64,000 nucleotides of DNA from Acidimicrobiia bacterium (GTDB lineage Bacteria > Actinomycetota > Acidimicrobiia > Spongiisociales > ZC4RG35). The translations under genes and the position numbers were made by a program. Location of the stretch: NCBI GenBank assembly GCA_965203555.1, contig CBDBCY010000004.1, forward strand, positions 1,728,001-1,792,000, given 5' to 3'. Of this stretch, positions 1-64,000 are shown piece by piece. The notes below the pieces were generated by a model, which saw nothing but the letters and a program-made list of their open reading frames with translations, was not told the origin of the DNA and did not search any database. The stretch's first letter is position 1. Each line of letters starts with the position of its first letter.

Positions 1-231
1 CTGTTGACTTTGAAGGATGCTGTCGAGTCGGTCCAGAGTCGGGGCGGCACTCTCAAAGACGCTTTCGAATCCGCCCACCGGGCGCTGGCGCCCCGGTACG
101 GGCGGTGGCCGATTTTCGAGCACTGTCTCCCCTTCGATGTCTCCCGGATTTGGGACGAGTTGGCCGGGGCCCAACCGGTGATCTGGACGACGGAGCGGGA
201 CCAGGCGATCTGGAACCAACTGCAGAGATAG
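1..231 (+). CDS. C-terminal part of an MBL-fold metallo-hydrolase (partial, runs off window start)
   Basis: C-terminus 'WPIFEHCLPFDVSR...IWTTERDQAIW' resembles MBL-fold hydrolases found beside hmgA; ends 3 bp before the next gene. Confidence 0.65.
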   Translation: MLTLKDAVESVQSRGGTLKDAFESAHRALAPRYGRWPIFEHCLPFDVSRIWDELAGAQPVIWTTERDQAIWNQLQR

Positions 232-234
232 AAC

Positions 235-1785
235 GTGCCCGACACTCAGGTGCTGATCGTCGGCGCCGGCCCGGTAGGAATGACCGCCGCTCTGCTTCTC
301 GCCAGGTTCGGGGTTGAATCGATCATGTTGGAATCCCGGTCCCGCCGTGACCCGATCGGTTCCAAATCCCTCTGTATCCAGGGGGACGTGCTGGAGGTGC
401 TGGAACGAGTCGGCATCGCGGAGAACCTCGTCTCCGAGGGGGTCACCTGGCAATTGGGGCGCACTTATTACCGGCGCCACGAGTTGTTCCGGATTACCTT
501 TCCCCGCACCGGCCAGGCCCACTTTCCGCCCTTCGTCAACATCGGACAGGATCGCGTCGAATACTGGCTGGAAAGAAGGGTCCGGGCCGAGCCTCTCACC
601 AGTATCCGCTACCGCCATCGGGTCGTGGGGATCTCCAACCATCCCGATCAGGTGGCCGTCACCGTCAGCCGGGACGGCCGAACCCACACCATAGCGGGCC
701 GGTATGCCATCTGCGCCGGCGGGGCCAGGGATCCGGGTCGCAGGCTCCTGGGAATCGGCTTTCCCGGGAAGTCGTTCGACGACCGGTTCCTGATCTGCGA
801 CATCCGGGCGGCGCTGCCTTTCGGCGCCGAACGCCGTTTCTTCTTCGATCCCCCTTGGAACCCCGATCGGCAGGTGCTGATCCATCCCCAGGCCGACTCG
901 GTGTGGCGAATCGACTGGCAGGTACCTCCCGATTTCGACCTGGAGCGGGCCCGCGCCTCCGGCGCTCTGGAGGATCTGATCAGACAGATTGTCGGCAACC
1001 AGGACTACGAGATTATTTGGATGTCGGTCTACCGATTCCACCAGAGGCTCGCTGATCGTTTCGCGGTGGGACGATCCTATTTGGCCGGGGACGCCGCCCA
1101 CCTGTACGCCCCCTTCGGCGCCAGGGGCCTGAACTCCGGCATCCAGGATGCGGAGAATATCGCCTGGAAGCTGGCCTCCGTTTTCCGCGGCTGGGCGCCC
1201 GACTCTCTTCTCGGCACGTACGAAACCGAACGCCGGGCCGCCGCCGAGGAGAATCTGGCGGCAACCGGCGCCACCATGGATTTCCTGGTACCCCGGGACG
1301 AGGCTGGCTGGCGCCGACGGCGGGCTCTTCTCGACCGGGCGATCACCGACGCAAGCGCCCGCCGTCTCATCGACTCCGGACGATTGGCGGAACCGTACGT
1401 ATACCTCGACTCACCCCTCACCACACCGGGAGCGGCGCCGGGGGAGACGGTGGAGAGCGCCACGCCGCCCGGAGCAGTGTGCCCGGACGGCCCCTGCCAA
1501 GTCGAAGCCCGTCCCGGGATCTTCCGACTCCGCCAGTTGTTCGGACAGGGGTTGGTCATGCTTTACCGGGACGTCAAACCTCCCGACCTGAACATCGGAC
1601 CGGTCCCGCTTGACATCTACGACCTCGACGCCATGGACAACCAGGGCCGACTGGGACCGCTCCTGGGCGTCGAACCCGGCCACGCAGCCCTGATCCGCCC
1701 CGACGGTCACATCGCGGCGAAGGTTCCCACCCGAGGGAGAATCCTGAACGCCGCGGCGCGCAGAGCGATTGGAGAAACCTTATGA
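235..1785 (+). CDS. FAD-dependent aromatic monooxygenase (MhpA/PheA-like)
   Basis: N-terminal GAGPVG FAD motif, LAGDAAH..PFGARGLNSGIQDA, C-terminal LIRPDGH. Confidence 0.9.
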   Translation: MPDTQVLIVGAGPVGMTAALLLARFGVESIMLESRSRRDPIGSKSLCIQGDVLEVLERVGIAENLVSEGVTWQLGRTYYRRHELFRITFPRTGQAHFPPFVNIGQDRVEYWLERRVRAEPLTSIRYRHRVVGISNHPDQVAVTVSRDGRTHTIAGRYAICAGGARDPGRRLLGIGFPGKSFDDRFLICDIRAALPFGAERRFFFDPPWNPDRQVLIHPQADSVWRIDWQVPPDFDLERARASGALEDLIRQIVGNQDYEIIWMSVYRFHQRLADRFAVGRSYLAGDAAHLYAPFGARGLNSGIQDAENIAWKLASVFRGWAPDSLLGTYETERRAAAEENLAATGATMDFLVPRDEAGWRRRRALLDRAITDASARRLIDSGRLAEPYVYLDSPLTTPGAAPGETVESATPPGAVCPDGPCQVEARPGIFRLRQLFGQGLVMLYRDVKPPDLNIGPVPLDIYDLDAMDNQGRLGPLLGVEPGHAALIRPDGHIAAKVPTRGRILNAAARRAIGETL

Positions 1786-3101
1786 ACGAATATCAGGAAC
1801 CCACCCCGCTACAGCATCCTCCCTATCTGTCCGGCTTCGGCGCACAGCTTGAGTCGGAAGCTGTGGAAGGAGCGCTGCCGACGGGACAGAACAACCCTCA
1901 AAAGCCGCCGCTGGGTCTTTACACTGAGCAGCTTTCCGGCACGGCTTTCACCGTTCCCAACCACCGCAACCGGCGCACTTGGTTCTATCGCATCCGCCCT
2001 TCGGTGCGCCATGCCTGGCGCTTCACAGAGGCTTCCAGTTACATGATCCGCACTTCTCCCTGCCGGGAGGAGGCGGCGGTCATCGGTCAGTTGCGGTGGA
2101 ACCCTCCGGCTTTCCCCGATCATTCCACCACCTTCGTCACCGGTATCCACACCATCGCCGCCAACGGGAACGCCCATCTGCAGACCGGAATGGCGGCTCA
2201 CATATACATGGCGACCGAATCGATGACCGACACCTATTTCTACAACGCCGACGGTGAGTTTCTGATCGTGCTGCAGGAGGGCAGCCTGCGATTCATCACC
2301 GAATGCGGGGTCCTGGTGGCCTCGCCCGGCGACATAGTGGTGATACCCCGGGGGCTGGTCTACCGCGTGGAGTTGACAGAGGCCCGGGCGAGGGGCTACA
2401 TCTGTGAGAACTACGGCCTCTACTTCGAACTTCCGGAAAGAGGCCCGATCGGCGCCAACGGTCTGGCCAATCCTCGCGACTTCCTACATCCCACCGCGTA
2501 TTTTGAAGACATCGAGAAGCCGGGCGAACTCTCCGTTAAATTCGACGGACGCCTGTTCTCGGTGGAGACCGACTACTCGCCGCTTGACGTGGTGGGTTGG
2601 CACGGGAACCACGTTCCGTACAAATATGACCTGCGGCTTTTCAATGTGATCGGCTCCATCAGCTTCGACCATCCCGATCCTTCGATCTTCACCGTATTGA
2701 CCTCACCTTCCCCCGATGAAGGGGTGGCGAACGTAGACCTGGCAGTCTTCACCGATCGCTGGTTGGTGGGAGAACACACCTTCCGTCCGCCCTATTACCA
2801 CAAGAACATCATGAGCGAATTCATGGGCATCCTCTACGGTCAGTACGACGCCAAGGAGGAGGGGTTCTCACCGGGGGGTATGAGCCTCCACAACATGTAC
2901 TTCCCGCACGGCCCCGATCACGACGCCTGGCTGAAGGCCACCACCTCCGACCTGGCGCCTGAAAAGCTGTCCGACACCATGGCTTTCATGTTCGAGACGC
3001 GTTATCCGCTGACGCCGACTCGCTATGCCGGGTCGATACCGGCCCTCCAGGAGGACTATCCCAGCGTGTGGCACAGCCTGGAAAGGCACTTTTCCGGTTG
3101 A
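1782..3101 (+). CDS. hmgA: homogentisate 1,2-dioxygenase
   Basis: GLYTEQLSGTAFT, WFYRIRPSV, SFDHPDPSIFTVLT, FRPPYYHKNIMSEFMG, HGPD, AFMFET; ATGA overlap with upstream gene. Confidence 0.97.
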   Translation: MNEYQEPTPLQHPPYLSGFGAQLESEAVEGALPTGQNNPQKPPLGLYTEQLSGTAFTVPNHRNRRTWFYRIRPSVRHAWRFTEASSYMIRTSPCREEAAVIGQLRWNPPAFPDHSTTFVTGIHTIAANGNAHLQTGMAAHIYMATESMTDTYFYNADGEFLIVLQEGSLRFITECGVLVASPGDIVVIPRGLVYRVELTEARARGYICENYGLYFELPERGPIGANGLANPRDFLHPTAYFEDIEKPGELSVKFDGRLFSVETDYSPLDVVGWHGNHVPYKYDLRLFNVIGSISFDHPDPSIFTVLTSPSPDEGVANVDLAVFTDRWLVGEHTFRPPYYHKNIMSEFMGILYGQYDAKEEGFSPGGMSLHNMYFPHGPDHDAWLKATTSDLAPEKLSDTMAFMFETRYPLTPTRYAGSIPALQEDYPSVWHSLERHFSG

Positions 3102-3151
3102 CCGGCGCCACCTGTGGCCATGCCGGCAGGAAACAACCCGGAGCAACCGCA

Positions 3152-4603
3152 TCAGGCCGAATGACGGCGAACGCCGTCCAGCGAGTCCAGCACGGACAGC
3201 CTTTCGGAGGTTGCCACAGCAAGATAGAGAGGCTGGGAGACATGGCCCCGTCCGCTTACTGCCAGCCTTCCTCGAGGACTGTCGAAACGGCGTCCCCTGA
3301 GTTTTCTCATCACCGACAGTCCCTGGGTGGTGCGGGCCTCACGTGCTGCGTCGCACCAAAGACGGACCGCGTTGTAGACGCTTTCCGACAAACCGGATAC
3401 GGGGGGAGCGCAATCTCCGAAGGCGGAAAGGTACCGGTCCAGGAATTGCCGGTTTTCAACCGTTCGAAGGTCCTTGAAGTAGCCGAGCACATTCCACATG
3501 CCATCGGCGGCAGGGCCGATGTGTTCCAAAGTTGTTTCGTCCAGCAGAGGGGCGAAGGTTCGGGTCGTGGAACGCAGTCCGGCCGCGGCGAATTCCCTTT
3601 CAAAACGCACTTGGTCCTGGCCCACGAAACTCGACACCACCAATTCCGCTCCCACAGTCGAGATATCCTCGATGAGCGCGTCGAAATTTCGGCTGCCCAA
3701 CGGCAGGTAGGACTCACCCAGGACGGCTCCTCGCATATTATGGATGATCCCCTGGGCCGTAGCGCCGATGGCCCGCGGCCAGGAGTAGTCGTTGCCCACC
3801 AAATACCATCGATAACCTCCCGTCTCGGCCGCCAACCGGGGCAGAGCCCGATGCAGTTGATCGATCGGGGTCTCCCCCAACCGCAGCAGCAAAGGATGGG
3901 TGCCCATTTCCTCACTGGTGGGTGCGTACAGGTAGGGAACCCCATCTTGGACAGGCATTTCTCTTACCGCCCTGTACGTGGCAGAACTGTGCATGCCTAC
4001 CACCGCTTGCACTCTATGCACCCGGAGCAAGCGGCGCATGGCCACCGCCGCGGTGTCGATGTCCGTCCCGTCGTCAGCTGTGACGATCCGTACCCGACGG
4101 CCGGTGACTCCCCCGTCGGCGTTTACTTCGGCTACGGCCATCTCTGCACAGTTGACGGTGGCCCGTCCAAAAATTCCAGCGGGACCGGAAAGCGAGACCA
4201 GCAGCCCGATTCTTATCTCATTGGCGGAAAGCGGTCCGGGAACATTCAAACCGAGCCGCTCGGAAAGCCATCCGATATCGCCGCTGTCGACTTCGACCAC
4301 CAGTCGTATTCTGGAACCGGCGCCGGACCGCTTGAACCGGCAACTCACTCGTCCCGACCACGGCGACTCATGAACAATGTCTATGCGGCGATAGGGGACA
4401 ACCCTGTGCACCCGGGCTACGCCCTCGGTGGCGCCCAGGCCGCCGAGGGGCACCATCATTCTGACCGGCGCGCCCCTTTTGAGATCGGCGATGTCGGCGC
4501 CGAACAGCCATCCCAAAGACTCATCGCCTGTGCCAAACTTTTCGAACAGGATGGCGGGAGGTAGATCAATGTCCATGAATCGGGAGAAGGCCAGAAGGGG
4601 CAT
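3152..4603 (-). CDS. SRPBCC-like domain fused to an AmiC/UrtA-type substrate-binding domain; no signal peptide
   Basis: IRIGLLVSLSGPAGIFG..EVNADGGVTGRRV..DDGT and YLVGNDYSWPR motifs; extra ~130 aa N-terminal domain; start moved to ATG 4603, just after the ArsR stop. Confidence 0.75.
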   Translation of the reverse strand: MPLLAFSRFMDIDLPPAILFEKFGTGDESLGWLFGADIADLKRGAPVRMMVPLGGLGATEGVARVHRVVPYRRIDIVHESPWSGRVSCRFKRSGAGSRIRLVVEVDSGDIGWLSERLGLNVPGPLSANEIRIGLLVSLSGPAGIFGRATVNCAEMAVAEVNADGGVTGRRVRIVTADDGTDIDTAAVAMRRLLRVHRVQAVVGMHSSATYRAVREMPVQDGVPYLYAPTSEEMGTHPLLLRLGETPIDQLHRALPRLAAETGGYRWYLVGNDYSWPRAIGATAQGIIHNMRGAVLGESYLPLGSRNFDALIEDISTVGAELVVSSFVGQDQVRFEREFAAAGLRSTTRTFAPLLDETTLEHIGPAADGMWNVLGYFKDLRTVENRQFLDRYLSAFGDCAPPVSGLSESVYNAVRLWCDAAREARTTQGLSVMRKLRGRRFDSPRGRLAVSGRGHVSQPLYLAVATSERLSVLDSLDGVRRHSA

Positions 4604-4613
4604 AGCCGGTTGA

Positions 4614-4952
4614 CTAGGCGGTCTTCTCTGCCGCGCTCCGGCCGGGCGCCGCTTCGAGCACAGCTTCCCGAAGTTGATCCAAAGAGTCGTGATAGACCGA
4701 CATGAGAAAGGAGACCACCGCATCCGCCCGGTTGGAACCCAGGGAATAGATGCGAAAACGACCCTCGCTGCGTTTTACGACCAGATTCGCCAACCGGAGG
4801 ATCCTCAAATGCGCGGAGACCGCGTTACGGCTCATGTGTGGAAAGGACTCTGCGATCTGGGTAACCGTGACGGCTTCGTTCTGGCCTATAAGGCACAGGA
4901 TCTCTCGTCTGGTGGGATCGGCCAAGGCTTGGAAAACTGTATCGTCGTCCAT
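4614..4952 (-). CDS. ArsR/SmtB family transcriptional regulator
   Basis: VFQALADPTRREIL...MSRNAVSAHLRILRLANLV...EGRFRIYSL. Confidence 0.92.
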   Translation of the reverse strand: MDDDTVFQALADPTRREILCLIGQNEAVTVTQIAESFPHMSRNAVSAHLRILRLANLVVKRSEGRFRIYSLGSNRADAVVSFLMSVYHDSLDQLREAVLEAAPGRSAAEKTA

Positions 4953-4973
4953 GTCAGAGAATAAGCAGTCGAT

Positions 4974-4993
4974 ATGTATCCATGTTTTTACAT
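4974..4993. promoter_or_regulatory. probable ArsR autoregulatory operator
   Basis: ATGTA-N10-TACAT inverted repeat in an AT-rich stretch about 20 bp upstream of the ArsR start. Confidence 0.45.
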
Positions 4994-5058
4994 GATAGGC
5001 GCCTCGGGCCGCCAGTCCCTCGAGAAGCCGTCCTCGTGGAACCGTCCGGCGGCGATCG

Positions 5059-5475
5059 TCAACGGAACAGAGTGAAACCTTGGTCAGCGAAGTCCCTGTC
5101 AAATGCCAGGGCCAGCTCCACCGAACACTTTCGCATCAGTTCGAATGAAGTCCAATCCGCCAGTGAAACATCTCGGCGACCGGCTGCGAGCATGGCGCTG
5201 ACCGCCCTGGTGTGCAATGCCTCATCAGGCCGGACCACCTGTATCACGTCCAGGAGATCGTCGTGAAGATCCCGCAGCGCCGACATTCCGAGCCGCCGCT
5301 GCACGAGTGCGCTGCTCTCCACGACAACTCCGTGATGGGTCAGAGCCGCAAGGCGCCCATCCTCAATCCCTTCCAGCAATCGATCCCACCCTGCGGCGGC
5401 ATCCTGGTGGACGGTGTCATCGCGGTCCAACAACGCGTACAGGGCAGACGTGTCGACCAAAACGGAGGTACTCAT
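5059..5475 (-). CDS. vapC: PIN-domain toxin, VapC family
   Basis: VLVDTSALYALL..D..H, VSLADWTSF, ALAFDRDF; overlaps the antitoxin stop. Confidence 0.93.
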   Translation of the reverse strand: MSTSVLVDTSALYALLDRDDTVHQDAAAGWDRLLEGIEDGRLAALTHHGVVVESSALVQRRLGMSALRDLHDDLLDVIQVVRPDEALHTRAVSAMLAAGRRDVSLADWTSFELMRKCSVELALAFDRDFADQGFTLFR

Positions 5476-5711
5476 ACCGAGAATGCGTCGTCCAGGGCCT
5501 CATCATGTCGGACGGCGGTTCTTGAGTGTCCTGACCGGTAAACACCGACCGGACGCCGCGCTCTTTGCACTCGTTGGGAGAGATCATCCTCGGCGAGCAG
5601 AACTTCCAACGCTTGGCGCATGAGAGAAGCCTGTGAAACGTTCCTTGCCCTGGCGAGCAAACGCAGGCGCTCGGCCTGTTCCTCCGTAAGGGATATCTGG
5701 GTACGGATCAT
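5472..5711 (-). CDS. vapB: ribbon-helix-helix (CopG-like) antitoxin
   Basis: MIRTQISLTEEQ..RL...A....VS.ASLMRQAL; directly upstream of vapC. Confidence 0.88.
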   Translation of the reverse strand: MIRTQISLTEEQAERLRLLARARNVSQASLMRQALEVLLAEDDLSQRVQRARRPVGVYRSGHSRTAVRHDEALDDAFSV

Positions 5712-5737
5712 AGCCCATCAATGATAACAACAAATGC

Positions 5738-5747
5738 CATCATGATG
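5738..5747. promoter_or_regulatory. palindrome, candidate vapBC operator
   Basis: perfect palindrome CATCATGATG 26 bp upstream of the antitoxin start, with related CATCAATGAT at 5716-5725. Confidence 0.4.
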
Positions 5748-5931
5748 TATTGAGAGATCAACAGGGTCCCTCCCCCGCGGGCCCGCTCGCACAAACACAC
5801 AGTACGCGCCACCACCTTTCGAGACCTTCACACACCGGCGACTCCAGACTCGGATCAACCTGATCTCTTGCCGGAAACCAAGGCAGGGTTAAGATTCCTC
5901 CTAAGTAGCAAACCCAACGGAGGAGCCTGCC

Positions 5932-7083
5932 TTGGTAGTCCCCATGAGTAATCTGGCCGCCGAGTACCGATCACTGAAAACCGAAATCGACGAGGCTGTG
6001 GGACGGGTACTGGCCAGCGGCAACTATGTTCTCGGCGACGAACTCGAGGCTTTCGAAGAAGCCTTTGCCGACTATGTGGGCGCCCGCTATGCAATGGGCG
6101 TTGGCTCGGGAACCGCGTCTTTGCACCTGGCCCTTGCGGCGCTGAATCTGGAGCCCGAAGACGAGGTCATCACCGTTCCCAACACCGACAACCCCACCGC
6201 CTCGGCGGTGACCCACGCCGGAGCGAATGTGGTCCTGGCAGACACCACCGAGGACACCTTCACCATGGATCCGGAGATGCTCGAGGAAAAGATCACTCCC
6301 CGCACCAAGGTGATCATCCCCGTTCATCTCTTCGGGCATCCCGCCGATATGGACCCGATCTGCCAGATCGCCGACCGGCACGGGATAACCGTGTTGGAAG
6401 ACTCGGCGCTGGCGGTGGGCGGCCAGTACAAGGGCCGGCGCACGGGAACCTTCGGACCGCTGGGATGCTTCAGCGTAGCGCCCGGAAAGATTCTGGGGGG
6501 CTACGGCGACGGGGGAATGGTGGTCACCGACGACCCCGATCTGGCCCACCGCATCCGAGTGCTCAGAAACTACGGCCATGCGCCTGGCATGCGGCTATCC
6601 GGAAAGGACCTGACCGGCGGGAGTGGTTGGAGGGTGTTGGAGGAGGGTTTCAACCAGCGGCTCGACACCATCCAGGCGGCGATCCTCAACGCCAAACTTC
6701 CCACCCTGGAAGATCGGATCGCTGGGCGCCGACGGGCTGCTGCCCTCTACCGGGAGATCTTTGCAGACACCCCGGTCACTGCGGTCCATGAGGCGCCATG
6801 GGCTCGTCACGTTTATTTCGCATACAACGCCATGATCCCCGAAAACATCCGCGACCAGGCGCGGGAGTATCTGGCGGCGCGAGGAATCGCCACCAGGCTT
6901 TACTACAACCCGCCCCTGCATCTGCATCCCGCCTATCGGTGGATGGGCCTCGGTCCTGGTTCTCTACCCGCTGCTGAAAAGACCGCATCGCGCATGATCG
7001 GTCTGCCTTGCTTCCCCCAGATCACCGAATCACAAGTGGAGGAGGCCGCGTCAACGCTACTGGAATTTGTGGGCGCTGCTTGA
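5932..7083 (+). CDS. DegT/DnrJ/EryC1/StrS family PLP aminotransferase
   Basis: GSGTASLHLAL, IIPVHLFGHPADM, FSVAPGKILGGYGDGG, NQRLDTIQAA; GGAGGA RBS upstream. Confidence 0.93.
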   Translation: MVVPMSNLAAEYRSLKTEIDEAVGRVLASGNYVLGDELEAFEEAFADYVGARYAMGVGSGTASLHLALAALNLEPEDEVITVPNTDNPTASAVTHAGANVVLADTTEDTFTMDPEMLEEKITPRTKVIIPVHLFGHPADMDPICQIADRHGITVLEDSALAVGGQYKGRRTGTFGPLGCFSVAPGKILGGYGDGGMVVTDDPDLAHRIRVLRNYGHAPGMRLSGKDLTGGSGWRVLEEGFNQRLDTIQAAILNAKLPTLEDRIAGRRRAAALYREIFADTPVTAVHEAPWARHVYFAYNAMIPENIRDQAREYLAARGIATRLYYNPPLHLHPAYRWMGLGPGSLPAAEKTASRMIGLPCFPQITESQVEEAASTLLEFVGAA

Positions 7084-7478
7084 GCGGCCGACAACCTCCG
7101 GGGGGACACGTATGCACTCCCTGTGCGATCCCGCTCCCTGTTTGATCTGACGCCTTGGTCCGGTTCTGCCTGACCCGCTCAATTCCAGCAGGCCCGCGCA
7201 CGCCTGCGCCGGATCGAGCAAACCAGGCTTCTCCGGGGAGACTGTGAGCAAACCGGCGGCCCACCGGGCTGCCCGACGGGTGGTGGGACCGTTGCGCGCG
7301 GTCCGCGGACAGGCATTGCCCGCCCCCTGTTTGGACTCTATTCATCCTGAGCCAAAGGCTGACCCTCCCTCTCCACCGATTCTGATTGATCTCAACCGCA
7401 GACCCAGGTGGAGAACGGTCCCGAGCACCGAAGTAAAGGCATGCCCGGGAGGCTGTTCCTGACTTTTGGTTCCCCTTC

Positions 7479-7787
7479 CTAGCAGGCCAATGCGTAGCGG
7501 ATAGCCTGGCACACCCTTCTCATCGCGAGTTCGTCGAGAGTCCCGACACGGCTCGCCAATGACGACCTCCTCACCGTGTGAAGACCGTCGCAGTTGACCA
7601 CGCAGACGCGGCGAAGTCCGGCGCGGGCGTAATCGAACTCGACTTCAGCGTGGAGGCCCCGGATGGTGGTCGTGATTTCGGCAACGGTGACCAGCCTTCG
7701 CACGTCGATGACCTCTGGACGCGTCACTATCAGGACGGGTCGCATCTTGCCCCCGGCCTGCGCCAGCCATATCTCACCTCGGGTCAT
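7479..7787 (-). CDS. mazF: MazF/PemK family endoribonuclease toxin
   Basis: MTRGEIW..GGKMRPVLIVTR...VAEITTTIRG...VVNCDGLHTV. Confidence 0.92.
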   Translation of the reverse strand: MTRGEIWLAQAGGKMRPVLIVTRPEVIDVRRLVTVAEITTTIRGLHAEVEFDYARAGLRRVCVVNCDGLHTVRRSSLASRVGTLDELAMRRVCQAIRYALAC

Positions 7788-7993
7788 TCGTCTCCCCACG
7801 CCTCGGCATCTGTCCAGAACGGATCCGGCTGCTCGGGATATCGCTGGTACGCCGCCCGATCGGATTGTACCAAGGAGGCACGGACCGCTTCTGCGACCCC
7901 GCGGCGAGCAGCGGCCGAGACGTTGATGCCGAGACGCCGCGCCTGCTCGGCCAGATCCTTGCTCAAAGTGAAGGTGGTGCGTATACCAGCCAT
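7784..7993 (-). CDS. type II antitoxin (CcdA/MazE-like RHH)
   Basis: RTTFTL..DLAEQARRLGINVSAAAR; ATGA overlap with mazF. Confidence 0.85.
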   Translation of the reverse strand: MAGIRTTFTLSKDLAEQARRLGINVSAAARRGVAEAVRASLVQSDRAAYQRYPEQPDPFWTDAEAWGDE

Positions 7994-8067
7994 ACTAAAA
8001 TGCTAGCACGAAGCGACGCTGCCTTCCGGCTATCGGCTGGCTGGAGCGCCGGGAGGCAGGGACGGAT

Positions 8068-8880
8068 TCAGGAGGCGGAGGTGAGATCGCGGATCAAGGC
8101 TTCGCGGGTGAGATCTTCCGATCTGGCCCGTAGGTCCAGGTAGAGCACGGTCCCGATCACCGAGGCGAGGGGCACGCTCCACAGGCTGGCGAGCAGAGCC
8201 GCCAGGAATCCGGGAAACAGCCTGTAGAGAACCGCCATGGGTGGAGCGATCACCGCGGCGGACAGCAGAAGCACCCCGATGGTTCTCCAGTAGTGGGGCA
8301 GGATCAGCTGCCATGACCGCCGAAGTGCGGCAACGGGGGCCTTTCCCTGGACCATCACCGCCATCGGAGCGGCCCACCACGCCACCCCCAGCGCGATGGC
8401 GGGGAGAACCATCACGAAAGTCCACACCAGGAAGGGCAGGATGAGCTCCGCAGGCGCGGCAAAGGGATCATCCGCATAGAAACTCAGTTGCTCCAGCATC
8501 CCGGGAGCGACCACCGCCAAAATGACGGCCCCGATCATGATCATCACCGTCGCCACCACCGCCACTCCCAGCGTGAAGATCAGCGACATCCCCAGCATCC
8601 TCCCGAATCTGCTCCACGCCGCCCGGACAGATTCGGCGGCGGAGACCGGAAGGTCGACGCAGTGGGAGGCCGTGATCCATATGAAAGCGCCGGTGGCCAG
8701 GAGTTCGGTCAGCAACAGCAGCAAAGTCATCAGCAATCCGATGCCGGGAAGCCACTGGAGCAACGAGGGGACTCCCACCAACGCCAGGCCGATCGCCATC
8801 AGCGCGCCGAATCGCTGCTTGTACAGGGACCAGGAGAACCCGACGACCTCTCCGGCTCGGAGCGGGCGAAAATCCTGCAT
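8068..8880 (-). CDS. integral membrane protein (resembles the glycerophosphodiester phosphodiesterase membrane domain)
   Basis: FRPLRAGEV start, 5-6 hydrophobic segments, ALRRSWQL and LYLDLRARSE motifs. Confidence 0.75.
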   Translation of the reverse strand: MQDFRPLRAGEVVGFSWSLYKQRFGALMAIGLALVGVPSLLQWLPGIGLLMTLLLLLTELLATGAFIWITASHCVDLPVSAAESVRAAWSRFGRMLGMSLIFTLGVAVVATVMIMIGAVILAVVAPGMLEQLSFYADDPFAAPAELILPFLVWTFVMVLPAIALGVAWWAAPMAVMVQGKAPVAALRRSWQLILPHYWRTIGVLLLSAAVIAPPMAVLYRLFPGFLAALLASLWSVPLASVIGTVLYLDLRARSEDLTREALIRDLTSAS

Positions 8881-9054
8881 CGAAAAGTTCCTCCTCAGAG
8901 GCCGGCGTCCCGTATCACCAGCGGGAAGTCAGCGGAAGACCGGGCCGTCACGGCCCACTCTCAGATTACCGTCGTCGCCGTGATCCGGGTTCCGCTATCC
9001 GCATCAGGAGCATATGTCCAGAGGGTCTGTGAAGGGTCGGACGACCGGCACGGG

Positions 9055-9270
9055 CTAAGGGTCCTTTCGGGCAGTGGCGTCCCTCACGTTGACTCGGAAC
9101 TCGATGACGACGCGCTCCGCCAGCCAGTCGGCGTCCTCGAGCGTCACCCTTGTGCATCCGTGGGAAGCCGGAGAGGCGGGCACGCTGGTGGCGCCATGGA
9201 TGGCGAACCCTCCATCGAAGTACCAGGGCCGATACAGTAGGCCGAGAGGAGCGCGGCCGGTCGAACCCGC
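9055..9270 (-). pseudogene. L,D-transpeptidase (YkuD) catalytic-domain remnant
   Basis: LYRPWYFDGGFAIHG..SVP..PASHGCTRV; no N-terminus or start, abuts the amidase stop. Confidence 0.7.
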
Positions 9271-9305
9271 CCGGTGAAGAGCCAACCGAAACGTCGACTG
9301 CCGCT

Positions 9306-10709
9306 TCAGAACCCGGCAGAGACGGGCGGGGTCAGATCCCAGCCGGCTGCTTGGTGATAGGCCTGTCCGATGCGGGCGATCTCGGTCTCCGCCAAGGGAC
9401 GGCCGATGATCTGCAAACCGATCGGAAGCCCCGACGGATCGAAACCGCACGGAACGGAAAGAGCGGGCAGGCCGGTGAGGTTGGCCGGCGCAGTGGTCCT
9501 CACATAGGCCGAGATCACATCCTCGCCGGCCCCTCCGTAGTCGAAGAAGTCCTGGTCCTTCAGGGCAGCTGTCGCAGCCAGGGTCGGCGTGAGCATCGCC
9601 GTGAGGCGGTTGGAGTCGAAGCATCCCCGCACTGCTTTCCGGATGCGCTCCCTTCCCCGTATTGCCGTGAGGTAATACTCGGCGGGCATTACCAGTCCGG
9701 CGGCGAAGAGTGTCCTGATGGAAGGGCCGATCAAGTGGGGCGTTTCCACCATCAACTGCCGGTGATAGGCGGCGCCCTCGGTGCTGACCAGGGAAAACTC
9801 CACTTCCATCACCATGTCGAGTTCGTCGATCTCGACCGTCGCCACGTCGGCCCCCAAGTCGGCCAGCACCTTCACCGCGGCTTCGAAAGCCTCGGCCACC
9901 GATCGCTGAACCAGGTGACCCCGGTAGCGATCGACGACTCCCAGCCTCACCCCTTCCAGACCCCCGTCGGTAGCGGGATAGCCGTCCGGGGGACCCTCCG
10001 TCAAGGTGGTGGGATCGGAGGGGTGGAAACCGGAAATCACCGATTGGACCAGCATGCAATCGGCGGGGGTGGGCGCCAGCGGTCCGATATGGTCGAGCGA
10101 CCAACTGAGCGCCGCCACCCCACTCTTCGGGACCCGCCCGTAAGTCCCCTTCAGGCCGGCCGTCCCGCACAGAGAGGCCGGGATCCGGATCGAGCCGCCG
10201 GTGTCGCTTCCCAGCGCGGCGGCGGTGATGCCGGCGGCAACCGCCGCGGCGGACCCTCCGCTGGAACCGCCGGGAATGCGGTCGGTGTCCCAGGGGTTGG
10301 AGGCGGGCGGCGAAATAACCCCGCAGGCCAGTTCGTGGGTGACGGTCTTTCCCACGATCACCGCCCCGGCCGCTTTCAGACGTTCCACCACCGGAGCGTC
10401 GCGTCGGGCTGCGGGCACATCGGCATAGGCGGCGGATCCGCACCGAGTGGGGTGGCCGGCCATGTCGATGATGTCCTTCACACCCACCGGGATACCCGCC
10501 AGGGGGCCCGGGTCGATTCCCTGCGCCAACCGGCGGTCCACCCGGTCGGCCGCCTCCCGGGCGCCCCGCTGATCGATGATCCCGAATGCCTGCAGTCGGG
10601 GGTTGAGCTCCTCGGCGGCCGCCAGGGACCGGTCGGCCACTTCACGGGCGGAGATCTCACCGGAACGGATCCGCCGCCCCAACTCGGCGATGACTCCCCG
10701 AGGACTCAT
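9306..10709 (-). CDS. amidase-signature family enzyme (GatA/AtzE-like)
   Basis: GVKDIID, PGGSSGGSAAAVAAG, ALGSDTGGSIRIPAS. Confidence 0.95.
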   Translation of the reverse strand: MSPRGVIAELGRRIRSGEISAREVADRSLAAAEELNPRLQAFGIIDQRGAREAADRVDRRLAQGIDPGPLAGIPVGVKDIIDMAGHPTRCGSAAYADVPAARRDAPVVERLKAAGAVIVGKTVTHELACGVISPPASNPWDTDRIPGGSSGGSAAAVAAGITAAALGSDTGGSIRIPASLCGTAGLKGTYGRVPKSGVAALSWSLDHIGPLAPTPADCMLVQSVISGFHPSDPTTLTEGPPDGYPATDGGLEGVRLGVVDRYRGHLVQRSVAEAFEAAVKVLADLGADVATVEIDELDMVMEVEFSLVSTEGAAYHRQLMVETPHLIGPSIRTLFAAGLVMPAEYYLTAIRGRERIRKAVRGCFDSNRLTAMLTPTLAATAALKDQDFFDYGGAGEDVISAYVRTTAPANLTGLPALSVPCGFDPSGLPIGLQIIGRPLAETEIARIGQAYHQAAGWDLTPPVSAGF

Positions 10710-10891
10710 TCCCATCGGGCGTCGAAGCTCAGCGCCGGCTCATCGGTCCGGGCCAATCGCTCCCGGACGGACTCGATTCCGGATCTCTGACCGTTCAGCA
10801 TCTCAGCCAACTCCGCCGTATCCCAATCTTCGGCCACCAGCCCAACGGCGATCAACAGATACCTGACGTCTTCGGGGCTGAATCCGCTCAT
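10706..10891 (-). CDS. small amidase partner protein (GatC/AtzG-like)
   Basis: 61 aa ending in EPALSF; ATGA-coupled to the amidase. Confidence 0.6.
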   Translation of the reverse strand: MSGFSPEDVRYLLIAVGLVAEDWDTAELAEMLNGQRSGIESVRERLARTDEPALSFDARWE

Positions 10892-11322
10892 TGCCGTTCA
10901 GCGGCCGTGTAACGGTCGAAGACACCGGCAGCGTTCCTGCTGTACCAGGCAGTTACTTCCTCTGCAAACCACTGCGCCTGGGAAATGCTCTTCCCGGCGT
11001 CTTCATCCGTCCAGCTTCTCCCGTGAGCCTGGTCGTAGTCCGCTCTCGCGCGCTGCTCGAACAGGTTCGGCAGCACGGTGCCGCCCTCAGCGGGAAAATC
11101 GGAGTCGCGTATGGCAATTCCCGAGAATTCCCTCAGCACACCGGCATGCGTTTTGGCCCCGCTTCGGGCATGGGCGAGAATGCTCTGCGCGGCATGGAAC
11201 GCCGCATAATATGAAAGGGCGACCGCCACCCTGTAAATGCCGATGCGGCGGTTGTCCCTGGCATGCTGTACCGTGTCGTGTGCATCAGCCAGAAGCCCGA
11301 CTGCCTCCTGGTCGCATGTCAC
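10888..11322 (-). CDS. HEPN domain protein
   Basis: SYYAAFHAAQSIL, KTHAGV...F, R.RADY; GTG start at 11322 overlaps the nucleotidyltransferase stop. Confidence 0.88.
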   Translation of the reverse strand: MTCDQEAVGLLADAHDTVQHARDNRRIGIYRVAVALSYYAAFHAAQSILAHARSGAKTHAGVLREFSGIAIRDSDFPAEGGTVLPNLFEQRARADYDQAHGRSWTDEDAGKSISQAQWFAEEVTAWYSRNAAGVFDRYTAAERQ

Positions 11323-11771
11323 GACCGTTCTTCCCGGTAATACTTCGACTCGAATACGCGGATGGCGTCCTTCCGCACGTTTCTGTAGAACATGGTGTCC
11401 CAGGTTCGAAATTGCTCTGGTCCGGCCCTCCAGATTGCGATGATGCAGGCGATGGAGATATCGAAAAAGGAGCAGAGCGCCGCCCACTCCCGGTCGAACT
11501 CGTCCTGATCGCGCGTGAAGTCTCCAACCAGGAGCACATCGAGATCCGACTCTTCGTGGTGATCCCCTCGCGCTCTCGATCCGTACAGCCAAACGCTTTC
11601 CAAGGCAGGCCCGTACACCGCTGCCAGCAAACGCCCGGCAATCCCGGCCGACCGGATGGCGTCCGCGCGAGTAGGCCACGGATCGACTCCGGAGGGCACA
11701 GATTCCAGTCGAGGTCTCTCGGCCGCTTCTTCGGCGGACACCTCCTCGAGGAGAGAAACCGTAGCAGGCAT
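11319..11771 (-). CDS. minimal nucleotidyltransferase (MNT), HEPN-MNT toxin-antitoxin partner
   Basis: WLYGSRARGDHHEESDLDVLLV. Confidence 0.9.
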   Translation of the reverse strand: MPATVSLLEEVSAEEAAERPRLESVPSGVDPWPTRADAIRSAGIAGRLLAAVYGPALESVWLYGSRARGDHHEESDLDVLLVGDFTRDQDEFDREWAALCSFFDISIACIIAIWRAGPEQFRTWDTMFYRNVRKDAIRVFESKYYREERS

Positions 11772-11810
11772 GTCCCGAAAGCGTAGCGATGCGCCGACAG
11801 CCGATACCTG

Positions 11811-12200
11811 TCACTTCGGAATGACCGCTATTACATCCACCTCCAGTTTGAGGCCGGGCAGACCCAGGGCCGCTGCCTGGCAGGCAGTTACCGCCGGGTA
11901 GGGGCCACCGCCGAACACCCGGCAGCGCACCTCCATCTCCTCGGGGAGTTCCCGGATGTCCTGGCAGAAGTAGGTGATCTTCACCACGTCGGCCAACGAA
12001 CCTCCGCACGCCTCCAGAACCTCCGCGATATTCTTCCAGATCTGTTCCGCCTGCTCACCGGTGGTCTCGCCCACGATCTCCCCCGCCGCGTCGAACGCCA
12101 CCTGCCCGGCCAGATAGACGGTGTCCCCGGCCCGGACCGCGTAGGAGTAGGGCTCGGGCGGCTCACACATGCCTTCGGGATTGATCGCCTCTATCTTCAT
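11811..12200 (-). CDS. RidA/YjgF family protein
   Basis: PYSYAVRAGDTVYLAGQV...DVVKIT...LEVDVIA. Confidence 0.92.
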   Translation of the reverse strand: MKIEAINPEGMCEPPEPYSYAVRAGDTVYLAGQVAFDAAGEIVGETTGEQAEQIWKNIAEVLEACGGSLADVVKITYFCQDIRELPEEMEVRCRVFGGGPYPAVTACQAAALGLPGLKLEVDVIAVIPK

Positions 12201-12256
12201 AGTCTGACTCTCCTGATTGTCGACATCGCCGGATTAACAAGCACCGACAAACACCT

Positions 12257-12517
12257 CTACAGGGGAGGTATTCGCACAGATTCTCCCCTCATGGTGGCAT
12301 CCCATGCCTCTGACAGTTCCCCTTGGCGCAACCTCGCCCACTTCCTGGTGATTCTCGCCGCACGGGGAGGAAGATATCCCCTCTTGATCTCCAACGTCCC
12401 GATTGCGACTACTGCGCGGTGCTCCCCGTACCTGACATGGAAGTGGGGTGGCTCATGGTCCCTGTAGTGGAAGGTGATGACTATGCCATGGAAACGGCTG
12501 ACTGTCGGGGACATCAA
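12257..12517 (-). CDS. DUF4160 family protein (toxin-like)
   Basis: PTVSRFHGIVI..HYRDHEPPHFHVRYGE...GYLP. Confidence 0.9.
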   Translation of the reverse strand: MMSPTVSRFHGIVITFHYRDHEPPHFHVRYGEHRAVVAIGTLEIKRGYLPPRAARITRKWARLRQGELSEAWDATMRGESVRIPPL

Positions 12518-12831
12518 GCAATCGGCTTCACTGGAAGGATATCTTCCAGTGGCCTACCGGTGACAGCCATGTAGACCGTTTCTGGGGCTATGTCGATGTT
12601 CCGATCCCACACCAGCGTGTCTCCCTCTATTCGCACTGTGCTGAACAGTTTCTTCTCCGTCTTCCACAAATCGAAGGGTTTCTCATTCACCAACTCCGAC
12701 AGATCCGCCTCCCCGGCCTCACCATTGTCGTATTCGACGCGAAGACACCAAGGCTTCCCCGGCACCTCCTCCACCCGCACAGGGTAAGGCGCCAGACCCT
12801 CAACCTGTCTCTGTTTGGTTGGATCCCACAT
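12514..12831 (-). CDS. DUF2442 family protein (antitoxin-like)
   Basis: LRVEYDNGEAGEADL...F..VRIEGDTLVW..NIDIAPETVY; ATG at 12831 with AGGGGG RBS. Confidence 0.88.
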   Translation of the reverse strand: MWDPTKQRQVEGLAPYPVRVEEVPGKPWCLRVEYDNGEAGEADLSELVNEKPFDLWKTEKKLFSTVRIEGDTLVWDRNIDIAPETVYMAVTGRPLEDILPVKPIA

Positions 12832-12869
12832 GTAACCCCCTTGTTTCGGGGAAGGCACCCTTCCCACAG

Positions 12870-13145
12870 CTATTCCAGAGGATCGATGGGAGAAGGATGC
12901 TCTCCTGTCCTGACCGACTCCCACGCCCTTCGAAGTTCCGACTTGTGCTCGTGTGCCCAGTCCTCGACGAGTTCTATGCACAAGGGCGGCAGCCAGCCAC
13001 TGGTCATCCTGAGATCTCTCACGCGGAAGACCGCCTCGCATTCGGGGCCGTCCCAATCCCAATAGCGCACATGGAAATCCGGCTCCCGACCGGTGTCTCT
13101 GTCGACACTCACCGTCATACCCAAGAATTCTGACACGGGACGCAT
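12870..13145 (-). CDS. divergent second DUF4160 family protein
   Basis: VSEFLGMTV...EPDFHVRY...GWLPP...VEDWAHEHKSELRRAW...IDPLE. Confidence 0.82.
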   Translation of the reverse strand: MRPVSEFLGMTVSVDRDTGREPDFHVRYWDWDGPECEAVFRVRDLRMTSGWLPPLCIELVEDWAHEHKSELRRAWESVRTGEHPSPIDPLE

Positions 13146-13335
13146 GGTTACCAATGGTAGGGTTTCCAATCAGGTTCGGGGAGACGGCCTGTTGGAGGGG
13201 AATCAACCCAAGACGGCCGCCGTCTGGACCGCCGAGCCACCCCCGAGACCACCTACCAAAGACAGAACTGATCGGCGCACTACCGTTCGTTTGCCTAATC
13301 CGCCCGCTCGCTTGATGGTCGGCTCGACATCGGGA

Positions 13336-14427
13336 TCATCCGGGAACGACCACGGTGCGGATCGCCGAGTTTGACTCCAGGTTCTCAAAGCCCTTCTCCA
13401 TGTCGGAAAGCGGGATGGTGTGGGTAACCATGACGTCGAGGTCAAGGCTGCCCAGTTGGTAGAGGGAGTCCAGCACCGGGAAGTCCTGGGCCGGTATCCC
13501 CTCTCCGCCGTGGGTGGTCATCAGGGTGGAGGTGTTGCGAAAGAACGCCGACGGGTTGAGATCGGTCTCCGAACCCACCGGGGGAACGCCGATCAGGGTG
13601 GCGACTCCTCCGTAGGACAGCATCCCCAAAGCCTGCTCCAGGGTGGCGCCCATCCCAACCGCCTCGAAGGAGAAGTCCACTCCCTCGCCGTCGGTGAGAG
13701 CCCGCACCGCCTCGACCGCGTCTTCTTTGGCCGAGTTGACCGCGTGGGTGGCGCCCATCGACAACGCCCACTCCAGCTTGAGGTCGGAGATGTCCACCGC
13801 GATCACCTTCGAGGCGTTGGCCATCTTGGCGCCCTGGACCGTGGCAAGGCCGATGCCCCCGCAACCGATCACCGCGGCGGTGGCGCCGGGCCACACCTTG
13901 GCGGTGTGGAAAACCGCCCCGGTACCGGTCATCACCGCACATCCGAGCAACGAGGCGGACGTCAACGGCATGCCGTCGCTGACGGTGAAGGTAGCGCCCG
14001 CGTCCACCCCGATCCGCTCGGAGTACATCCCCAACCCCATGGGCACCTCCACCCTGGATCCGTCGGACGCCAACGAGACCGTCGGAGCGCGCGGCGAGGA
14101 ATTATTGCACCGCCGGGGATCGTTGCGCCGGCACATCGAGCATGATCCGCACGGGACCCGGCAGCCCACCGCCACCCGGTCGCCTTCCTTCAGGCGTGTC
14201 ACGCCCGAACCCACCTGCTCCACCACCCCGGCGCCCTCGTGGCCCAGCAACATGGGATAACGAGGCGCCCGCCCCGACTGGAGGCCCTTGGAGACCTTGT
14301 AGTCGGTCCGGCAGACCCCGGCCGCTTCCATCCTGAGGATCACTTCCCCCTCTCGGGGAGGGTCGAACTCGATGTCCGCAATCTCGATCCGTCCCGGAGC
14401 AGTCACCAGGGCTGCTCGGCTATGCAT
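13336..14427 (-). CDS. zinc-dependent alcohol dehydrogenase (MDR)
   Basis: GVCRTD, LGHEGAG, CGSCSMC, GCAVMTG, GCGGIG. Confidence 0.93.
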   Translation of the reverse strand: MHSRAALVTAPGRIEIADIEFDPPREGEVILRMEAAGVCRTDYKVSKGLQSGRAPRYPMLLGHEGAGVVEQVGSGVTRLKEGDRVAVGCRVPCGSCSMCRRNDPRRCNNSSPRAPTVSLASDGSRVEVPMGLGMYSERIGVDAGATFTVSDGMPLTSASLLGCAVMTGTGAVFHTAKVWPGATAAVIGCGGIGLATVQGAKMANASKVIAVDISDLKLEWALSMGATHAVNSAKEDAVEAVRALTDGEGVDFSFEAVGMGATLEQALGMLSYGGVATLIGVPPVGSETDLNPSAFFRNTSTLMTTHGGEGIPAQDFPVLDSLYQLGSLDLDVMVTHTIPLSDMEKGFENLESNSAIRTVVVPG

Positions 14428-15586
14428 CCAGATCCACCAGGATGTCTTCGTCGTAGGTGAGCCTTTCCCCGCCGTCGGGGGTTACTCGCACGTTGTCGGA
14501 GAGACAGATCCCCCCTACCGCCAAACCCTCATCCGGATCGTCGAAGCTGATCTGGGGGTGAAGGTTGATCACCATGTCGGTCTGCATGATGCGATCCTTA
14601 CCCGGCACCCAGGGAGGCTCATGCGAGTCGAGTCCGATGCCGTGGGCGGTGTAGTTCACCGAGTCGAGCCCACCCTGACCCCACTTGCGGTGCACCCGGT
14701 CGCGGGCGGCCAGCACCTCTGTGGAAGAGTCGCCGGTTTTCATCGCATCTATGCAGGCATTCAGGGTCTCCACCCGGCTCTCCCAGAACCGCAGGATCTG
14801 ATCGGAGGGACGCCCGAAGCTGTAGGTTCTCCGCACTTCCACCCAATAGCCCGACGGGCCTCCCCACTCCAGGTCTATGCAGATAACATCGTCCCGGTCG
14901 ATCTCGGCGTCCATCCCGAAGGTGTAGGCCCGGTAGGGGGGACGGCTCATCTGGGCTATCCCGTCCAGGCACCCGTACTGACGGCACAGACGATGAGCCT
15001 CGGCCAGCACATCCCGCTCGATCGCCCCGGGACGGATGTGACCCTCCAGGCTGGTGAAGACCTGGGCAATGATCCGAGAGGTCTCCCGCAGGTTCTCCAT
15101 CTCTTCGGCGCTTTTGATCGAACGAATGTCATCGAAGAAATCGGTGGCGTCGATCAACGCGGCGGTCTGCCCGAAGGCGCTCTGGAACTGCATGTAGTGA
15201 GCAGCGGAGGTTATGTCGGCCAGTCCCACAATTCCGATGGTCCCGCTCGATATGCCGTGGTCCGACAGGATTCCGGCGATCTCGGTCGCCGGGGTCTGCG
15301 TGGCGCGAAAGTCCTGGATCCAGTTGACCAGGGCCACCCGCGAAAGGCCCCACAGCGGGTCGCCGATGAAAGTCGGTTCGCCTTTTTGGGGAAGCACCAC
15401 CATCCCCCAACCGGCCCATTGGAAGACGTCGCTCACATACTGCACGCGGCCCCGTACGAACTCGTCGCCGCGGCTGCAGATGATCAGTGCATCGATCCCC
15501 GACTCGGCCATGGCCTCGCGCAGCACGCGATGGCGTCGTTCCCGCTCGGCGGGGGAAGAAATGTGGGTCAGTTTGCCTTCAGCCAT
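14420..15586 (-). CDS. M24 (creatinase/Xaa-Pro peptidase fold) hydrolase, copy 1
   Basis: creatinase-like N-domain, RSIKSAEE, HGIGLD.HEPP; GGAG RBS before ATG 15586. Confidence 0.88.
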   Translation of the reverse strand: MAEGKLTHISSPAERERRHRVLREAMAESGIDALIICSRGDEFVRGRVQYVSDVFQWAGWGMVVLPQKGEPTFIGDPLWGLSRVALVNWIQDFRATQTPATEIAGILSDHGISSGTIGIVGLADITSAAHYMQFQSAFGQTAALIDATDFFDDIRSIKSAEEMENLRETSRIIAQVFTSLEGHIRPGAIERDVLAEAHRLCRQYGCLDGIAQMSRPPYRAYTFGMDAEIDRDDVICIDLEWGGPSGYWVEVRRTYSFGRPSDQILRFWESRVETLNACIDAMKTGDSSTEVLAARDRVHRKWGQGGLDSVNYTAHGIGLDSHEPPWVPGKDRIMQTDMVINLHPQISFDDPDEGLAVGGICLSDNVRVTPDGGERLTYDEDILVDLDA

Positions 15587-15600
15587 AGTCTCAACTCCTT

Positions 15601-16329
15601 TTAGCTGCTCGGTGTAGGCACGGAGGCCGGCCTGTAAGGGGCGGATGGTTGGGGGTTTTCCAGTTCTTCGCATATCTCGTCAGTGGTCCGGGAGGCGATG
15701 AAACCGCCGTCGGTCATCCTGACCAGAGCGTTCTCATGAAGGTCCTTGGTGGAAGAGGTGCAGGCGTCGTTAACCAATGTCACGGTGTAGCCCTGATCGG
15801 CGGCGTCGCGGGCGGAAAGCTCCACGCAGCCCTCGGTGACAATGCCGGTGAGAACCAGGTTGGTGATGCCCATGCGGCGCAGGACATTGTCGATGGCGGT
15901 GGTGCTGAAGACGCTGGCGGAGGTCTTGGTGAAGATCATCTCGTCACCCTGGGATGCAACTTCGGGCAGGAGGTCGTCGTCGAAGGGCTCCCGGGCCACC
16001 GGCTCGAGATCGGCGGTCGGCATGAAGGCCTTCCCCGCGTCCCGTCCGTCGGAGGTCCGATACCCCACCCGCACGTGGATTACCTCCTCGCCCGCTGCTC
16101 GAAAGGCATCCTGGCACCTTCTCACGTTGGGCAGGATGCCGTTGATGTTGTCCCAGCGCTCCTGCATGAGTTCGGGCCGCCCGGCAGCGGCGGCGATTCT
16201 TCCTATCCAGCCATCGACGTGCGCATCCAGATACTGCAGGTCAATGGTCAACAGGGCGGTCTTCCCCGGCGCCACGGAGGGGAATGACCGGCGGGGGAAC
16301 AGATCGTAAAAGGGGTCGTGCAAGTTCAA
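15601..16329 (-). CDS. isochorismatase-family cysteine hydrolase
   Basis: TALLTIDLQ, K...SVF, GIVTEGCVELSARDA. Confidence 0.92.
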   Translation of the reverse strand: MNLHDPFYDLFPRRSFPSVAPGKTALLTIDLQYLDAHVDGWIGRIAAAAGRPELMQERWDNINGILPNVRRCQDAFRAAGEEVIHVRVGYRTSDGRDAGKAFMPTADLEPVAREPFDDDLLPEVASQGDEMIFTKTSASVFSTTAIDNVLRRMGITNLVLTGIVTEGCVELSARDAADQGYTVTLVNDACTSSTKDLHENALVRMTDGGFIASRTTDEICEELENPQPSAPYRPASVPTPSS

Positions 16330-16519
16330 TGTCTTCAGCCTTCCTCGGTACTGGCCGGTGCGTGCAAAGGAGGCCGGCCTGCGCCACAGAACCGCCTCCG
16401 GTTCGCACTAAGTATATTTAGCAGAGATTTGACCAACCGTGGCGCCACGGAACCGTCATAATCCAACACAAAATGCCGAGCCTGGGCGTCCGCGCAGGAG
16501 AAGGGAACTGGACAGCGAG

Positions 16520-17452
16520 ATGAGAGTACTGGTGACAGGAGCGGGGGGATTCTTCGGAAGAGCGCTGGTCCGGGCCTTCGCTCGGGGGGGAGATCAGGTG
16601 GCGGCGGCGGACATCCTTTCGCCCGAGGACTTTGCCCCCCGTTCAGGCGCCCCCCGCGGCAGCGTTGAATACGTGGTGCTGGATGTGGCGGACCCGGCGG
16701 CCTGGTCGACCGACGTCACGGGCCCGGTGGACGGGATCGTCCACGCCGCGGCGTTGACGCCCAGTATCCAGGAGGCGCGGGAGGACCCGTCCAAACTGGT
16801 GAAAGTCAACCTGATCGGAACCCTCAACGCCCTGGAGTTCGCCAGAAAAGAGAACGTGGGCAAGTTCCTGTTCATCTCCTCCGCCGGGGTCTACAACCAG
16901 TTCGAAGAAGAAGTGCTCACCGAGGAAGACGCCGACGGCGGTTTCTCTCTGTACGGCTCCGCCAAGCTGGCCGCCGAGATCATGCTGTATCGCTACGCCG
17001 ACATGTTCGGCTTCGACGCAGGGGCCATCCGTCCCACCTCCATGTACGGTCCGGCCGAGGAGTTCCGAAACACCCGCCCATTCGTCACCCAGGCCAAGCA
17101 ACTGGCCGATGCCGCCATGGACGGAGCGCCGGTACGGGTGATCGGCCTGGAGGACCGTTGCGACTGGGTGTTCGTGGACGATGTCGCCGAGGGCGCCCAA
17201 CGGTTCTTTTCCGGGGAGATGGGAAGTCGCTCTTTCGCCTTCTCGTCAGGAAACCCCATCCCGTTCCAGGATGTATTGGACGCAGCCGTGGCGTCGTTCG
17301 GCGTGGTGGTGGATCCCGACGCCGAAATGCTCATAGACGCCACACCGGACCGGGCCACCACCATCTCCTGCGACAAGGCCAGAACCGAACTCGGCTGGAA
17401 CCCGGTCGGTATAGCGGAAGGCATGCAGCGCTACGCCGATCTGGGCGGCTGA
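16520..17452 (+). CDS. NAD-dependent epimerase/dehydratase (extended SDR)
   Basis: VLVTGAGGFFG, ISSAGVY, YGSAK. Confidence 0.92.
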   Translation: MRVLVTGAGGFFGRALVRAFARGGDQVAAADILSPEDFAPRSGAPRGSVEYVVLDVADPAAWSTDVTGPVDGIVHAAALTPSIQEAREDPSKLVKVNLIGTLNALEFARKENVGKFLFISSAGVYNQFEEEVLTEEDADGGFSLYGSAKLAAEIMLYRYADMFGFDAGAIRPTSMYGPAEEFRNTRPFVTQAKQLADAAMDGAPVRVIGLEDRCDWVFVDDVAEGAQRFFSGEMGSRSFAFSSGNPIPFQDVLDAAVASFGVVVDPDAEMLIDATPDRATTISCDKARTELGWNPVGIAEGMQRYADLGG

Positions 17453-17518
17453 GTTTCAGCGCAGACTTTCAACCCGACCTGACAGAACCAACCCCGAAGC
17501 CTCAGATATGGAGTCCCA

Positions 17519-18715
17519 ATGAGCCAAAGCACACTGAGATCAGCGCTAGCCGAGCGCACCCTGCGCATTCGCGGCGGCCACGAGTCACCCTATTTCCAGA
17601 TAATGCGGAAGGTCCAGGACCGTGACGACATAATCCGCCTGGTGAGAGGAGAGCCGGATATACCGACTCCCTCCCACATCGTAGAAGCCGCCAAGCGCTG
17701 CCTGGACACCGGTCACATCGGCTACACCCCTCCGGGAGGCATGATCGAGTTGCGGGAAGCCATTGCCCGCAAGTTCAAGAAGGACAACAACCTTGAATAC
17801 GACGCCGAGTCGGAGATTCTCGTTACCGCCGGGGCCCAGGAGTCGATGGCGGTCAGCCTCCAGACATTGCTGGATCCCGGTGACGAAGTCCTGCTGGCGA
17901 CTCCCCACTACATGGCCTATCCGGCCAATATCACCATGGCGGGGGGACACATCGTATACGTCCCCACGGTCGAGGAAGAAGACTTCGAACTGAAGCCCGA
18001 AGCCATCGAGGCGGCGATCACCGACAGGACCAAGCTGTTGGTGCTGGTCACCCCCAACAATCCCACCGCCGGGGTAATAACCGAGGAGACCCTGCATGCT
18101 ATCGCTGAGGTAGTTCGGGCGCATCCCGGTCTGGTGGTGATCTCCGACGAGTTGTACGAGAAGGTGGTCTACGACGGCTTCGAGCACATCAGCTTCGCCA
18201 CCCTGCCGGACATGTGGGACCGCACCATCACCATCAACGGGTTCTCCAAGGCCTACAGCATGACGGGATTCCGGGTGGGCTACATGGCCGGTCCGGCCGA
18301 CTACATCCTGGCCGCCACCGAGCCAAGACACTCGCTGAGCATCTCCACTTCGCTTCCTTCCCAGCACGGCGCACTGGCCGCCTTGGAAGGACCGCAGGAC
18401 TTCCTGGATGAGATGATGGAGGAGTATCACCATCGCCGGCAAGTTATGAGGGAGACCTTCGACAAGCTGGGCGTCACCTACGGAGAGCCCAAGGGCGGGT
18501 TCTACTTTTTCGCCAACGTATCAGGCTCGGGGATGGATGCCGTCTCCTTTGCCGACAAGGCGGTTGATTACGGCATTCTCTTCTCGCCCGGCAACATCTT
18601 CGCCGAGGGCGCGGTCAAGTACATTCGCATCTCGTACCTGGCGCCGAGGGACCAGCTGCACGAAGCCATGGATCGCTTCACGCGCCTGTGGAACGACTGC
18701 CGGAGCGGCAAGTGA
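17519..18715 (+). CDS. class I/II PLP aminotransferase
   Basis: GEPD, PNNPT, ISDELY, NGFSKAYSMTGFRVGY. Confidence 0.95.
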   Translation: MSQSTLRSALAERTLRIRGGHESPYFQIMRKVQDRDDIIRLVRGEPDIPTPSHIVEAAKRCLDTGHIGYTPPGGMIELREAIARKFKKDNNLEYDAESEILVTAGAQESMAVSLQTLLDPGDEVLLATPHYMAYPANITMAGGHIVYVPTVEEEDFELKPEAIEAAITDRTKLLVLVTPNNPTAGVITEETLHAIAEVVRAHPGLVVISDELYEKVVYDGFEHISFATLPDMWDRTITINGFSKAYSMTGFRVGYMAGPADYILAATEPRHSLSISTSLPSQHGALAALEGPQDFLDEMMEEYHHRRQVMRETFDKLGVTYGEPKGGFYFFANVSGSGMDAVSFADKAVDYGILFSPGNIFAEGAVKYIRISYLAPRDQLHEAMDRFTRLWNDCRSGK

Positions 18716-19689
18716 GCAGTCCCACCGTAGCCCTGGTAGAAGAGTTCACGCCCGCCCAGATTGCCACCCTGCTGAAAGCCCTCCCCGATGGCGCCACGCT
18801 GCTAACAGACGCCCTCGGTTCGGGATTGATAGGCCGGGCCGATTACCTGGTGCTCCGTGAGCAAACCTTGGATGACAACCAGTTGAGTGCCCTCTCCTCG
18901 CTGCGGGGAGTGGTCACCATCGACTCGGGAGGCGCCACCGTCTCATCGGAGATCTGCGACTCCCTGGGAGCGTGGACCGAAGGCGTCGTGTCTCCCGGGC
19001 CGACCAGTGTGGCGGAACACACCGTGATGATGATCCTGGCGCTCTTCAAGCGCTTGCCGACCGCCAACCAACGCTTGATGGACGGGGTGATAGTGGAAGG
19101 CATGGCGCCGTTCGTCACCGACCAGTTGAACTATTCCTACAACTGGGTGGGCCTGGAGCTATTCGAGGCGGTGTTGGGCAAGACAGTGGGGCTGGTCGGG
19201 GTCGGCCAGATCGGACTGGTGGCGGCCAGGCTGCTGGTGGCGTTCGGAGTGGATGTGGTCTATTACAAGCGCAACCGCTTCACCCCCGAGGAGGAACAGG
19301 AGTTGGGCATCCGCTACCTTCCCTTCAACGAACTCCTGGCAGAGTCCCACTGCGTATCGCTCCACAACAAGTTCACACCGGAGACCGAGAAGATGATGGG
19401 CGCCCGCGAGTTCGCCATGATGCCCAGGGGTTCGTTTTTCGTCAACACCGCCCGCGGGCGGTTGGTGGATGAGGATGCCCTGATGGCTGCCCTGCACAGC
19501 GGGCATCTGGCCGGCGCCGCCCTGGATGTCTTCTGGTGGGAGCCCATCCTCCCGGACAGTCCTCTCCGGAATACTCCCAACCTGTTGATGACGCCCCATA
19601 CCGCCGGGACTCCGGCAGGCGATAACGTGGCCCTGGAACTGGGCTCCGCCGGAAGGGTGATCCGCCGGCGGCACGGCTTGGCGAGATGA
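18712..19689 (+). CDS. D-isomer 2-hydroxyacid dehydrogenase
   Basis: GLVGVGQIG, VNTARG, AALDVF..EP, TPHTAG; GTGA overlap. Confidence 0.9.
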   Translation: MSSPTVALVEEFTPAQIATLLKALPDGATLLTDALGSGLIGRADYLVLREQTLDDNQLSALSSLRGVVTIDSGGATVSSEICDSLGAWTEGVVSPGPTSVAEHTVMMILALFKRLPTANQRLMDGVIVEGMAPFVTDQLNYSYNWVGLELFEAVLGKTVGLVGVGQIGLVAARLLVAFGVDVVYYKRNRFTPEEEQELGIRYLPFNELLAESHCVSLHNKFTPETEKMMGAREFAMMPRGSFFVNTARGRLVDEDALMAALHSGHLAGAALDVFWWEPILPDSPLRNTPNLLMTPHTAGTPAGDNVALELGSAGRVIRRRHGLAR

Positions 19690-21068
19690 GCGAACAGACC
19701 TTTGTCGGCATGCAGGTGGGAGGGATCAGCTTCATCGACGAGGGCATCGAGGAAACCCTCGACATCTTCGCGGAACTGGCCGGCGTCAACGCCATCTTCA
19801 TCTCGGCCCTCTCGTGGGCGCGGGGCAACGCCGGACGCTCCGGCAGCGGCGACTATCCCGACCACGGAGGACAGGAACCTGACAACCTGCAGGGCGGCGC
19901 CTTCTTCCCACCCGACCCCAAGTACTACCACGGCACCTCCATCAAGGACTTCACCGCTCCCGACCCCCTGTACGAAGGCTGGGACATCCTGGGAGATGTG
20001 ATCCCCGCGGCCCGTGCCCGGGGCATGGAGGTCTTCCCCTACTACTGCGAGACCGCCCACGTCAACCCCAAGCCGCTCTGGCAGCCGGGATTCGCCCAGG
20101 TGCTGGAGATCGACCCGTGGGGCCGCAAGGCCAGCCGCCCATGCCTGTACAACCCCGACTACCGCAACTGGTGGTTCGGGGTGATCGACAACTGGCTGAA
20201 CGAGTACGACCTGAACGGCATGCTGTGGGGAATAGAGCGCGAGGACCCACTGTCGTCGATGATTGTCAGCGACGAGGTCCCCACCTGCTTTTGCGTCCAC
20301 TGTCGATCGGAGGCCCACCGTCGCAATATCGACGCCGGGCGGGCCGCCGAGGGCTACCGGAGAATCAGCGATTACCTGAAAGCAGTTCGGGGTGGCTACG
20401 AGCCCCGTGACGGCAAGCTGATCACATTCCTCCGACATCTCTTCGACTACCCCGAGGTGTCGCAGTGGCAGAAGCTGTGGTGGGACGGACACAAGGACCT
20501 GTACCGGGAGATCTCCGGGCTGATCCGCTTCTTCGGCGACGACTACCAGGTGGGTTTCGGTATCTGGCAGATGATCAACACTTTTAACCCCCTGCTGCGA
20601 GCCGCCCACGACCCGGCCGAGTACAAGCTGTACGCCGACTGGCTGAAGCCGGTGTTCTACAACGCCCCGGGAGGCGCTCGGTTCGCCAAGTTCGTCACCA
20701 ACCTGTGCCAGACCATCCTGGGAGACGCCAGTCCTGCCGAATGGACCCCGATTCTCTACAAGATTCTCGGCTTGGACGAGGCGCCGTTCGAGGACCTGCC
20801 ACCCGCCGGCTTCAGCCCGCAATACGTGGCTGACTTCACCCGTCGTTACGTCGAGGCATGCGGCCCCGAGGTGGCTGTCTACCCCGGCATCGGACTGGGA
20901 GTGGAAACGGTGGCCCGCGACATCTCTCCGGCCGACTGCGAAGCGATGGTGGAAGCCTCCTTCGAAGGCGGGGCCGAGGGCGTGATGATCTCCCGCAACT
21001 ACTCGGAATTGACTCTTCCCAACCTGGCCGCGGTGGGCAATGCCCTACGCCGCCTCGGAAAACTCTGA
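19686..21068 (+). CDS. uncharacterised TIM-barrel protein (glycoside-hydrolase-like)
   Basis: 460 aa with strong coding bias, operon-coupled; PCLYNPDYR and CFCVHC motifs. Confidence 0.65.
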   Translation: MSEQTFVGMQVGGISFIDEGIEETLDIFAELAGVNAIFISALSWARGNAGRSGSGDYPDHGGQEPDNLQGGAFFPPDPKYYHGTSIKDFTAPDPLYEGWDILGDVIPAARARGMEVFPYYCETAHVNPKPLWQPGFAQVLEIDPWGRKASRPCLYNPDYRNWWFGVIDNWLNEYDLNGMLWGIEREDPLSSMIVSDEVPTCFCVHCRSEAHRRNIDAGRAAEGYRRISDYLKAVRGGYEPRDGKLITFLRHLFDYPEVSQWQKLWWDGHKDLYREISGLIRFFGDDYQVGFGIWQMINTFNPLLRAAHDPAEYKLYADWLKPVFYNAPGGARFAKFVTNLCQTILGDASPAEWTPILYKILGLDEAPFEDLPPAGFSPQYVADFTRRYVEACGPEVAVYPGIGLGVETVARDISPADCEAMVEASFEGGAEGVMISRNYSELTLPNLAAVGNALRRLGKL

Positions 21069-21099
21069 TCCTCTTCTCAACAAGAAAGGAAACCTAACC

Positions 21100-22344
21100 G
21101 TGCGCACAATTCTCAAAGGCGGAGTCGTCGTTAACCTGGACGGCGGACCCTCGGAGCAACAGGACCTGGTCATCGAAGGCGAGCAGATCACCTCGGTGGG
21201 TGCCGCCGAAGCCCGGACGGGAGACAATGTCGTAGATGTTTCCGGCATGCACCTGTTGCCCGGTATGGCGAACTGTCACGTTCACCTGGGGTGGGACGGC
21301 ACCCACGACCTGGAGGACCAGGCCAATGAATCGCCGGCCGTCAATGCCATGAAGGCGGTGATGAACATTCACCGGACCCTGTCGGCCGGGGTTACCACCA
21401 TCCGCGACCTGGGCATGAACAACGCCAACATCGACGCCAAAATCGCTATCGACAACGGCTGGGCACCCTGGATCCGCCTGTTCCCCAACGGGCGGGCCAT
21501 CTGCACCACCGGCGGGCACACCTGGTGGTGCTGCCGCGAAGCGGACGGCATCTATGGAGTGCGGAAGGCGATCCGGGAGCAGTTCAAGGCCGGCGCCGAG
21601 TGGATCAAGATCATGGGATCTCACGAGGAAGTGCAGTTCACCATGGACGAACTGCGGGCCATGTGCGAGGAAGCCCACCAGAACGGGATGAAGGTAACCG
21701 CTCATGCCACTTTCGACGAGGCCATTTCGCGGGTGGTCGACGCCGGAGTGGACTGCGTGGAGCACGGCGGGTCGATGACTCCCGCCACCATCGAGAAGAT
21801 AGTTGACAAGGGCATTCCCATCGTAACGACCTTCTCGCCGCTGGTGCAGCAGGTCAAATTCGGGTTGGACTTCGGGATGACCGTCTCCGACGTCGAGCGG
21901 CGCAAGGACCAGATGGCCGACAAGAGCCGGTTCGCCGGCAACGTGGCCGCCGCCCGGGCGGGCATTCCCATCGTGTTCGGCACCGACGCCGGAAGCCCGG
22001 TCGTTCCCCACTACGCCATTGCGGAGGAACTCAAGTTCATGGTGGAGATCGGAGTCTGCCCCGACAACCTGGACGCGCTCCACTCCATCTGCCGCCGGGG
22101 TATCAAGCTTTTGGGCCTGGAGGACCAATTGGGGAGCCTCGAGGTCGGCAAGACCGCCGACGTGGTGGCCCTGGGAGGCGACCCGCTGGCTTCGCTCGAC
22201 CACATGAAGGACGTGAAGCGGGTGTTCGTGAGAGGCCATATGGCGTTTTCCTCCGAAGGCGGCTACACGCAGACCGGTCGCGACCTGGAAGGCATCGGCA
22301 CCCGCTGGGGTCCGGGCCCCGAAATCGGGTACCGGCGGGCATAG
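21100..22344 (+). CDS. metal-dependent amidohydrolase
   Basis: LLPGMANCHVH, GVTTIRDLG, AHA, EHG, FGTDAG, GKTADVV. Confidence 0.93.
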   Translation: MRTILKGGVVVNLDGGPSEQQDLVIEGEQITSVGAAEARTGDNVVDVSGMHLLPGMANCHVHLGWDGTHDLEDQANESPAVNAMKAVMNIHRTLSAGVTTIRDLGMNNANIDAKIAIDNGWAPWIRLFPNGRAICTTGGHTWWCCREADGIYGVRKAIREQFKAGAEWIKIMGSHEEVQFTMDELRAMCEEAHQNGMKVTAHATFDEAISRVVDAGVDCVEHGGSMTPATIEKIVDKGIPIVTTFSPLVQQVKFGLDFGMTVSDVERRKDQMADKSRFAGNVAAARAGIPIVFGTDAGSPVVPHYAIAEELKFMVEIGVCPDNLDALHSICRRGIKLLGLEDQLGSLEVGKTADVVALGGDPLASLDHMKDVKRVFVRGHMAFSSEGGYTQTGRDLEGIGTRWGPGPEIGYRRA

Positions 22345-22384
22345 GGAACCGTTCGGATAGAAGAGACGATCCCGAGAGCAGTAC

Positions 22385-23800
22385 ATGCTTGATCTGAGAA
22401 TCGTCGGAGCAACGGTGGTGAGCGACGGTCGCTCCCACCCGGCGGATGTCGGGGTGGAGGGAGAGCTCATCACCGAGGTCTCCCCACCCGGAGGCCTGGG
22501 TCCGGCGCGCCGCGAGATCGACGCTTCGGGGTTGCTGGTCATCCCCGGCGCGGTGGACGCCCACTTCCACTGCCGGGCGCCCAGCCACCCCGAGCGCGCC
22601 ACCTTCGCCTCGGAATCGCGCGCCGCGGCTTCGTCGGGAATCACCACCCTGTTCGAGATGCCCATCTCCAATCCGCCCTGCAGCACCCCCGAGGCGTTTG
22701 CCTACCGCAGGGAGTTGGCAGAGGCCGAGAGCCTGGTGGACTTCGCTCTCTACTCGGGCGCGGGCATCACCGATCCGGCTCGGGCGGAGGCGATGGCCGA
22801 ATCAGGGGCGATCGGATTCAAATTGTTCACTCACAATCCCCCGCCCGAACGGGTAAACGAGTTCGAGGGCCTGTGTGCGTCGGCGCCGGGGCACATCTAT
22901 GACTGCCTGCGAACGGTGAGCGCCACCGGCCTGCGGTGCGCGGTCCACTCCGAAAGCCAGCAGATGATGGACCGCTTCCGCGGCGACCTCGATCGCTTCG
23001 GAAATCCGTCCCGACCTCCCCTGGTGGAGGCGGCGGCGGTAGCCCTGGTGGCCACCATTGCCCGGGACCTCGGCATGCCCGCTCATATCGTCCATATCAC
23101 CTCCCGGCTGGCCACCGAAGAGGTGGAGGCGGCTCAATCCCTGGGAGTGGACCTGTCCGGCGAGTCCTGCCCGCACTACCTGCTGTTCGACGAGTCCTAC
23201 ATCTCCCGGTTCGGTAACTTCGTGAAGGTGGGGCCGCCGCTGAGACCGGTCGAGGATGTCGCCTACCTCTGGAAAGCGCTGTCCCAGGGGGCCTTGACGG
23301 TGGTGGCGTCCGACCACGCCCCGTTCACGCCCGAAGAGAAGGCGGCCGCCGACTTCGCCAGTTCCGGACAGGGTATCCCCTCCCTGGAGATGCTGGTCCC
23401 CACCATGGTCTCCGCTGGATTGACCGGACGCTTCCCCCTGGCAAGAGCAGTGGAGGTTATAACCGCCAACCCGGCCAAGCTGTTCGGCATCTACCCCCGG
23501 AAGGGAACGATCTCACCGGGGTCGGATGCCGACATCGTGCTGGTGGATCCCGACGGTGGATTGACCGTCGACTCGGCACGCTTTTTGAGCAGGTCGGGGG
23601 GAAGCGGCAAGGCATACAACGGCATGGAACTGGCCGGCCGGGTGCTGACCACCCTTTCTCGAGGCCGGACCGTGTTCACGGACGGCAAGGTTGTAGGAGA
23701 CTCGGGAGGAAGGTTGGTTTCCCCGGACAGTCCTCCGCTTCACGTCATCCATACCCAGCGGGCGGGCGGCCAAGACCCTGTATCCCTCCCGGTGGGCTGA
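22385..23800 (+). CDS. cyclic amidohydrolase (allantoinase/dihydroorotase family)
   Basis: PGAVDAHFH, GITT..EMP, GFKLF, ESCPHYL, ASDHAP, NPAKLFG. Confidence 0.92.
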   Translation: MLDLRIVGATVVSDGRSHPADVGVEGELITEVSPPGGLGPARREIDASGLLVIPGAVDAHFHCRAPSHPERATFASESRAAASSGITTLFEMPISNPPCSTPEAFAYRRELAEAESLVDFALYSGAGITDPARAEAMAESGAIGFKLFTHNPPPERVNEFEGLCASAPGHIYDCLRTVSATGLRCAVHSESQQMMDRFRGDLDRFGNPSRPPLVEAAAVALVATIARDLGMPAHIVHITSRLATEEVEAAQSLGVDLSGESCPHYLLFDESYISRFGNFVKVGPPLRPVEDVAYLWKALSQGALTVVASDHAPFTPEEKAAADFASSGQGIPSLEMLVPTMVSAGLTGRFPLARAVEVITANPAKLFGIYPRKGTISPGSDADIVLVDPDGGLTVDSARFLSRSGGSGKAYNGMELAGRVLTTLSRGRTVFTDGKVVGDSGGRLVSPDSPPLHVIHTQRAGGQDPVSLPVG

Positions 23801-23816
23801 CATCCGGTAACCCGTC

Positions 23817-24125
23817 TCATCTGATCAAAAGGAGGATGAGAAAAGCCAGTAGGGCGCCACCTGACAGGCCAAGGGCAACTCCCTCAAGCAGACTGCACCT
23901 AAATTCGGCCGATTCGGCGCGTATTCTCCGAATCTCTTCGCGAATCCGATCCTGCAAATCGCGGTCCAGGCCTTTTATCTCAAGACGCACGCCATCGATC
24001 TCGCGTCTTACTTCGCCAATCCTCCTATCCATGGCAAGGCGCTCACCGACACACCGGCACTCTGGATCGGTAGTGACCCGTCTCCAGTCCTGATCATGGG
24101 CCTTTCCGACGGCTTGACGACTCAC
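23817..24125 (-). CDS. short coiled-coil protein with C-terminal TM anchor
   Basis: heptad-like R/E/I pattern then a hydrophobic tail; ATGA-coupled to the upstream gene. Confidence 0.6.
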   Translation of the reverse strand: MSRQAVGKAHDQDWRRVTTDPECRCVGERLAMDRRIGEVRREIDGVRLEIKGLDRDLQDRIREEIRRIRAESAEFRCSLLEGVALGLSGGALLAFLILLLIR

Positions 24126-24649
24126 CGTAGCAACGCTATCAAAGTCATCAGTACGGTGATGAACGAGATTCCCAGGGCCATCCAGTTGCCCAGGCTCTTC
24201 TTCATGCCCGCCATCTCAGCTCTCAGGCCTCCATCCACCTCAACAATCCGATCCACCAACTCTGCCCTCATACCCGCCATCTCAACTCTCAGACCTCCAT
24301 CCACCTCAACAATCCGATCCACCAACTCTGCCCTCATACCCGCCATCTCAACTCTCAGACCTCCATCCACCTCAACAATCCGATCCACCAACTCCTCCTT
24401 CACACCCGCCATCTCAACTCTCAGACCTCCATCCACCTCAACAATCCGATCCACCAACTCCTCCTTCACACCCGCCGTGTCAGATCGCATTCTCTGGACC
24501 TCAAACCGTATCTCGACAATCTGGTCTATCAGGTTTTCAATCCCTAGCTGATCTTTGATAGACCTCGTTGGATCTGCTTCAAGTGCTTCCGACTTGGCCT
24601 CTGGACCGCCAACGGCAATCCCCGGCCCGCTAAGTTCTATTTCAGCCAT
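24122..24649 (-). CDS. membrane-anchored coiled-coil repeat protein (DUF1640-like)
   Basis: four 22-aa repeats and a C-terminal TM helix; GAAGGAGG RBS before ATG 24649. Confidence 0.75.
   Translation of the reverse strand: MAEIELSGPGIAVGGPEAKSEALEADPTRSIKDQLGIENLIDQIVEIRFEVQRMRSDTAGVKEELVDRIVEVDGGLRVEMAGVKEELVDRIVEVDGGLRVEMAGMRAELVDRIVEVDGGLRVEMAGMRAELVDRIVEVDGGLRAEMAGMKKSLGNWMALGISFITVLMTLIALLR
24207..24476. repeat. 66-bp intragenic tandem repeat, 4 copies
   Basis: units start at 24207, 24273, 24339, 24405 (partial at 24471); each encodes AG(VKE/MRA)ELVDRIVEVDGGLR(V/A)EM on the minus strand. Confidence 0.95.
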
Positions 24650-24847
24650 GGTGCTCCCTCCTTCTGGTACTCGCATAGCTCCCCTTCGTGGCCTTCTACT
24701 ATACCAGAACTGCCTTTCGTTAAGCACCTGTATATATGGTTATATAGTATCAAATCCCCGATTGAGGAGAGTGTCGCCGGGATGACTGCCTTGATCTCCG
24801 GCCAGGACGGCCACCCGCCAAGCATGGCGACCCGGATGAAGGACACA

Positions 24848-25870
24848 CTACGGACTCAAGGCACCTTTCCGCCAGGCGGCGATGTAGTTCATGCAGAATT
24901 CGTCCCGGCCCAGCAGGACGTCCTCGGCCATCCGATAGGGCTCTGAATCCCGGTCGGCGGCGAGAACATCGGAGAGCGGATTCATCACCGGATCGATGAT
25001 GCCGCTGTCGGCGCCGGCCTCGACCGTCAAGTTGATAAAAGCGGCGTTCATCAACTTGCGGGCCGGGATCCCGAAGGAGACGTTGCTCATACCGCCAGTG
25101 ATGTTCATCTCGGCGCCGAAGCGGCCGCGGAGGGTTCGAATGGCGTCGAGAGTGTGCAAGCCGAAGCTGCTGTCCACCGATATGGGAAACACCAAGGGAT
25201 CAACAAAAATGTCGCCGAGATCCACCCCGGCAGCCAGGGCCGCCTCAACCATGCGGGAGGCGTTGGCGACCCGTTCGGCGGCATCGGAGGGCATGCCTTC
25301 CCCTCCGGCCGCGGTGACGATCACCCGCGCTCCGTATTCCACGGCCAGTTGCACTGCTTCGGTGCGTTCCAAGGACGCCGAGTTGAGCAGCGGCCGGCTA
25401 TCCCCTCCGACGGCGGCGGCGAGACCGGTCTCGATGACCGATATGTCGGAAGAGTCCACCGAAATGGGAAGTAGGGTCAACGACCGCACGTAACCCACCA
25501 GCCAGGCCATCGCCCGGCGCTGCTCGGCGGTCTTGAGCGAGATCTCATCGACATTGACGTCCAGGTAGTGGGCCCCGGCGCGTTCCTGGTCGAGGACCAC
25601 CCGGCGCAGGTACTCGTAACCGGTGTCGGCGTCCGCCCCTCCGGCCATCGCCGCCTCGACCGCCAGGGCTATGTGCTTTATTCGACCCTCCCTGTAGGCC
25701 TGGCTGGCGCGCATCGACTCCGAGATCGGCAGTAACCCCGGTTCGCCGTCCTCCGAAACGAATGTGACTCCGTCCACCCCGTCCCGGGTGTCGAACCGTT
25801 TTCCCTTCCGAAGGACGATCCGGGTGGTGTGGACGTTCTCACCGATGAGGGTGAAACGTTCTGCGGTCAT
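24848..25870 (-). CDS. pterin-binding methyltransferase (methyl-H4folate:corrinoid, AcsE/MetH pterin domain)
   Basis: LIGENV, YLDVNVD, SVDSSD, LLNSAS, FVDPLVFP, GGMSNVSFGIP.R. Confidence 0.88.
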   Translation of the reverse strand: MTAERFTLIGENVHTTRIVLRKGKRFDTRDGVDGVTFVSEDGEPGLLPISESMRASQAYREGRIKHIALAVEAAMAGGADADTGYEYLRRVVLDQERAGAHYLDVNVDEISLKTAEQRRAMAWLVGYVRSLTLLPISVDSSDISVIETGLAAAVGGDSRPLLNSASLERTEAVQLAVEYGARVIVTAAGGEGMPSDAAERVANASRMVEAALAAGVDLGDIFVDPLVFPISVDSSFGLHTLDAIRTLRGRFGAEMNITGGMSNVSFGIPARKLMNAAFINLTVEAGADSGIIDPVMNPLSDVLAADRDSEPYRMAEDVLLGRDEFCMNYIAAWRKGALSP

Positions 25871-27546
25871 GCGCCCACCAGCTGGGCCTTCGATTCCACC
25901 CCGGCAAAGGTAGCGGGCATCGGCTTGAATTGACAACCCTCCACGAAGATGTCGAAGAAGTCCGGGGTGGTCTCCAATTCGATGTGGGTCACCGACTTGG
26001 TCAACTCCTCCGCCCAGCCCCGCTTTCTTTCGGACAACAACAGAGAACGGGCGCCCTCCACCGCCGCATTGCCCGCCTTCACCACCCGCTCCTCCGGCAC
26101 CGGCGCGATCAGACCGATGTCGATCGCGTTCCCCACATCGAGATAGGTGGCGAATCCCCCTGCCAGATAGAGTCGTTCGATGTCGGCCGGTTGCACCCCG
26201 GCGTTTCTCATCACGATGAACTGCCCGCAGTAGTTGGCGGCTTTGGCCTGGGCAAGGTTGCTGGCATCTTCTCGCGAGAAGGTGATGCCGCGCTCGGGCA
26301 CCACTTCGATGGCGAACCGCTTGCGATCGCGGGTAAAGGCGCTTCGTTCGGTCATAAGACCTCGGCGGCGGAGTTCCGCCAGGATGTCCACCAGGCCCGA
26401 GCCGCAGATCCCCACCGCAGGTTCTCCCCCGATGGTCTCATACGAGACGGCCGTACCGTCCGCCGATAGGCGGATCGACTCGATGGCGCCGTCGTAGGCG
26501 CGCATCCCGTAGGTGACCAGGCCGCCCTCGAAGGCCGGACCGGCCGGGCAGGAAGCGGCCCACATGCGGCCGTTGTGGCTGACAATCACCTCGGTGTTGG
26601 TTCCCATGTCCACCAGCATCTCCGTCCGTCCCCCCTCTCCCAGTTGGACCGTCTCCAGGCACGCCACCGCGTCGGCGCCCACATGGCTGGCCACCAACGG
26701 TATCCCGTACACCTTGGCCCGGCGGTTGGCCCGCAACCCCAGGGTTCTGCTGTCCGCCAAGAGCGCCGTATGGGGCCGCTGTCCGGCCAGGTATTCGTGC
26801 TCTGTCAGGGACTTGTAGGGCATTTCCCCGATGCTCTGCACGCTGAGACCGAACAGGATGTCGCGCATGGTGGAGTTGCCCGCCACCACGATCTCATATA
26901 CTGTCGGAGGACGTCGACCCGCCCTTCGGCACAGATCCCGGGTGGCCTGGTTGATGGCCGCCACCACCGCCTTGCGCAACTCGTTCGCCACTTCGGTACG
27001 GGCCTCGTAGGAGATCCGGTGCATCACGTCGCTTCCACCAAACTGCTGAGGGTTTTCGAAGCTCGCCACCCCCAGAGTCATGCCCGTTTCCAGGTCCACC
27101 AACTCCACCACCACCGTGGTGGTGCCCAGATCGATCGCCAAGCCGCAAATGGACCGCCGGTACCGGTCCACAACCGTATCCCCGTACCTGACCTTGTCTC
27201 CCGCTCGGGTCACGGCCGGACGGAACTCGGTGGGTCTCCCATGGTCGTAGCGGCTGCTCTCTACGATCCTCGGCCGCCTCCGAAGCGGGGAAAACCTGAT
27301 GGACGGGCCGTCTCGCATCACCTGCGCCTGGCATGCCAAGCGATAATTGCCCCGAAGGTACTGCTCGTTTTCGGTCCTCTCCACCAGTGCTTCCATCCCC
27401 TGGGTGATCTCCACCACGCATTCGTGGCACTCGCCGTTGCGCAGGCACGAGGTGGCTACCTCGACTTCGAGTTCGTCGGCGTAGTCGAAGATGGTCTTGC
27501 CCGCCACCTGGGGGCGGGCTCTGTCATCGTGGGAAACGGTGCTCAC
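25867..27546 (-). CDS. ASKHA-family reductive activator of corrinoid proteins (RACo, DUF4445) with N-terminal [2Fe-2S] domain
   Basis: SCLRNGECHEC..RLACQ, AIDLGTTT, NPQ..GGSDVMHRI, DMGTNTE, AGPAFEG, GICGSG, LAGGF. Confidence 0.92.
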   Translation of the reverse strand: MSTVSHDDRARPQVAGKTIFDYADELEVEVATSCLRNGECHECVVEITQGMEALVERTENEQYLRGNYRLACQAQVMRDGPSIRFSPLRRRPRIVESSRYDHGRPTEFRPAVTRAGDKVRYGDTVVDRYRRSICGLAIDLGTTTVVVELVDLETGMTLGVASFENPQQFGGSDVMHRISYEARTEVANELRKAVVAAINQATRDLCRRAGRRPPTVYEIVVAGNSTMRDILFGLSVQSIGEMPYKSLTEHEYLAGQRPHTALLADSRTLGLRANRRAKVYGIPLVASHVGADAVACLETVQLGEGGRTEMLVDMGTNTEVIVSHNGRMWAASCPAGPAFEGGLVTYGMRAYDGAIESIRLSADGTAVSYETIGGEPAVGICGSGLVDILAELRRRGLMTERSAFTRDRKRFAIEVVPERGITFSREDASNLAQAKAANYCGQFIVMRNAGVQPADIERLYLAGGFATYLDVGNAIDIGLIAPVPEERVVKAGNAAVEGARSLLLSERKRGWAEELTKSVTHIELETTPDFFDIFVEGCQFKPMPATFAGVESKAQLVGA

Positions 27547-27884
27547 CGGTCGTCGGTCTCCCCGCGCCGGCCTCTCCGCCTCTGTTCGGCGTCTCGCCTG
27601 ATCCGCACGATCCTCTCCCGGGTCCGCTTCACGGCGCGCGGGTTCGACTCCCAGGCGGTCCGATAGTCGAAGACGCCGTCATGACCGCAGGCCAGATCAT
27701 CCGGATCACCATCGGTCACCGGGAGTTGGTTACGGCAACGGAACAACGCCGTGCACAGGTCGAAACGGTTGCGGTAGGGGCAGCGGGTGAGCGACTGCTC
27801 CTCGGCGTGAACAACGATGTCGGAGAAAATGGCGGCCATCCGGTCGAGTCGCTCCTGGAAGGCCTGCATCTCCGATTCGGACAT
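27543..27884 (-). CDS. small Cys-rich hypothetical protein
   Basis: 113 aa inside the operon, GTGA overlap with RACo; CPYRNRFDLCTALFRC...C. Confidence 0.75.
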   Translation of the reverse strand: MSESEMQAFQERLDRMAAIFSDIVVHAEEQSLTRCPYRNRFDLCTALFRCRNQLPVTDGDPDDLACGHDGVFDYRTAWESNPRAVKRTRERIVRIRRDAEQRRRGRRGETDDR

Positions 27885-27894
27885 CGTCCCCTGC

Positions 27895-28644
27895 TCAGTA
27901 GACCTCTACGGCAAGTTTCTTGGCCAACTCCACACAGGCAAGGGCGTCCTTGCCGTAACCGTCGGCGCCCACATCCATGCCGAACTCGGGAGTCACCGGA
28001 GCTCCTCCCACCATGAAACGCACCCCGTCCCGCAATCCGATGTCCTTGAACGCCTCCACCGTCTTGGCCATGTTGGGCATGGTGGTGGTGAGCAGAGCGG
28101 ACATGCCGACTATGAAAGCCTGGTTCTCCTGCACCGCGGCGATGAACTCGTCGGGTTTGGTGTTGACGCCGAGGTCTATGACCGTGAAACCTCCGCCTCG
28201 CAGAAGCATGATGCACAGGTTCTTTCCTATGTCGTGCAGATCCCCCTGAACGGTGCCCATGATCACCGTGCCGATCGGCTCCACCCCCGAGGCGGCCAGG
28301 ATCGGCTCGATGTGCGCCATTCCGGCTTTCATCGCCCGGGCGGAGATGAGCACTTCCGGAACGAAGACGTAACCCTCACGGAATTTGATTCCGACGATCC
28401 CCATACCGGCGATCAACCCGTCGTCCATGATCTCCAGAGCGCCCACCCCGTCGTCCAGGGCCTGCCTGGTGAGTTGGTCCACGGTGACCATGTCACCATC
28501 GATGAGGGCTGCGGCAATGTCCTGCATGAGCGGCGAGGCGCGGCTGAAGACTGCGATGGTCCTCTCGATCTCTTCGGGTACCTCGAGAAACTCCTCGATC
28601 TCCTCGCGGATGAACTCGTTGGCAATGTCAGATAGTCGGTGCAT
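27895..28644 (-). CDS. corrinoid (B12-binding) protein, MtaC/MttC-like
   Basis: cap domain GLIAGM..VG..F....FVPEV; DLHDIGKN (DxHxxG), SALLTTT, VGGAP. Confidence 0.95.
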   Translation of the reverse strand: MHRLSDIANEFIREEIEEFLEVPEEIERTIAVFSRASPLMQDIAAALIDGDMVTVDQLTRQALDDGVGALEIMDDGLIAGMGIVGIKFREGYVFVPEVLISARAMKAGMAHIEPILAASGVEPIGTVIMGTVQGDLHDIGKNLCIMLLRGGGFTVIDLGVNTKPDEFIAAVQENQAFIVGMSALLTTTMPNMAKTVEAFKDIGLRDGVRFMVGGAPVTPEFGMDVGADGYGKDALACVELAKKLAVEVY

Positions 28645-28651
28645 CAGCAAA

Positions 28652-29701
28652 TCATATGTCAGGTTGGTCTTCGTGGACGACGAGCCGACCGTCGGGCCGG
28701 TGGCCGTTGGAGTAGTCCCGGGCGGAGTCGGTCAATGCTCGAAGGACTTCCATCTTGGTCCCGAGCGGCACGGAACCTTCGGGAGCGATACCGTTGACCC
28801 CGGCCTCCAACACCTTCATGCAAGCATCGTAGGTGTCCTCATAGGTACCGCTGAACAGGGTGGTGGGATTGTTGATGTTGCCCATCAGGGACATCCGATC
28901 TCCGGTGATCCGCTTGGCGACATAGGGATCCACCTGGGACTCGAAGTGGAAGCAGTCCCAACCCGCCTCGGCGAAATAGTCGATCCGGTCGGTGGTCTCG
29001 CCACAACAATGGAAGATGCTGGGTCCGCCCATCTCCACGGTTACCTCTTTGTGCATCTCGAGGAGGAAATCACGGTAGGTCTCCGGGCTGACCAGTTCCC
29101 GGTTGGCGTGGTCGGCCCACATGATGGCGTCGGCGCCCGCCTCCAACTGCGCGTGGGCGGACATCATGCAGGCCGGCAGCATCACTTCCAGGTAACGGCG
29201 GATCTTGTCAGGATCCAAAATGGTGTCCATCAGATAATTCTCGATCCCAACCAGGTGATATCCGACCGACCAGGGTCCGTACACCTTTCCGACGATCCCA
29301 ACATCGGGGTAGCGTTTCCGAAGCAGCCTGATTGCTCCCAGCACCGCCTGGAATGATTGTCGCTTCAGATAATCGGATGGGATCTTGAAGTCTTCGGGAT
29401 CAGTGAGCACATGGTCGCTGGTGGCCGGCCAGTTGTCAACGGTGCCCCACCAGGTGGCGGCATCCAGGGCGTCTGCTTCCAACTGGGAATGGAATACCGG
29501 CATGATCGTGTCGAGACCCAACTCCTCGTAGGCGGTGGCCGCCAGGCGAGCCATCTTCTCCGCATCCAGATGCGCTTCGGGAAACCACGCGTCCGTAATC
29601 TCCATCGCTTCCAGGGTCACCACCGAACTGAGCGTCATGGCAGGTACCTTGTCCACCCGTCCCCCGTACAGCGCCGAAAGGAAACGGCGACGAGGAGTCA
29701 T
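28652..29701 (-). CDS. MtaA/CmuA family (URO-D fold) corrinoid-dependent methyltransferase
   Basis: MTPRRRF, GPWS, AQLEAGAD, SPETYRDF, FHCCG, LMGNINN. Confidence 0.9.
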   Translation of the reverse strand: MTPRRRFLSALYGGRVDKVPAMTLSSVVTLEAMEITDAWFPEAHLDAEKMARLAATAYEELGLDTIMPVFHSQLEADALDAATWWGTVDNWPATSDHVLTDPEDFKIPSDYLKRQSFQAVLGAIRLLRKRYPDVGIVGKVYGPWSVGYHLVGIENYLMDTILDPDKIRRYLEVMLPACMMSAHAQLEAGADAIMWADHANRELVSPETYRDFLLEMHKEVTVEMGGPSIFHCCGETTDRIDYFAEAGWDCFHFESQVDPYVAKRITGDRMSLMGNINNPTTLFSGTYEDTYDACMKVLEAGVNGIAPEGSVPLGTKMEVLRALTDSARDYSNGHRPDGRLVVHEDQPDI

Positions 29702-29960
29702 CCACTCTCCGGTCAGCCGGGTGAAATTCTCACCCTTGAGCTTTATCTTTGCAGGAGAAATGGCAAGTCCTTTCCACAGTGGCCTCACCAAGTGAGGGCA
29801 GGGGTTTCAGGAGATTTTCCCAATAAGAATACCGCCAGTTGACGGCGGCCGTGCCTTCGGCGGGAAACGAATTCGCTTTCAACCGTGTTCAACAATGTTC
29901 CCATACCCGCTCCAACTAGTATCGGCTCAAAGTCAGCGTCTGAAACAAGGAGCGCCAGCG

Positions 29961-31124
29961 ATGACACAAGTCCCAGTAAACCACATCACCTCGGATGCCG
30001 AGCGTGCTCGGCGATATGCCGCCCTACGAGAAGCCATGGCCGGCGCGGGTATGGATGCTTTTGTCATCTGCAGCCGCGGCGACGAGTTCGTACGGGGACG
30101 CGTCCAGTACGTAAGCGACATTTTCCAGTGGGCGGGACGCGGATTTGTGGTTCTTCCCATGAAGGGAGAGGCCATTTTCGTGACCGATCCCCTGTGGGGT
30201 ACCGGGTTCGCAATGCAGGGCATGTGGCTCAACGACTACCGCCAGCCCGACGACGCCGGCACGGAGATCGGATCGATCATCTCCGATCTGGGTCTGTCCA
30301 ACGGCACCATCGGGATAGTGGGCCTGGCCGACATAACATCGGTGGCCGACTACAACAGCATGAAGGTCTCGATGCCCAACGCCACCCTGGTGGACGCCAC
30401 TGACCTGTTCGACGACGTGCGGGCCATCAAGAGCCAGGAGGAGATCGACACCACTATCCACACCGGAAACATCATTCGCCGGGTATTCAGCGCCCTGGAG
30501 GCAGAGATGCGGCCCGGAGTCCAGGAAGTGGACGTGCTGTCAGAGGCCCATCGCCTCGCTCGCCAGTTGGGGTGTCTGGAGGGGATCGCCCTGATGGGTC
30601 GGGCGCCTTTCGCGTGCTTCGGGCCGGGAACCAACGGCGTGATCGAGAAAGACGATGTCATCGTGATCGACCTGGAGTGGGGAGGCCCAATGGGATACTG
30701 GGTCGAAGTTCGCCGGGTGTACAGCTTCAAGCCTCCCACCCCTGAACAGAAGGCTTTCTGGGACCTGCGGGTCGAGAGTTTCGAGGCGTGCGTCCAGGCC
30801 ATGAAGGCCGGAGAGTCTTCTGAGACCATCCTCGATGCCCGCGATCGGGTTTACGATGAATGGGGCTATTCCGCCATGGGCGCCAACTCCTACACTGCCC
30901 ACGGCATCGGCGTCGACTCCCTGGAGCCGCCCTGGGTGCCCGGCAAGGAGCGGATCATGCAGGAGAACATGATGATCAACCTGCATCCGGCCATCGGCTT
31001 CTCGGATCCCCAAAAGGGCGCCATGCTGGGCGGCATCAGCTTGGCCGACAACGTCCTGGTCGGGCCCGACGGAGGAACCCGCATGGTGGACCAGAAAGAC
31101 GAATGGATCGTGCTCGACGCCTAA
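29961..31124 (+). CDS. M24 (creatinase/Xaa-Pro peptidase fold) hydrolase, copy 2
   Basis: shares ICSRGDEFVRGRVQYVSD.FQWAG, IDLEWGGP.GYWVEVRR and YTAHGIG.DS.EPPWVPGK with copy 1; AAGGAG RBS. Confidence 0.88.
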   Translation: MTQVPVNHITSDAERARRYAALREAMAGAGMDAFVICSRGDEFVRGRVQYVSDIFQWAGRGFVVLPMKGEAIFVTDPLWGTGFAMQGMWLNDYRQPDDAGTEIGSIISDLGLSNGTIGIVGLADITSVADYNSMKVSMPNATLVDATDLFDDVRAIKSQEEIDTTIHTGNIIRRVFSALEAEMRPGVQEVDVLSEAHRLARQLGCLEGIALMGRAPFACFGPGTNGVIEKDDVIVIDLEWGGPMGYWVEVRRVYSFKPPTPEQKAFWDLRVESFEACVQAMKAGESSETILDARDRVYDEWGYSAMGANSYTAHGIGVDSLEPPWVPGKERIMQENMMINLHPAIGFSDPQKGAMLGGISLADNVLVGPDGGTRMVDQKDEWIVLDA

Positions 31125-31156
31125 GCGAGCTGATCGACAGCAATCGAACCTACTGC

Positions 31157-31182
31157 AGGCCGGGGCCCCGGCGCCCCGGCCT
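31157..31182. terminator. GC-rich hairpin between convergent genes
   Basis: stem AGGCCGGGGC / GCCCCGGCCT with a 6-nt loop. Confidence 0.55.
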
Positions 31183-31220
31183 CCTGATATCCGATCCGGC
31201 CGCCGCTCGGACCCACAACA

Positions 31221-31649
31221 TCAGGCCAGGGGATTGACCCAACGAAGCCCCGGGAAACGAGCGAAGTCCCAATCGCAGGAGTACAACTCGGCGCCGTGTT
31301 CGACAGCCAGGGCAGCCAAGTGGGCATCAGAGGTCAGATTTCCCCCGATGCCCGGTGGTCCCGGCAAATCTCGTAGGACGGCAGAGTGCCGCGGCGTGGG
31401 GTGAACGACAGTGGTACATGGTTGCTGCAACCAAGAGTCAACAATGTCAAGAGCCTTCACGACACTCATGGGATTCGGGAAGATCGTAGGTGAGGTTGAC
31501 AACCGCAGGAAAGCCAGTAGCACCGACCAGGTCAACGCGACAGTCTCCGTTCCCGACAACGTCTCCTCCAACCAAGAGGGGGCCGGTCCCTGATGTGGCG
31601 AGTCCGAATTGTACGCGTAGAGAAGCAGGTTGACGTCGGGGAGTCTCAC
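31221..31649 (-). CDS. vapC: PIN-domain toxin, VapC family
   Basis: LPDVNLLLYA, FLRLST, GNLTSDAHLAALAVEHG..LYSCD.DFARFPGLRW.NPL. Confidence 0.95.
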   Translation of the reverse strand: MRLPDVNLLLYAYNSDSPHQGPAPSWLEETLSGTETVALTWSVLLAFLRLSTSPTIFPNPMSVVKALDIVDSWLQQPCTTVVHPTPRHSAVLRDLPGPPGIGGNLTSDAHLAALAVEHGAELYSCDWDFARFPGLRWVNPLA

Positions 31650-31907
31650 TTACCAAGTTCCATCTTGTAGGCGATTCGCCTCGTCTTCAAGTCGGTCCGC
31701 CAGTCGCAACGCCCGATCAAGGTCAAGACCGGGCCGCGTTCCCATGGGCCTCGGATGAACTACGAATCGTCGCGAGGCGGGCGTCTCTGCAGCAAGGCCG
31801 GCGCGAACAGCGGCGTTCAACACCTCCTTGAAGGAGACATCCCGCTCGCGGGCCAACGCTTTCAGCCGTTCACCAAGATCGGGATCGAGAGTAACGGTGG
31901 TCCGCAT
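31650..31907 (-). CDS. vapB: RHH antitoxin with a probable +1 indel near the 3' end
   Basis: MRTTVTLDPD...SFKEVLNAAVRAGL; removing one base at 31675-31676 gives ...DEAIAYKMELGK* with a GTGA overlap on vapC. Confidence 0.85.
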   Translation of the reverse strand: MRTTVTLDPDLGERLKALARERDVSFKEVLNAAVRAGLAAETPASRRFVVHPRPMGTRPGLDLDRALRLADRLEDEANRLQDGTW

Positions 31908-31972
31908 TGGAGACATCTTAGATCATCAATAGGAGCATCATCGCATCAACTGTTGAGAAGCACTGCGGCTGT

Positions 31973-32575
31973 TTAGATGGCGATGCCTTCCCAAACCATG
32001 GCGGTGAACGTGTCCGCCACCTCTTCGGCCGACAGCTTCCCCCGGGGCGAATACCACTGGTAGGCCCAGGCGCACATCCCCAAAATCCCCAGACTCAACA
32101 CTTGGGCGACCAGGTCGGCCCTGATCAGACCGACCTCCTGGCCCCTTTGCACGACCCCCAAAAACATCCCCTCCATCTCATCCCGTTTGACCTTGACTTC
32201 GGCAAACCCCTCCTCGGACAGGAACCGCCGCTCTCCGAGAAAGACCGCCACATGCGAACGGTAATGCTCCACCGCTTCCAATGCAGTGCGGACAAGTCCC
32301 CGCAGTTGCTCTGCCGGATCGTTGGTCGAGGCCAGCACAGCGCGGACCGCCGCCAACTGGTGATCGATGAATTCGTCGTGAATTACTCGCAGCAACTCTT
32401 CCTTGCTGACAAAGTGGTAATAGAAGGCGCCCTTGGTGAGACCGGCGTCATCAACGATTGACTGCACGGACGTGGAGGCGAACCCGTTCCGTTCGAACAG
32501 GTTGCGGGCACTGGCTACCAGCGCCTGCCGGGTTGCAACGGTGGAGTATCTCTTCTTCGGCACGCGCTTTGCCAT
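31973..32575 (-). CDS. TetR/AcrR family regulator (KstR2-like C-domain)
   Basis: LFERNGF..TSV..IV..AGLTKGAFYYHF.SKEELL; WAYQWYSPRG. Confidence 0.93.
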   Translation of the reverse strand: MAKRVPKKRYSTVATRQALVASARNLFERNGFASTSVQSIVDDAGLTKGAFYYHFVSKEELLRVIHDEFIDHQLAAVRAVLASTNDPAEQLRGLVRTALEAVEHYRSHVAVFLGERRFLSEEGFAEVKVKRDEMEGMFLGVVQRGQEVGLIRADLVAQVLSLGILGMCAWAYQWYSPRGKLSAEEVADTFTAMVWEGIAI

Positions 32576-32890
32576 GTGTCGGACTCTAACCATTGCGACA
32601 AGCAGAGCGTCCCCGCCGGCCCGACGGGACCCGTAACGCCCGCTCCTTGAGGACGGTCTTCAAATCCCTTGTCAGCCCGGTTGCAGGGAAGCGTCCCATG
32701 AACTTCTCGGGAAGACGCACGGTGTCGGGGTAGCGGAAACCCGGACACGCTGGGTGTCGTGATGAGCATCCACCGGTTGCCCGGACGATCCAATTCTTCG
32801 TCGAGCGATCCGAGAATCCCCTTTCCGAACGCCACCCCGTCTGTGGGAGGATATCGCAGGTCCGGGCCCGGTCCGGCATCGGTTCATCTC

Positions 32891-33874
32891 TTATCTGTCG
32901 GCCAAGGCCGGAATCACCTCTTCGCCCAGCAACCTGATGCTCCGCTCGGCGATCTGCGGATCCATTCCCATCCAATCAACCCGGCACATGATCTCGGTCA
33001 CTCCCGCCTCCTCCTGCAATGCACGACACTTGCCGATCACCCCGTCGGGATCTCCCACCACCGCATGTTGATCCAGGGCTGCTCGGGCTGTGAGCTGGTC
33101 GGCCGAATCCCAGGAGCGGTAGCCCCGGTATTGAGCGGCCAGATGCGGCCATACTGCTCCGGTCGCCTCTTCTCTGCTCGCCGCAACCGCCACTTCCCGC
33201 GCCAGCGGGTAGGGCCGTTTCATGCTGTGCCCCCACCGGCGTAGTTCCTCTCGATAGACACCGAACCTTTCCGCCACCTCCGACACCGGCCCCTCGGGAG
33301 TTCCCAGCCAGGGTGCGTCCAGCCGAGCCGCCCGCCTTATCCCCTTCATGCCAAAGGCGCCGAGCCAAACAGGCGGCCCATCCTGCTGGGCAGGGCGCAG
33401 ATTCATCTTGATTCGGTCGGCCTGTCCCCAATCTTCGTCGTAGGAAACGGTCTCTCCCCTCCACAGCGCCCGCATCAACGCCAGGTATTTCTCAAAAAGC
33501 TGGTGGCGATGAGCCCAGGGTACGCCCAGCGCCCGGTACTCCACCCGCCGGTATCCCACCCCGAACCCCGCAATCAACCGGCCTTCCGAGAGCACGTCCA
33601 ATGTGGCCAACTCTTCCGCCAAGGCCAGTGGGTGCTGGAGTGTCGCCAGATACACACCCAACCCGATGCGGATGCGGTCGGTCCGGGCGGCCAGATAGGA
33701 GGCGGTGGACACCGGCTGGAAGAACTGGGAGGAAGCAAGATAGTGATGTCCCAGGAACAATGCCTCGAATCCCAGAGACTCGGCCAGCAGTGCCTGATGC
33801 GTTATGACTCGCAGACGCTCGGTTGGCGACTCGCCCGGGGCTGCTTGAGCAGAAAGAAAGAGGCTGAGGCGCAC
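32891..33874 (-). CDS. LLM-class flavin-dependent oxidoreductase
   Basis: LGHHY, LAARTDRIRIG, LAEELATLDVLSEGRL..GFGVGYR, PPVWLGA. Confidence 0.92.
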   Translation of the reverse strand: MRLSLFLSAQAAPGESPTERLRVITHQALLAESLGFEALFLGHHYLASSQFFQPVSTASYLAARTDRIRIGLGVYLATLQHPLALAEELATLDVLSEGRLIAGFGVGYRRVEYRALGVPWAHRHQLFEKYLALMRALWRGETVSYDEDWGQADRIKMNLRPAQQDGPPVWLGAFGMKGIRRAARLDAPWLGTPEGPVSEVAERFGVYREELRRWGHSMKRPYPLAREVAVAASREEATGAVWPHLAAQYRGYRSWDSADQLTARAALDQHAVVGDPDGVIGKCRALQEEAGVTEIMCRVDWMGMDPQIAERSIRLLGEEVIPALADR

Positions 33875-33880
33875 CGGGAA

Positions 33881-34402
33881 TCAGCCCGGCGATTGAAGAT
33901 AACTGCCCCGGAAAAACCCGAGAGCCGGTCTGTCGGTCTCCTCGAATTCCAGCCGTTCCACTTCTCCCAGGTAGATCACGTGATCACCACCCGGAACAGC
34001 TTCCACCACCCGGCACTCGAACCGCACCAGGTAGTCGTCCAGCAGCGGAACGCCGCCCAGTCCCGGCGTCCAGGCCACTCCTTCCAGCTTCTCCATCCCC
34101 GAGAGATCGGCTTGGGCAAATCGCCGGCAGAGATCCTCCTGGTGAGCGCCGAGGATGTGGACCGCGTAGCGACGGGAACTCTCCATGGCGCGAAGGCTGT
34201 TGGCCCCCCTGTCCACCGAGACCAGCACCAACGGCGGCTCCAGCGACACCGACGTGAATGAGTTGGCCGCCAGTCCGGCCGGTCCGGTCTCTTGGTCAAT
34301 GGTGGTTACGATGGTCACCCCCGTCATGAATTGACCGCAGGCTCTCCGAAATGTCAGGGAATCGAACCCCGCCGGTGAAGTGGATGCGCCGTCTGTTTTC
34401 AT
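33881..34402 (-). CDS. flavin reductase family protein
   Basis: FRRACGQFMTGVTIVT, ANSFTSVSLEPPLV, GGDHVIYLG. Confidence 0.93.
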   Translation of the reverse strand: MKTDGASTSPAGFDSLTFRRACGQFMTGVTIVTTIDQETGPAGLAANSFTSVSLEPPLVLVSVDRGANSLRAMESSRRYAVHILGAHQEDLCRRFAQADLSGMEKLEGVAWTPGLGGVPLLDDYLVRFECRVVEAVPGGDHVIYLGEVERLEFEETDRPALGFFRGSYLQSPG

Positions 34403-34443
34403 ACCAGCCGGTTTAAACTCTATACCTGCTCGTACGGCCCGGA

Positions 34444-35181
34444 TCAACCGCCGCCCAGGTGTTTGAAGGCCTCTGCCGAGCGGATCGTCGCCAAGGCCGC
34501 CTCGGCAACCTTTTCCTCTACTGCTTCGGCGGAAGCATGGCGAATCCCTACTGCCAACTGCTTGGTGGATCGGATCACAGACGGCGACAGCTTTGCCAGC
34601 CTCTCCAGCAACTGTTCTCTCTCCGAAGCGTCTGCCACCATGCCGACCATCCCCGCGGCCAATGCCTGCCCGGCGGGAACTCGACCGGCGCAAAGCAGCG
34701 ACAGCAAGGCGCCCCGCACTCCCAAAGACTCCACCAGCGCCGGGAGCACCACTGCAGGAACCACCCCCATGTCCGCCTCGGGAAAGTAGAACCGAGCGGC
34801 GGGATCGGCCACCGCCAGATCGGCCGACATAGCCAGCGCCGCCCCGAAGCCGATGGCGTAGCCCTGCACCAGAGCCACGGTGAACTGCGGCATCTGCCTC
34901 ACCCGACGAAGGAGGCGCACGTTTTCGACCATGTAGCAGGTCACTGTCTCATCGTCGGCGGCCGACAGGCGTCCGAATTCCGACAGATCCCATCCGGCGC
35001 AGAAGTGTTCGCCGGCCCCTTCCAGCACCAACGCCGCCAGGTCATCGCTTCTCTCAATGTCGTCCAGTGCGGACAGGAGGCCCTGAGTGGTTGCCTGATC
35101 GAAGGCATTGCGGCGCGTGGGACGGTTGAGAAGGATGCGGGCAAGTGATCCTTCACGGACGGTTTGCACGGAATCAGTCAT
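34444..35181 (-). CDS. enoyl-CoA hydratase/isomerase
   Basis: LNRP..RNAF, FCAGWDL, GYAIGFG, PEADMG. Confidence 0.9.
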   Translation of the reverse strand: MTDSVQTVREGSLARILLNRPTRRNAFDQATTQGLLSALDDIERSDDLAALVLEGAGEHFCAGWDLSEFGRLSAADDETVTCYMVENVRLLRRVRQMPQFTVALVQGYAIGFGAALAMSADLAVADPAARFYFPEADMGVVPAVVLPALVESLGVRGALLSLLCAGRVPAGQALAAGMVGMVADASEREQLLERLAKLSPSVIRSTKQLAVGIRHASAEAVEEKVAEAALATIRSAEAFKHLGGG

Positions 35182-35304
35182 GGAATGTGGTGGTTTGTAG
35201 GGGGCTACTGTTCAGATGATGCCAAACGAATATACGGACTTGTCCCTCACAGGTGAAAAGCCCCCGACACCTCGGTCGGCGCCGGCCACCGGCCCTCGCC
35301 GTTC

Positions 35305-36291
35305 ATGAAATTCGGGATTCTTCTCAACCACCAGTATCTGCCGGGGGATCCTCTGGGACCACGGGTGGGAGAGATCGTGGAACTGGTAGCGGCGGCGCGC
35401 GACCTGGGCTTCGACTCGGTGTTCGCCAGTCATCATTACCTGGACAGCCTGCAAACACTCCAACCGCTGACGCTGCTGGCGCTGATCATCCCGGTCTCGG
35501 GAACCATGGAGTTGGGTACGGGCGTTCTTCTGAGCACTCTGGCCCATCCCGTCCACATCGCGGAAGAGGTTGCCACACTGGATCAGCTGTCCGGCGGCCG
35601 CGTGATTCTCGGCGTTGGCGCCGGCTACAGGGCCAGCGAGTTCCAAAGCTTCGGCGTGGAGCAAAAGAGCATTGGTCGAAGATTCGTGGAGTCCGTGGAA
35701 CTCCTGAGAGCATTGTGGTCGGCAAAGCCGGTAACTTTCCACGGTGAATTCTTCCGACTCGAAGAGCAGACCATCGGCATTCCGCCGGCCCAGCAGTGCG
35801 GACCTCCTCTCTGGGTGGGCGCCGGCGTGCCCCACACCATCCTCCGAGCGGCCCGGATCGGCGACGCCTGGCTGCCCTCCCCCCATGTCAAGCCCCGTTG
35901 GGCCATAGGAAACCTGCAGACTTTCCGCGAGGAGGCGCGCGCCTTCGGTCGCTTGCAACAAATCAACAGTTGCCCCATCCCCCGGGAGACGTACGTTTCC
36001 ACCAGCCGCGCCCAAGCGGCCAGGGAAGCGGAGCCCTTCACCAGGAACGAGTACCGCCACTACTCCAACTACCAACTCGACTTCTTCGAAACGATGTTCG
36101 ACGACCTGCGGGAAAAGTCATTCCTGTGGGGTTCCCCCGATGACGTCGCCGCCGGAATCGACAACCTGGCCCGAGGCGGGTTCGATCACATCCTTTTCCG
36201 GATGTCCTGGCTGGGAATGCCGTTCTCTCTCACCATGAGAAGCTTGGAGCTCCTGGGCCGAGAAGTCCTTCCCCGCTACTCCCAGCCCTGA
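35305..36291 (+). CDS. LLM-class flavin-dependent oxidoreductase
   Basis: HHYL, HPVHIAEEVATLDQLSGGRVILGVGAGYR, PPLWVGAG. Confidence 0.92.
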   Translation: MKFGILLNHQYLPGDPLGPRVGEIVELVAAARDLGFDSVFASHHYLDSLQTLQPLTLLALIIPVSGTMELGTGVLLSTLAHPVHIAEEVATLDQLSGGRVILGVGAGYRASEFQSFGVEQKSIGRRFVESVELLRALWSAKPVTFHGEFFRLEEQTIGIPPAQQCGPPLWVGAGVPHTILRAARIGDAWLPSPHVKPRWAIGNLQTFREEARAFGRLQQINSCPIPRETYVSTSRAQAAREAEPFTRNEYRHYSNYQLDFFETMFDDLREKSFLWGSPDDVAAGIDNLARGGFDHILFRMSWLGMPFSLTMRSLELLGREVLPRYSQP

Positions 36292-36363
36292 CTATTCGTG
36301 TGGGAGTATGGAAATTATACGAAAGCGGGAGAGTAAGTAAGGGCGTGATCGCCCAAACACCAA

Positions 36364-36392
36364 GAGGCCGGAAGAAGCGCTTTCCCGGCCTC
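36364..36392. terminator. hairpin between convergent genes
   Basis: GAGGCCGG...CCGGCCTC inverted repeat. Confidence 0.5.
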
Positions 36393-36418
36393 CTGTGCTA
36401 ACTGGGTCGAGTAGGGGT

Positions 36419-37009
36419 TTAGTCTGCTACCTGGATCGTGGTCTTGGCCATCGAGCTCTTGAACCGACTGCAATTTTTGGCTTCGGCGTCGCGCTTCCTC
36501 TCCCGTTTGCACTCGCCTACGGCTTGGGCTTTGATCCTGATGCTGTTGCTGTCACCGGCGAACTCCACCGTCGGGTTTAGATTCGTGGGGGACACTTTTT
36601 CGATGTGTAACTGGTCTTTGGTCGCAGCGTCAATGAACAGGATGCGGTATCTGACCGGTTGCTCGCTTCCCTCGGCCGGACTCAGTGAGACCTCGCACCG
36701 GATGTCAGTGGCTACCGACTGACAGGACGCGGACAGACGCGCCAGGGGATCGGGGCGGTGGTTTTCGTCTTCGTCGTGGTCGTCGTGGTCGTCTTCGGGG
36801 CCGTGGCTGTGGCCGGGGCCGGTGTCATAGACCCAATTACAAGTCTGGCCAACTCCGCTCGGATTGGGCACACACATCCAAACGATTCTGGTTCCCTCGT
36901 GGATGCCGCCGCTGTAAGGGTCGTCCAGGTCCGGGATTCCCTGGGCCGTTACCGGAATGGCTGGCGCCACCAGGACGGTTAGCAACAGAATCGCTGCAAT
37001 ACGTCTCAT
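36419..37009 (-). CDS. secreted His/Asp-rich protein of unknown function
   Basis: GAAAGGAG RBS; signal peptide MRRIAAILLLTVLVAPAIPVTA; HSHGPEDDHDDHDEDENH tract; six Cys. Confidence 0.75.
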   Translation of the reverse strand: MRRIAAILLLTVLVAPAIPVTAQGIPDLDDPYSGGIHEGTRIVWMCVPNPSGVGQTCNWVYDTGPGHSHGPEDDHDDHDEDENHRPDPLARLSASCQSVATDIRCEVSLSPAEGSEQPVRYRILFIDAATKDQLHIEKVSPTNLNPTVEFAGDSNSIRIKAQAVGECKRERKRDAEAKNCSRFKSSMAKTTIQVAD

Positions 37010-37045
37010 TGACCTAACTCCTTTCGGGGGGGGTGCTGAATGGGT

Positions 37046-37078
37046 GAGAATGATAATCATTATTAGTCTTGGGTCCAA
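37046..37078 (-). promoter_or_regulatory. sigma70-type promoter overlapped by a Fur-family (Fur/Zur) box
   Basis: minus strand TTGGAC-N17-TATCAT; GAGAATGATAATCATTATT at 37046-37064 matches GATAATGATAATCATTATC at 17/19. Confidence 0.75.
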
Positions 37079-37399
37079 AGTTGTGCCGGTTTGAGGAGTT
37101 CACCGGACGATCGGTCTTGGGGAGTTCCGCTCGCCGGTGTCCCTTACGGCTTCGTGGCGGCTCCGATGCTGCATCGGGGTGTGCGGGTGGGCAACATCTA
37201 TGCAGGTAAGCGAAGAGCCGGGTGGGGTGTTCACTTTGGAGGATGAACAGATCCTGGTGCTGTCCGCTTCTCAGGCGGGGCAGGTGATTGCCAAGGCCCG
37301 CCGGCACCGGGACGAGCAGCGGGCTCGGACCCAACCGGGATGCGCCAGCACCTCCAGATCAATGTCGACCGGGCCGACCGTTGGGGGAGATCAACGGCG

Positions 37400-37620
37400 A
37401 CTTGTCGGACGTGGCTCGCATCATGACGGGTCTTCTGCCGGTGGACCCGGAACTACCAAACGGGTCTGCGACGCCCCCCCCCCCGAAGGGGTTCAACAAC
37501 CTCCTCCAAATCCCACACCGAGTCGCTCACGGGTTCACGAACCCGACAACTACGCAGCCAGAGGAGTTCTCGCAGCATGACTCCCCACACCGACCACCGC
37601 GCCCAAACCCAACGAAGTCG
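37400..37620 (+). mobile_element. ISL3-family transposase 3' remnant (boundaries approximate)
   Basis: frameshifted GFNNLLQ...RVAHGFTNP-DNYAARGVLAA*, typical of an ISL3 C-terminus. Confidence 0.65.
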
Positions 37621-37699
37621 TGCCACCTCCACATATCGGGCCGCACCATCGCCCGCCGGCTACCGATGGTCAACTGACCCATCTCCAAGGGTCAGAGTG

Positions 37700-37920
37700 A
37701 CCACGGACCACCAACAGTGATGACAGGCGACGCGTGCGGGTCCGTTCACGCCCGTGAATAGCGCCAGGTCAGGGTGCTCCCGGCGGCAGGTCTCGAGAGC
37801 CATTTGGCAGCGGGGAAAGCGGGCGCCCTGCCGGGAGGCCGACGAGGTTCGGGGGGCACCCTGCGATCGGGTGCAGCCGGTCGCCCGTTCCGCCCACGCG
37901 CGGTACGGCTTCGACCAGAC
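37700..37920 (-). pseudogene. degenerate C-terminus of an oligopeptide ABC ATPase (OppD/OppF)
   Basis: G.RFPRCQMA.ETC..EHP.L...RVACH remnant with no ATPase core. Confidence 0.5.
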
Positions 37921-38066
37921 CGCGCCCCGGCGATGGATCCGGTGACCGGCTCGCCGGAATGCAAGCCCGGACCGCCATGGCGCCGGGCCGGTTGGAGGGT
38001 CACCCTCCCCGGGCGGGCCCGTGATCCCTTCGAACCGCCCTCCCATCCTCTCTAATCTCGGACCCC

Positions 38067-39040
38067 ATGAAATTCGGGCTCCTTCTCAGCTTCCAGTACC
38101 AGCGCACCGAGCCGCTGGCCGCCCGCCTGGAGGAGATCGTGGAACTGGTCGCCGCCGCCGAACTGGGATTCGACTCGGTGTTCGCAGTGCATCACTACCT
38201 GGGCAACCTGGTGGTCCCCCAGCCCCTGACCTTGCTGGCCCGTCTCATTCCGGCTTCGGGAAACATGGATCTGGGCACCGGGATCTTCATCGGCTCCCTG
38301 GTCCATCCCGTCCACATCGCGGAGGAGGTGGCCACCTTGGACCAACTCTCGGACGGACGGGTCATTCTGGGGGTGGGCGCCGGCTACCGCAACCACGAGT
38401 TCCACAGCTTCGGAGTGAATCCCCGGACCGCGGGACGCCGGTTGGTCGAGTCTGTCGAAGTGATTCGCGCGCTGTGTCGGGACGGCGGGTCTCCCACCGG
38501 GGGAGGTTCTTCCGATTGGAGGACCAGACCATCGGCGTTCCCCCCGTCCAACCCGGCGGGCCTCCCATCTGGGTGGGCGCCGGGGTTCCCCAGACCATTC
38601 TGCGGGCCGCCCGCATCGGCGACGTCTGGCTACCCGCTCCCAATGCCAAACCGCGCTATGCCATCGGCAATCTGGAGAACTTCCGCCGCGAAGCGGCCGC
38701 CCACGGACGCCTGGAACAGATCAGAAGCTACCCGATCGTCCGTGAGACCTACGTTTCCACCAGCCGGGCCCGAGCCGAAACGCAGGCGGGAGGTTACATC
38801 AGGGACGAGTACCTGGACTACTCCCGTTACCTGGATTTCTTCGGCGCCATGTTCGACGACCTGCGGCAAAAGGCCTTCCTGTGGGGTTCCCCCGACGACG
38901 TGGCGTCGGGGATCGACCGGTTGGCGGCGGCCGGCTTCGATCATTTCATCTTCCGGATGTCCTGGCTGGGCATGCCCTTTTCCCTCACCATGAACAGTCT
39001 GGAGATGATGGCCGCGGAAGTCCTTCCCCGGTACCGCTAG
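38067..39040 (+). CDS. LLM-class oxidoreductase, paralog of 35305-36291, frameshifted near 38476
   Basis: the 38067 frame gives the N-half and the 38021 frame the C-half; one missing G restores LWSG, matching LWSA in the paralog. Confidence 0.85.
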
Positions 39041-39046
39041 TCCGTC

Positions 39047-39568
39047 ATGCCCCTGGGACCGGTTCACCACGTCACGATTTCGGTCGCCGACCTGGCCCGG
39101 TCCGTCGCCTTCTACCGGGACATCCTGGGATTTCGCCTCACGATGGAGGTGACGGTGTGCGATCCGGAACACGATCTCTATCTCCGCCTTCCCCGGGGAA
39201 CCACCGCCCGGGTCGCCATCCTCCAGGCCGGGTCGACCACCATCGGCGAGGTGGAGTTGATCCAGTGGTCGTTCCCCGCACATCCCCCGTTGGTCACTCC
39301 TCCCAAGCGCCCTGGCGATCCCGGACCGTTCCTGCTGGCCTTCGAGGTGACCGGCGAAGAACTGGAGACGACCTGCGAGCGCATGACGCGGCAGGGGGTG
39401 AAGTTCTGGTCGGAACCCATCACCTCTCACATCAACGGCTACGGAGACATCAGGGCGGTGGTGTGCGAAGACCCCGACGGCACCATGATCGAATTGCTGA
39501 CCCTTCCCTCCCGAGAGGAGATCAGACAAACCCGCGCCGCCCGCACCATCCTGCGGCGGGACCCCTGA
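39047..39568 (+). CDS. VOC/glyoxalase family protein
   Basis: HHVTISVADLARSVAFYRDILG, VELIQ, EDPDGTMIEL. Confidence 0.92.
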   Translation: MPLGPVHHVTISVADLARSVAFYRDILGFRLTMEVTVCDPEHDLYLRLPRGTTARVAILQAGSTTIGEVELIQWSFPAHPPLVTPPKRPGDPGPFLLAFEVTGEELETTCERMTRQGVKFWSEPITSHINGYGDIRAVVCEDPDGTMIELLTLPSREEIRQTRAARTILRRDP

Positions 39569-40065
39569 CCAGCGCGGCCCGAACCAGCCGGACCCGGCCC
39601 GATCTCAGCATCCCCCGACGCCTGCCCCCTTCCCCCGAAAAGTCGCGAAAACTCTCGATCCTCGGGCCCCACCCCCGCCACCACCTTTCCGTCGGCCAAG
39701 ACCAACTCGGCCCAGCCCCGCGCCGTCCGGCCGGGGTGGGCTGTCTGATCCCTCGATGCGGTCCGCTCGACGCCGGGAACGGACCGTCTCGGTGTTTGAC
39801 TGCCAACAGTATGAGCCCACCCCTGCGACAGATTCAAGCTCCCGACCCCCGAAGTTTTCACAGTCCGGCACCTGCCATCATGCAGCCCTCGGGTGCCGGA
39901 CGGCCCCCGGAATGCAGCGAGTCCCTTGCGGATCTTTTCTTTTCTGAACTCCGATCCTTGGTTTTGCCGGGGAACCGCAAGACATGAGTTGCTTGCAGTA
40001 CCGATTCGAATATGTCACCGTCAGGCCAACATACCGACCGATAGGGATCCTCGACCAGGGGACAC

Positions 40066-40917
40066 CTATTCCAGTAGGACCCTGGCCAGATCGTCGGCCA
40101 CCACCACTTCTCCACCGTACCCCCCACGACGGATATCGTCCGCAAAGCCCTGCCGATCCTCTTCGGTCACGGGCTCGGGGATCAGGTGGGTGAGCACCAG
40201 GGTCGGGATCCCCAGCGCCTGCGCCTGGGCGCCGATCAGCACCGTGTCGGCGTGATAGTCCAGCACGAAGTGAAGATGATCGGGTCGGGCTCGGATCAGT
40301 TCGAAGCGCATGGCCTCGTAAACCAACACATCGGCGCCCTCGGCCAGAACGGCCATCTCCGGGCAGACCAGAGTGTCTCCACTTATGGCAACAACGCCGT
40401 CGGGGGTCTCGATCCGATACCCCACCGCCGGGAATACAGGCTCATGGCGCACCGGCCCGGCTATTACCCGGACCGGTCCCTCCGACCATACTGCCGACAA
40501 AGATCCGTCGACATCAAATGGCTTCACCTCATTGCCGGGATGCGTTCCTCTCTCGGTGTGAGCACTCCGCACCGCCAAATCATGCTCCCAATGGTCAAGC
40601 ATCCGTTCCAAGAAATCCGTGGCCGACCCCGCCGGGGCATAGATCGGAAGCGGCGGACCCTCGTCGAGCCGATCCATGATCCACCGGGACATCACCAGAT
40701 CCTCCAACCCGCTGACGTGATCACTGTGGTGATGCGTGACGAACACCGCATCCAGGTCCACCGGCGATAGACGAAGAGCCGCCAGCCGCAGAGTGGTAGC
40801 CCGTCCCGCGTCGAACTGCAACGCCAGGCCGCCCGACTGCACCAACACCCCCGGCCCAGCCCGTTCAGGCGACGGCACCGGCATCCCGGTCCCGGTGATC
40901 GTCACCGATGTAGCCAC
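40066..40917 (-). CDS. RNase Z/arylsulfatase-like MBL-fold hydrolase
   Basis: TGTGMP.P...RAG, FDAG, THHHSDH, ISGDT, DYH, LTHLIP; GTG start at 40917. Confidence 0.88.
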   Translation of the reverse strand: MATSVTITGTGMPVPSPERAGPGVLVQSGGLALQFDAGRATTLRLAALRLSPVDLDAVFVTHHHSDHVSGLEDLVMSRWIMDRLDEGPPLPIYAPAGSATDFLERMLDHWEHDLAVRSAHTERGTHPGNEVKPFDVDGSLSAVWSEGPVRVIAGPVRHEPVFPAVGYRIETPDGVVAISGDTLVCPEMAVLAEGADVLVYEAMRFELIRARPDHLHFVLDYHADTVLIGAQAQALGIPTLVLTHLIPEPVTEEDRQGFADDIRRGGYGGEVVVADDLARVLLE

Positions 40918-41043
40918 GATGCCAAACCCTACAGCCTGCAGGAATGTGTCGCGTTCGAACACCATCAACATGACAACAGGGTGAGTGTCACATGGGCATG
41001 TTTGAATTCCCAGTAGAGGAATTGCGGCAGAAACGGAGTGAAC

Positions 41044-42114
41044 ATGCCAGACGAACCATCGGACCATGGGGGCGAGACCAGCGACGGTACCGAGAGCTCC
41101 GAAGGCGGCAACCTGAGCCTGTTCGGCATGGCTCTCTGGGGACCGGACGGGCCACCCGAACGGGTCTTCGGTAGGCATGATTGGGGGGTGTGCTCAGATG
41201 ATGACGGGCACCCTGACAAATGCTGGGGACATACCTCGCCCGTCAGAGAACCCGTCGCGATTCCGCCTCCGGAGATGGTCCTCTCACGAGAAGAGATGCG
41301 GGAGATCGCATTGGGTTACCGGCCCATCGACATGAACGACAAGTGGCTGGCGTTCATGGAAGACGACCGCCTGTTCCTTCACCGGAGTTGGACCGGTTAC
41401 GGCATTTATGAGGTGAGATTCGCGGCCAAAGGGCTCAGTTGGACCACCGAGACCGGCTTCATGCCCACCTCGGCAAGAGTTGAGAGCGATCCCCGCCGCT
41501 ACAACCCGGACGACTTTGATCCGATCTGGGAGCGTGACTTCCTGAGAGACCTGATCGTGCACGTCTCCGGAGAGCCGATGCCAATCTCGCTACCAATAGT
41601 CCTGCATGGCGGACCTACAATCGAAGCCGTGCTCGGCGACATCACTGCCGAAGACGTCGACGCCATCGTCAACGCCGCCAACACGAGGCTGGTCGACGGG
41701 ACCGGCGTAAACGGAGCCATTCACGATGCGGCGGGCCCGGAACTGCTCGCTCATTGCAAGACGCTGAAGGGTTGCCCCGTCGGACGCGCCAAGATCACTC
41801 CGGGCTTCCGGCTGGATGCTCGATGGGTCATCCACACCGTCGGGCCACAGTGGCGGGGCGGAACCCAGGGCGAACCGGTGCTGCTCGAGTCGTGCTACCG
41901 CGAGTCCCTCGCCCGCGCCGACGAGGTGGGTGCCAATAGTGTGGCCTTCCCGGCGCTCGCCACCGGCGCTCACGGCTATCCGCTCAAAGCGGCCGCCAGA
42001 ATCGCCGTCGACACCGTTCGCTCGATCTCAACCGAAGTCCAATTGATCCGCTTCGTCTGTTTCGACAGACCGACCCTCAGAGCCTTCCAATCCGCGATTG
42101 ACCACGACAGTTAG
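41044..42114 (+). CDS. uncharacterised HRSWTG domain fused to a YmdB/MacroD-type macrodomain
   Basis: GDIT..DVDAIVNAAN..L..GTGVNGAIH.AAG, VIHTVGP, VAFPALATG; upstream MNDKW..FMEDDRLFLHRSWTG. Confidence 0.88.
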   Translation: MPDEPSDHGGETSDGTESSEGGNLSLFGMALWGPDGPPERVFGRHDWGVCSDDDGHPDKCWGHTSPVREPVAIPPPEMVLSREEMREIALGYRPIDMNDKWLAFMEDDRLFLHRSWTGYGIYEVRFAAKGLSWTTETGFMPTSARVESDPRRYNPDDFDPIWERDFLRDLIVHVSGEPMPISLPIVLHGGPTIEAVLGDITAEDVDAIVNAANTRLVDGTGVNGAIHDAAGPELLAHCKTLKGCPVGRAKITPGFRLDARWVIHTVGPQWRGGTQGEPVLLESCYRESLARADEVGANSVAFPALATGAHGYPLKAAARIAVDTVRSISTEVQLIRFVCFDRPTLRAFQSAIDHDS

Positions 42115-42268
42115 GTCAACGAGGGTGTGCCCGGAGTCTCGCACTCCTCATGACTGATCGCCAGTCTCTGTCGGCACATCTCTCGTCGGACGGAAGGGCC
42201 AGGAGGGGTCACCGGCGTTGCCGGAGTTAGGATAATGTTCGCCTTCGCACACTATCAACAGGACGAAA

Positions 42269-44651
42269 ATGGGCAGCAGCAACGCAGATGCGGACTCAAC
42301 AGCCTACGCGGCAGCAGCGCAATGGGTAGATCGCGCACTGAGGAACAACGACTCGCTCTTCACACCCGGCAAACCGATCTGGTCAAGCCGGTGGCTGCGA
42401 GAACTTCGAGACCGGTACTTGGACCAACCGGATGAGTCCAACGAGAACTTTTACACAAAACTGAAGCGACAGTTATCAGGCAGCCCAGCAGAGGTCTACC
42501 AGTTGATGGCCGAAATGCTGTATGTTCACTTTCTGATCGTCTGGCATGCCTCGATGGGCGCTGCCAAGAAGGAAAGCCAGATACGCCAAGTGCTCGGATG
42601 GTCGAATCGGCAGATAGCTATTCCCCAGAACCTCGTCGCCGCTTTGACTACCGGTATAGCCCGCCCTGGCAGAGCATTTTTCCAGCTCCGACCGTATCAG
42701 GTGGGTTTTCTGATCGAGTTTGCGGAGCGATGGAAGCAAAAGACAACCCAGCGGCAAGCCCAATTGCTCACCGACCCCTGGGCATTCAAAGCGTTGGCAC
42801 ATTTCGAGCCCACCGGCAAGCTGTACGACGGTAAAGGTGTTGGGAACTATCGCATCCAGCGCACCGCTCTTCTCCATCTTGTCTTTCCGCGAACCTTCGA
42901 GAAGATCCTTTCCGTAACGCAGAAAGACAACATCACCAAGACCTTTGCGAAGATGGTCACCGAACCTGACCGGGATGTCGACCGGCAACTGGTGCAGATT
43001 CGCCGAGGCCTGAAATCCCAACTAGGGAGAGACTTCGACTTCTATGCCGACGAAATCCGTGCGAAGTGGGATCCGCATTTCAAAAGCAAATGGGACGAGT
43101 TCGTTCGCCAGGCACAGGCGTTTGTCGAAATAGGACAACTGGACAGCGAAGAGAACGACTACAAGAAAGAGATCGGGAAAAAACTCGCCGCCGCGCGAGG
43201 CGCCGTGCTCGCTGAGGCCGACGACTGGGCTGAACTGGTTAAGGGCGGAATGACCGGCAACCTTGTCTTTTCGATAACGCTCGCCAAGCTCCGTGACTGG
43301 GTAAACCAATCTCCCGATGAGGCTCTCCGGGCCTTGCAGGTTCTGTGGAAACCGGATCACTCATCGATCTCGGAACGAATCCGGGCGTTCGCCGGGCTTT
43401 TCCCGAAATCGGCGATAGACAGCGGAGGAGCAGGAACTCGCATGAACGTGACGTCTCTATTCCTCATGGGACTGGATGTCGAGAGGTACCCACCCTTCAG
43501 GATCACTCTATTCGACAAGGCCTACGACCAGACGGGTTTCCATAAACCAGCCAAGGATGCGGACGAGGCATCTTTGTATGGGCACGCCCTCTCCTTTCTC
43601 GATCTATTCATCGAGGAATCGGCGCGACGGGGCCTTACGCTACGGCACCGTCTCGATGGGCAATCTGCGATATGGGCAATCTTGCAGAACGGCACCGGGA
43701 GTCGCAAGGAAGAGACTGTCACCGCCCCACTGCCGGATCCGCTCCGGGAACTGGCTGATGAGACGCTACTCACCTGTGAATTCCTCAAGGACATCAAGAC
43801 ACTGATCCAAGAGAAGAGGCAGGTCATCTTTCAGGGACCGCCGGGGACCGGAAAGACCTACGTTGCCCAGAAGCTTGCTGCATGCCTGGCGGGGTCAGAA
43901 GAGCGGGTCACGCTGGTTCAGTTCCATCCGTCCTACGCCTACGAGGACTTTGTGCAGGGTTTCCGTCCCACGCTCACCGGCGGCGGACAGCCCGGATTCA
44001 AGCTCACCGAGGGACCGCTCCTGACCGCGGCGAAAGGTGCCCGAGAAGAGGAGGATGGAGATCACTTCCTGGTCATAGACGAGATCAACCGGGGTAACCT
44101 CGCCAAGGTTCTCGGAGAGTTGTACTTCCTGCTTGAATATCGTGATCGGAAGATGCGGCTTCAGTACCAGGCCGAAGATGACGAGGACTTCTCGCTGCCC
44201 GAGAATCTGTACATCATCGGGACCATGAACACCGCCGACCGTTCCATCGCTCTGGTGGACCTTTGCCCTGCGCCGCCGGTTCCACTTTGTGGAGTTTCAT
44301 CCCGACCATGAACCGATCAAAGGCCTGCTCCGCCGGTGGCTGGGTAGGAACGCGCCGGGCATGGAGTGGGTGGCGGATGTCGTGGAACAGGCCAACCTGA
44401 AGCTGGCAGACCGGCACGTCGCCATTGGCCCGAGTTACTTCATGGTGAAGAACAGCGTTCTCGACCAGGCCACGGTCGAGCGCATTTGGAAACACAACGT
44501 TCTGCCCTACATCGAAGAGCACCTGTTCGGGAATCCAGACGGGTTGGACGAATGGAATCTCGACGCCCTGATGAAGCAGGTGAAAGCCTCGGGTCATGGG
44601 AGCGCCACCGCAGAGGAAAGTGCTGACAAAGCAACCGATGCGTCGGATTGA
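42269..44651 (+). CDS. mcrB: McrB-family AAA+ GTPase, frameshifted at 44262-44264
   Basis: GPPGTGKT, VQFHPSYAYEDFV, IDEINRG, GTMNTADRS; removing one T gives ALVDLALRRRF and joins the 44289-44651 frame. Confidence 0.92.
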
Positions 44652-45858
44652 CCTGAGGGAGTACCGCCGGAGCGAAGTCTCCCACACCCTTTCCGTCTAC
44701 GAGCGCCACGAGTTGCGGGAAAGGTTGTCGGTCACCATCGACCCTTCCGATCAGGATGCTTCTTACCACCTGACACCCGGCTCTACGGTGGGTGCGGTGG
44801 AGATCGGTGATCTCTCGGTGCTCATCGAGCCCAAGGTCGGGATTCCCCGACTGCTTTCGCTGGCCTGCTACGCCATGGGCGAGTTCAAGCCTCAGAACCT
44901 GGACTTCGACTTCGGAGAGGACGAGGCCCTGCCGGACGTCCTGACGCTTTCCCTGGCGGCCGCATCCCGCCGGGCGTTCCGGAGGGGCTTGCTTCATGGA
45001 TACCGCACCGAGGAGGAGAGGCTCTACGGAATCCGGGGGCGAATCAGGTTCGACGATCAGCTCCGCCGCAGGTTCGGAGTAGCCATACCGGTGGAAGTGC
45101 GTTACGACGACTTCACCGACGACATCCTCGCCAACCGGCTGGTGAAGGCGGCGGTGGCGCGACTCAGCCGGATGCGCCTGCGTTCAAGGGAGGCGCGCCG
45201 TCAACTCGGCTGGGTGGCGGGAATGCTGAGCCGGATTTCTCTGATCGAGTTTTCGCCCGGCAAGACGCCCGAGATCGGTTTCGACCGGTTGAACAAGCAC
45301 TACCGGGGAGTAGTGGCGTTGGCTCGGCTCATCCTACGGCACAGCGAATACCAGTCGACCCGTGGCGACATACGCGCCCGCGGGTTCTTGGTGGATATGA
45401 ACAAGCTCTTTCAGGAGTTCCTCACCCGAGCGCTCCGTGAGACATTGAGAATCTCTCCGCGCATCTTTCGTTCGGACCGCGGCCTGCCCGCCGTCACTCT
45501 GGACGAGGCGGGCCAAGTAAAGCTGCAACCCGATCTCTCATGGTGGGAGAGCGGAGAGTGCACATTCGTGGGCGACGCCAAATACAAGCGAGTCTCTGAT
45601 GAGCGAGTGTCCAACGCCGACCTGTACCAGTTGCTGGCGTACGCCACCGCCCTCGATTTGCCGGGAGGGATGCTGATTTACGCCAAAGGCGAGGCCGACC
45701 CGATCATCCACCAGGTCCGGCATTCCGGCAAACGGCTGGAGGTGGCCGCACTTGACCTGTCCCGCTCATTTGACGATATCCTCAACCAGGTGGAAGACTT
45801 GGCGGACCGGGTAAAACGGTTGCGCAACGCTGCCGGACGCCTCAGCAAGGCCACGTGA
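44638..45858 (+). CDS. mcrC: McrC-family nuclease subunit
   Basis: IEPKV, IRGRI, DMNKLFQEF, LQPDL...VGDAKYK...ADLYQLLAYA; overlaps the mcrB end. Confidence 0.93.
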   Translation: MRRIDLREYRRSEVSHTLSVYERHELRERLSVTIDPSDQDASYHLTPGSTVGAVEIGDLSVLIEPKVGIPRLLSLACYAMGEFKPQNLDFDFGEDEALPDVLTLSLAAASRRAFRRGLLHGYRTEEERLYGIRGRIRFDDQLRRRFGVAIPVEVRYDDFTDDILANRLVKAAVARLSRMRLRSREARRQLGWVAGMLSRISLIEFSPGKTPEIGFDRLNKHYRGVVALARLILRHSEYQSTRGDIRARGFLVDMNKLFQEFLTRALRETLRISPRIFRSDRGLPAVTLDEAGQVKLQPDLSWWESGECTFVGDAKYKRVSDERVSNADLYQLLAYATALDLPGGMLIYAKGEADPIIHQVRHSGKRLEVAALDLSRSFDDILNQVEDLADRVKRLRNAAGRLSKAT

Positions 45859-45874
45859 GATACTGACCAGCCTC

Positions 45875-47056
45875 CTAATTCACCTCCGCCACTGCTGGAG
45901 GGAAGGCCCTGATGATCTTGTCGTTCACCCTCCATCCTTTGGGACTCTTTGTTACTAATCCAACACTGCGGAGCCTGTTGAGATCACGGCTCAAGGTCCT
46001 GGGTCCCCTACTTGCGTACAGACGTGCGAGTTTCGAGCTTAGCTCGGGCAATTCTCTGTTGGGGGTGTCGATGCCGGAAGGCATGGCGAGCACGAGTGTT
46101 CTCTGGCGGTCTCTCGCTGGACTCGAAGGGAACTGCCTCATCGTCTCATGGACGAAGTTGATCCAGGTCACGCTGAAGTGCTGTTGCAGCACCAACTCGA
46201 TATGATCTCGAATACCGTCCACCAGACCCTGGATGGCGTAGGCCAGGAATCCGGCGGTCTCGCCGGTCCGGCTGGCTTTGGCCAGTTGGCGGTAGTACCG
46301 GTCTCGTGTCAGGTTGTAGTGATTCGACAATAGGTGGGCGGCGGGGAGAGGGACCATCCCGCACCTTGCGAGGATCAAGAATTCCAGTAGCCTTGCCGTC
46401 CGCCCGTTTCCGTCGCCGAAGGGATGTATCCAAGCGAGGTAGAGATGAGCATAGATCGCACAGGCCACGGCCAAGGCGAACCGTATCTCGGTGTCCTCCG
46501 ACCGGAAGGTGTCGCTCTCCAGCCATTCGGCCAGCCGATCAACCAGGTACCGGCAGTCTTGGACCGGAGCACCCTGATAGGCCAGAACGCCGGCCGGGTA
46601 GTCACGTATCTGTCCGGGTACTACGTACGATTCGTATTCGGTTCCCTCCAAGACTTGGCGGTTGAACTCACAAATCAAGTCCCCTGTGATAACAGGTGAC
46701 TCACCCTGCATCGCATCCTCAGCGATGGCTTGCAGCGCTTCAAGGACATTCTTTACTTCCCTCTCCTGATAGGCGCGGGAGGGAGGTGCGCTGAAGGTCC
46801 CGCGGAGGATGCCGGCTACCTGGTCCTCGGTGAGAGTGTTTCCCTCAATAGCCGTCGTTGCCTGTGCGCCTTTGATCAGAGCGACTTCATAGAAGCGACG
46901 GGCTGCTTCAGGTCGTAACGGAGTCCCGGCAAGATATTCGCACATGGACCGCGCCTCGCCCAACAGCATCCAGATCCTGGGGCCGAGCGAGTTGATATCG
47001 GTGGCCATGAAGGTGATCCATGGATGGGATTTCAGATAGGAGCACACAGGCATCAC
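45875..47056 (-). CDS. Fic family protein
   Basis: HPFGDGNGRTAR active-site motif and N-terminal TTAIEGN inhibitory motif. Confidence 0.93.
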   Translation of the reverse strand: MMPVCSYLKSHPWITFMATDINSLGPRIWMLLGEARSMCEYLAGTPLRPEAARRFYEVALIKGAQATTAIEGNTLTEDQVAGILRGTFSAPPSRAYQEREVKNVLEALQAIAEDAMQGESPVITGDLICEFNRQVLEGTEYESYVVPGQIRDYPAGVLAYQGAPVQDCRYLVDRLAEWLESDTFRSEDTEIRFALAVACAIYAHLYLAWIHPFGDGNGRTARLLEFLILARCGMVPLPAAHLLSNHYNLTRDRYYRQLAKASRTGETAGFLAYAIQGLVDGIRDHIELVLQQHFSVTWINFVHETMRQFPSSPARDRQRTLVLAMPSGIDTPNRELPELSSKLARLYASRGPRTLSRDLNRLRSVGLVTKSPKGWRVNDKIIRAFPPAVAEVN

Positions 47057-47297
47057 TTTACTATCGATATAGGATTTTGACCATGCCAGTGTCCATTATG
47101 TTGTCCACCGACGTCGACGGTCGAGATATTGCGGATTCCGCCTCATGCATCTGGCTTTTTCCCGGCGAAGCCCCAATCTGTGCCACAACCACCGCGATCG
47201 TCTTAGGGTTGGTTCCATGGAGAGAGCGCACATCGGAGGACGGCCTGCCGAACAGAAGGTGTCCCGGAAGGCTCGGGATGAGCGGATGGGGTGGGAG

Positions 47298-47549
47298 ATG
47301 GCTGATCTGATCGACAAGGACGGCCCCTACGATCCCCACGACACGACCTTTGCAGTCGGGCACTACGTCGAGGACCGGTTGGTCTGGTTCGACTTCCTGA
47401 CGGCCACTGTTGACGACATAATGAGAGAGTGCGCTATCCCTCCCCAAGAGCGGGAGCATGTGAAGAAACGCAACAAACTTTCTGCCCAGCGTTTCAAGGA
47501 GTTCTACCGAGGTACGCTGACCGGGCCCGTACCTCTGCTGGGCGAGTAA
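47298..47549 (+). CDS. small hypothetical protein
   Basis: GGGAG RBS before ATG; 83 aa with plausible composition; no recognised motif. Confidence 0.45.
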   Translation: MADLIDKDGPYDPHDTTFAVGHYVEDRLVWFDFLTATVDDIMRECAIPPQEREHVKKRNKLSAQRFKEFYRGTLTGPVPLLGE

Positions 47550-47639
47550 GTCATAACCTCCGTATCCGTACTGGCCCGCCCGCGACGTTGACCTGTATCT
47601 CCTGGGTAGCGTGTCCGCCACGGCACCCAAGATAAAGAT

Positions 47640-48036
47640 ACATCATGTATAGACAGTTCCTGTTACATCTGGGGGCGTTGCGCTAAGGAGGCCCGAGTTA
47701 AGGTAAAGGTGGAGAGCAAGGATCAGTTTCTTCTTCAACCCGGGCGGGATTGGCCGGAACCGTTTCGATTTGAAATCCGAGGGATTCCAGATGGCGGACT
47801 ACCGTGGCTTTGCCACCAGAAAACTCCTCTGAACGGAGGGGACCGAGATCCGGCTGATCATACTGATGAGCAACACCGACGATAGCCTTAGAGTCATAAC
47901 AACGACCTTCGTGCAAGAGAAAGTAGCGGCGGGCCTTCCCGTAGCCATACTTTTCAAGAAAGGCTTTCCTGCCCAGTCCGTCGAATTCTGCCAAAGACAG
48001 TGTTACGCCTCTACGTGTCACCTCATCGAAAGCCAC
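47640..48036 (-). pseudogene. decayed McrA-type HNH endonuclease (ScoMcrA-like head domain only)
   Basis: EFDGLGRKAFLEKYGYGKARRY..YDSKAIVGVAH..FSGG; after a frameshift it continues NP...EEELILALHLYL and then degenerates; no HNH domain. Confidence 0.7.
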
Positions 48037-48096
48037 ACCAGCACCTCCAATACCTGGGACTCACCAAGGTAGTCGACGCAGGTTCGCCTAAGGGGG

Positions 48097-48522
48097 TCAT
48101 GGGAGATTACGGGGGAGTGCTGGTTGCGAGGAGCTTCCAGTTCGGCTTTCCGGCGTAGAGAGTTGCCCCTGCCACACACCGGCCCGCTCTTCAATAGCCT
48201 GGGGGATGTCGAGGCCGTGATACACAACTGCGAAGTCGAGCAAGGTGGTGTGCCGCCGAACAGTGCGGCGCGGCTCACCTGCTCCGGAGGGGCCGTGAGA
48301 AGATCGCCGCGCCCGACGATCGGAGCGGCGATGTGAGCAATGCGGTTCTATGCCGCCGGGAACCACCACCATCCCAGCCGCGTCGATGACCTGGCATCCA
48401 TCACCCGACAAGACTCCCTGGGCGGTGATGGCCACGATCTTTTCTCCCCTCACCGCCACGTCCCATACTCCGACACCCGTGGGCGTCACGACTGTCCCAC
48501 CCCGAATGATCAGGTCCAGCAC
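48097..48522 (-). pseudogene. 5' remnant of a dihydropyrimidinase/hydantoinase
   Basis: MLDLIIRGGTVV..DVAVRGEKI..VIDAAG.VVVPGGIEPHC; SRAALFGGT in another frame; truncated. Confidence 0.75.
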
Positions 48523-48688
48523 TGCTGATCGAACCCCTAATGAGTGGTGAGAACTAAAGCAGCCGCTGAGGTGGCAGCACTGTTCTGGTCGTCGTGTGTC
48601 ATGATGCCAAGTTTAATTGCGGACCGGCACACCCCTCGAGAAGCGACGCAACGCCCTCCCAACCAGGGGGCTCCGGAGGTCCTGCCAT

Positions 48689-51040
48689 TTAACCAGACCC
48701 TCTCGACGTTGACCCTCCGCCATAAAGCCACGGGCCGATTTGATCCCACGCCAATTCCAGCAGGTTCTTCGTACGTTCTTCGATCACTTCCTTCGTCCAC
48801 TCCTCTACACCGGCCATATTGTTCAGCAGCCTTAGATGCTCCTGTCTTTGAAGTAAGAGTGTTGCCTTCCTACCAAAATCAATGCCTGCCACCCGGGCTG
48901 CTTCAAATAACTGTTCACGCTCTGCTTCTGACCGCGCCGCGAGCGTCCTGTAGAAGAGTCGCTTCTTCTCCCACCCCGCATTTCCGATCGTAGCGTTCTC
49001 GCGCTCCGGCAACAACACCAGGTTTCCCAAGAGTTGGCGGGTATCTGGGTCCTTATAGATGTCCGCTTCCCAGCCTTCTTGAGGCTGCGATGACGGCGCA
49101 ACATGCTCGACGGTCATGTATTTGGAACTAGTCCAAGTGCTGTGATTCATGTAAGCGGTCTCATCGCTGACTATGACACCGTCTCTAGTCAGCCAGCCCT
49201 TTCTCTCTTCGTGATCTCTAGCATGGTGGCTGGCGGCTAGGATGAGAAAACGTTTTAGAGAGCTCGGGCCGAACCTTCCGATTTTGGCAGTTCTCACCGC
49301 ATCAATCCAGGTGTCCCGATCCACGATTTGAAGGGCTTTGGAATCAAGCAGGCCCCGGAACACTGCACGCAAATGCTGAACCCTCAAGAGTTGATTGTTC
49401 TTCCCGACTCCTAAACAGAGGGGAGCGGCACCGGATGCAGTATTCCCCGCCATGACCTCTCGAAGGCACGAATCAATGCCAGCTGTGCCCCCAGTTGCAG
49501 CTCTCCTCAACACAACAAATGCGGTGACCGCCTTTGTCGCTTCCAACAACTGCTTCCCTGAGGACATGAGCCCCTCATGAGCCCAATAGCGGGCAAGGAT
49601 CGGGACAACTAAGGTTGTGCGCATATCCATCAAAAACTTAAGGCACAGTTTCAACATGTCAATGGTTATCTCATCCCAACCTCGTTCGCCCAATGTGGCT
49701 ATCGCTTTGCTGTTCCAGTATTGCGTACGAAAGTTGTTGAGGTCATATAGGGCTGTAACAAACTTCCTGCCAGAATCAGGGCTGCTCCTTTCAGACGCTA
49801 CGAACTGATCTCTCATGTAGCGACGTTGGGTAACCAAGTCGGAGGACATCTTCTGTCCCGTCATATAGAGGGCAAATGCAGTGACCAACTGTTTAACCTC
49901 TCGTTGTCTGGAGGACGCGTCTTCATAAGTAGCCGCGATAGTGTCTTCTATGTCGCCCCAATGCCTTTCGGAATCAGATCCAGCATATCCCTCCATCCGT
50001 TCTTCAAATCGAGCGACCAAAGGCTTACACGTTTCAAGAGCAGTCAGGGGTTCCCCGGTTGTATTGAGGCCATCGAATATGTCGAAGGCATCCTCCTCCT
50101 TTTGGGTTTCAACGCGAGTTAAGAGGACATTCTGCGTAAGATAGGAAGAAAACAGTAGCAGTCGAATAAATGCTTGTGAACTCGGCCCGTCTATGACAAC
50201 CATGCAGCAGCTATGTTGCATGGCATCCCTGTATTTCGCCAACCGAATAAACAATGACCGACAAGGGTACTCGAAGAAAAGGCCACTATCCACGATAGAG
50301 ATGTCTTCATGGGAGTCACCACCCTTTGAATCCTCCATTGTGTCAATAAGGTATTGATATAACATCTCCTTGATGTATTCGTAGATGCGCCGGACGTGAC
50401 TTCTAGCCGCGTCGTTACGCTCGGTATCACTCACTGGCATAGCGACATCTTCCCGTTCGTTAGAGAACCCGGCAATAAACATCGCTACAGGAGAACTGTA
50501 TGTCGCGTCTTGTCGCGAGGGCGCACGCACATCGGAGGACCGGATGATACGCGGATATGGGAAATAGTCAGCGAGCTTAATTAGGCGACCCACAGCGCAC
50601 TGATAGAGCAGCCACTGTTGCTCCTCAGCTTCTGCCTGAACCCACGCCTTGGTGTGACAGCACAGGGATGTCATTTGGCCGCGATTGTCTGCAAGGAGAT
50701 CAAATAATGCGCAAGCGACCAGGGTTAGAGATGTCAGCCGCTGCTGTCCGTCCACTATGTCAAGTGACATCCCTTCAAACGTTCGCTCTCCTTCCGTGGC
50801 CGCTAGAATTATGGAACCAAGGTACGTATAGGCTGAATCATCAACCGGGCTGTTGCAATGCCGATGGAACCCGCGAAGACAATCACCTAGAAGACGGGAT
50901 AGATGCATCCGGTCCCAATGATATGGTCGCTGGTAGATAGGTACTCTGTAACCGACATTGCCATTGTGGGAGTTCATCGTCTCCCAGAAGCTACCGGTCG
51001 TAGCTTTGAATAATTCTCTTCCTAGGGTTCGCATCGTCAA
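48689..51040 (-). CDS. sspE: SspE-like DUF262/DUF1524 NTPase-HNH nickase
   Basis: 783 aa; VPIYQRPYHW, DGQQR, NTTGEPLTALET.KP, TVEHVAP..LGNLVLL...EN; same locus and strand as sspABCD. Confidence 0.85.
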   Translation of the reverse strand: MTMRTLGRELFKATTGSFWETMNSHNGNVGYRVPIYQRPYHWDRMHLSRLLGDCLRGFHRHCNSPVDDSAYTYLGSIILAATEGERTFEGMSLDIVDGQQRLTSLTLVACALFDLLADNRGQMTSLCCHTKAWVQAEAEEQQWLLYQCAVGRLIKLADYFPYPRIIRSSDVRAPSRQDATYSSPVAMFIAGFSNEREDVAMPVSDTERNDAARSHVRRIYEYIKEMLYQYLIDTMEDSKGGDSHEDISIVDSGLFFEYPCRSLFIRLAKYRDAMQHSCCMVVIDGPSSQAFIRLLLFSSYLTQNVLLTRVETQKEEDAFDIFDGLNTTGEPLTALETCKPLVARFEERMEGYAGSDSERHWGDIEDTIAATYEDASSRQREVKQLVTAFALYMTGQKMSSDLVTQRRYMRDQFVASERSSPDSGRKFVTALYDLNNFRTQYWNSKAIATLGERGWDEITIDMLKLCLKFLMDMRTTLVVPILARYWAHEGLMSSGKQLLEATKAVTAFVVLRRAATGGTAGIDSCLREVMAGNTASGAAPLCLGVGKNNQLLRVQHLRAVFRGLLDSKALQIVDRDTWIDAVRTAKIGRFGPSSLKRFLILAASHHARDHEERKGWLTRDGVIVSDETAYMNHSTWTSSKYMTVEHVAPSSQPQEGWEADIYKDPDTRQLLGNLVLLPERENATIGNAGWEKKRLFYRTLAARSEAEREQLFEAARVAGIDFGRKATLLLQRQEHLRLLNNMAGVEEWTKEVIEERTKNLLELAWDQIGPWLYGGGSTSRGSG

Positions 51041-51411
51041 TAAGGGTACCCTGCACGGCAGGGCTGATTGGGTAGCTTGTTGAGTTGTCCGGTGAAGGCC
51101 GCAGGACAGCCTGCGGAAGTAGGCGTTGCCGGAACCCTAAGACGGCGTTGCACCTTAACACCACCTCTTCCGACCGCATCTAGGCCTTCCATCACCCTTC
51201 AGACCCTACCCCTGCAACCCGCTCTACCCAGGCACTTCCCTAGACCGGTGCAGACAGATACGTAGGCACTGCCAGAGTTGTCCCCATCGGAGCCGATCTC
51301 CCAAAGAACAATGTGGGGCACTTTGAGCAGTTCTCGTGGAATTCTCTGTTGATCAGCGCTGGCCGCGGCCTTCGATCGCGGGCTATTGGGCTTGTCTATC
51401 ACACGTTGTCT

Positions 51412-51876
51412 TTAGGTGGAGAGCATCTTTACTAGCCCACGGGCGAGATTCTGGAGGGCTGGAAGGTGGCCGGCTTCCATCATGTCCTTGACCAGTGGAA
51501 TTCCGCCCGCCGCGTATCCCTCTGCAATGTTTAAGACCTTACGCGGGTCTGCCACAACGAAGGGATCACCTGTATGCGCTATGGCTATCAGCAGGAGGAA
51601 CTCGATAGCAGCGAGGTCTCGCTGGAAGACTACGCCGGTGATGAAATCGTAACGGTCGGCGGCGTCGAAGGGCATGAATTGACGTTGTGATGCGCCTACC
51701 GCTGCAGCCAGAAGCCAAAAGTCGATGTAGCGAGTGAACGGAGCCTCCTCAATGCTCTTGCGTCTGCCACCTGTCGTGGCAAAGGTTGTGCTGTAGAGGT
51801 TCAGATCCTCCCGGTAGGCTCCAGGGATGTGGATGGAAAGGGGCGCAAATGGGTTGAAATCTCGGGATAGTGCCAT
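51412..51876 (-). CDS. pbeD: PbeD / phosphorothioation-associated protein 4-like
   Basis: 154 aa directly after the ATPase; PF.RY.D..LLAAAVG, LIAIA.T.DP, I.E.YA.GG pattern. Confidence 0.65.
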   Translation of the reverse strand: MALSRDFNPFAPLSIHIPGAYREDLNLYSTTFATTGGRRKSIEEAPFTRYIDFWLLAAAVGASQRQFMPFDAADRYDFITGVVFQRDLAAIEFLLLIAIAHTGDPFVVADPRKVLNIAEGYAAGGIPLVKDMMEAGHLPALQNLARGLVKMLST

Positions 51877-51878
51877 GT

Positions 51879-54008
51879 TCAGACCCTAGTCTTTCGTTCA
51901 CACAGACCGCATGATGAGTAGTGGTCGCAATCACACAGCAACGTCTCCAGTCGACCCGTCGCTGGGTCGTTGACTAGTTGCCTTGGATAGTGATCGGTGA
52001 AGGTCATCGTGTAGGTACGCCCGGCGTACCGATCTAGAATGTCTTCCACCCCTTGGACTTCACTCCCTGTAAGAAACATGACAAGTTGTGTTGCATTTTG
52101 AGCGGCATATTCCAGAAGCGATCTTCTCACAAGGGCGCTTGTCATCCCTAATGGTGTGTCCACAACATTAGGAGCTTTTACGCCACTAACCCGGACGAGG
52201 CCGAGGATGAAGGCCAAGGTCAGAGCCCTGCGTTGCGCTCCACTAAGGTCTCTATCTGGATCTAGCCGCTGTTCATCGGAGCCGAACACCACAATGTCAT
52301 GGTCGCGGCTTAGTTCCGCTCGGTTGATCAGACCTCCCACCTTGGGGTCGACTACTATCATCTGTAGGAAGATTTCGTTCATAGCGGCACTTACCTCTTG
52401 AACTGTTTCACTCTCCAAGGTCTCAATGGTGCCTTTAATCACAGTTTGTAAATCGGTAGCGGCCACTTCCTCGGCCAATCGCCGCCGATACTTCTTCCTT
52501 TTCCTTTGGGCGGCTAGTCGATCCTTCTTCAGTCGTGCCAATCTTCCTTTTGTGAATCGAATCCGCTCTGCCACCCTTACCGCCTCACCGGCTAGGCGTT
52601 TCATTTCACCTTCTTCCTCGTTCACCATCGCTTGAAGCTGGCTGATATCATGCTCTGGAATTGTGGAAATCCTAGTCTCTAGCTCCTTGACCAGCTTTTC
52701 GAGTCGTTGTTGATCGTGATCACAACGAGCAATGCCTTCCAGGGTGCCATTCGCCCGGGCCACCCAGGAGTGAGGATCATCGTCCCGACCGTTGGAGCGT
52801 TCTAGGAACCGAACGCCTGTGCTGAGATGGAGGAGCGTCTCGTGGCTTTCGTCAAGTCTTTTGACCTCAGCTAGAAGTTTGTAAAGCGCGGTGTGACCTT
52901 TTGTCCCTTCTGATACGTCCCGCCCACAGATGCACTTCTCACGACTGAGGCGGTCTCGCACGACATCTGGCAGTGTGTCAGGGATCACCCCTGTCGTTTC
53001 TAGCGTCCTAAGAAGATCACCGGCATAGGAAATCTGGTCAGATGCGATTCGCAATAGCACATCGGAATTGTTTATGAGGGCACGCTGTTCTTTGACCAGG
53101 TTGGTGTAAACCTTACGCTGGGACGCCAGCTCCCTCTCTCGCTCCTTGAGTTCGAGACCGAGTTGCTTCCGACGTCCACCACCGGCCGCTAGCGCTTCAT
53201 GTAGCGCTTCAGTGGCTTTGCGTTTACGGGTGTCGGTCGCCTGGCGGTCATTTTCTATTCTCTTCTTGTGTTCTTCCAGTTTCTGCAGGTGATCGGTTTG
53301 CTCATCCTCTTGCTTCGCTAGCTGCTCTAGGTCTGTGCCAGCAGCCTCCTTTCGGACAGCCGTCACTGCCTGTCTGCGGGATATCTCAACATGGGTATCT
53401 GCCTTTTCGAGGACATCTAGACCGAGTAGCTGCCTCACGGCGCGCTGGACTCGATCACGCTTCGCCGATCGTTCGTCTGTTGCTTCGATAAAAGACAGCG
53501 CACGGTCACCATCGATGAAAAAGATGTCCTTGAGGCTGGTCGGCAGGACCCGGTTCTTTATGAAGGCGGCAGGATTCAAAACGGGTTGAAAGCCTGTTGA
53601 TGTATCCTCCAGGAGCATCAGATCCGGTTCCTCAACCTCAAATGAGCCAGCCACGGTAGGCCGCTCCTTGGTGGTGCGCACAAGGTCATATGTACGTTCC
53701 TTGCCCGTCTGATCATCAATGGTGACGAACCGTATTTCTACTTCGGTTTCGCACGTCGTGCCCTCACTATGGGGATCCCAATCCAAGGGATGCATTCGGT
53801 AAATGGTTCTCCTGCCAGGTAGAGCCTTATCACCAAACAGCCCCCAGGTGAGAGCGTGTAAGAGAGTTGTCTTCCCAGTGCCGTTCTCGGCGCGAAGCAT
53901 AGTCAAAGGACGCTCGGGGTCGTTGGAGAACTTGACAGCCACTCTTCGGAGTTGACGGAAATTGCGGATTCTTGTGTGAAGGATTTTGATCATGGGGATG
54001 GTTGCCAC
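51879..54008 (-). CDS. pbeC: SMC/Rad50-like coiled-coil ABC ATPase (PbeC/DndD-like)
   Basis: Walker A AENGTGKTT, FFIDGD, long coiled coil with central CICG, signature LSGAQ, VVDTPLG; the real start may be ATG 53993. Confidence 0.75.
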   Translation of the reverse strand: MATIPMIKILHTRIRNFRQLRRVAVKFSNDPERPLTMLRAENGTGKTTLLHALTWGLFGDKALPGRRTIYRMHPLDWDPHSEGTTCETEVEIRFVTIDDQTGKERTYDLVRTTKERPTVAGSFEVEEPDLMLLEDTSTGFQPVLNPAAFIKNRVLPTSLKDIFFIDGDRALSFIEATDERSAKRDRVQRAVRQLLGLDVLEKADTHVEISRRQAVTAVRKEAAGTDLEQLAKQEDEQTDHLQKLEEHKKRIENDRQATDTRKRKATEALHEALAAGGGRRKQLGLELKERERELASQRKVYTNLVKEQRALINNSDVLLRIASDQISYAGDLLRTLETTGVIPDTLPDVVRDRLSREKCICGRDVSEGTKGHTALYKLLAEVKRLDESHETLLHLSTGVRFLERSNGRDDDPHSWVARANGTLEGIARCDHDQQRLEKLVKELETRISTIPEHDISQLQAMVNEEEGEMKRLAGEAVRVAERIRFTKGRLARLKKDRLAAQRKRKKYRRRLAEEVAATDLQTVIKGTIETLESETVQEVSAAMNEIFLQMIVVDPKVGGLINRAELSRDHDIVVFGSDEQRLDPDRDLSGAQRRALTLAFILGLVRVSGVKAPNVVDTPLGMTSALVRRSLLEYAAQNATQLVMFLTGSEVQGVEDILDRYAGRTYTMTFTDHYPRQLVNDPATGRLETLLCDCDHYSSCGLCERKTRV

Positions 54009-54223
54009 CCATCCTTTAGGAGGACTGTGGCTAAGGCGTGAGTCTGGTCGGTAACCTTCTTTTGGATCTGGGTTCTCGCTGCCAGGTGTTCTCTCTCAAG
54101 TACCACGATTTGGACCAGCGTTTCGAAGACGTCACGTCGGTAGCCCACAACCCGGTTAGCTTCGTTAATCAAGTTCACTTGATCCTGGAGCACCGACAAT
54201 AGTTTTTGCTGATTAACTGCCAT
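53990..54223 (-). CDS. pbeB: small helical protein (PbeB-like)
   Basis: 77 aa between the helicase and the ATPase, AGGA RBS, overlaps the ATPase start; name from position only. Confidence 0.6.
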   Translation of the reverse strand: MAVNQQKLLSVLQDQVNLINEANRVVGYRRDVFETLVQIVVLEREHLAARTQIQKKVTDQTHALATVLLKDGWQPSP

Positions 54224-54252
54224 TGTACTATTCCTAACTCATCTCCGTCTTC

Positions 54253-56406
54253 TTAAACAATGTAATCTAGCCGCACATCCTGGAGCACATCTCGTGGTCC
54301 CCGCGGGGACGCACGATTACGGGCCAGACTGGAAAAAGCGTCACATCGAGCAAGCTCGCCGCTAATCAGCCGCCGTACGTCGTCATCCTTAGGTTCACCA
54401 GGCGGTGGCAAAACCAGGAAGTCATGGATCGTGGCGTACTCCTTCCTAGTTGCGGGGCACATACGAAGGACTCGCCCCCGGCGCTGTATCCACTGGCGTT
54501 CCACCGTAGTACTTGCAAGAATGATCGCCGTGGAGATCTCAGGAACATTCAGCCCCTCGTCCAGGACCCGCTTGGCCGTCAGTATGTGTAGGGATCCCCT
54601 CCGGAACCCCTGCAAGACCGCATCGACCAGCTTGGCTTTGCCTGTTTCGTTGGCTGTGATCTGGTGATATCTTAGCCCCAAAGATCTGACAACGTGATTG
54701 ACTGTGTCAAGCTGTTGCGGATCCTTGTCGGTGGCGTAGACAAGTGTGTGCCTGACGCGGTGACCGGAACCCTGCCCGAGCAACTCCGTGAGTTTCCCAA
54801 GCTTTCCGGTCGCAGTCTCCAAGACCAACCGACGCCTATTCCGAAGGACTTGAAGTCGCTCTTCTTCCTGCACGCTCGGATTATCCCCAGCCATTCCAGC
54901 GAGTCTTCTGATCTGATAGCTGAATTGACGGTACTCCTCAAGTTCGGCGTGGCTGAGGGTTATCGGGTGGACGTGATATTCATATGGCACGAGGCAAACA
55001 CCGATCGCATCTGCAAGACCGAACTCGAACACGACGTCTCCGAAGTAGTCCACAAGCCGAGCTGAGCCTTCAGCATCGTATTGACGCTCAGGAGTGGCCG
55101 ACAGTCCCAACCGGTAGGCCACGTGCAATGGTGGTGAACGGAGGAAAGAACCTGCTCCGAGGTTGTGCACCTCATCGGCGATCAACATCATCGGTCCTTC
55201 GTAGCGGTCCAGAAGGGTCCGGAACTCTGGATCGTTCAGGAAGTCATTCGTCACGATGATTGTTTCCACCCCTTCCACTCCTAACTCGATTCGCTGCAGC
55301 CGTTGGTCAATCTCTCGGAGGCGTCGTCGCCGTTCATGCCTGCCTGCGACGTACGGCAAGAGACCAAAGTCCTCACACTCCTCAGCCCATTGAGCGATCA
55401 GTGGACGAGTTGGGGCTGCAACTACCACAGCTAGGTGGCGAAGCTCACGCCAGAGACGCCAGGCACAGAGAAGAGCGGTGATTGTCTTTCCGGAGCCGGT
55501 GGCCATGGAGAGAATGCCCTGTCGCCCGGCCCCTTCCCACCGCAGTACTGCTGTTGCTTGGTGCGAGTAACGACCAGTCTCCCAAACGAGGTCCGACGGC
55601 GGAGCGAAACCCCTTTGGTCGAATCTCACCTGAACAAATCTATTCCCCTCACTGCGTGTCAGCTTGCCCTCTAGCTGGAGTGCCTTGTGGTAGTCCGCTT
55701 CAGTTGGCGGCCTAGTCGTGTCGTATGACTGAACCAAGCCCGTTCGTAGGGCGAGAGGAAGATCCACAGCTATGGCGTGCGGTTTGGAGTTCGACCAATA
55801 GGCCTCGAACTCCTCAATCACCTCTTGGCATGCTGTCTCACTGTCTCCACCTCGCCAGCTGCGGTGAAGGTTGAGTCTCTCCACATTGCCGACTAATGCC
55901 CTTCCGGTAAAATTCGCTGATCCCGATAGGATCGCCACGTCACCATCTGATCGGAAAATCCACTCCTTGAGATGGAATATGGCATCTTGTACCATGACGA
56001 TCTTCATCACAAGTCGGCGGGATGCTATCAGATAGGCGAAGCACTGCTTGGTGTGTTCAGCTAGAGCACTGGCTAGCGCAGTCTCATCATTGAAGGCCGC
56101 TTCAAATGCCTCCATGAGCACCTCCACTGGTGTTCTAGTACCCAGCCGGATGGCATCCTGATCGGAGTCTGACAGCACAGGGCTTACCAACAGGCGCAGT
56201 GGTTGATTGCTCCGCAGAATGTAGGCAGCCAGACCATGGGAAAGCTCTCGAAGCGCTGCTCCACCAAAGTAGCCAACCATGCAATCGAAGCTATCAGCTA
56301 CCTGAAGCGCCGGGATGATCACGTCACTGACTACCGCGTCGTCTGGGCGGCGCCAGGTTGGTTTACGGTTGTCCAGAAGTCTCAGTCGTGACGGTAATTG
56401 TCCCAT
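54253..56406 (-). CDS. pbeA: PLD/HKD nuclease fused to an SF2 helicase (PbeA-like)
   Basis: VGYF, FHLK...SGSANFT; MATGSGKT, DEVH, GLSATPER, LDEGLNVP, QRRGRVLR. Confidence 0.78.
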   Translation of the reverse strand: MGQLPSRLRLLDNRKPTWRRPDDAVVSDVIIPALQVADSFDCMVGYFGGAALRELSHGLAAYILRSNQPLRLLVSPVLSDSDQDAIRLGTRTPVEVLMEAFEAAFNDETALASALAEHTKQCFAYLIASRRLVMKIVMVQDAIFHLKEWIFRSDGDVAILSGSANFTGRALVGNVERLNLHRSWRGGDSETACQEVIEEFEAYWSNSKPHAIAVDLPLALRTGLVQSYDTTRPPTEADYHKALQLEGKLTRSEGNRFVQVRFDQRGFAPPSDLVWETGRYSHQATAVLRWEGAGRQGILSMATGSGKTITALLCAWRLWRELRHLAVVVAAPTRPLIAQWAEECEDFGLLPYVAGRHERRRRLREIDQRLQRIELGVEGVETIIVTNDFLNDPEFRTLLDRYEGPMMLIADEVHNLGAGSFLRSPPLHVAYRLGLSATPERQYDAEGSARLVDYFGDVVFEFGLADAIGVCLVPYEYHVHPITLSHAELEEYRQFSYQIRRLAGMAGDNPSVQEEERLQVLRNRRRLVLETATGKLGKLTELLGQGSGHRVRHTLVYATDKDPQQLDTVNHVVRSLGLRYHQITANETGKAKLVDAVLQGFRRGSLHILTAKRVLDEGLNVPEISTAIILASTTVERQWIQRRGRVLRMCPATRKEYATIHDFLVLPPPGEPKDDDVRRLISGELARCDAFSSLARNRASPRGPRDVLQDVRLDYIV

Positions 56407-56411
56407 CCTTT

Positions 56412-57260
56412 TCAAAGGGCGCATACCGTGCATGGGGGTGCGTCGTCCTCTTCGTCGAGGACTCCTTCCAGGGCTTCAACCAAGGGGAGGTTAGCTCGTG
56501 CTCTTTTGGCGCGAGCCTTGGCTGCTTCGTGACGTTCAAGAATTTGGTCCCGTCGCGACACTAGCTGCACTAACGTTTCGCCACCAGACCAGGTGTATTG
56601 GCGTCCCCGCATGGCCCGATCGCCGAAATCGGCGTCACCGTCTACCCCGGCATCGGTAAGTACCTTCTGCTCGATGGCTACGGCGCGTTCGAATAGTTCC
56701 GGGTGTTGTTCGGATAGGCCGACCCATTCGGCCTTGCGTTGGTAGAAACAGAAGTAGCACCCAGACCGAGTGCGCCATTCGTAGTAGGAGGGTAGCCCGA
56801 TCCCGGCGTCTTCCAGGATTCTGAGCACTTGGTGGTAATCGACGTTGTCCTCGACAAACGGGAAGCGGGTCTTGATGTTTGGTTTAGTGGAGATATAGCC
56901 TTTCCGGTTGGATTCGTCGGCCCGGATCGCAACATATGAGATCGCGGGTGCGTCGCCGATCCACTCCTCGATTGGTTTGATCTTCATGATTTTGGTACAC
57001 CAGCGCATCTGGGGAGATGGAAGAGTGCCACGGAACACTTCAAACCAGTGGTCAAAACCTCTTTCGGCGTTGAGCCGTTCAATTGGTTTGCCAAGGATCA
57101 CCTCTAACCGGGTGAGGTATTCGTAGGTTTCAGGGAGTTCGGCTCCGGTGTCACAGAAGAAGTACTCCATGTCTGGGATCTTGTCACTCATGTAGACAGC
57201 AAGGGCGCTCGAGTCCTTGCCCCCGGAGATGCCGCAGATGTGGCGGACCGTTTCAACCAT
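56412..57260 (-). CDS. sspD: PAPS-reductase-family ATP pyrophosphatase
   Basis: ISGGKDSSALA, DTG.ELPETY, RWCT, RSGCYFCFYQR, C-terminal CTVC. Confidence 0.88.
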   Translation of the reverse strand: MVETVRHICGISGGKDSSALAVYMSDKIPDMEYFFCDTGAELPETYEYLTRLEVILGKPIERLNAERGFDHWFEVFRGTLPSPQMRWCTKIMKIKPIEEWIGDAPAISYVAIRADESNRKGYISTKPNIKTRFPFVEDNVDYHQVLRILEDAGIGLPSYYEWRTRSGCYFCFYQRKAEWVGLSEQHPELFERAVAIEQKVLTDAGVDGDADFGDRAMRGRQYTWSGGETLVQLVSRRDQILERHEAAKARAKRARANLPLVEALEGVLDEEDDAPPCTVCAL

Positions 57261-60200
57261 GTTGGACCCATAGATTGGGAGCTTCACCCGTGGATTCTTC
57301 ATCGATGGTCATCGAGGGCAGTAGCCGCTCGCCCAATAGTGCGAGAAGGGCGTCTTGTGCCCGCTGTGGGGTACCGGTGACATCGGTTATTTGCTGAATG
57401 AACTTGTCAAGGGCAGAATTGAGTTTGTCACGTTCGTCGTGGTCTACGCTAACGAGGCGGGCATCCTCTCTGCCGTCGGGGCGGGTGAACGTTACCCGGA
57501 ACGCCTCGAACGGACCTCCCCCATCGGCTCGGTGTTGCGCGTGAAGTGCGACCAGGCGGCGAAAGGATGCGACCTGTTGCGGAAGTTCATGCTCGAATCG
57601 ACGTAGGTCTTCATCTCGCCACTCGGCCGGTGCCTTTTGCAAAACAACGGTGGCAACTGCCTTGATCCAATCGGTGTCGGACTCGATGTGGGTGTTAGCG
57701 AGCCTGAGGACGAAGGCGCGGACATTGGGATCCAGCACTTCTCCCGAAAGAGCCTTTGCCTGTCCGGCGATCGCACTACGGGTTTTCTCAGCGGCAATGG
57801 TGAGCAGCGACTGGAGCAGACGATCCAAGAGATTGGAGTAGGCGGACTCCAGTTCCTTGATCACTTCGACCACGGCTTGGGCGTAGTCATGTGCGTCGCG
57901 GTAGGTGTCAGCGTCGGCTGGAACGGGCGTGAATCCAAGGGCTTCGGGAAGCTTGGTGAACAGCAGATCGTCAGGTTCTACTGCAACTAGCAAGGCGTCC
58001 CTGGCTGCACGGGCTGGCGAGGTGAGGTTGTCGGTTCTGCGAGTGTAGTTGTCGAGTTGTCTGACCCTAGCAAGTAGGTGTCCAACGACAGCGAGCACGT
58101 TCGACACTCGATGTTTGCGGAATCTAGGTTTGATGTGAAGGTGTGTCGCGAAAGCGCCGATGGCGTGTCGGCGTGCCCCTGTTGTGTTAGCGAAGTGCTT
58201 GATCTCGAAATGTGCTGGGTTGCGAACCATTCGCTGCGACAGTTCGGATGTGAGCAGTGGTTTGAAGGTGCCGTGCTCGTAGATTGCGATCTTGTCAGCG
58301 TCAACTAGGAGACCGGTAGTGACAAAGACAGGCAGAACTGCAGCTTTCATTCCTACCGGAGGTGAGAGAAGAACTTTGTATACATCCCGAAGGTTGATGC
58401 GACGCGTTTTTGCCCGTGTGAATTCAGTCATGAGCACATCCCAAGCTGGGCGTACCGGTGACTTGTGGCTAGGACTCCGGAAGGTCATGGTCTGGTTCCG
58501 AGTGTCGAGACCGTGAAGCTCGGTGTATTTCAGGAATGCTCTGTACATGGCCATTTCGGGTCCGTATCCCGACAGGCCAAGATTGGTTTTTTCTCCATGA
58601 TTGATCATTGCTTCGAGGAGGACACGGCGTGCCTTGGCTCCCTGGGACGTTAGAGAAGTTCTGTTGAGCATTTCGTTGCGGACTTCTGGAGTCCCTGGAT
58701 AGGCCTTGTCGGCGGCCTGTGAGAGTGCCGCAGAACCGCGGCCCCCGAACAATTCGGCGCTCCGCTGATCACCCAACAAAAGTAGCCACCGAGAAGTGTT
58801 CGGAGCGAAGGTGTCCGCAAGTGCTGCGTCGAGCATGGCCCGGGATTGCGCCAACCTCTCCCCCAGTTCTTGACGGGCTACCCAATCGCCAGCGACCATC
58901 GGATCCTGTAATGCCATGTTTACAGCGGCAACTTCTTTTGCCGCGCTCGCAAGAGCTGATAGGTGTGAAGGGACCACGGTCACAACCGGTTTGGCCAGAT
59001 GTCCGTCGGCGTGCGCCAAAGTGGGTAACTCCGATTGTTTGTCCACAATGAGGAGAACCTCCCCGTCGTAATCGGAGAAGGCATCCGGTGGTTCTACAAC
59101 ATCGGCACCGGACGCGTACCGGCGTTTGAAGACCCGCAACGTCTGTTTCTCGGCGCTGTGCCTTGCCGCCACTACAGGTGAAGGTTCACCTATCTCGGAG
59201 AGGATCTCCACGAGGGTGGAGCGCCCTGTGATGTGGCGAGAAAGGTTAAGGATGCGCCCTATGTCCACATCGGTTCCCTGCCAAATCCGATACTCGTCTG
59301 CGAAGTCCCTATACGTGACGATGCCTCTAGCTTCAAGTTCGTCCAGTGTCACGCCCACATTGTTGTAACTGACTTCAAGGACCTGGCGTGATGCCCTGAT
59401 CGTCCCAGATGAAGAGACTAAGTTGAGCAACGCTATCCCTTTGAGTAGCCGCTCCTGCGCTGGAGTGAGTCCGTGGGAATCCCGGATCCGCACTGAAATC
59501 TCGGTCCAGCGACTTGACTGCTGTTCGACGATGCCATTCGACACGAAGTAGTCGTAGACGGTTTCAAGCCCAATTGAAGGCAGGTGTTCATGAGGGTCGA
59601 CCCTGCGGGAAGCCAAAGAAGACAACACACTCGACCGATCCGGACCGGCTAAGAAAGAGAAGAGCGTCCTTTCGTGCTGCCCGAAACGGTTGCACAGTTC
59701 AGGAACAACCAAAGCAGCGATGGGATGCAGTGGATAACAGGAAGCAATCCCTTCGGGCGTTGCGAGGTCTCTGACACCCAGCGGCTTCATGTCCTTTGCA
59801 AGCATTTCAGACCATCGGTGGATCCGGTTCCTTAATTCCGCGTCGTTGATCGTGAAGACAGTCCGGATGAGAGCGCGTGTCTGAGCTGGCGACTCAACAT
59901 AAGCGATGTCTTCGAAACGACCCTGAACCTTAGCCCATTCCCGACGCTGCGTTACGTTGGTGCCCCCTAGGTAGTCCTCAAAGGAGAGATGCTGAAGGGT
60001 CAACAAGAAGATAGGAAGGCCCCCCTGGCTTTGGCCGGCTTCTGCTAACTGTTGAAGCAGATAGGGATCCGAGTCGCCATCGTCGCGGAAAGCCTCAAGG
60101 CTCTTACCGAACTCGTCAACAATCAGCATCAGTGGGGCTTCCCGTGCCAAGCATTTTGCTACTTCGACAAGGGCGCCCGGTGAAGGACCGGACCGGCGGG

Positions 60201-60729
60201 GATCAGACGTACTGGCGTCTTCGAGGGCACCCCTTAGAGTGGGGGCCGCTGCAAAGATACGCCTTGAAGGAATCGAGCCATACCTCTGAATTACAGCCGC
60301 TTTTAGCGCCCGGAGGATGGTGTGACCTATCAGCTCCCTTTCGGCAGTTACCAACCCACTCTGGAAACCTTCCCCTTCGGCTCCATGACGCCCGCGCGCT
60401 TCCCGAATTAGCCTGCTTACTGGTTCGGATGTCACCTTGATCAGTTGCAATGCGGCGTCATGAGTTTGGGGATGGTCCCCGAATGCCGCATCAATTAGCA
60501 ATGCGAGTGAGGACTTCCCTGATCCGTACGGCCCCGTGAGCGACCACGCCCCACCGGCTGGCCCGTCAACTGCCGTGCGAGCTATCCGTTCAAGAACATC
60601 AAGCGCACGCGCGGTGACCACATACCCATCAAGTGGCTCCGTTCGTGCTTTATCGCGTTCCAGATTCGCAGATCGGGCAAACCGGCCTGCGACCGAGATC
60701 CTGTCCGCCAGAGTCACCATCGCTATCAA
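57253..60729 (-). CDS. sspC: large P-loop ATPase (SspC)
   Basis: FARSANLERD, TGPYGSGKSS, IVDEFGK.LE, EWAKVQGRF, YPLHP, QHERTLFSFL. Confidence 0.85.
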   Translation of the reverse strand: MIAMVTLADRISVAGRFARSANLERDKARTEPLDGYVVTARALDVLERIARTAVDGPAGGAWSLTGPYGSGKSSLALLIDAAFGDHPQTHDAALQLIKVTSEPVSRLIREARGRHGAEGEGFQSGLVTAERELIGHTILRALKAAVIQRYGSIPSRRIFAAAPTLRGALEDASTSDPRRSGPSPGALVEVAKCLAREAPLMLIVDEFGKSLEAFRDDGDSDPYLLQQLAEAGQSQGGLPIFLLTLQHLSFEDYLGGTNVTQRREWAKVQGRFEDIAYVESPAQTRALIRTVFTINDAELRNRIHRWSEMLAKDMKPLGVRDLATPEGIASCYPLHPIAALVVPELCNRFGQHERTLFSFLAGPDRSSVLSSLASRRVDPHEHLPSIGLETVYDYFVSNGIVEQQSSRWTEISVRIRDSHGLTPAQERLLKGIALLNLVSSSGTIRASRQVLEVSYNNVGVTLDELEARGIVTYRDFADEYRIWQGTDVDIGRILNLSRHITGRSTLVEILSEIGEPSPVVAARHSAEKQTLRVFKRRYASGADVVEPPDAFSDYDGEVLLIVDKQSELPTLAHADGHLAKPVVTVVPSHLSALASAAKEVAAVNMALQDPMVAGDWVARQELGERLAQSRAMLDAALADTFAPNTSRWLLLLGDQRSAELFGGRGSAALSQAADKAYPGTPEVRNEMLNRTSLTSQGAKARRVLLEAMINHGEKTNLGLSGYGPEMAMYRAFLKYTELHGLDTRNQTMTFRSPSHKSPVRPAWDVLMTEFTRAKTRRINLRDVYKVLLSPPVGMKAAVLPVFVTTGLLVDADKIAIYEHGTFKPLLTSELSQRMVRNPAHFEIKHFANTTGARRHAIGAFATHLHIKPRFRKHRVSNVLAVVGHLLARVRQLDNYTRRTDNLTSPARAARDALLVAVEPDDLLFTKLPEALGFTPVPADADTYRDAHDYAQAVVEVIKELESAYSNLLDRLLQSLLTIAAEKTRSAIAGQAKALSGEVLDPNVRAFVLRLANTHIESDTDWIKAVATVVLQKAPAEWRDEDLRRFEHELPQQVASFRRLVALHAQHRADGGGPFEAFRVTFTRPDGREDARLVSVDHDERDKLNSALDKFIQQITDVTGTPQRAQDALLALLGERLLPSMTIDEESTGEAPNLWVQHG

Positions 60730-61814
60730 GCCACAGCCACGCCAGAAGCAAGATGCAACTGCCGCTCTGCGTCGCTAGGGTTGCGGCCGAGCCCGATAGC
60801 TTCTATGACCTCATCGTTCACCGGCAGATCCCCTCTCTCGTGGTCGACAAACAAACAGCCGGGGTCACCCTGCGGCATCTTTGTCGGGGACCCTCCGTAG
60901 TAACCATTCAGGACTCTGACCGCAACGACCCCGGGTGTCTCGCGCCAAGCTAACTGCAATCCCCCCGTTGGAGTGACAAGGTCAAGATCCTCTACCTGTT
61001 GGAGAGAAGGCTCAAGCGCTTCCGAGAGTTCGGACTCGCTTAGCTTAAAGATGCGTCCCGGTGCACCGGGCTCGTGCGCTAGTCGGCTCAGGTTGACTGT
61101 GCTGCCAGAAATGCCGGTCCGAGCCACGAAGTCAAGTGCCGCATAGGTGACAACTTCCGACGGCAGGGTGGGTTTCGGACCCAGAGTGAACCTAAACCGG
61201 CCCGTGGCCGGAGAACGGTCGATAAGGCGCAATTCGCGCATCGGACAATCAAGAATCTCATCGATGCTGCGGCGAACCGACCGTGCTGGTGGTCCGTAAG
61301 TCCGCAGCAATGCCCTAACATCCTTCTGCCGCGAGGTAGAGTGCGGGTTCCCCCAGGATGAGACAGCTTCAAGGTAGGTTTCAATAGCCAAATCTAGATC
61401 TCTGTCCTCAAACTCAATCGGCTGAAACTCGTTAAAGGCCAACCACCATATCGGAAGTCTCGATCCCGGAGCCAATAGGAGCCAGTGCAACAACCACAGA
61501 GTCCCGGGATCCTCCATGTAGGGATCCCATCCTCCCTCCCCAAACAAGGAGTATCCGATGCGAGTAGGAATTAGTCCAGGCGAGCGCCGATTCGGTGCCT
61601 TTTCGTCCTCCACCAACAGCCTTGCAGCCAACCCCCAGAAGCGGATGGATCGTGCCATGTTCTTGCCTACTCCGATTACGACTGGAGCATCATTCCGGCT
61701 GAAGACATAAGGGTCCCTGGCCGCAAACCGGTACGCCTTGCGGAACCATCCGTAGCGAGGATGAAAAGTCTCGTGACGCGCGAAGACCGCTTTTGCCGCG
61801 TCAACCAACCGCAT
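60726..61814 (-). CDS. sspB: DUF4007 protein (SspB nickase)
   Basis: FARHETFHPRYGW..K, GVGKNM..SIRFW, DPYMEDPGTLWLLHW, CPMREL.L. Confidence 0.88.
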   Translation of the reverse strand: MRLVDAAKAVFARHETFHPRYGWFRKAYRFAARDPYVFSRNDAPVVIGVGKNMARSIRFWGLAARLLVEDEKAPNRRSPGLIPTRIGYSLFGEGGWDPYMEDPGTLWLLHWLLLAPGSRLPIWWLAFNEFQPIEFEDRDLDLAIETYLEAVSSWGNPHSTSRQKDVRALLRTYGPPARSVRRSIDEILDCPMRELRLIDRSPATGRFRFTLGPKPTLPSEVVTYAALDFVARTGISGSTVNLSRLAHEPGAPGRIFKLSESELSEALEPSLQQVEDLDLVTPTGGLQLAWRETPGVVAVRVLNGYYGGSPTKMPQGDPGCLFVDHERGDLPVNDEVIEAIGLGRNPSDAERQLHLASGVAVA

Positions 61815-62976
61815 GTAATTCCTTTCCATACTGCATTGCACGAATATATGACACGGCTGTGACAGACTTCTCCACCGCTATGTCGATGTCCTTGGAGGTT
61901 GTAAAACGCCCTAGGCTAAACCTGATTGACTCGAATGCGGCCTCCCGACTGAGCCCCATAGCCAACAGGACCTGCGAAGGCTCAATCGAACCGGAGCTAC
62001 AGGCACTACCGGCCGACACCGCCACTGGGTCCATGTTCACAAGGACAGCATCGGCGTCGACGCCTGCGAAACGTAGGTTTGTCGTATTCGGCAAGCGTCG
62101 ACTCAAATTTCCATTCTCGTAAACATCGGGAATGCTCCCCTTCAGTTCCCTGACAAGACGGTCTCGAAGCGTGGCTACCCGTCTGCCTTCCTCCTCACAC
62201 TCCTCCGACGCGATTAGAGCCGCCGCTCCGAACCCCACAGCACCAGCAACGTTCAATGAACCAGACCTCAATCCTCTCTCATGCCCACCGCCGTGAATGA
62301 GAGGTCTCAACCGCGCCAACCCACTGCGGGTCCCAACAAGGGCACCCACTCCACCTGGACCACAGATCTTGTGTCCGCTGAGAGAGACCAGATCAGCCCC
62401 CATCGTCTCCATATCGAAGTCCAGCCGCCCAACCATTTGGGTGATATCGCAGTGGAACAGAGCACCGGCCGCGTGGACCCGCTCGGAAATCTCGGCCACC
62501 GGGTTCAACACCCCCGTCTCGCTGTTAGCCGCCATGACGGACACCAAGAGCACATCCGGGCACACCATTGCCGCCACAACATCTGGATCCACAAGCCCAC
62601 CGGATGTAACTGGAATCACCTCTACCTTCGCAAGACCCTGTGCTGCCATCCAACGTGCAGGCGCTAGAACCGACTCATGCTCAACTGCAGACACCAGCAC
62701 CCGTGACCGGCTGGCCCTGTCCCCTTCAACTATCCCTCTCAGAGCCAGGTTGTTAGCCTCGGTCGCCCCAGCGGTGAACACCACCCTGCCTGGTCTGCCA
62801 CCTACCAGCCCAGCAACCTGTTCGCGTGCTTGGCTAACCGCCGCAGCTTGTCGACGTCCAAAGCCATGCACCGAGGAGGCATTACCAATACCCTTCGCCA
62901 AGATTGACGACATCTCTTCAAGAACTCGGGGGTCAAGTGGACCAGACCCGTTGTAATCCAGGTAAACACCGTTCAA
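61801..62976 (-). CDS. sspA: IscS-like cysteine desulfurase (SspA)
   Basis: YLDYN, GNASS.H, GATEANN, SGHK.CGP.G.G, RSGS.N, SAGSACSSG; overlaps sspB. Confidence 0.92.
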   Translation of the reverse strand: MNGVYLDYNGSGPLDPRVLEEMSSILAKGIGNASSVHGFGRRQAAAVSQAREQVAGLVGGRPGRVVFTAGATEANNLALRGIVEGDRASRSRVLVSAVEHESVLAPARWMAAQGLAKVEVIPVTSGGLVDPDVVAAMVCPDVLLVSVMAANSETGVLNPVAEISERVHAAGALFHCDITQMVGRLDFDMETMGADLVSLSGHKICGPGGVGALVGTRSGLARLRPLIHGGGHERGLRSGSLNVAGAVGFGAAALIASEECEEEGRRVATLRDRLVRELKGSIPDVYENGNLSRRLPNTTNLRFAGVDADAVLVNMDPVAVSAGSACSSGSIEPSQVLLAMGLSREAAFESIRFSLGRFTTSKDIDIAVEKSVTAVSYIRAMQYGKELHAVG

Positions 62977-63199
62977 GAGGGTCCTCCGTCCAGTGCAGGG
63001 AGAATAGTTTCAGGTGGAAAAACTATCGCATGCATCCCGGTTTTGGTTGAGCACCTCCTGCGTTTTCACTCCATCCTACCTACTGATAGAGTGCTGGTTG
63101 AGCATTCAAACTGCGTATTCCAGTCGACCGAGAGATGGTCTGGGCTGGTGCCAATCACCGGTCGGTGTCGGGAGCCCATCCTCATTACTGAACCGCCCT

Positions 63200-63815
63200 G
63201 GGATGCTCCTATGATGCTCCTATTTTTTACAAATCGGTGTTTGGGTTGTGGGTGGCTGGTGTTGGGTGGTTGGTGAGCCAGTGGTTGTAGCGGGTGGCGA
63301 GCTGGTGATTATGGTATTGGTTTCGTTCGAGTCGTGATAGGAGGGTGGGGTGGGTTTGGAGTTGTTGGGCGGGTGTTGGCGATCACTGAAATTCCCACCT
63401 CCTGGGAGCAAATACCCGTTGTCGGGTAGGGCTCTCTCCAAGCTAGGCGATTGCGATATGTCCTAGCTGTGGAGAGGAGGCCTGGACGGGACTGGTGCCG
63501 CATAACGCGGCGAAGGACGCTTCCGAGCGCATGCGGTGGGGGTTGTCACCGGCGGCTATATCAGCAGCGCCGAAGCGGTGTCAGGACCGACTCCTGGAGC
63601 GGCCAACAGTGCCGAGTTGGCTTGGAGGCAGAGACGGTTGATCTGGGTGTCCAGTTCGTCGATCTCTGCGGTGAGCAACTGATAGCGGCGGGCCAGGGAA
63701 CGTAGCGCTTGCTTGGCGTATCTGATGGTGGTGTCATCGGTGCGGGGACGAAACCGGGCGCAAACTTGGACACGGTCTTTGGCCGACAGGCCTCCGAGTT
63801 GGTGTTTGACCTGGC
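63200..63815 (-). mobile_element. IS110-family transposase remnant
   Basis: ALRSLARRYQLL..EI..LD...LLAAPGVGPDTA..LLI/AAGDNP.R.RSEASFAALCG.SPV.ASS (frameshifted); duplicated ATAGGAGCATC at the 3' end, near 63202-63223. Confidence 0.75.
63374..63396. mobile_element. possible IS21-family terminal inverted repeat remnant
   Basis: TGTTGGCGATCACTGAAATTCCC resembles actinobacterial IS21 ends and interrupts the IS110 remnant. Confidence 0.45.
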
Positions 63816-63818
63816 TGG

Positions 63819-64000
63819 TCAGTAAGTGTCGGAATGTCGCCTGGCCTTGAACTTGGCTCGTTCGGCGTCGCGGAGCCAGCGCTTCATGACTTTGCCGGAG
63901 TCGTTGCGGACCAGGGCATCGGCTATTTCGAAGTGTTTGGGGACCTTGAATTTGGCGAGATTGGCGCGGCAGTGGGCGGTCAGTTCTTCTTCGGTGACGG
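63819..64000 (-). CDS. C-terminus of an AMP-binding acyl-CoA ligase (partial, runs off window end)
   Basis: manual translation VTEEELTAHCRANLAKFKVPKHFEIADALVRNDSGKVMKRWLR. Confidence 0.85.
   Translation of the reverse strand, partial: VTEEELTAHCRANLAKFKVPKHFEIADALVRNDSGKVMKRWLRDAERAKFKARRHSDTY

Follow-up and report, generated by a model that had tools for sequence, protein, structure and literature searches.

In the taught view of defence based on phosphorothioate (PT) modification of DNA, the pairs are fixed: DndFGH or Pbe goes with Dnd, SspE or SspFGH with Ssp. The DndCDEA-PbeABCD system of Haloterrigena jeotgali A29 is described as PT-dependent, with pbeB, pbeC and pbeD indispensable and no cleavage of viral DNA observed, and, as regards dndCD, 320 of 553 pbeAC (58%) were counted there as "solitary" (Xiong et al. 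2019, PMC6459918). SspABCD-SspE is known from Vibrio cyclitrophicus FF75, E. coli 3234/A and Streptomyces yokosukanensis (PMC9646914), and one sspBCD was reported to serve SspFGH and SspE compatibly and additively, a combination found in 36 genomes (Wang et al. 2021, PMC8092258); Pbe occurs 0 times in the text of the latter paper. Rakesh, Aravind and Krishnan (2024, PMC10853773) re-annotate Pbe as a CxC ABC ATPase-DndE system that combines an HKD-SF2 protein and a small protein with a CxC ABC ATPase and its DndE cognate. The authors hold that CxC/Pbe systems are found in the absence of PT genes too, question Pbe as a PT-dependent restriction module and propose that CxC-DndE pairs trigger modification or report its status. 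The systems described there couple to DndD-type systems and methylases, and coupling to sspBCD is not stated in section 16 of that paper.

We analysed a locus on the minus strand of the window (the whole stretch of 64,000 nucleotides studied here; locus at 48689-62976) in which nine co-oriented ORFs follow one another as sspA-B-C-D, pbeA-B-C-D and sspE (Table 1). All nine are present as listed in the earlier note, and its remark that the first eight overlap or lie within 30 bp of each other holds for junction distances computed from the longest-ORF starts (overlaps of 41, 4, 50 and 22 bp, a gap of 29, an overlap of 19 and a gap of 2). Because the reading frames overlap, with the pbeA start running into the sspD stop by 22 bp, the ssp and pbe genes are read as one operon. 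SspABCD, PbeABCD and SspE are each of an already known kind; for the Ssp-Pbe pairing we found no paper in the open literature that describes or tests it, in agreement with the earlier note, which knew of none. Taken as a whole, this is probably a horizontally acquired PT defence locus of three units: a writer, PbeABCD and SspE. GC content is 0.545-0.598 over 40-64 kb versus 0.602-0.650 in the flanks, McrBC, Macro and Fic genes adjoin the locus within this lower-GC defence island, and SspD was detected in none of 3 genomes of the same family.

Table 1 Features of the ssp-pbe-sspE locus in window coordinates
Feature	Product	Coordinates	Strand	Main evidence
sspA	Cysteine desulfurase (sulfur donor), 391 aa	61801..62976	-	PADLOC SspA 2.7e-129; DndA 9.6e-126; Pfam Aminotran_5 1.8e-69
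sspB	DUF4007 DNA-binding/nicking subunit, 371 aa	60726..61841	-	PADLOC SspB 7.7e-94; Pfam DUF4007 (PF13182) 8.4e-75
sspC	Large BrxC-like ATPase, 1158 aa	57253..60729	-	PADLOC SspC E=0, 1025 bits
sspD	PAPS-reductase-type PP-loop sulfur transferase, 296 aa	56412..57302	-	PADLOC SspD 6.6e-108; Pfam PAPS_reduct
pbeA	HKD (PLD-type) nuclease domain fused to XPB-like SF2 helicase, 726 aa	54253..56433	-	PADLOC PbeA 3.7e-178
pbeB	77-aa helical protein; predicted binder of the PbeC coiled-coil base	53990..54223	-	Place and size as PbeB
pbeC	CxC zinc-hook ABC ATPase (DndD sister), 709 aa	51879..54008	-	PADLOC PbeC 7.8e-53; DndD 3.5e-41
pbeD	Predicted DndE-fold (ribbon-helix-helix type) DNA-binding protein, 154 aa	51412..51876	-	Model pLDDT 92.5; structural matches
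spacer	371 bp between pbeD and sspE; ends the block common to relatives	51041..51411
sspE	DUF262 NTPase and DUF1524 HNH-type nickase, 783 aa	48689..51040	-	PADLOC SspE 3.2e-221; Pfam GmrSD_N and GmrSD_C

Writer genes and the Pbe module

PADLOC and Pfam agree with the assignment of the first four genes and the ninth to SspABCD and SspE, and the five proteins match those of the described SspABCD-SspE systems (PMC9646914) end to end. The SspC match spans model positions 2-1102 of 1104, the sspB product matches the solved SspB 6juf at 3.8e-59, and the sspD translation contains the SGGKDS PP-loop motif, scores far better on the SspD model than on the DndC model (2.9e-6) and is the sole SspD match in the genome. 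BREX models score far below the Ssp models (BrxP on SspD 7.4e-12, BrxC on SspC merely 2.9e-86), and the BREX type 4 models PglZ and BrxL matched none of the nine locus proteins in the PADLOC scan. Two differences from SspABCD-SspE stand out: here an inserted Pbe module separates sspD from sspE and is coupled translationally to sspD, and sspE falls outside the conserved cassette described below.

The earlier note held that dnd genes are absent, and the genome (3.42 Mb on 4 contigs, 95% complete) bears this out. For DndC we found just a 13.7-bit stretch within sspD, for DndE (PF08870) nothing at E<=1, and for DndD matches only to pbeC and to one 28.8-bit N-terminal ABC stretch on another contig, so that no dnd cluster elsewhere accounts for the Pbe module. 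Since these searches were negative and SspD is single-copy, the genome has no PT writer besides sspABCD; the module is linked to sspABCD rather than to the DndCDEA writer of the characterised PbeABCD, whose four-gene order and sizes it otherwise shares (in H. jeotgali, PbeB has 66 aa and PbeD ~152 aa; PMC6459918).

The four genes after sspD form a PbeABCD module, as the earlier note had proposed, although a PADLOC check accounts for half of it: PbeA and PbeC were matched, whereas the 77-aa and 154-aa proteins had no PADLOC match and were assigned by other evidence, the 77-aa protein as a putative PbeB. The PADLOC PbeB model also misses two Dnd-linked Pbe control loci and is too narrow to decide; the PbeD model likewise finds nothing on the Dnd-linked controls. 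In PbeA, Pfam recognises ResIII, Helicase_C and, at 23 bits against a cut-off of 27, PLDc_2; residues H154, K156, G171, S172 and N174 and the GxGKT and DExH motifs are invariant across 14 relatives, and the closest solved helicase is XPB/Rad25 (1.6e-17). PbeC also matches Pfam AAA_23 and carries C359-I-C361 inside its coiled coil and a C-terminal four-cysteine motif (CDC...CGLC), both of which recur in all 73 full-length relatives. The module is divergent from its Dnd-linked counterparts: PbeA is 27-30% identical to two Dnd-linked PbeA and scores 344.5 bits on NCBIfam TIGR04095, below the cut-off of 600, versus 600 for a Dnd-linked PbeA; on the best PADLOC PbeC model the window protein reaches 178 bits versus 679 for a Dnd-linked PbeC; and the C-terminal CxC-x5-6-CxxC motif of PbeC is absent from both Dnd-linked comparators.

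By its predicted structure, the 154-aa protein has a DndE-like fold, which is new here. The best structural match of the model is DndE 7x4e (Z 8.1, rmsd 3.5, 110 aligned), followed by DndE 5wtu (Z 7.1), with the next rows falling to 6.5 and 4.0. A sequence profile of PbeD searched against PDB chains did not find DndE, and the match to NCBIfam TIGR04062 (dnd_assoc_4) at 8.9e-7 lies below the cut-off, with 9 of 36 family members matching. The CxC hook and the DndE fold of the re-annotation by Rakesh et al. were both confirmed on the window copy. The small protein of those systems is described as rapidly evolving and mostly disordered (PMC10853773), unlike the conserved protein of ~75 aa seen in this clade, in which G27, Y28 and E43 are invariant. 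In 61 of 80 loci a PbeB homologue with at least 88% coverage is encoded between pbeA and pbeC. When we modelled PbeB with PbeC, the ipSAE was 0.71 (median of 3 runs) versus 0.00 for the best of 3 controls. Of 80 solved complexes 58 reach the mark of the tool, as do 2 of 110 mismatched pairs, a calibration that holds roughly for a prediction made with our own alignments and three chains. The runs shared at least 77% of contacts, with a partner pLDDT of at least 78 and a PbeB pLDDT of about 79 within it. On PbeC, the contacts involve residues 195-213 and 502-531, and the prediction places PbeB as a clamp on the base of the coiled coil.

Ssp-Pbe linkage among relatives

To place the pairing in a wider context, we surveyed the 80 closest PbeA loci, which carry 12 phylum labels, for Ssp genes within 10 kb. 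At least two of sspB/C/D were present in 66 loci and all three in 59. An sspD gene directly upstream of and co-oriented with pbeA, the adjacency to which the earlier note had drawn attention, occurs in 37; the remaining arrangements are convergent (18), spaced upstream (9), downstream co-oriented (5) and divergent (1). Blastn homology to loci L005-L010, MAGs labelled in the tree as Actinomycetota, Acidobacteriota and Pseudomonadota, amounts to 64-72% nucleotide identity, covers window positions 51419-62978 only and ends at 51419-51446. The eight genes sspA-pbeD have been transferred as a block. Ssp-Pbe pairing is common in nature and no one-off. The earlier note had seen a hybrid in which a Pbe module had been re-coupled to single-strand PT marks. 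The survey does not support a special hybrid: Ssp pairing is the norm in this PbeA clade, and the Pbe proteins form a distinct Ssp-associated subfamily rather than a Dnd-type module newly moved, with PbeA branching separately from two Dnd-linked PbeA in the tree.

Could Pbe nonetheless be a stand-alone CxC ABC-ATPase defence, blind to PT and close to ssp through the clustering of defence genes? The reported independence of CxC systems from Dnd writers, some being found with methylases (PMC10853773), would fit, as would the "solitary" pbeAC (PMC6459918), but that 2019 count is older than the naming of Ssp and may include Ssp-linked loci. Co-variation of Ssp and Pbe proteins is also weak and gene arrangements vary: over 49 loci, the Mantel rho of SspCD versus PbeAC was 0.31 (0.20 without the near clade of the window), compared with 0.83 and 0.94 within modules. 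The modules have therefore been recombined frequently, which makes a specific contact between Ssp and Pbe proteins unlikely. Against blindness to PT stand the Ssp linkage in 66 of 80 loci, the recurrent sspD-pbeA junction, the overlapping frames and the block transfer. Nine PbeA loci lack any sspB/C/D, six of them cut short on one flank, and two of the other three (L067 and L071) carry instead PDC-M33 genes with an SspD-like PAPS-reductase domain. Where a genome has both writers, moreover, each is accompanied by a Pbe module of its own: G403 and G404 have one beside sspBCD and another beside dndC, the two PbeA within one genome being 26-33% identical. We consider a PT-blind Pbe module unlikely.

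SspE behaves differently from the eight-gene block and is a separate addition to it. Its gene is the GC-poorest of the locus (0.51-0.52) and lies behind a spacer whose two small ORFs have no Pfam match; none of the relatives in the 7-row PbeA clade of the window has a co-oriented sspE, and the SspE-like gene of L008 and L009 sits on the opposite strand with 27-29% identity. These features would suit an unrelated or decaying neighbour, leaving the Pbe arm as the only functional one. The frame, however, is full length, covering SspE model positions 4-765 of 766 and matching the solved SspE 6jiv at 1.6e-75 over residues 10-772; the DGQQR and HNH-type (EH...N...N) motifs are intact; and 12 of the 80 loci carry full-length SspE-like genes, 8 of them co-oriented directly after pbeD. 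A decaying or unrelated sspE is, in our view, highly improbable, and we assume that SspE uses the sspABCD writer.

In two small unbiased samples, PbeA lay within 10 kb in 4 of 13 sspD-bearing genomes. Among the same 13 genomes, 1 had an SspF match, which was not on the sspD contig, and the SspE of the window had no relative in them.

Proposed mechanism and significance

The most likely reading is that of a self/non-self system written by Ssp and read by Pbe, with SspE as a second effector. SspABCD would mark host DNA, with sulfur passing from cysteine through SspA to the PP-loop enzyme SspD while SspB and SspC find and prepare the modification sites. PbeABCD, which shares an operon with the writer and is inherited together with it in a cassette of eight genes, would read the PT mark as "self" and act on unmarked incoming DNA. 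In this module the Rad50-like ABC ATPase PbeC, with its CxC zinc hook, and the DNA binder PbeD may form a DNA-scanning core; PbeB, on the coiled-coil base, may be an adaptor or regulator, and PbeA the motor and effector. SspE, added separately downstream, would make the opposite use of these marks, its NTPase and nicking being stimulated by PT. In Rad50-Mre11 and SMC-kleisin complexes, a coiled-coil ABC ATPase (with a zinc hook) is bound on its coiled coil by a small partner next to the ATPase head. PbeB-PbeC resembles these in architecture alone, the place of PbeB being a prediction.

That one Ssp writer serves two effector arms is a reasonable inference by analogy with SspFGH and SspE (PMC8092258), where one Ssp writer and two effector modules likewise share one locus; here the second module is Pbe instead. 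The PADLOC SspF model (PDLC02793), a single model that has no match in controls either, found nothing in the genome. PbeC and PbeD might alternatively belong to the writer, adding a second site recognition or nicking activity (another motif or the second strand) and leaving restriction to PbeA alone, a role suggested by the PbeC match to DndD models, by the DndE fold predicted for PbeD and by the trigger or reporter function proposed for CxC-DndE pairs (PMC10853773). In E. coli, however, sspBCD with iscS was enough for PT-based protection (PMC8092258), and in Haloterrigena virus was PT-modified with dndCDEA alone, whereas defence needed every one of pbeB, pbeC and pbeD (PMC6459918), which makes a writer role for PbeC-PbeD quite improbable.

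New here are the DndE fold modelled for the 154-aa protein, the predicted PbeB clamp on PbeC and the count of 4 in 13 genomes, by which Pbe is the most frequent named sspD partner in the two unbiased samples. In place of fixed pairs, an entire Pbe clade is associated with Ssp writers under the 12 phylum labels, including many uncultured lineages such as Poribacteria. Genomes that retain both a Dnd-type and an Ssp-type Pbe provide a natural test of writer-reader specificity, and the predicted PbeB-PbeC contact a concrete, mutable interface. If Pbe reads single-strand PT, sensing could not depend on symmetric double-strand marks, which would narrow down the Pbe mechanism. Tentatively, and with some doubt, a distinct "Ssp-type" Pbe subfamily, marked by the four-cysteine PbeC tail and the conserved PbeB, could be the commonest effector partner of Ssp writers. 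If so, it would explain much of the ~84% of sspBCD clusters that have neither SspE nor SspFGH (arithmetic from the counts in PMC8092258) and much of the 58% "solitary" pbeAC (PMC6459918), and Pbe would sense PT on just one strand, through a Rad50-like PbeC-PbeD scanner clamped by PbeB at the coiled-coil base.

Gene identities and genomic setting of the locus

ORF calling recovered all nine minus-strand genes that the earlier note had described, and the tight packing of the first eight holds: neighbours overlap or lie ≤29 bp apart, with sspE 371 bp further on. PADLOC gave strong assignments for seven of the nine, namely SspA (2.7e-129), SspB (7.7e-94), SspC (E=0), SspD (6.6e-108), PbeA (3.7e-178), PbeC (7.8e-53) and SspE (3.2e-221), with which Pfam, NCBIfam and the sequences of solved structures concur. 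The proposed Ssp and SspE identities are thus confirmed by PADLOC, as are PbeA and PbeC, and a BREX type 4 reading of the locus was rejected because the Ssp models far outscore it. Characteristic motifs are readable in the translations: an SGGKDS PP-loop in SspD; H154/K156/GSxN, GSGKT and DEVH in PbeA; a Walker A and C359-I-C361 within the coiled coil of PbeC; and DGQQR with an HNH-type C-terminus in SspE. A scan for promoters and terminators was uninformative (4 promoter-like sites versus 7.4 expected; 16 terminator-like versus 14.4).

The absence of dnd genes extends to the whole genome (3.42 Mb, 4 contigs, 95% complete). There, DndC models found nothing except a 13.7-bit stretch within sspD, the DndE model PF08870 had no match at E≤1, and the DndD model recovered pbeC itself plus one 28.8-bit N-terminal ABC stretch elsewhere. 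sspD is single-copy, and a genome search with a single SspF model gave no match.

The locus shares a stretch of lower GC (0.545–0.598 in the 4-kb blocks spanning 40–64 kb, versus 0.602–0.650 elsewhere) with Macro-domain, mcrB, mcrC and Fic/DOC genes (see the table), and metabolic genes lie on either side of this island; luciferase-like monooxygenase genes border it on both sides. None of three same-family genomes searched contains sspD, and no tRNA gene that could serve as an integration site was found within the window or 15.5 kb past it. Two DNA runs labelled sponge metagenome contain part of the window's stretch, at a small share; this is the label alone, and no habitat is claimed.

Coordinates of features in the window and in related loci (L handles, loci around PbeA relatives; G403, a genome carrying two Pbe modules)
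Feature	Sequence	Coordinates	Strand	Remark
Macro-domain gene	window	41038-42114		neighbour, lower-GC stretch
McrB-like AAA_5 (mcrB)	window	42269-44311		neighbour, lower-GC stretch
McrC (mcrC)	window	44596-45858		neighbour, lower-GC stretch
Fic/DOC gene	window	45875-47056	minus	neighbour, lower-GC stretch
Two spacer ORFs	window	50991-51402	minus	67 and 62 aa
Block shared with L005-L010	window	51419-62978		sspA through pbeD
PbeC CxC-x5-6-CxxC	window	51879-51950		C-terminal
Pbe module	L047	15307-21706		Dehalococcoidia; same clade, no sspBCD
Pbe module	L067	15083-19450		Dehalococcoidia; same clade, no sspBCD
Pbe module	L071	15016-19582		Dehalococcoidia; same clade, no sspBCD
Long frame ending in PbeA	L053	7541-12115		1524 aa
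Long frame ending in PbeA	L010	9431-12172		913 aa
Long frame ending in SspD	L063	18723-21176		817 aa
Locus L087	G403, C1	336001-355000		Dnd-linked Pbe module

Small proteins of the Pbe module

The remaining two genes, assigned to PbeB (77 aa) and PbeD (154 aa), went unmatched by the corresponding PADLOC models even at E≤10. Since these models fail equally on the small proteins encoded at two Dnd-linked Pbe loci and at the related locus L038, this blank is uninformative. The 154-aa protein has a weak, below cut-off match to the NCBIfam entry 'DNA phosphorothioation-associated protein 4' (8.9e-7), which recurs in 9 of 36 members of its family at E≤0.01. A model built with 36 relatives reached a pLDDT of 92.5, and its exhaustive structural alignment against 48,161 solved chains placed two DndE structures at the top: 7x4e (Z 8.1, rmsd 3.5 Å, 110 residues aligned) and 5wtu (Z 7.1, rmsd 3.0, 99 residues), after which scores drop to 6.5 for a relaxosome chain and then 4.0. 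Values of Z <8 are common with this aligner; support for a DndE fold comes from both DndE entries heading the list and spanning almost entire chains. Foldseek returned nothing for the PbeD model at E≤0.001, with DndE 5wtu second (E=1.8), and the family profile found no DndE among PDB sequences, its top match being an unrelated channel (E=0.14).

In 61 of the 80 related loci, a homologue of the 77-aa protein (at least 88% coverage) is encoded between pbeA and pbeC, and G27, Y28 and E43 are unchanged across 28 sequences. When PbeC, PbeD and PbeB were predicted as a three-chain complex with one alignment each, PbeB scored an ipSAE of 0.70–0.72 across three runs, whereas each of the three controls scored 0.00. 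In the tool's calibration, 58 of 80 solved complexes attain its ipSAE mark, as do 2 of 110 mismatched pairs; that calibration is only approximate here, as the use of own alignments and three chains differs from its set-up. At least 77% of contacts are common to the runs, partner pLDDT is at least 78, and the predicted contacts fall on PbeC residues 195–213 and 502–531, with zero PbeD residues. Judged by sequence position, these can be read as the two arms of the coiled coil, outgoing and returning, beside the ATPase head, the region at which Mre11 and kleisins grip Rad50/SMC proteins. The prediction supports a putative binding of PbeB to PbeC.

Distribution of the Ssp–Pbe pairing

An alignment of 14 PbeA proteins, used to scan species-representative genomes, yielded 387 confirmed relatives, of which the best 80, with 10-kb flanks, form our locus set; these are the closest to the query, and the counts describe this PbeA clade rather than all Pbe. 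Many come from uncultured lineages, e.g., Poribacteria, Latescibacterota, Binatia and Aldehydirespiratoraceae. Searching with the window's proteins (tblastn), we found at least two of SspB, SspC and SspD in 66 loci and all three in 59. The sspD–pbeA adjacency noted earlier in this genome recurs: sspD lies directly upstream of pbeA and co-oriented in 37 loci, convergent and downstream in 18, upstream across a 420–4547 bp gap in 9, downstream and co-oriented in 5, and divergent in 1. Unusually long frames at three loci (see the table) may be gene fusions or mere upstream extensions of the open frame.

The framing of the locus as a special hybrid is not borne out by these counts. Moreover, blastn of the window against the related loci L005–L010, labelled Actinomycetota, Acidobacteriota and Pseudomonadota in the tree, gave 64–72% identity over the eight-gene block and none beyond it, and this block being common to other phyla led us to reject an origin as a hybrid peculiar to this genome. 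Neither sspE nor the spacer belongs to the L005–L010 block; the two spacer ORFs lack Pfam matches, and the block common to the relatives holds no counterpart of them. Full-length SspE-like genes occur in 12 of the 80 loci, and in 8 the gene immediately follows pbeD in the same orientation, so the three-module layout recurs, and two loci (L056, L065) have the same gene order as the window.

SspB, SspC and SspD all went unseen in 9 of the 80 loci, 6 of which end early on a flank. Among those with full flanks, L078 has a broken Pbe module, and L067 and L071 carry the PADLOC candidate genes PDC-M33A/B/C, the C component being fused to an SspD-like domain. This domain is of PAPS-reductase type, and ORF sizes at L047 are the same as at the PDC-M33 loci. 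The PDC-M33 genes may constitute a third type of sulfur writer coupled to Pbe.

Of 401 genomes sampled evenly across the window's phylum, 6 contained sspD, the window's genome among them; among the other 5, a full PbeA lies directly beside sspD in 2, and 1 has PbeA on a different contig of a 300-contig assembly. Among 401 genomes from the class to which another genome, G401, belongs, 10 contained sspD; with 2 already known set aside, PbeA lies within 10 kb in 2 of the remaining 8, in one of them at two loci. Combined, and small as these numbers are, 4 of 13 sspD-bearing genomes have PbeA within 10 kb. In the same 13, the SspF model had one match, on a contig other than that of sspD, and the window's SspE as a single protein query found no relative at E≤1e-10, a search that a diverged SspE may escape.

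Ssp-type and Dnd-type Pbe modules

A DndC search of five Ssp–Pbe genomes found none in three; in the other two (G403, G404), a dndC lies distant from the Ssp–Pbe locus and is adjoined by a second Pbe module. G403 carries L087 and L038, and G404 L088 and L056; the second modules sit beside dndBCDE/dndA-like genes and the other module beside sspBCD. Dnd- and Ssp-linked PbeA of one genome share only 26–33% identity. With TIGR04095, the Dnd-linked PbeA of G403 scores 600 bits (over the cut-off), whereas Ssp-linked PbeA reach 361–368 and the window's 344.5; the top PADLOC PbeC score is likewise 679 bits for the Dnd-linked L087, compared to 178 for the window. The CxC hook is retained in both Dnd-linked PbeC comparators, but a C-terminal CxC-x5-6-CxxC, found in all 73 Ssp-type clade members, is missing in both. 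A FastTree phylogeny of 79 PbeA rows sets 77 Ssp-/M33-linked rows apart from 2 Dnd-linked ones (branch 1.09, SH-like support 100). With two long-branched outgroup rows and SH-like support values only, the split is indicative and does not prove that the Ssp-type clade arose once.

For 49 loci with near-full SspC, SspD, PbeA and PbeC, Spearman correlations of pairwise identity are strong inside each module (0.83 and 0.94) and weak between Ssp and Pbe (0.31), a value that none of 500 permutations attained and that falls to 0.20 once the window's near clade is removed. For DndCD versus PbeAC, the Haloterrigena study gives a rho of 0.107 (PMC6459918). Such a pattern fits a coupling of Ssp and Pbe via the DNA mark rather than through fixed protein contacts. 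The weak between-module correlation is also compatible with, and leaves room for, a stand-alone Pbe that does not read phosphorothioate and lies beside ssp by clustering.

No description of the Ssp–Pbe pairing, for which the earlier note knew no experimental one, was found in the open literature text searched; closed supplements may list such loci as 'solitary' or 'none' (PMC6459918, PMC8092258). Pbe is consistently named as a Dnd partner in the available parts of PMC11676413, PMC13223576, PMC9646914, PMC12707154 and PMC10853773. The SspFGH paper (PMC8092258) never mentions Pbe, the Pbe paper (PMC6459918) never mentions Ssp, and a 2026 BREX survey mentions neither Pbe nor CxC. In conclusion, the parts of the locus are of known kinds, and their Ssp–Pbe pairing is widespread, though not found described. 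To this the window adds a clean dnd-free case, a block boundary that leaves sspE outside the cassette, evidence on the fold of PbeD, a predicted PbeB–PbeC interface and features that distinguish Ssp-type Pbe.
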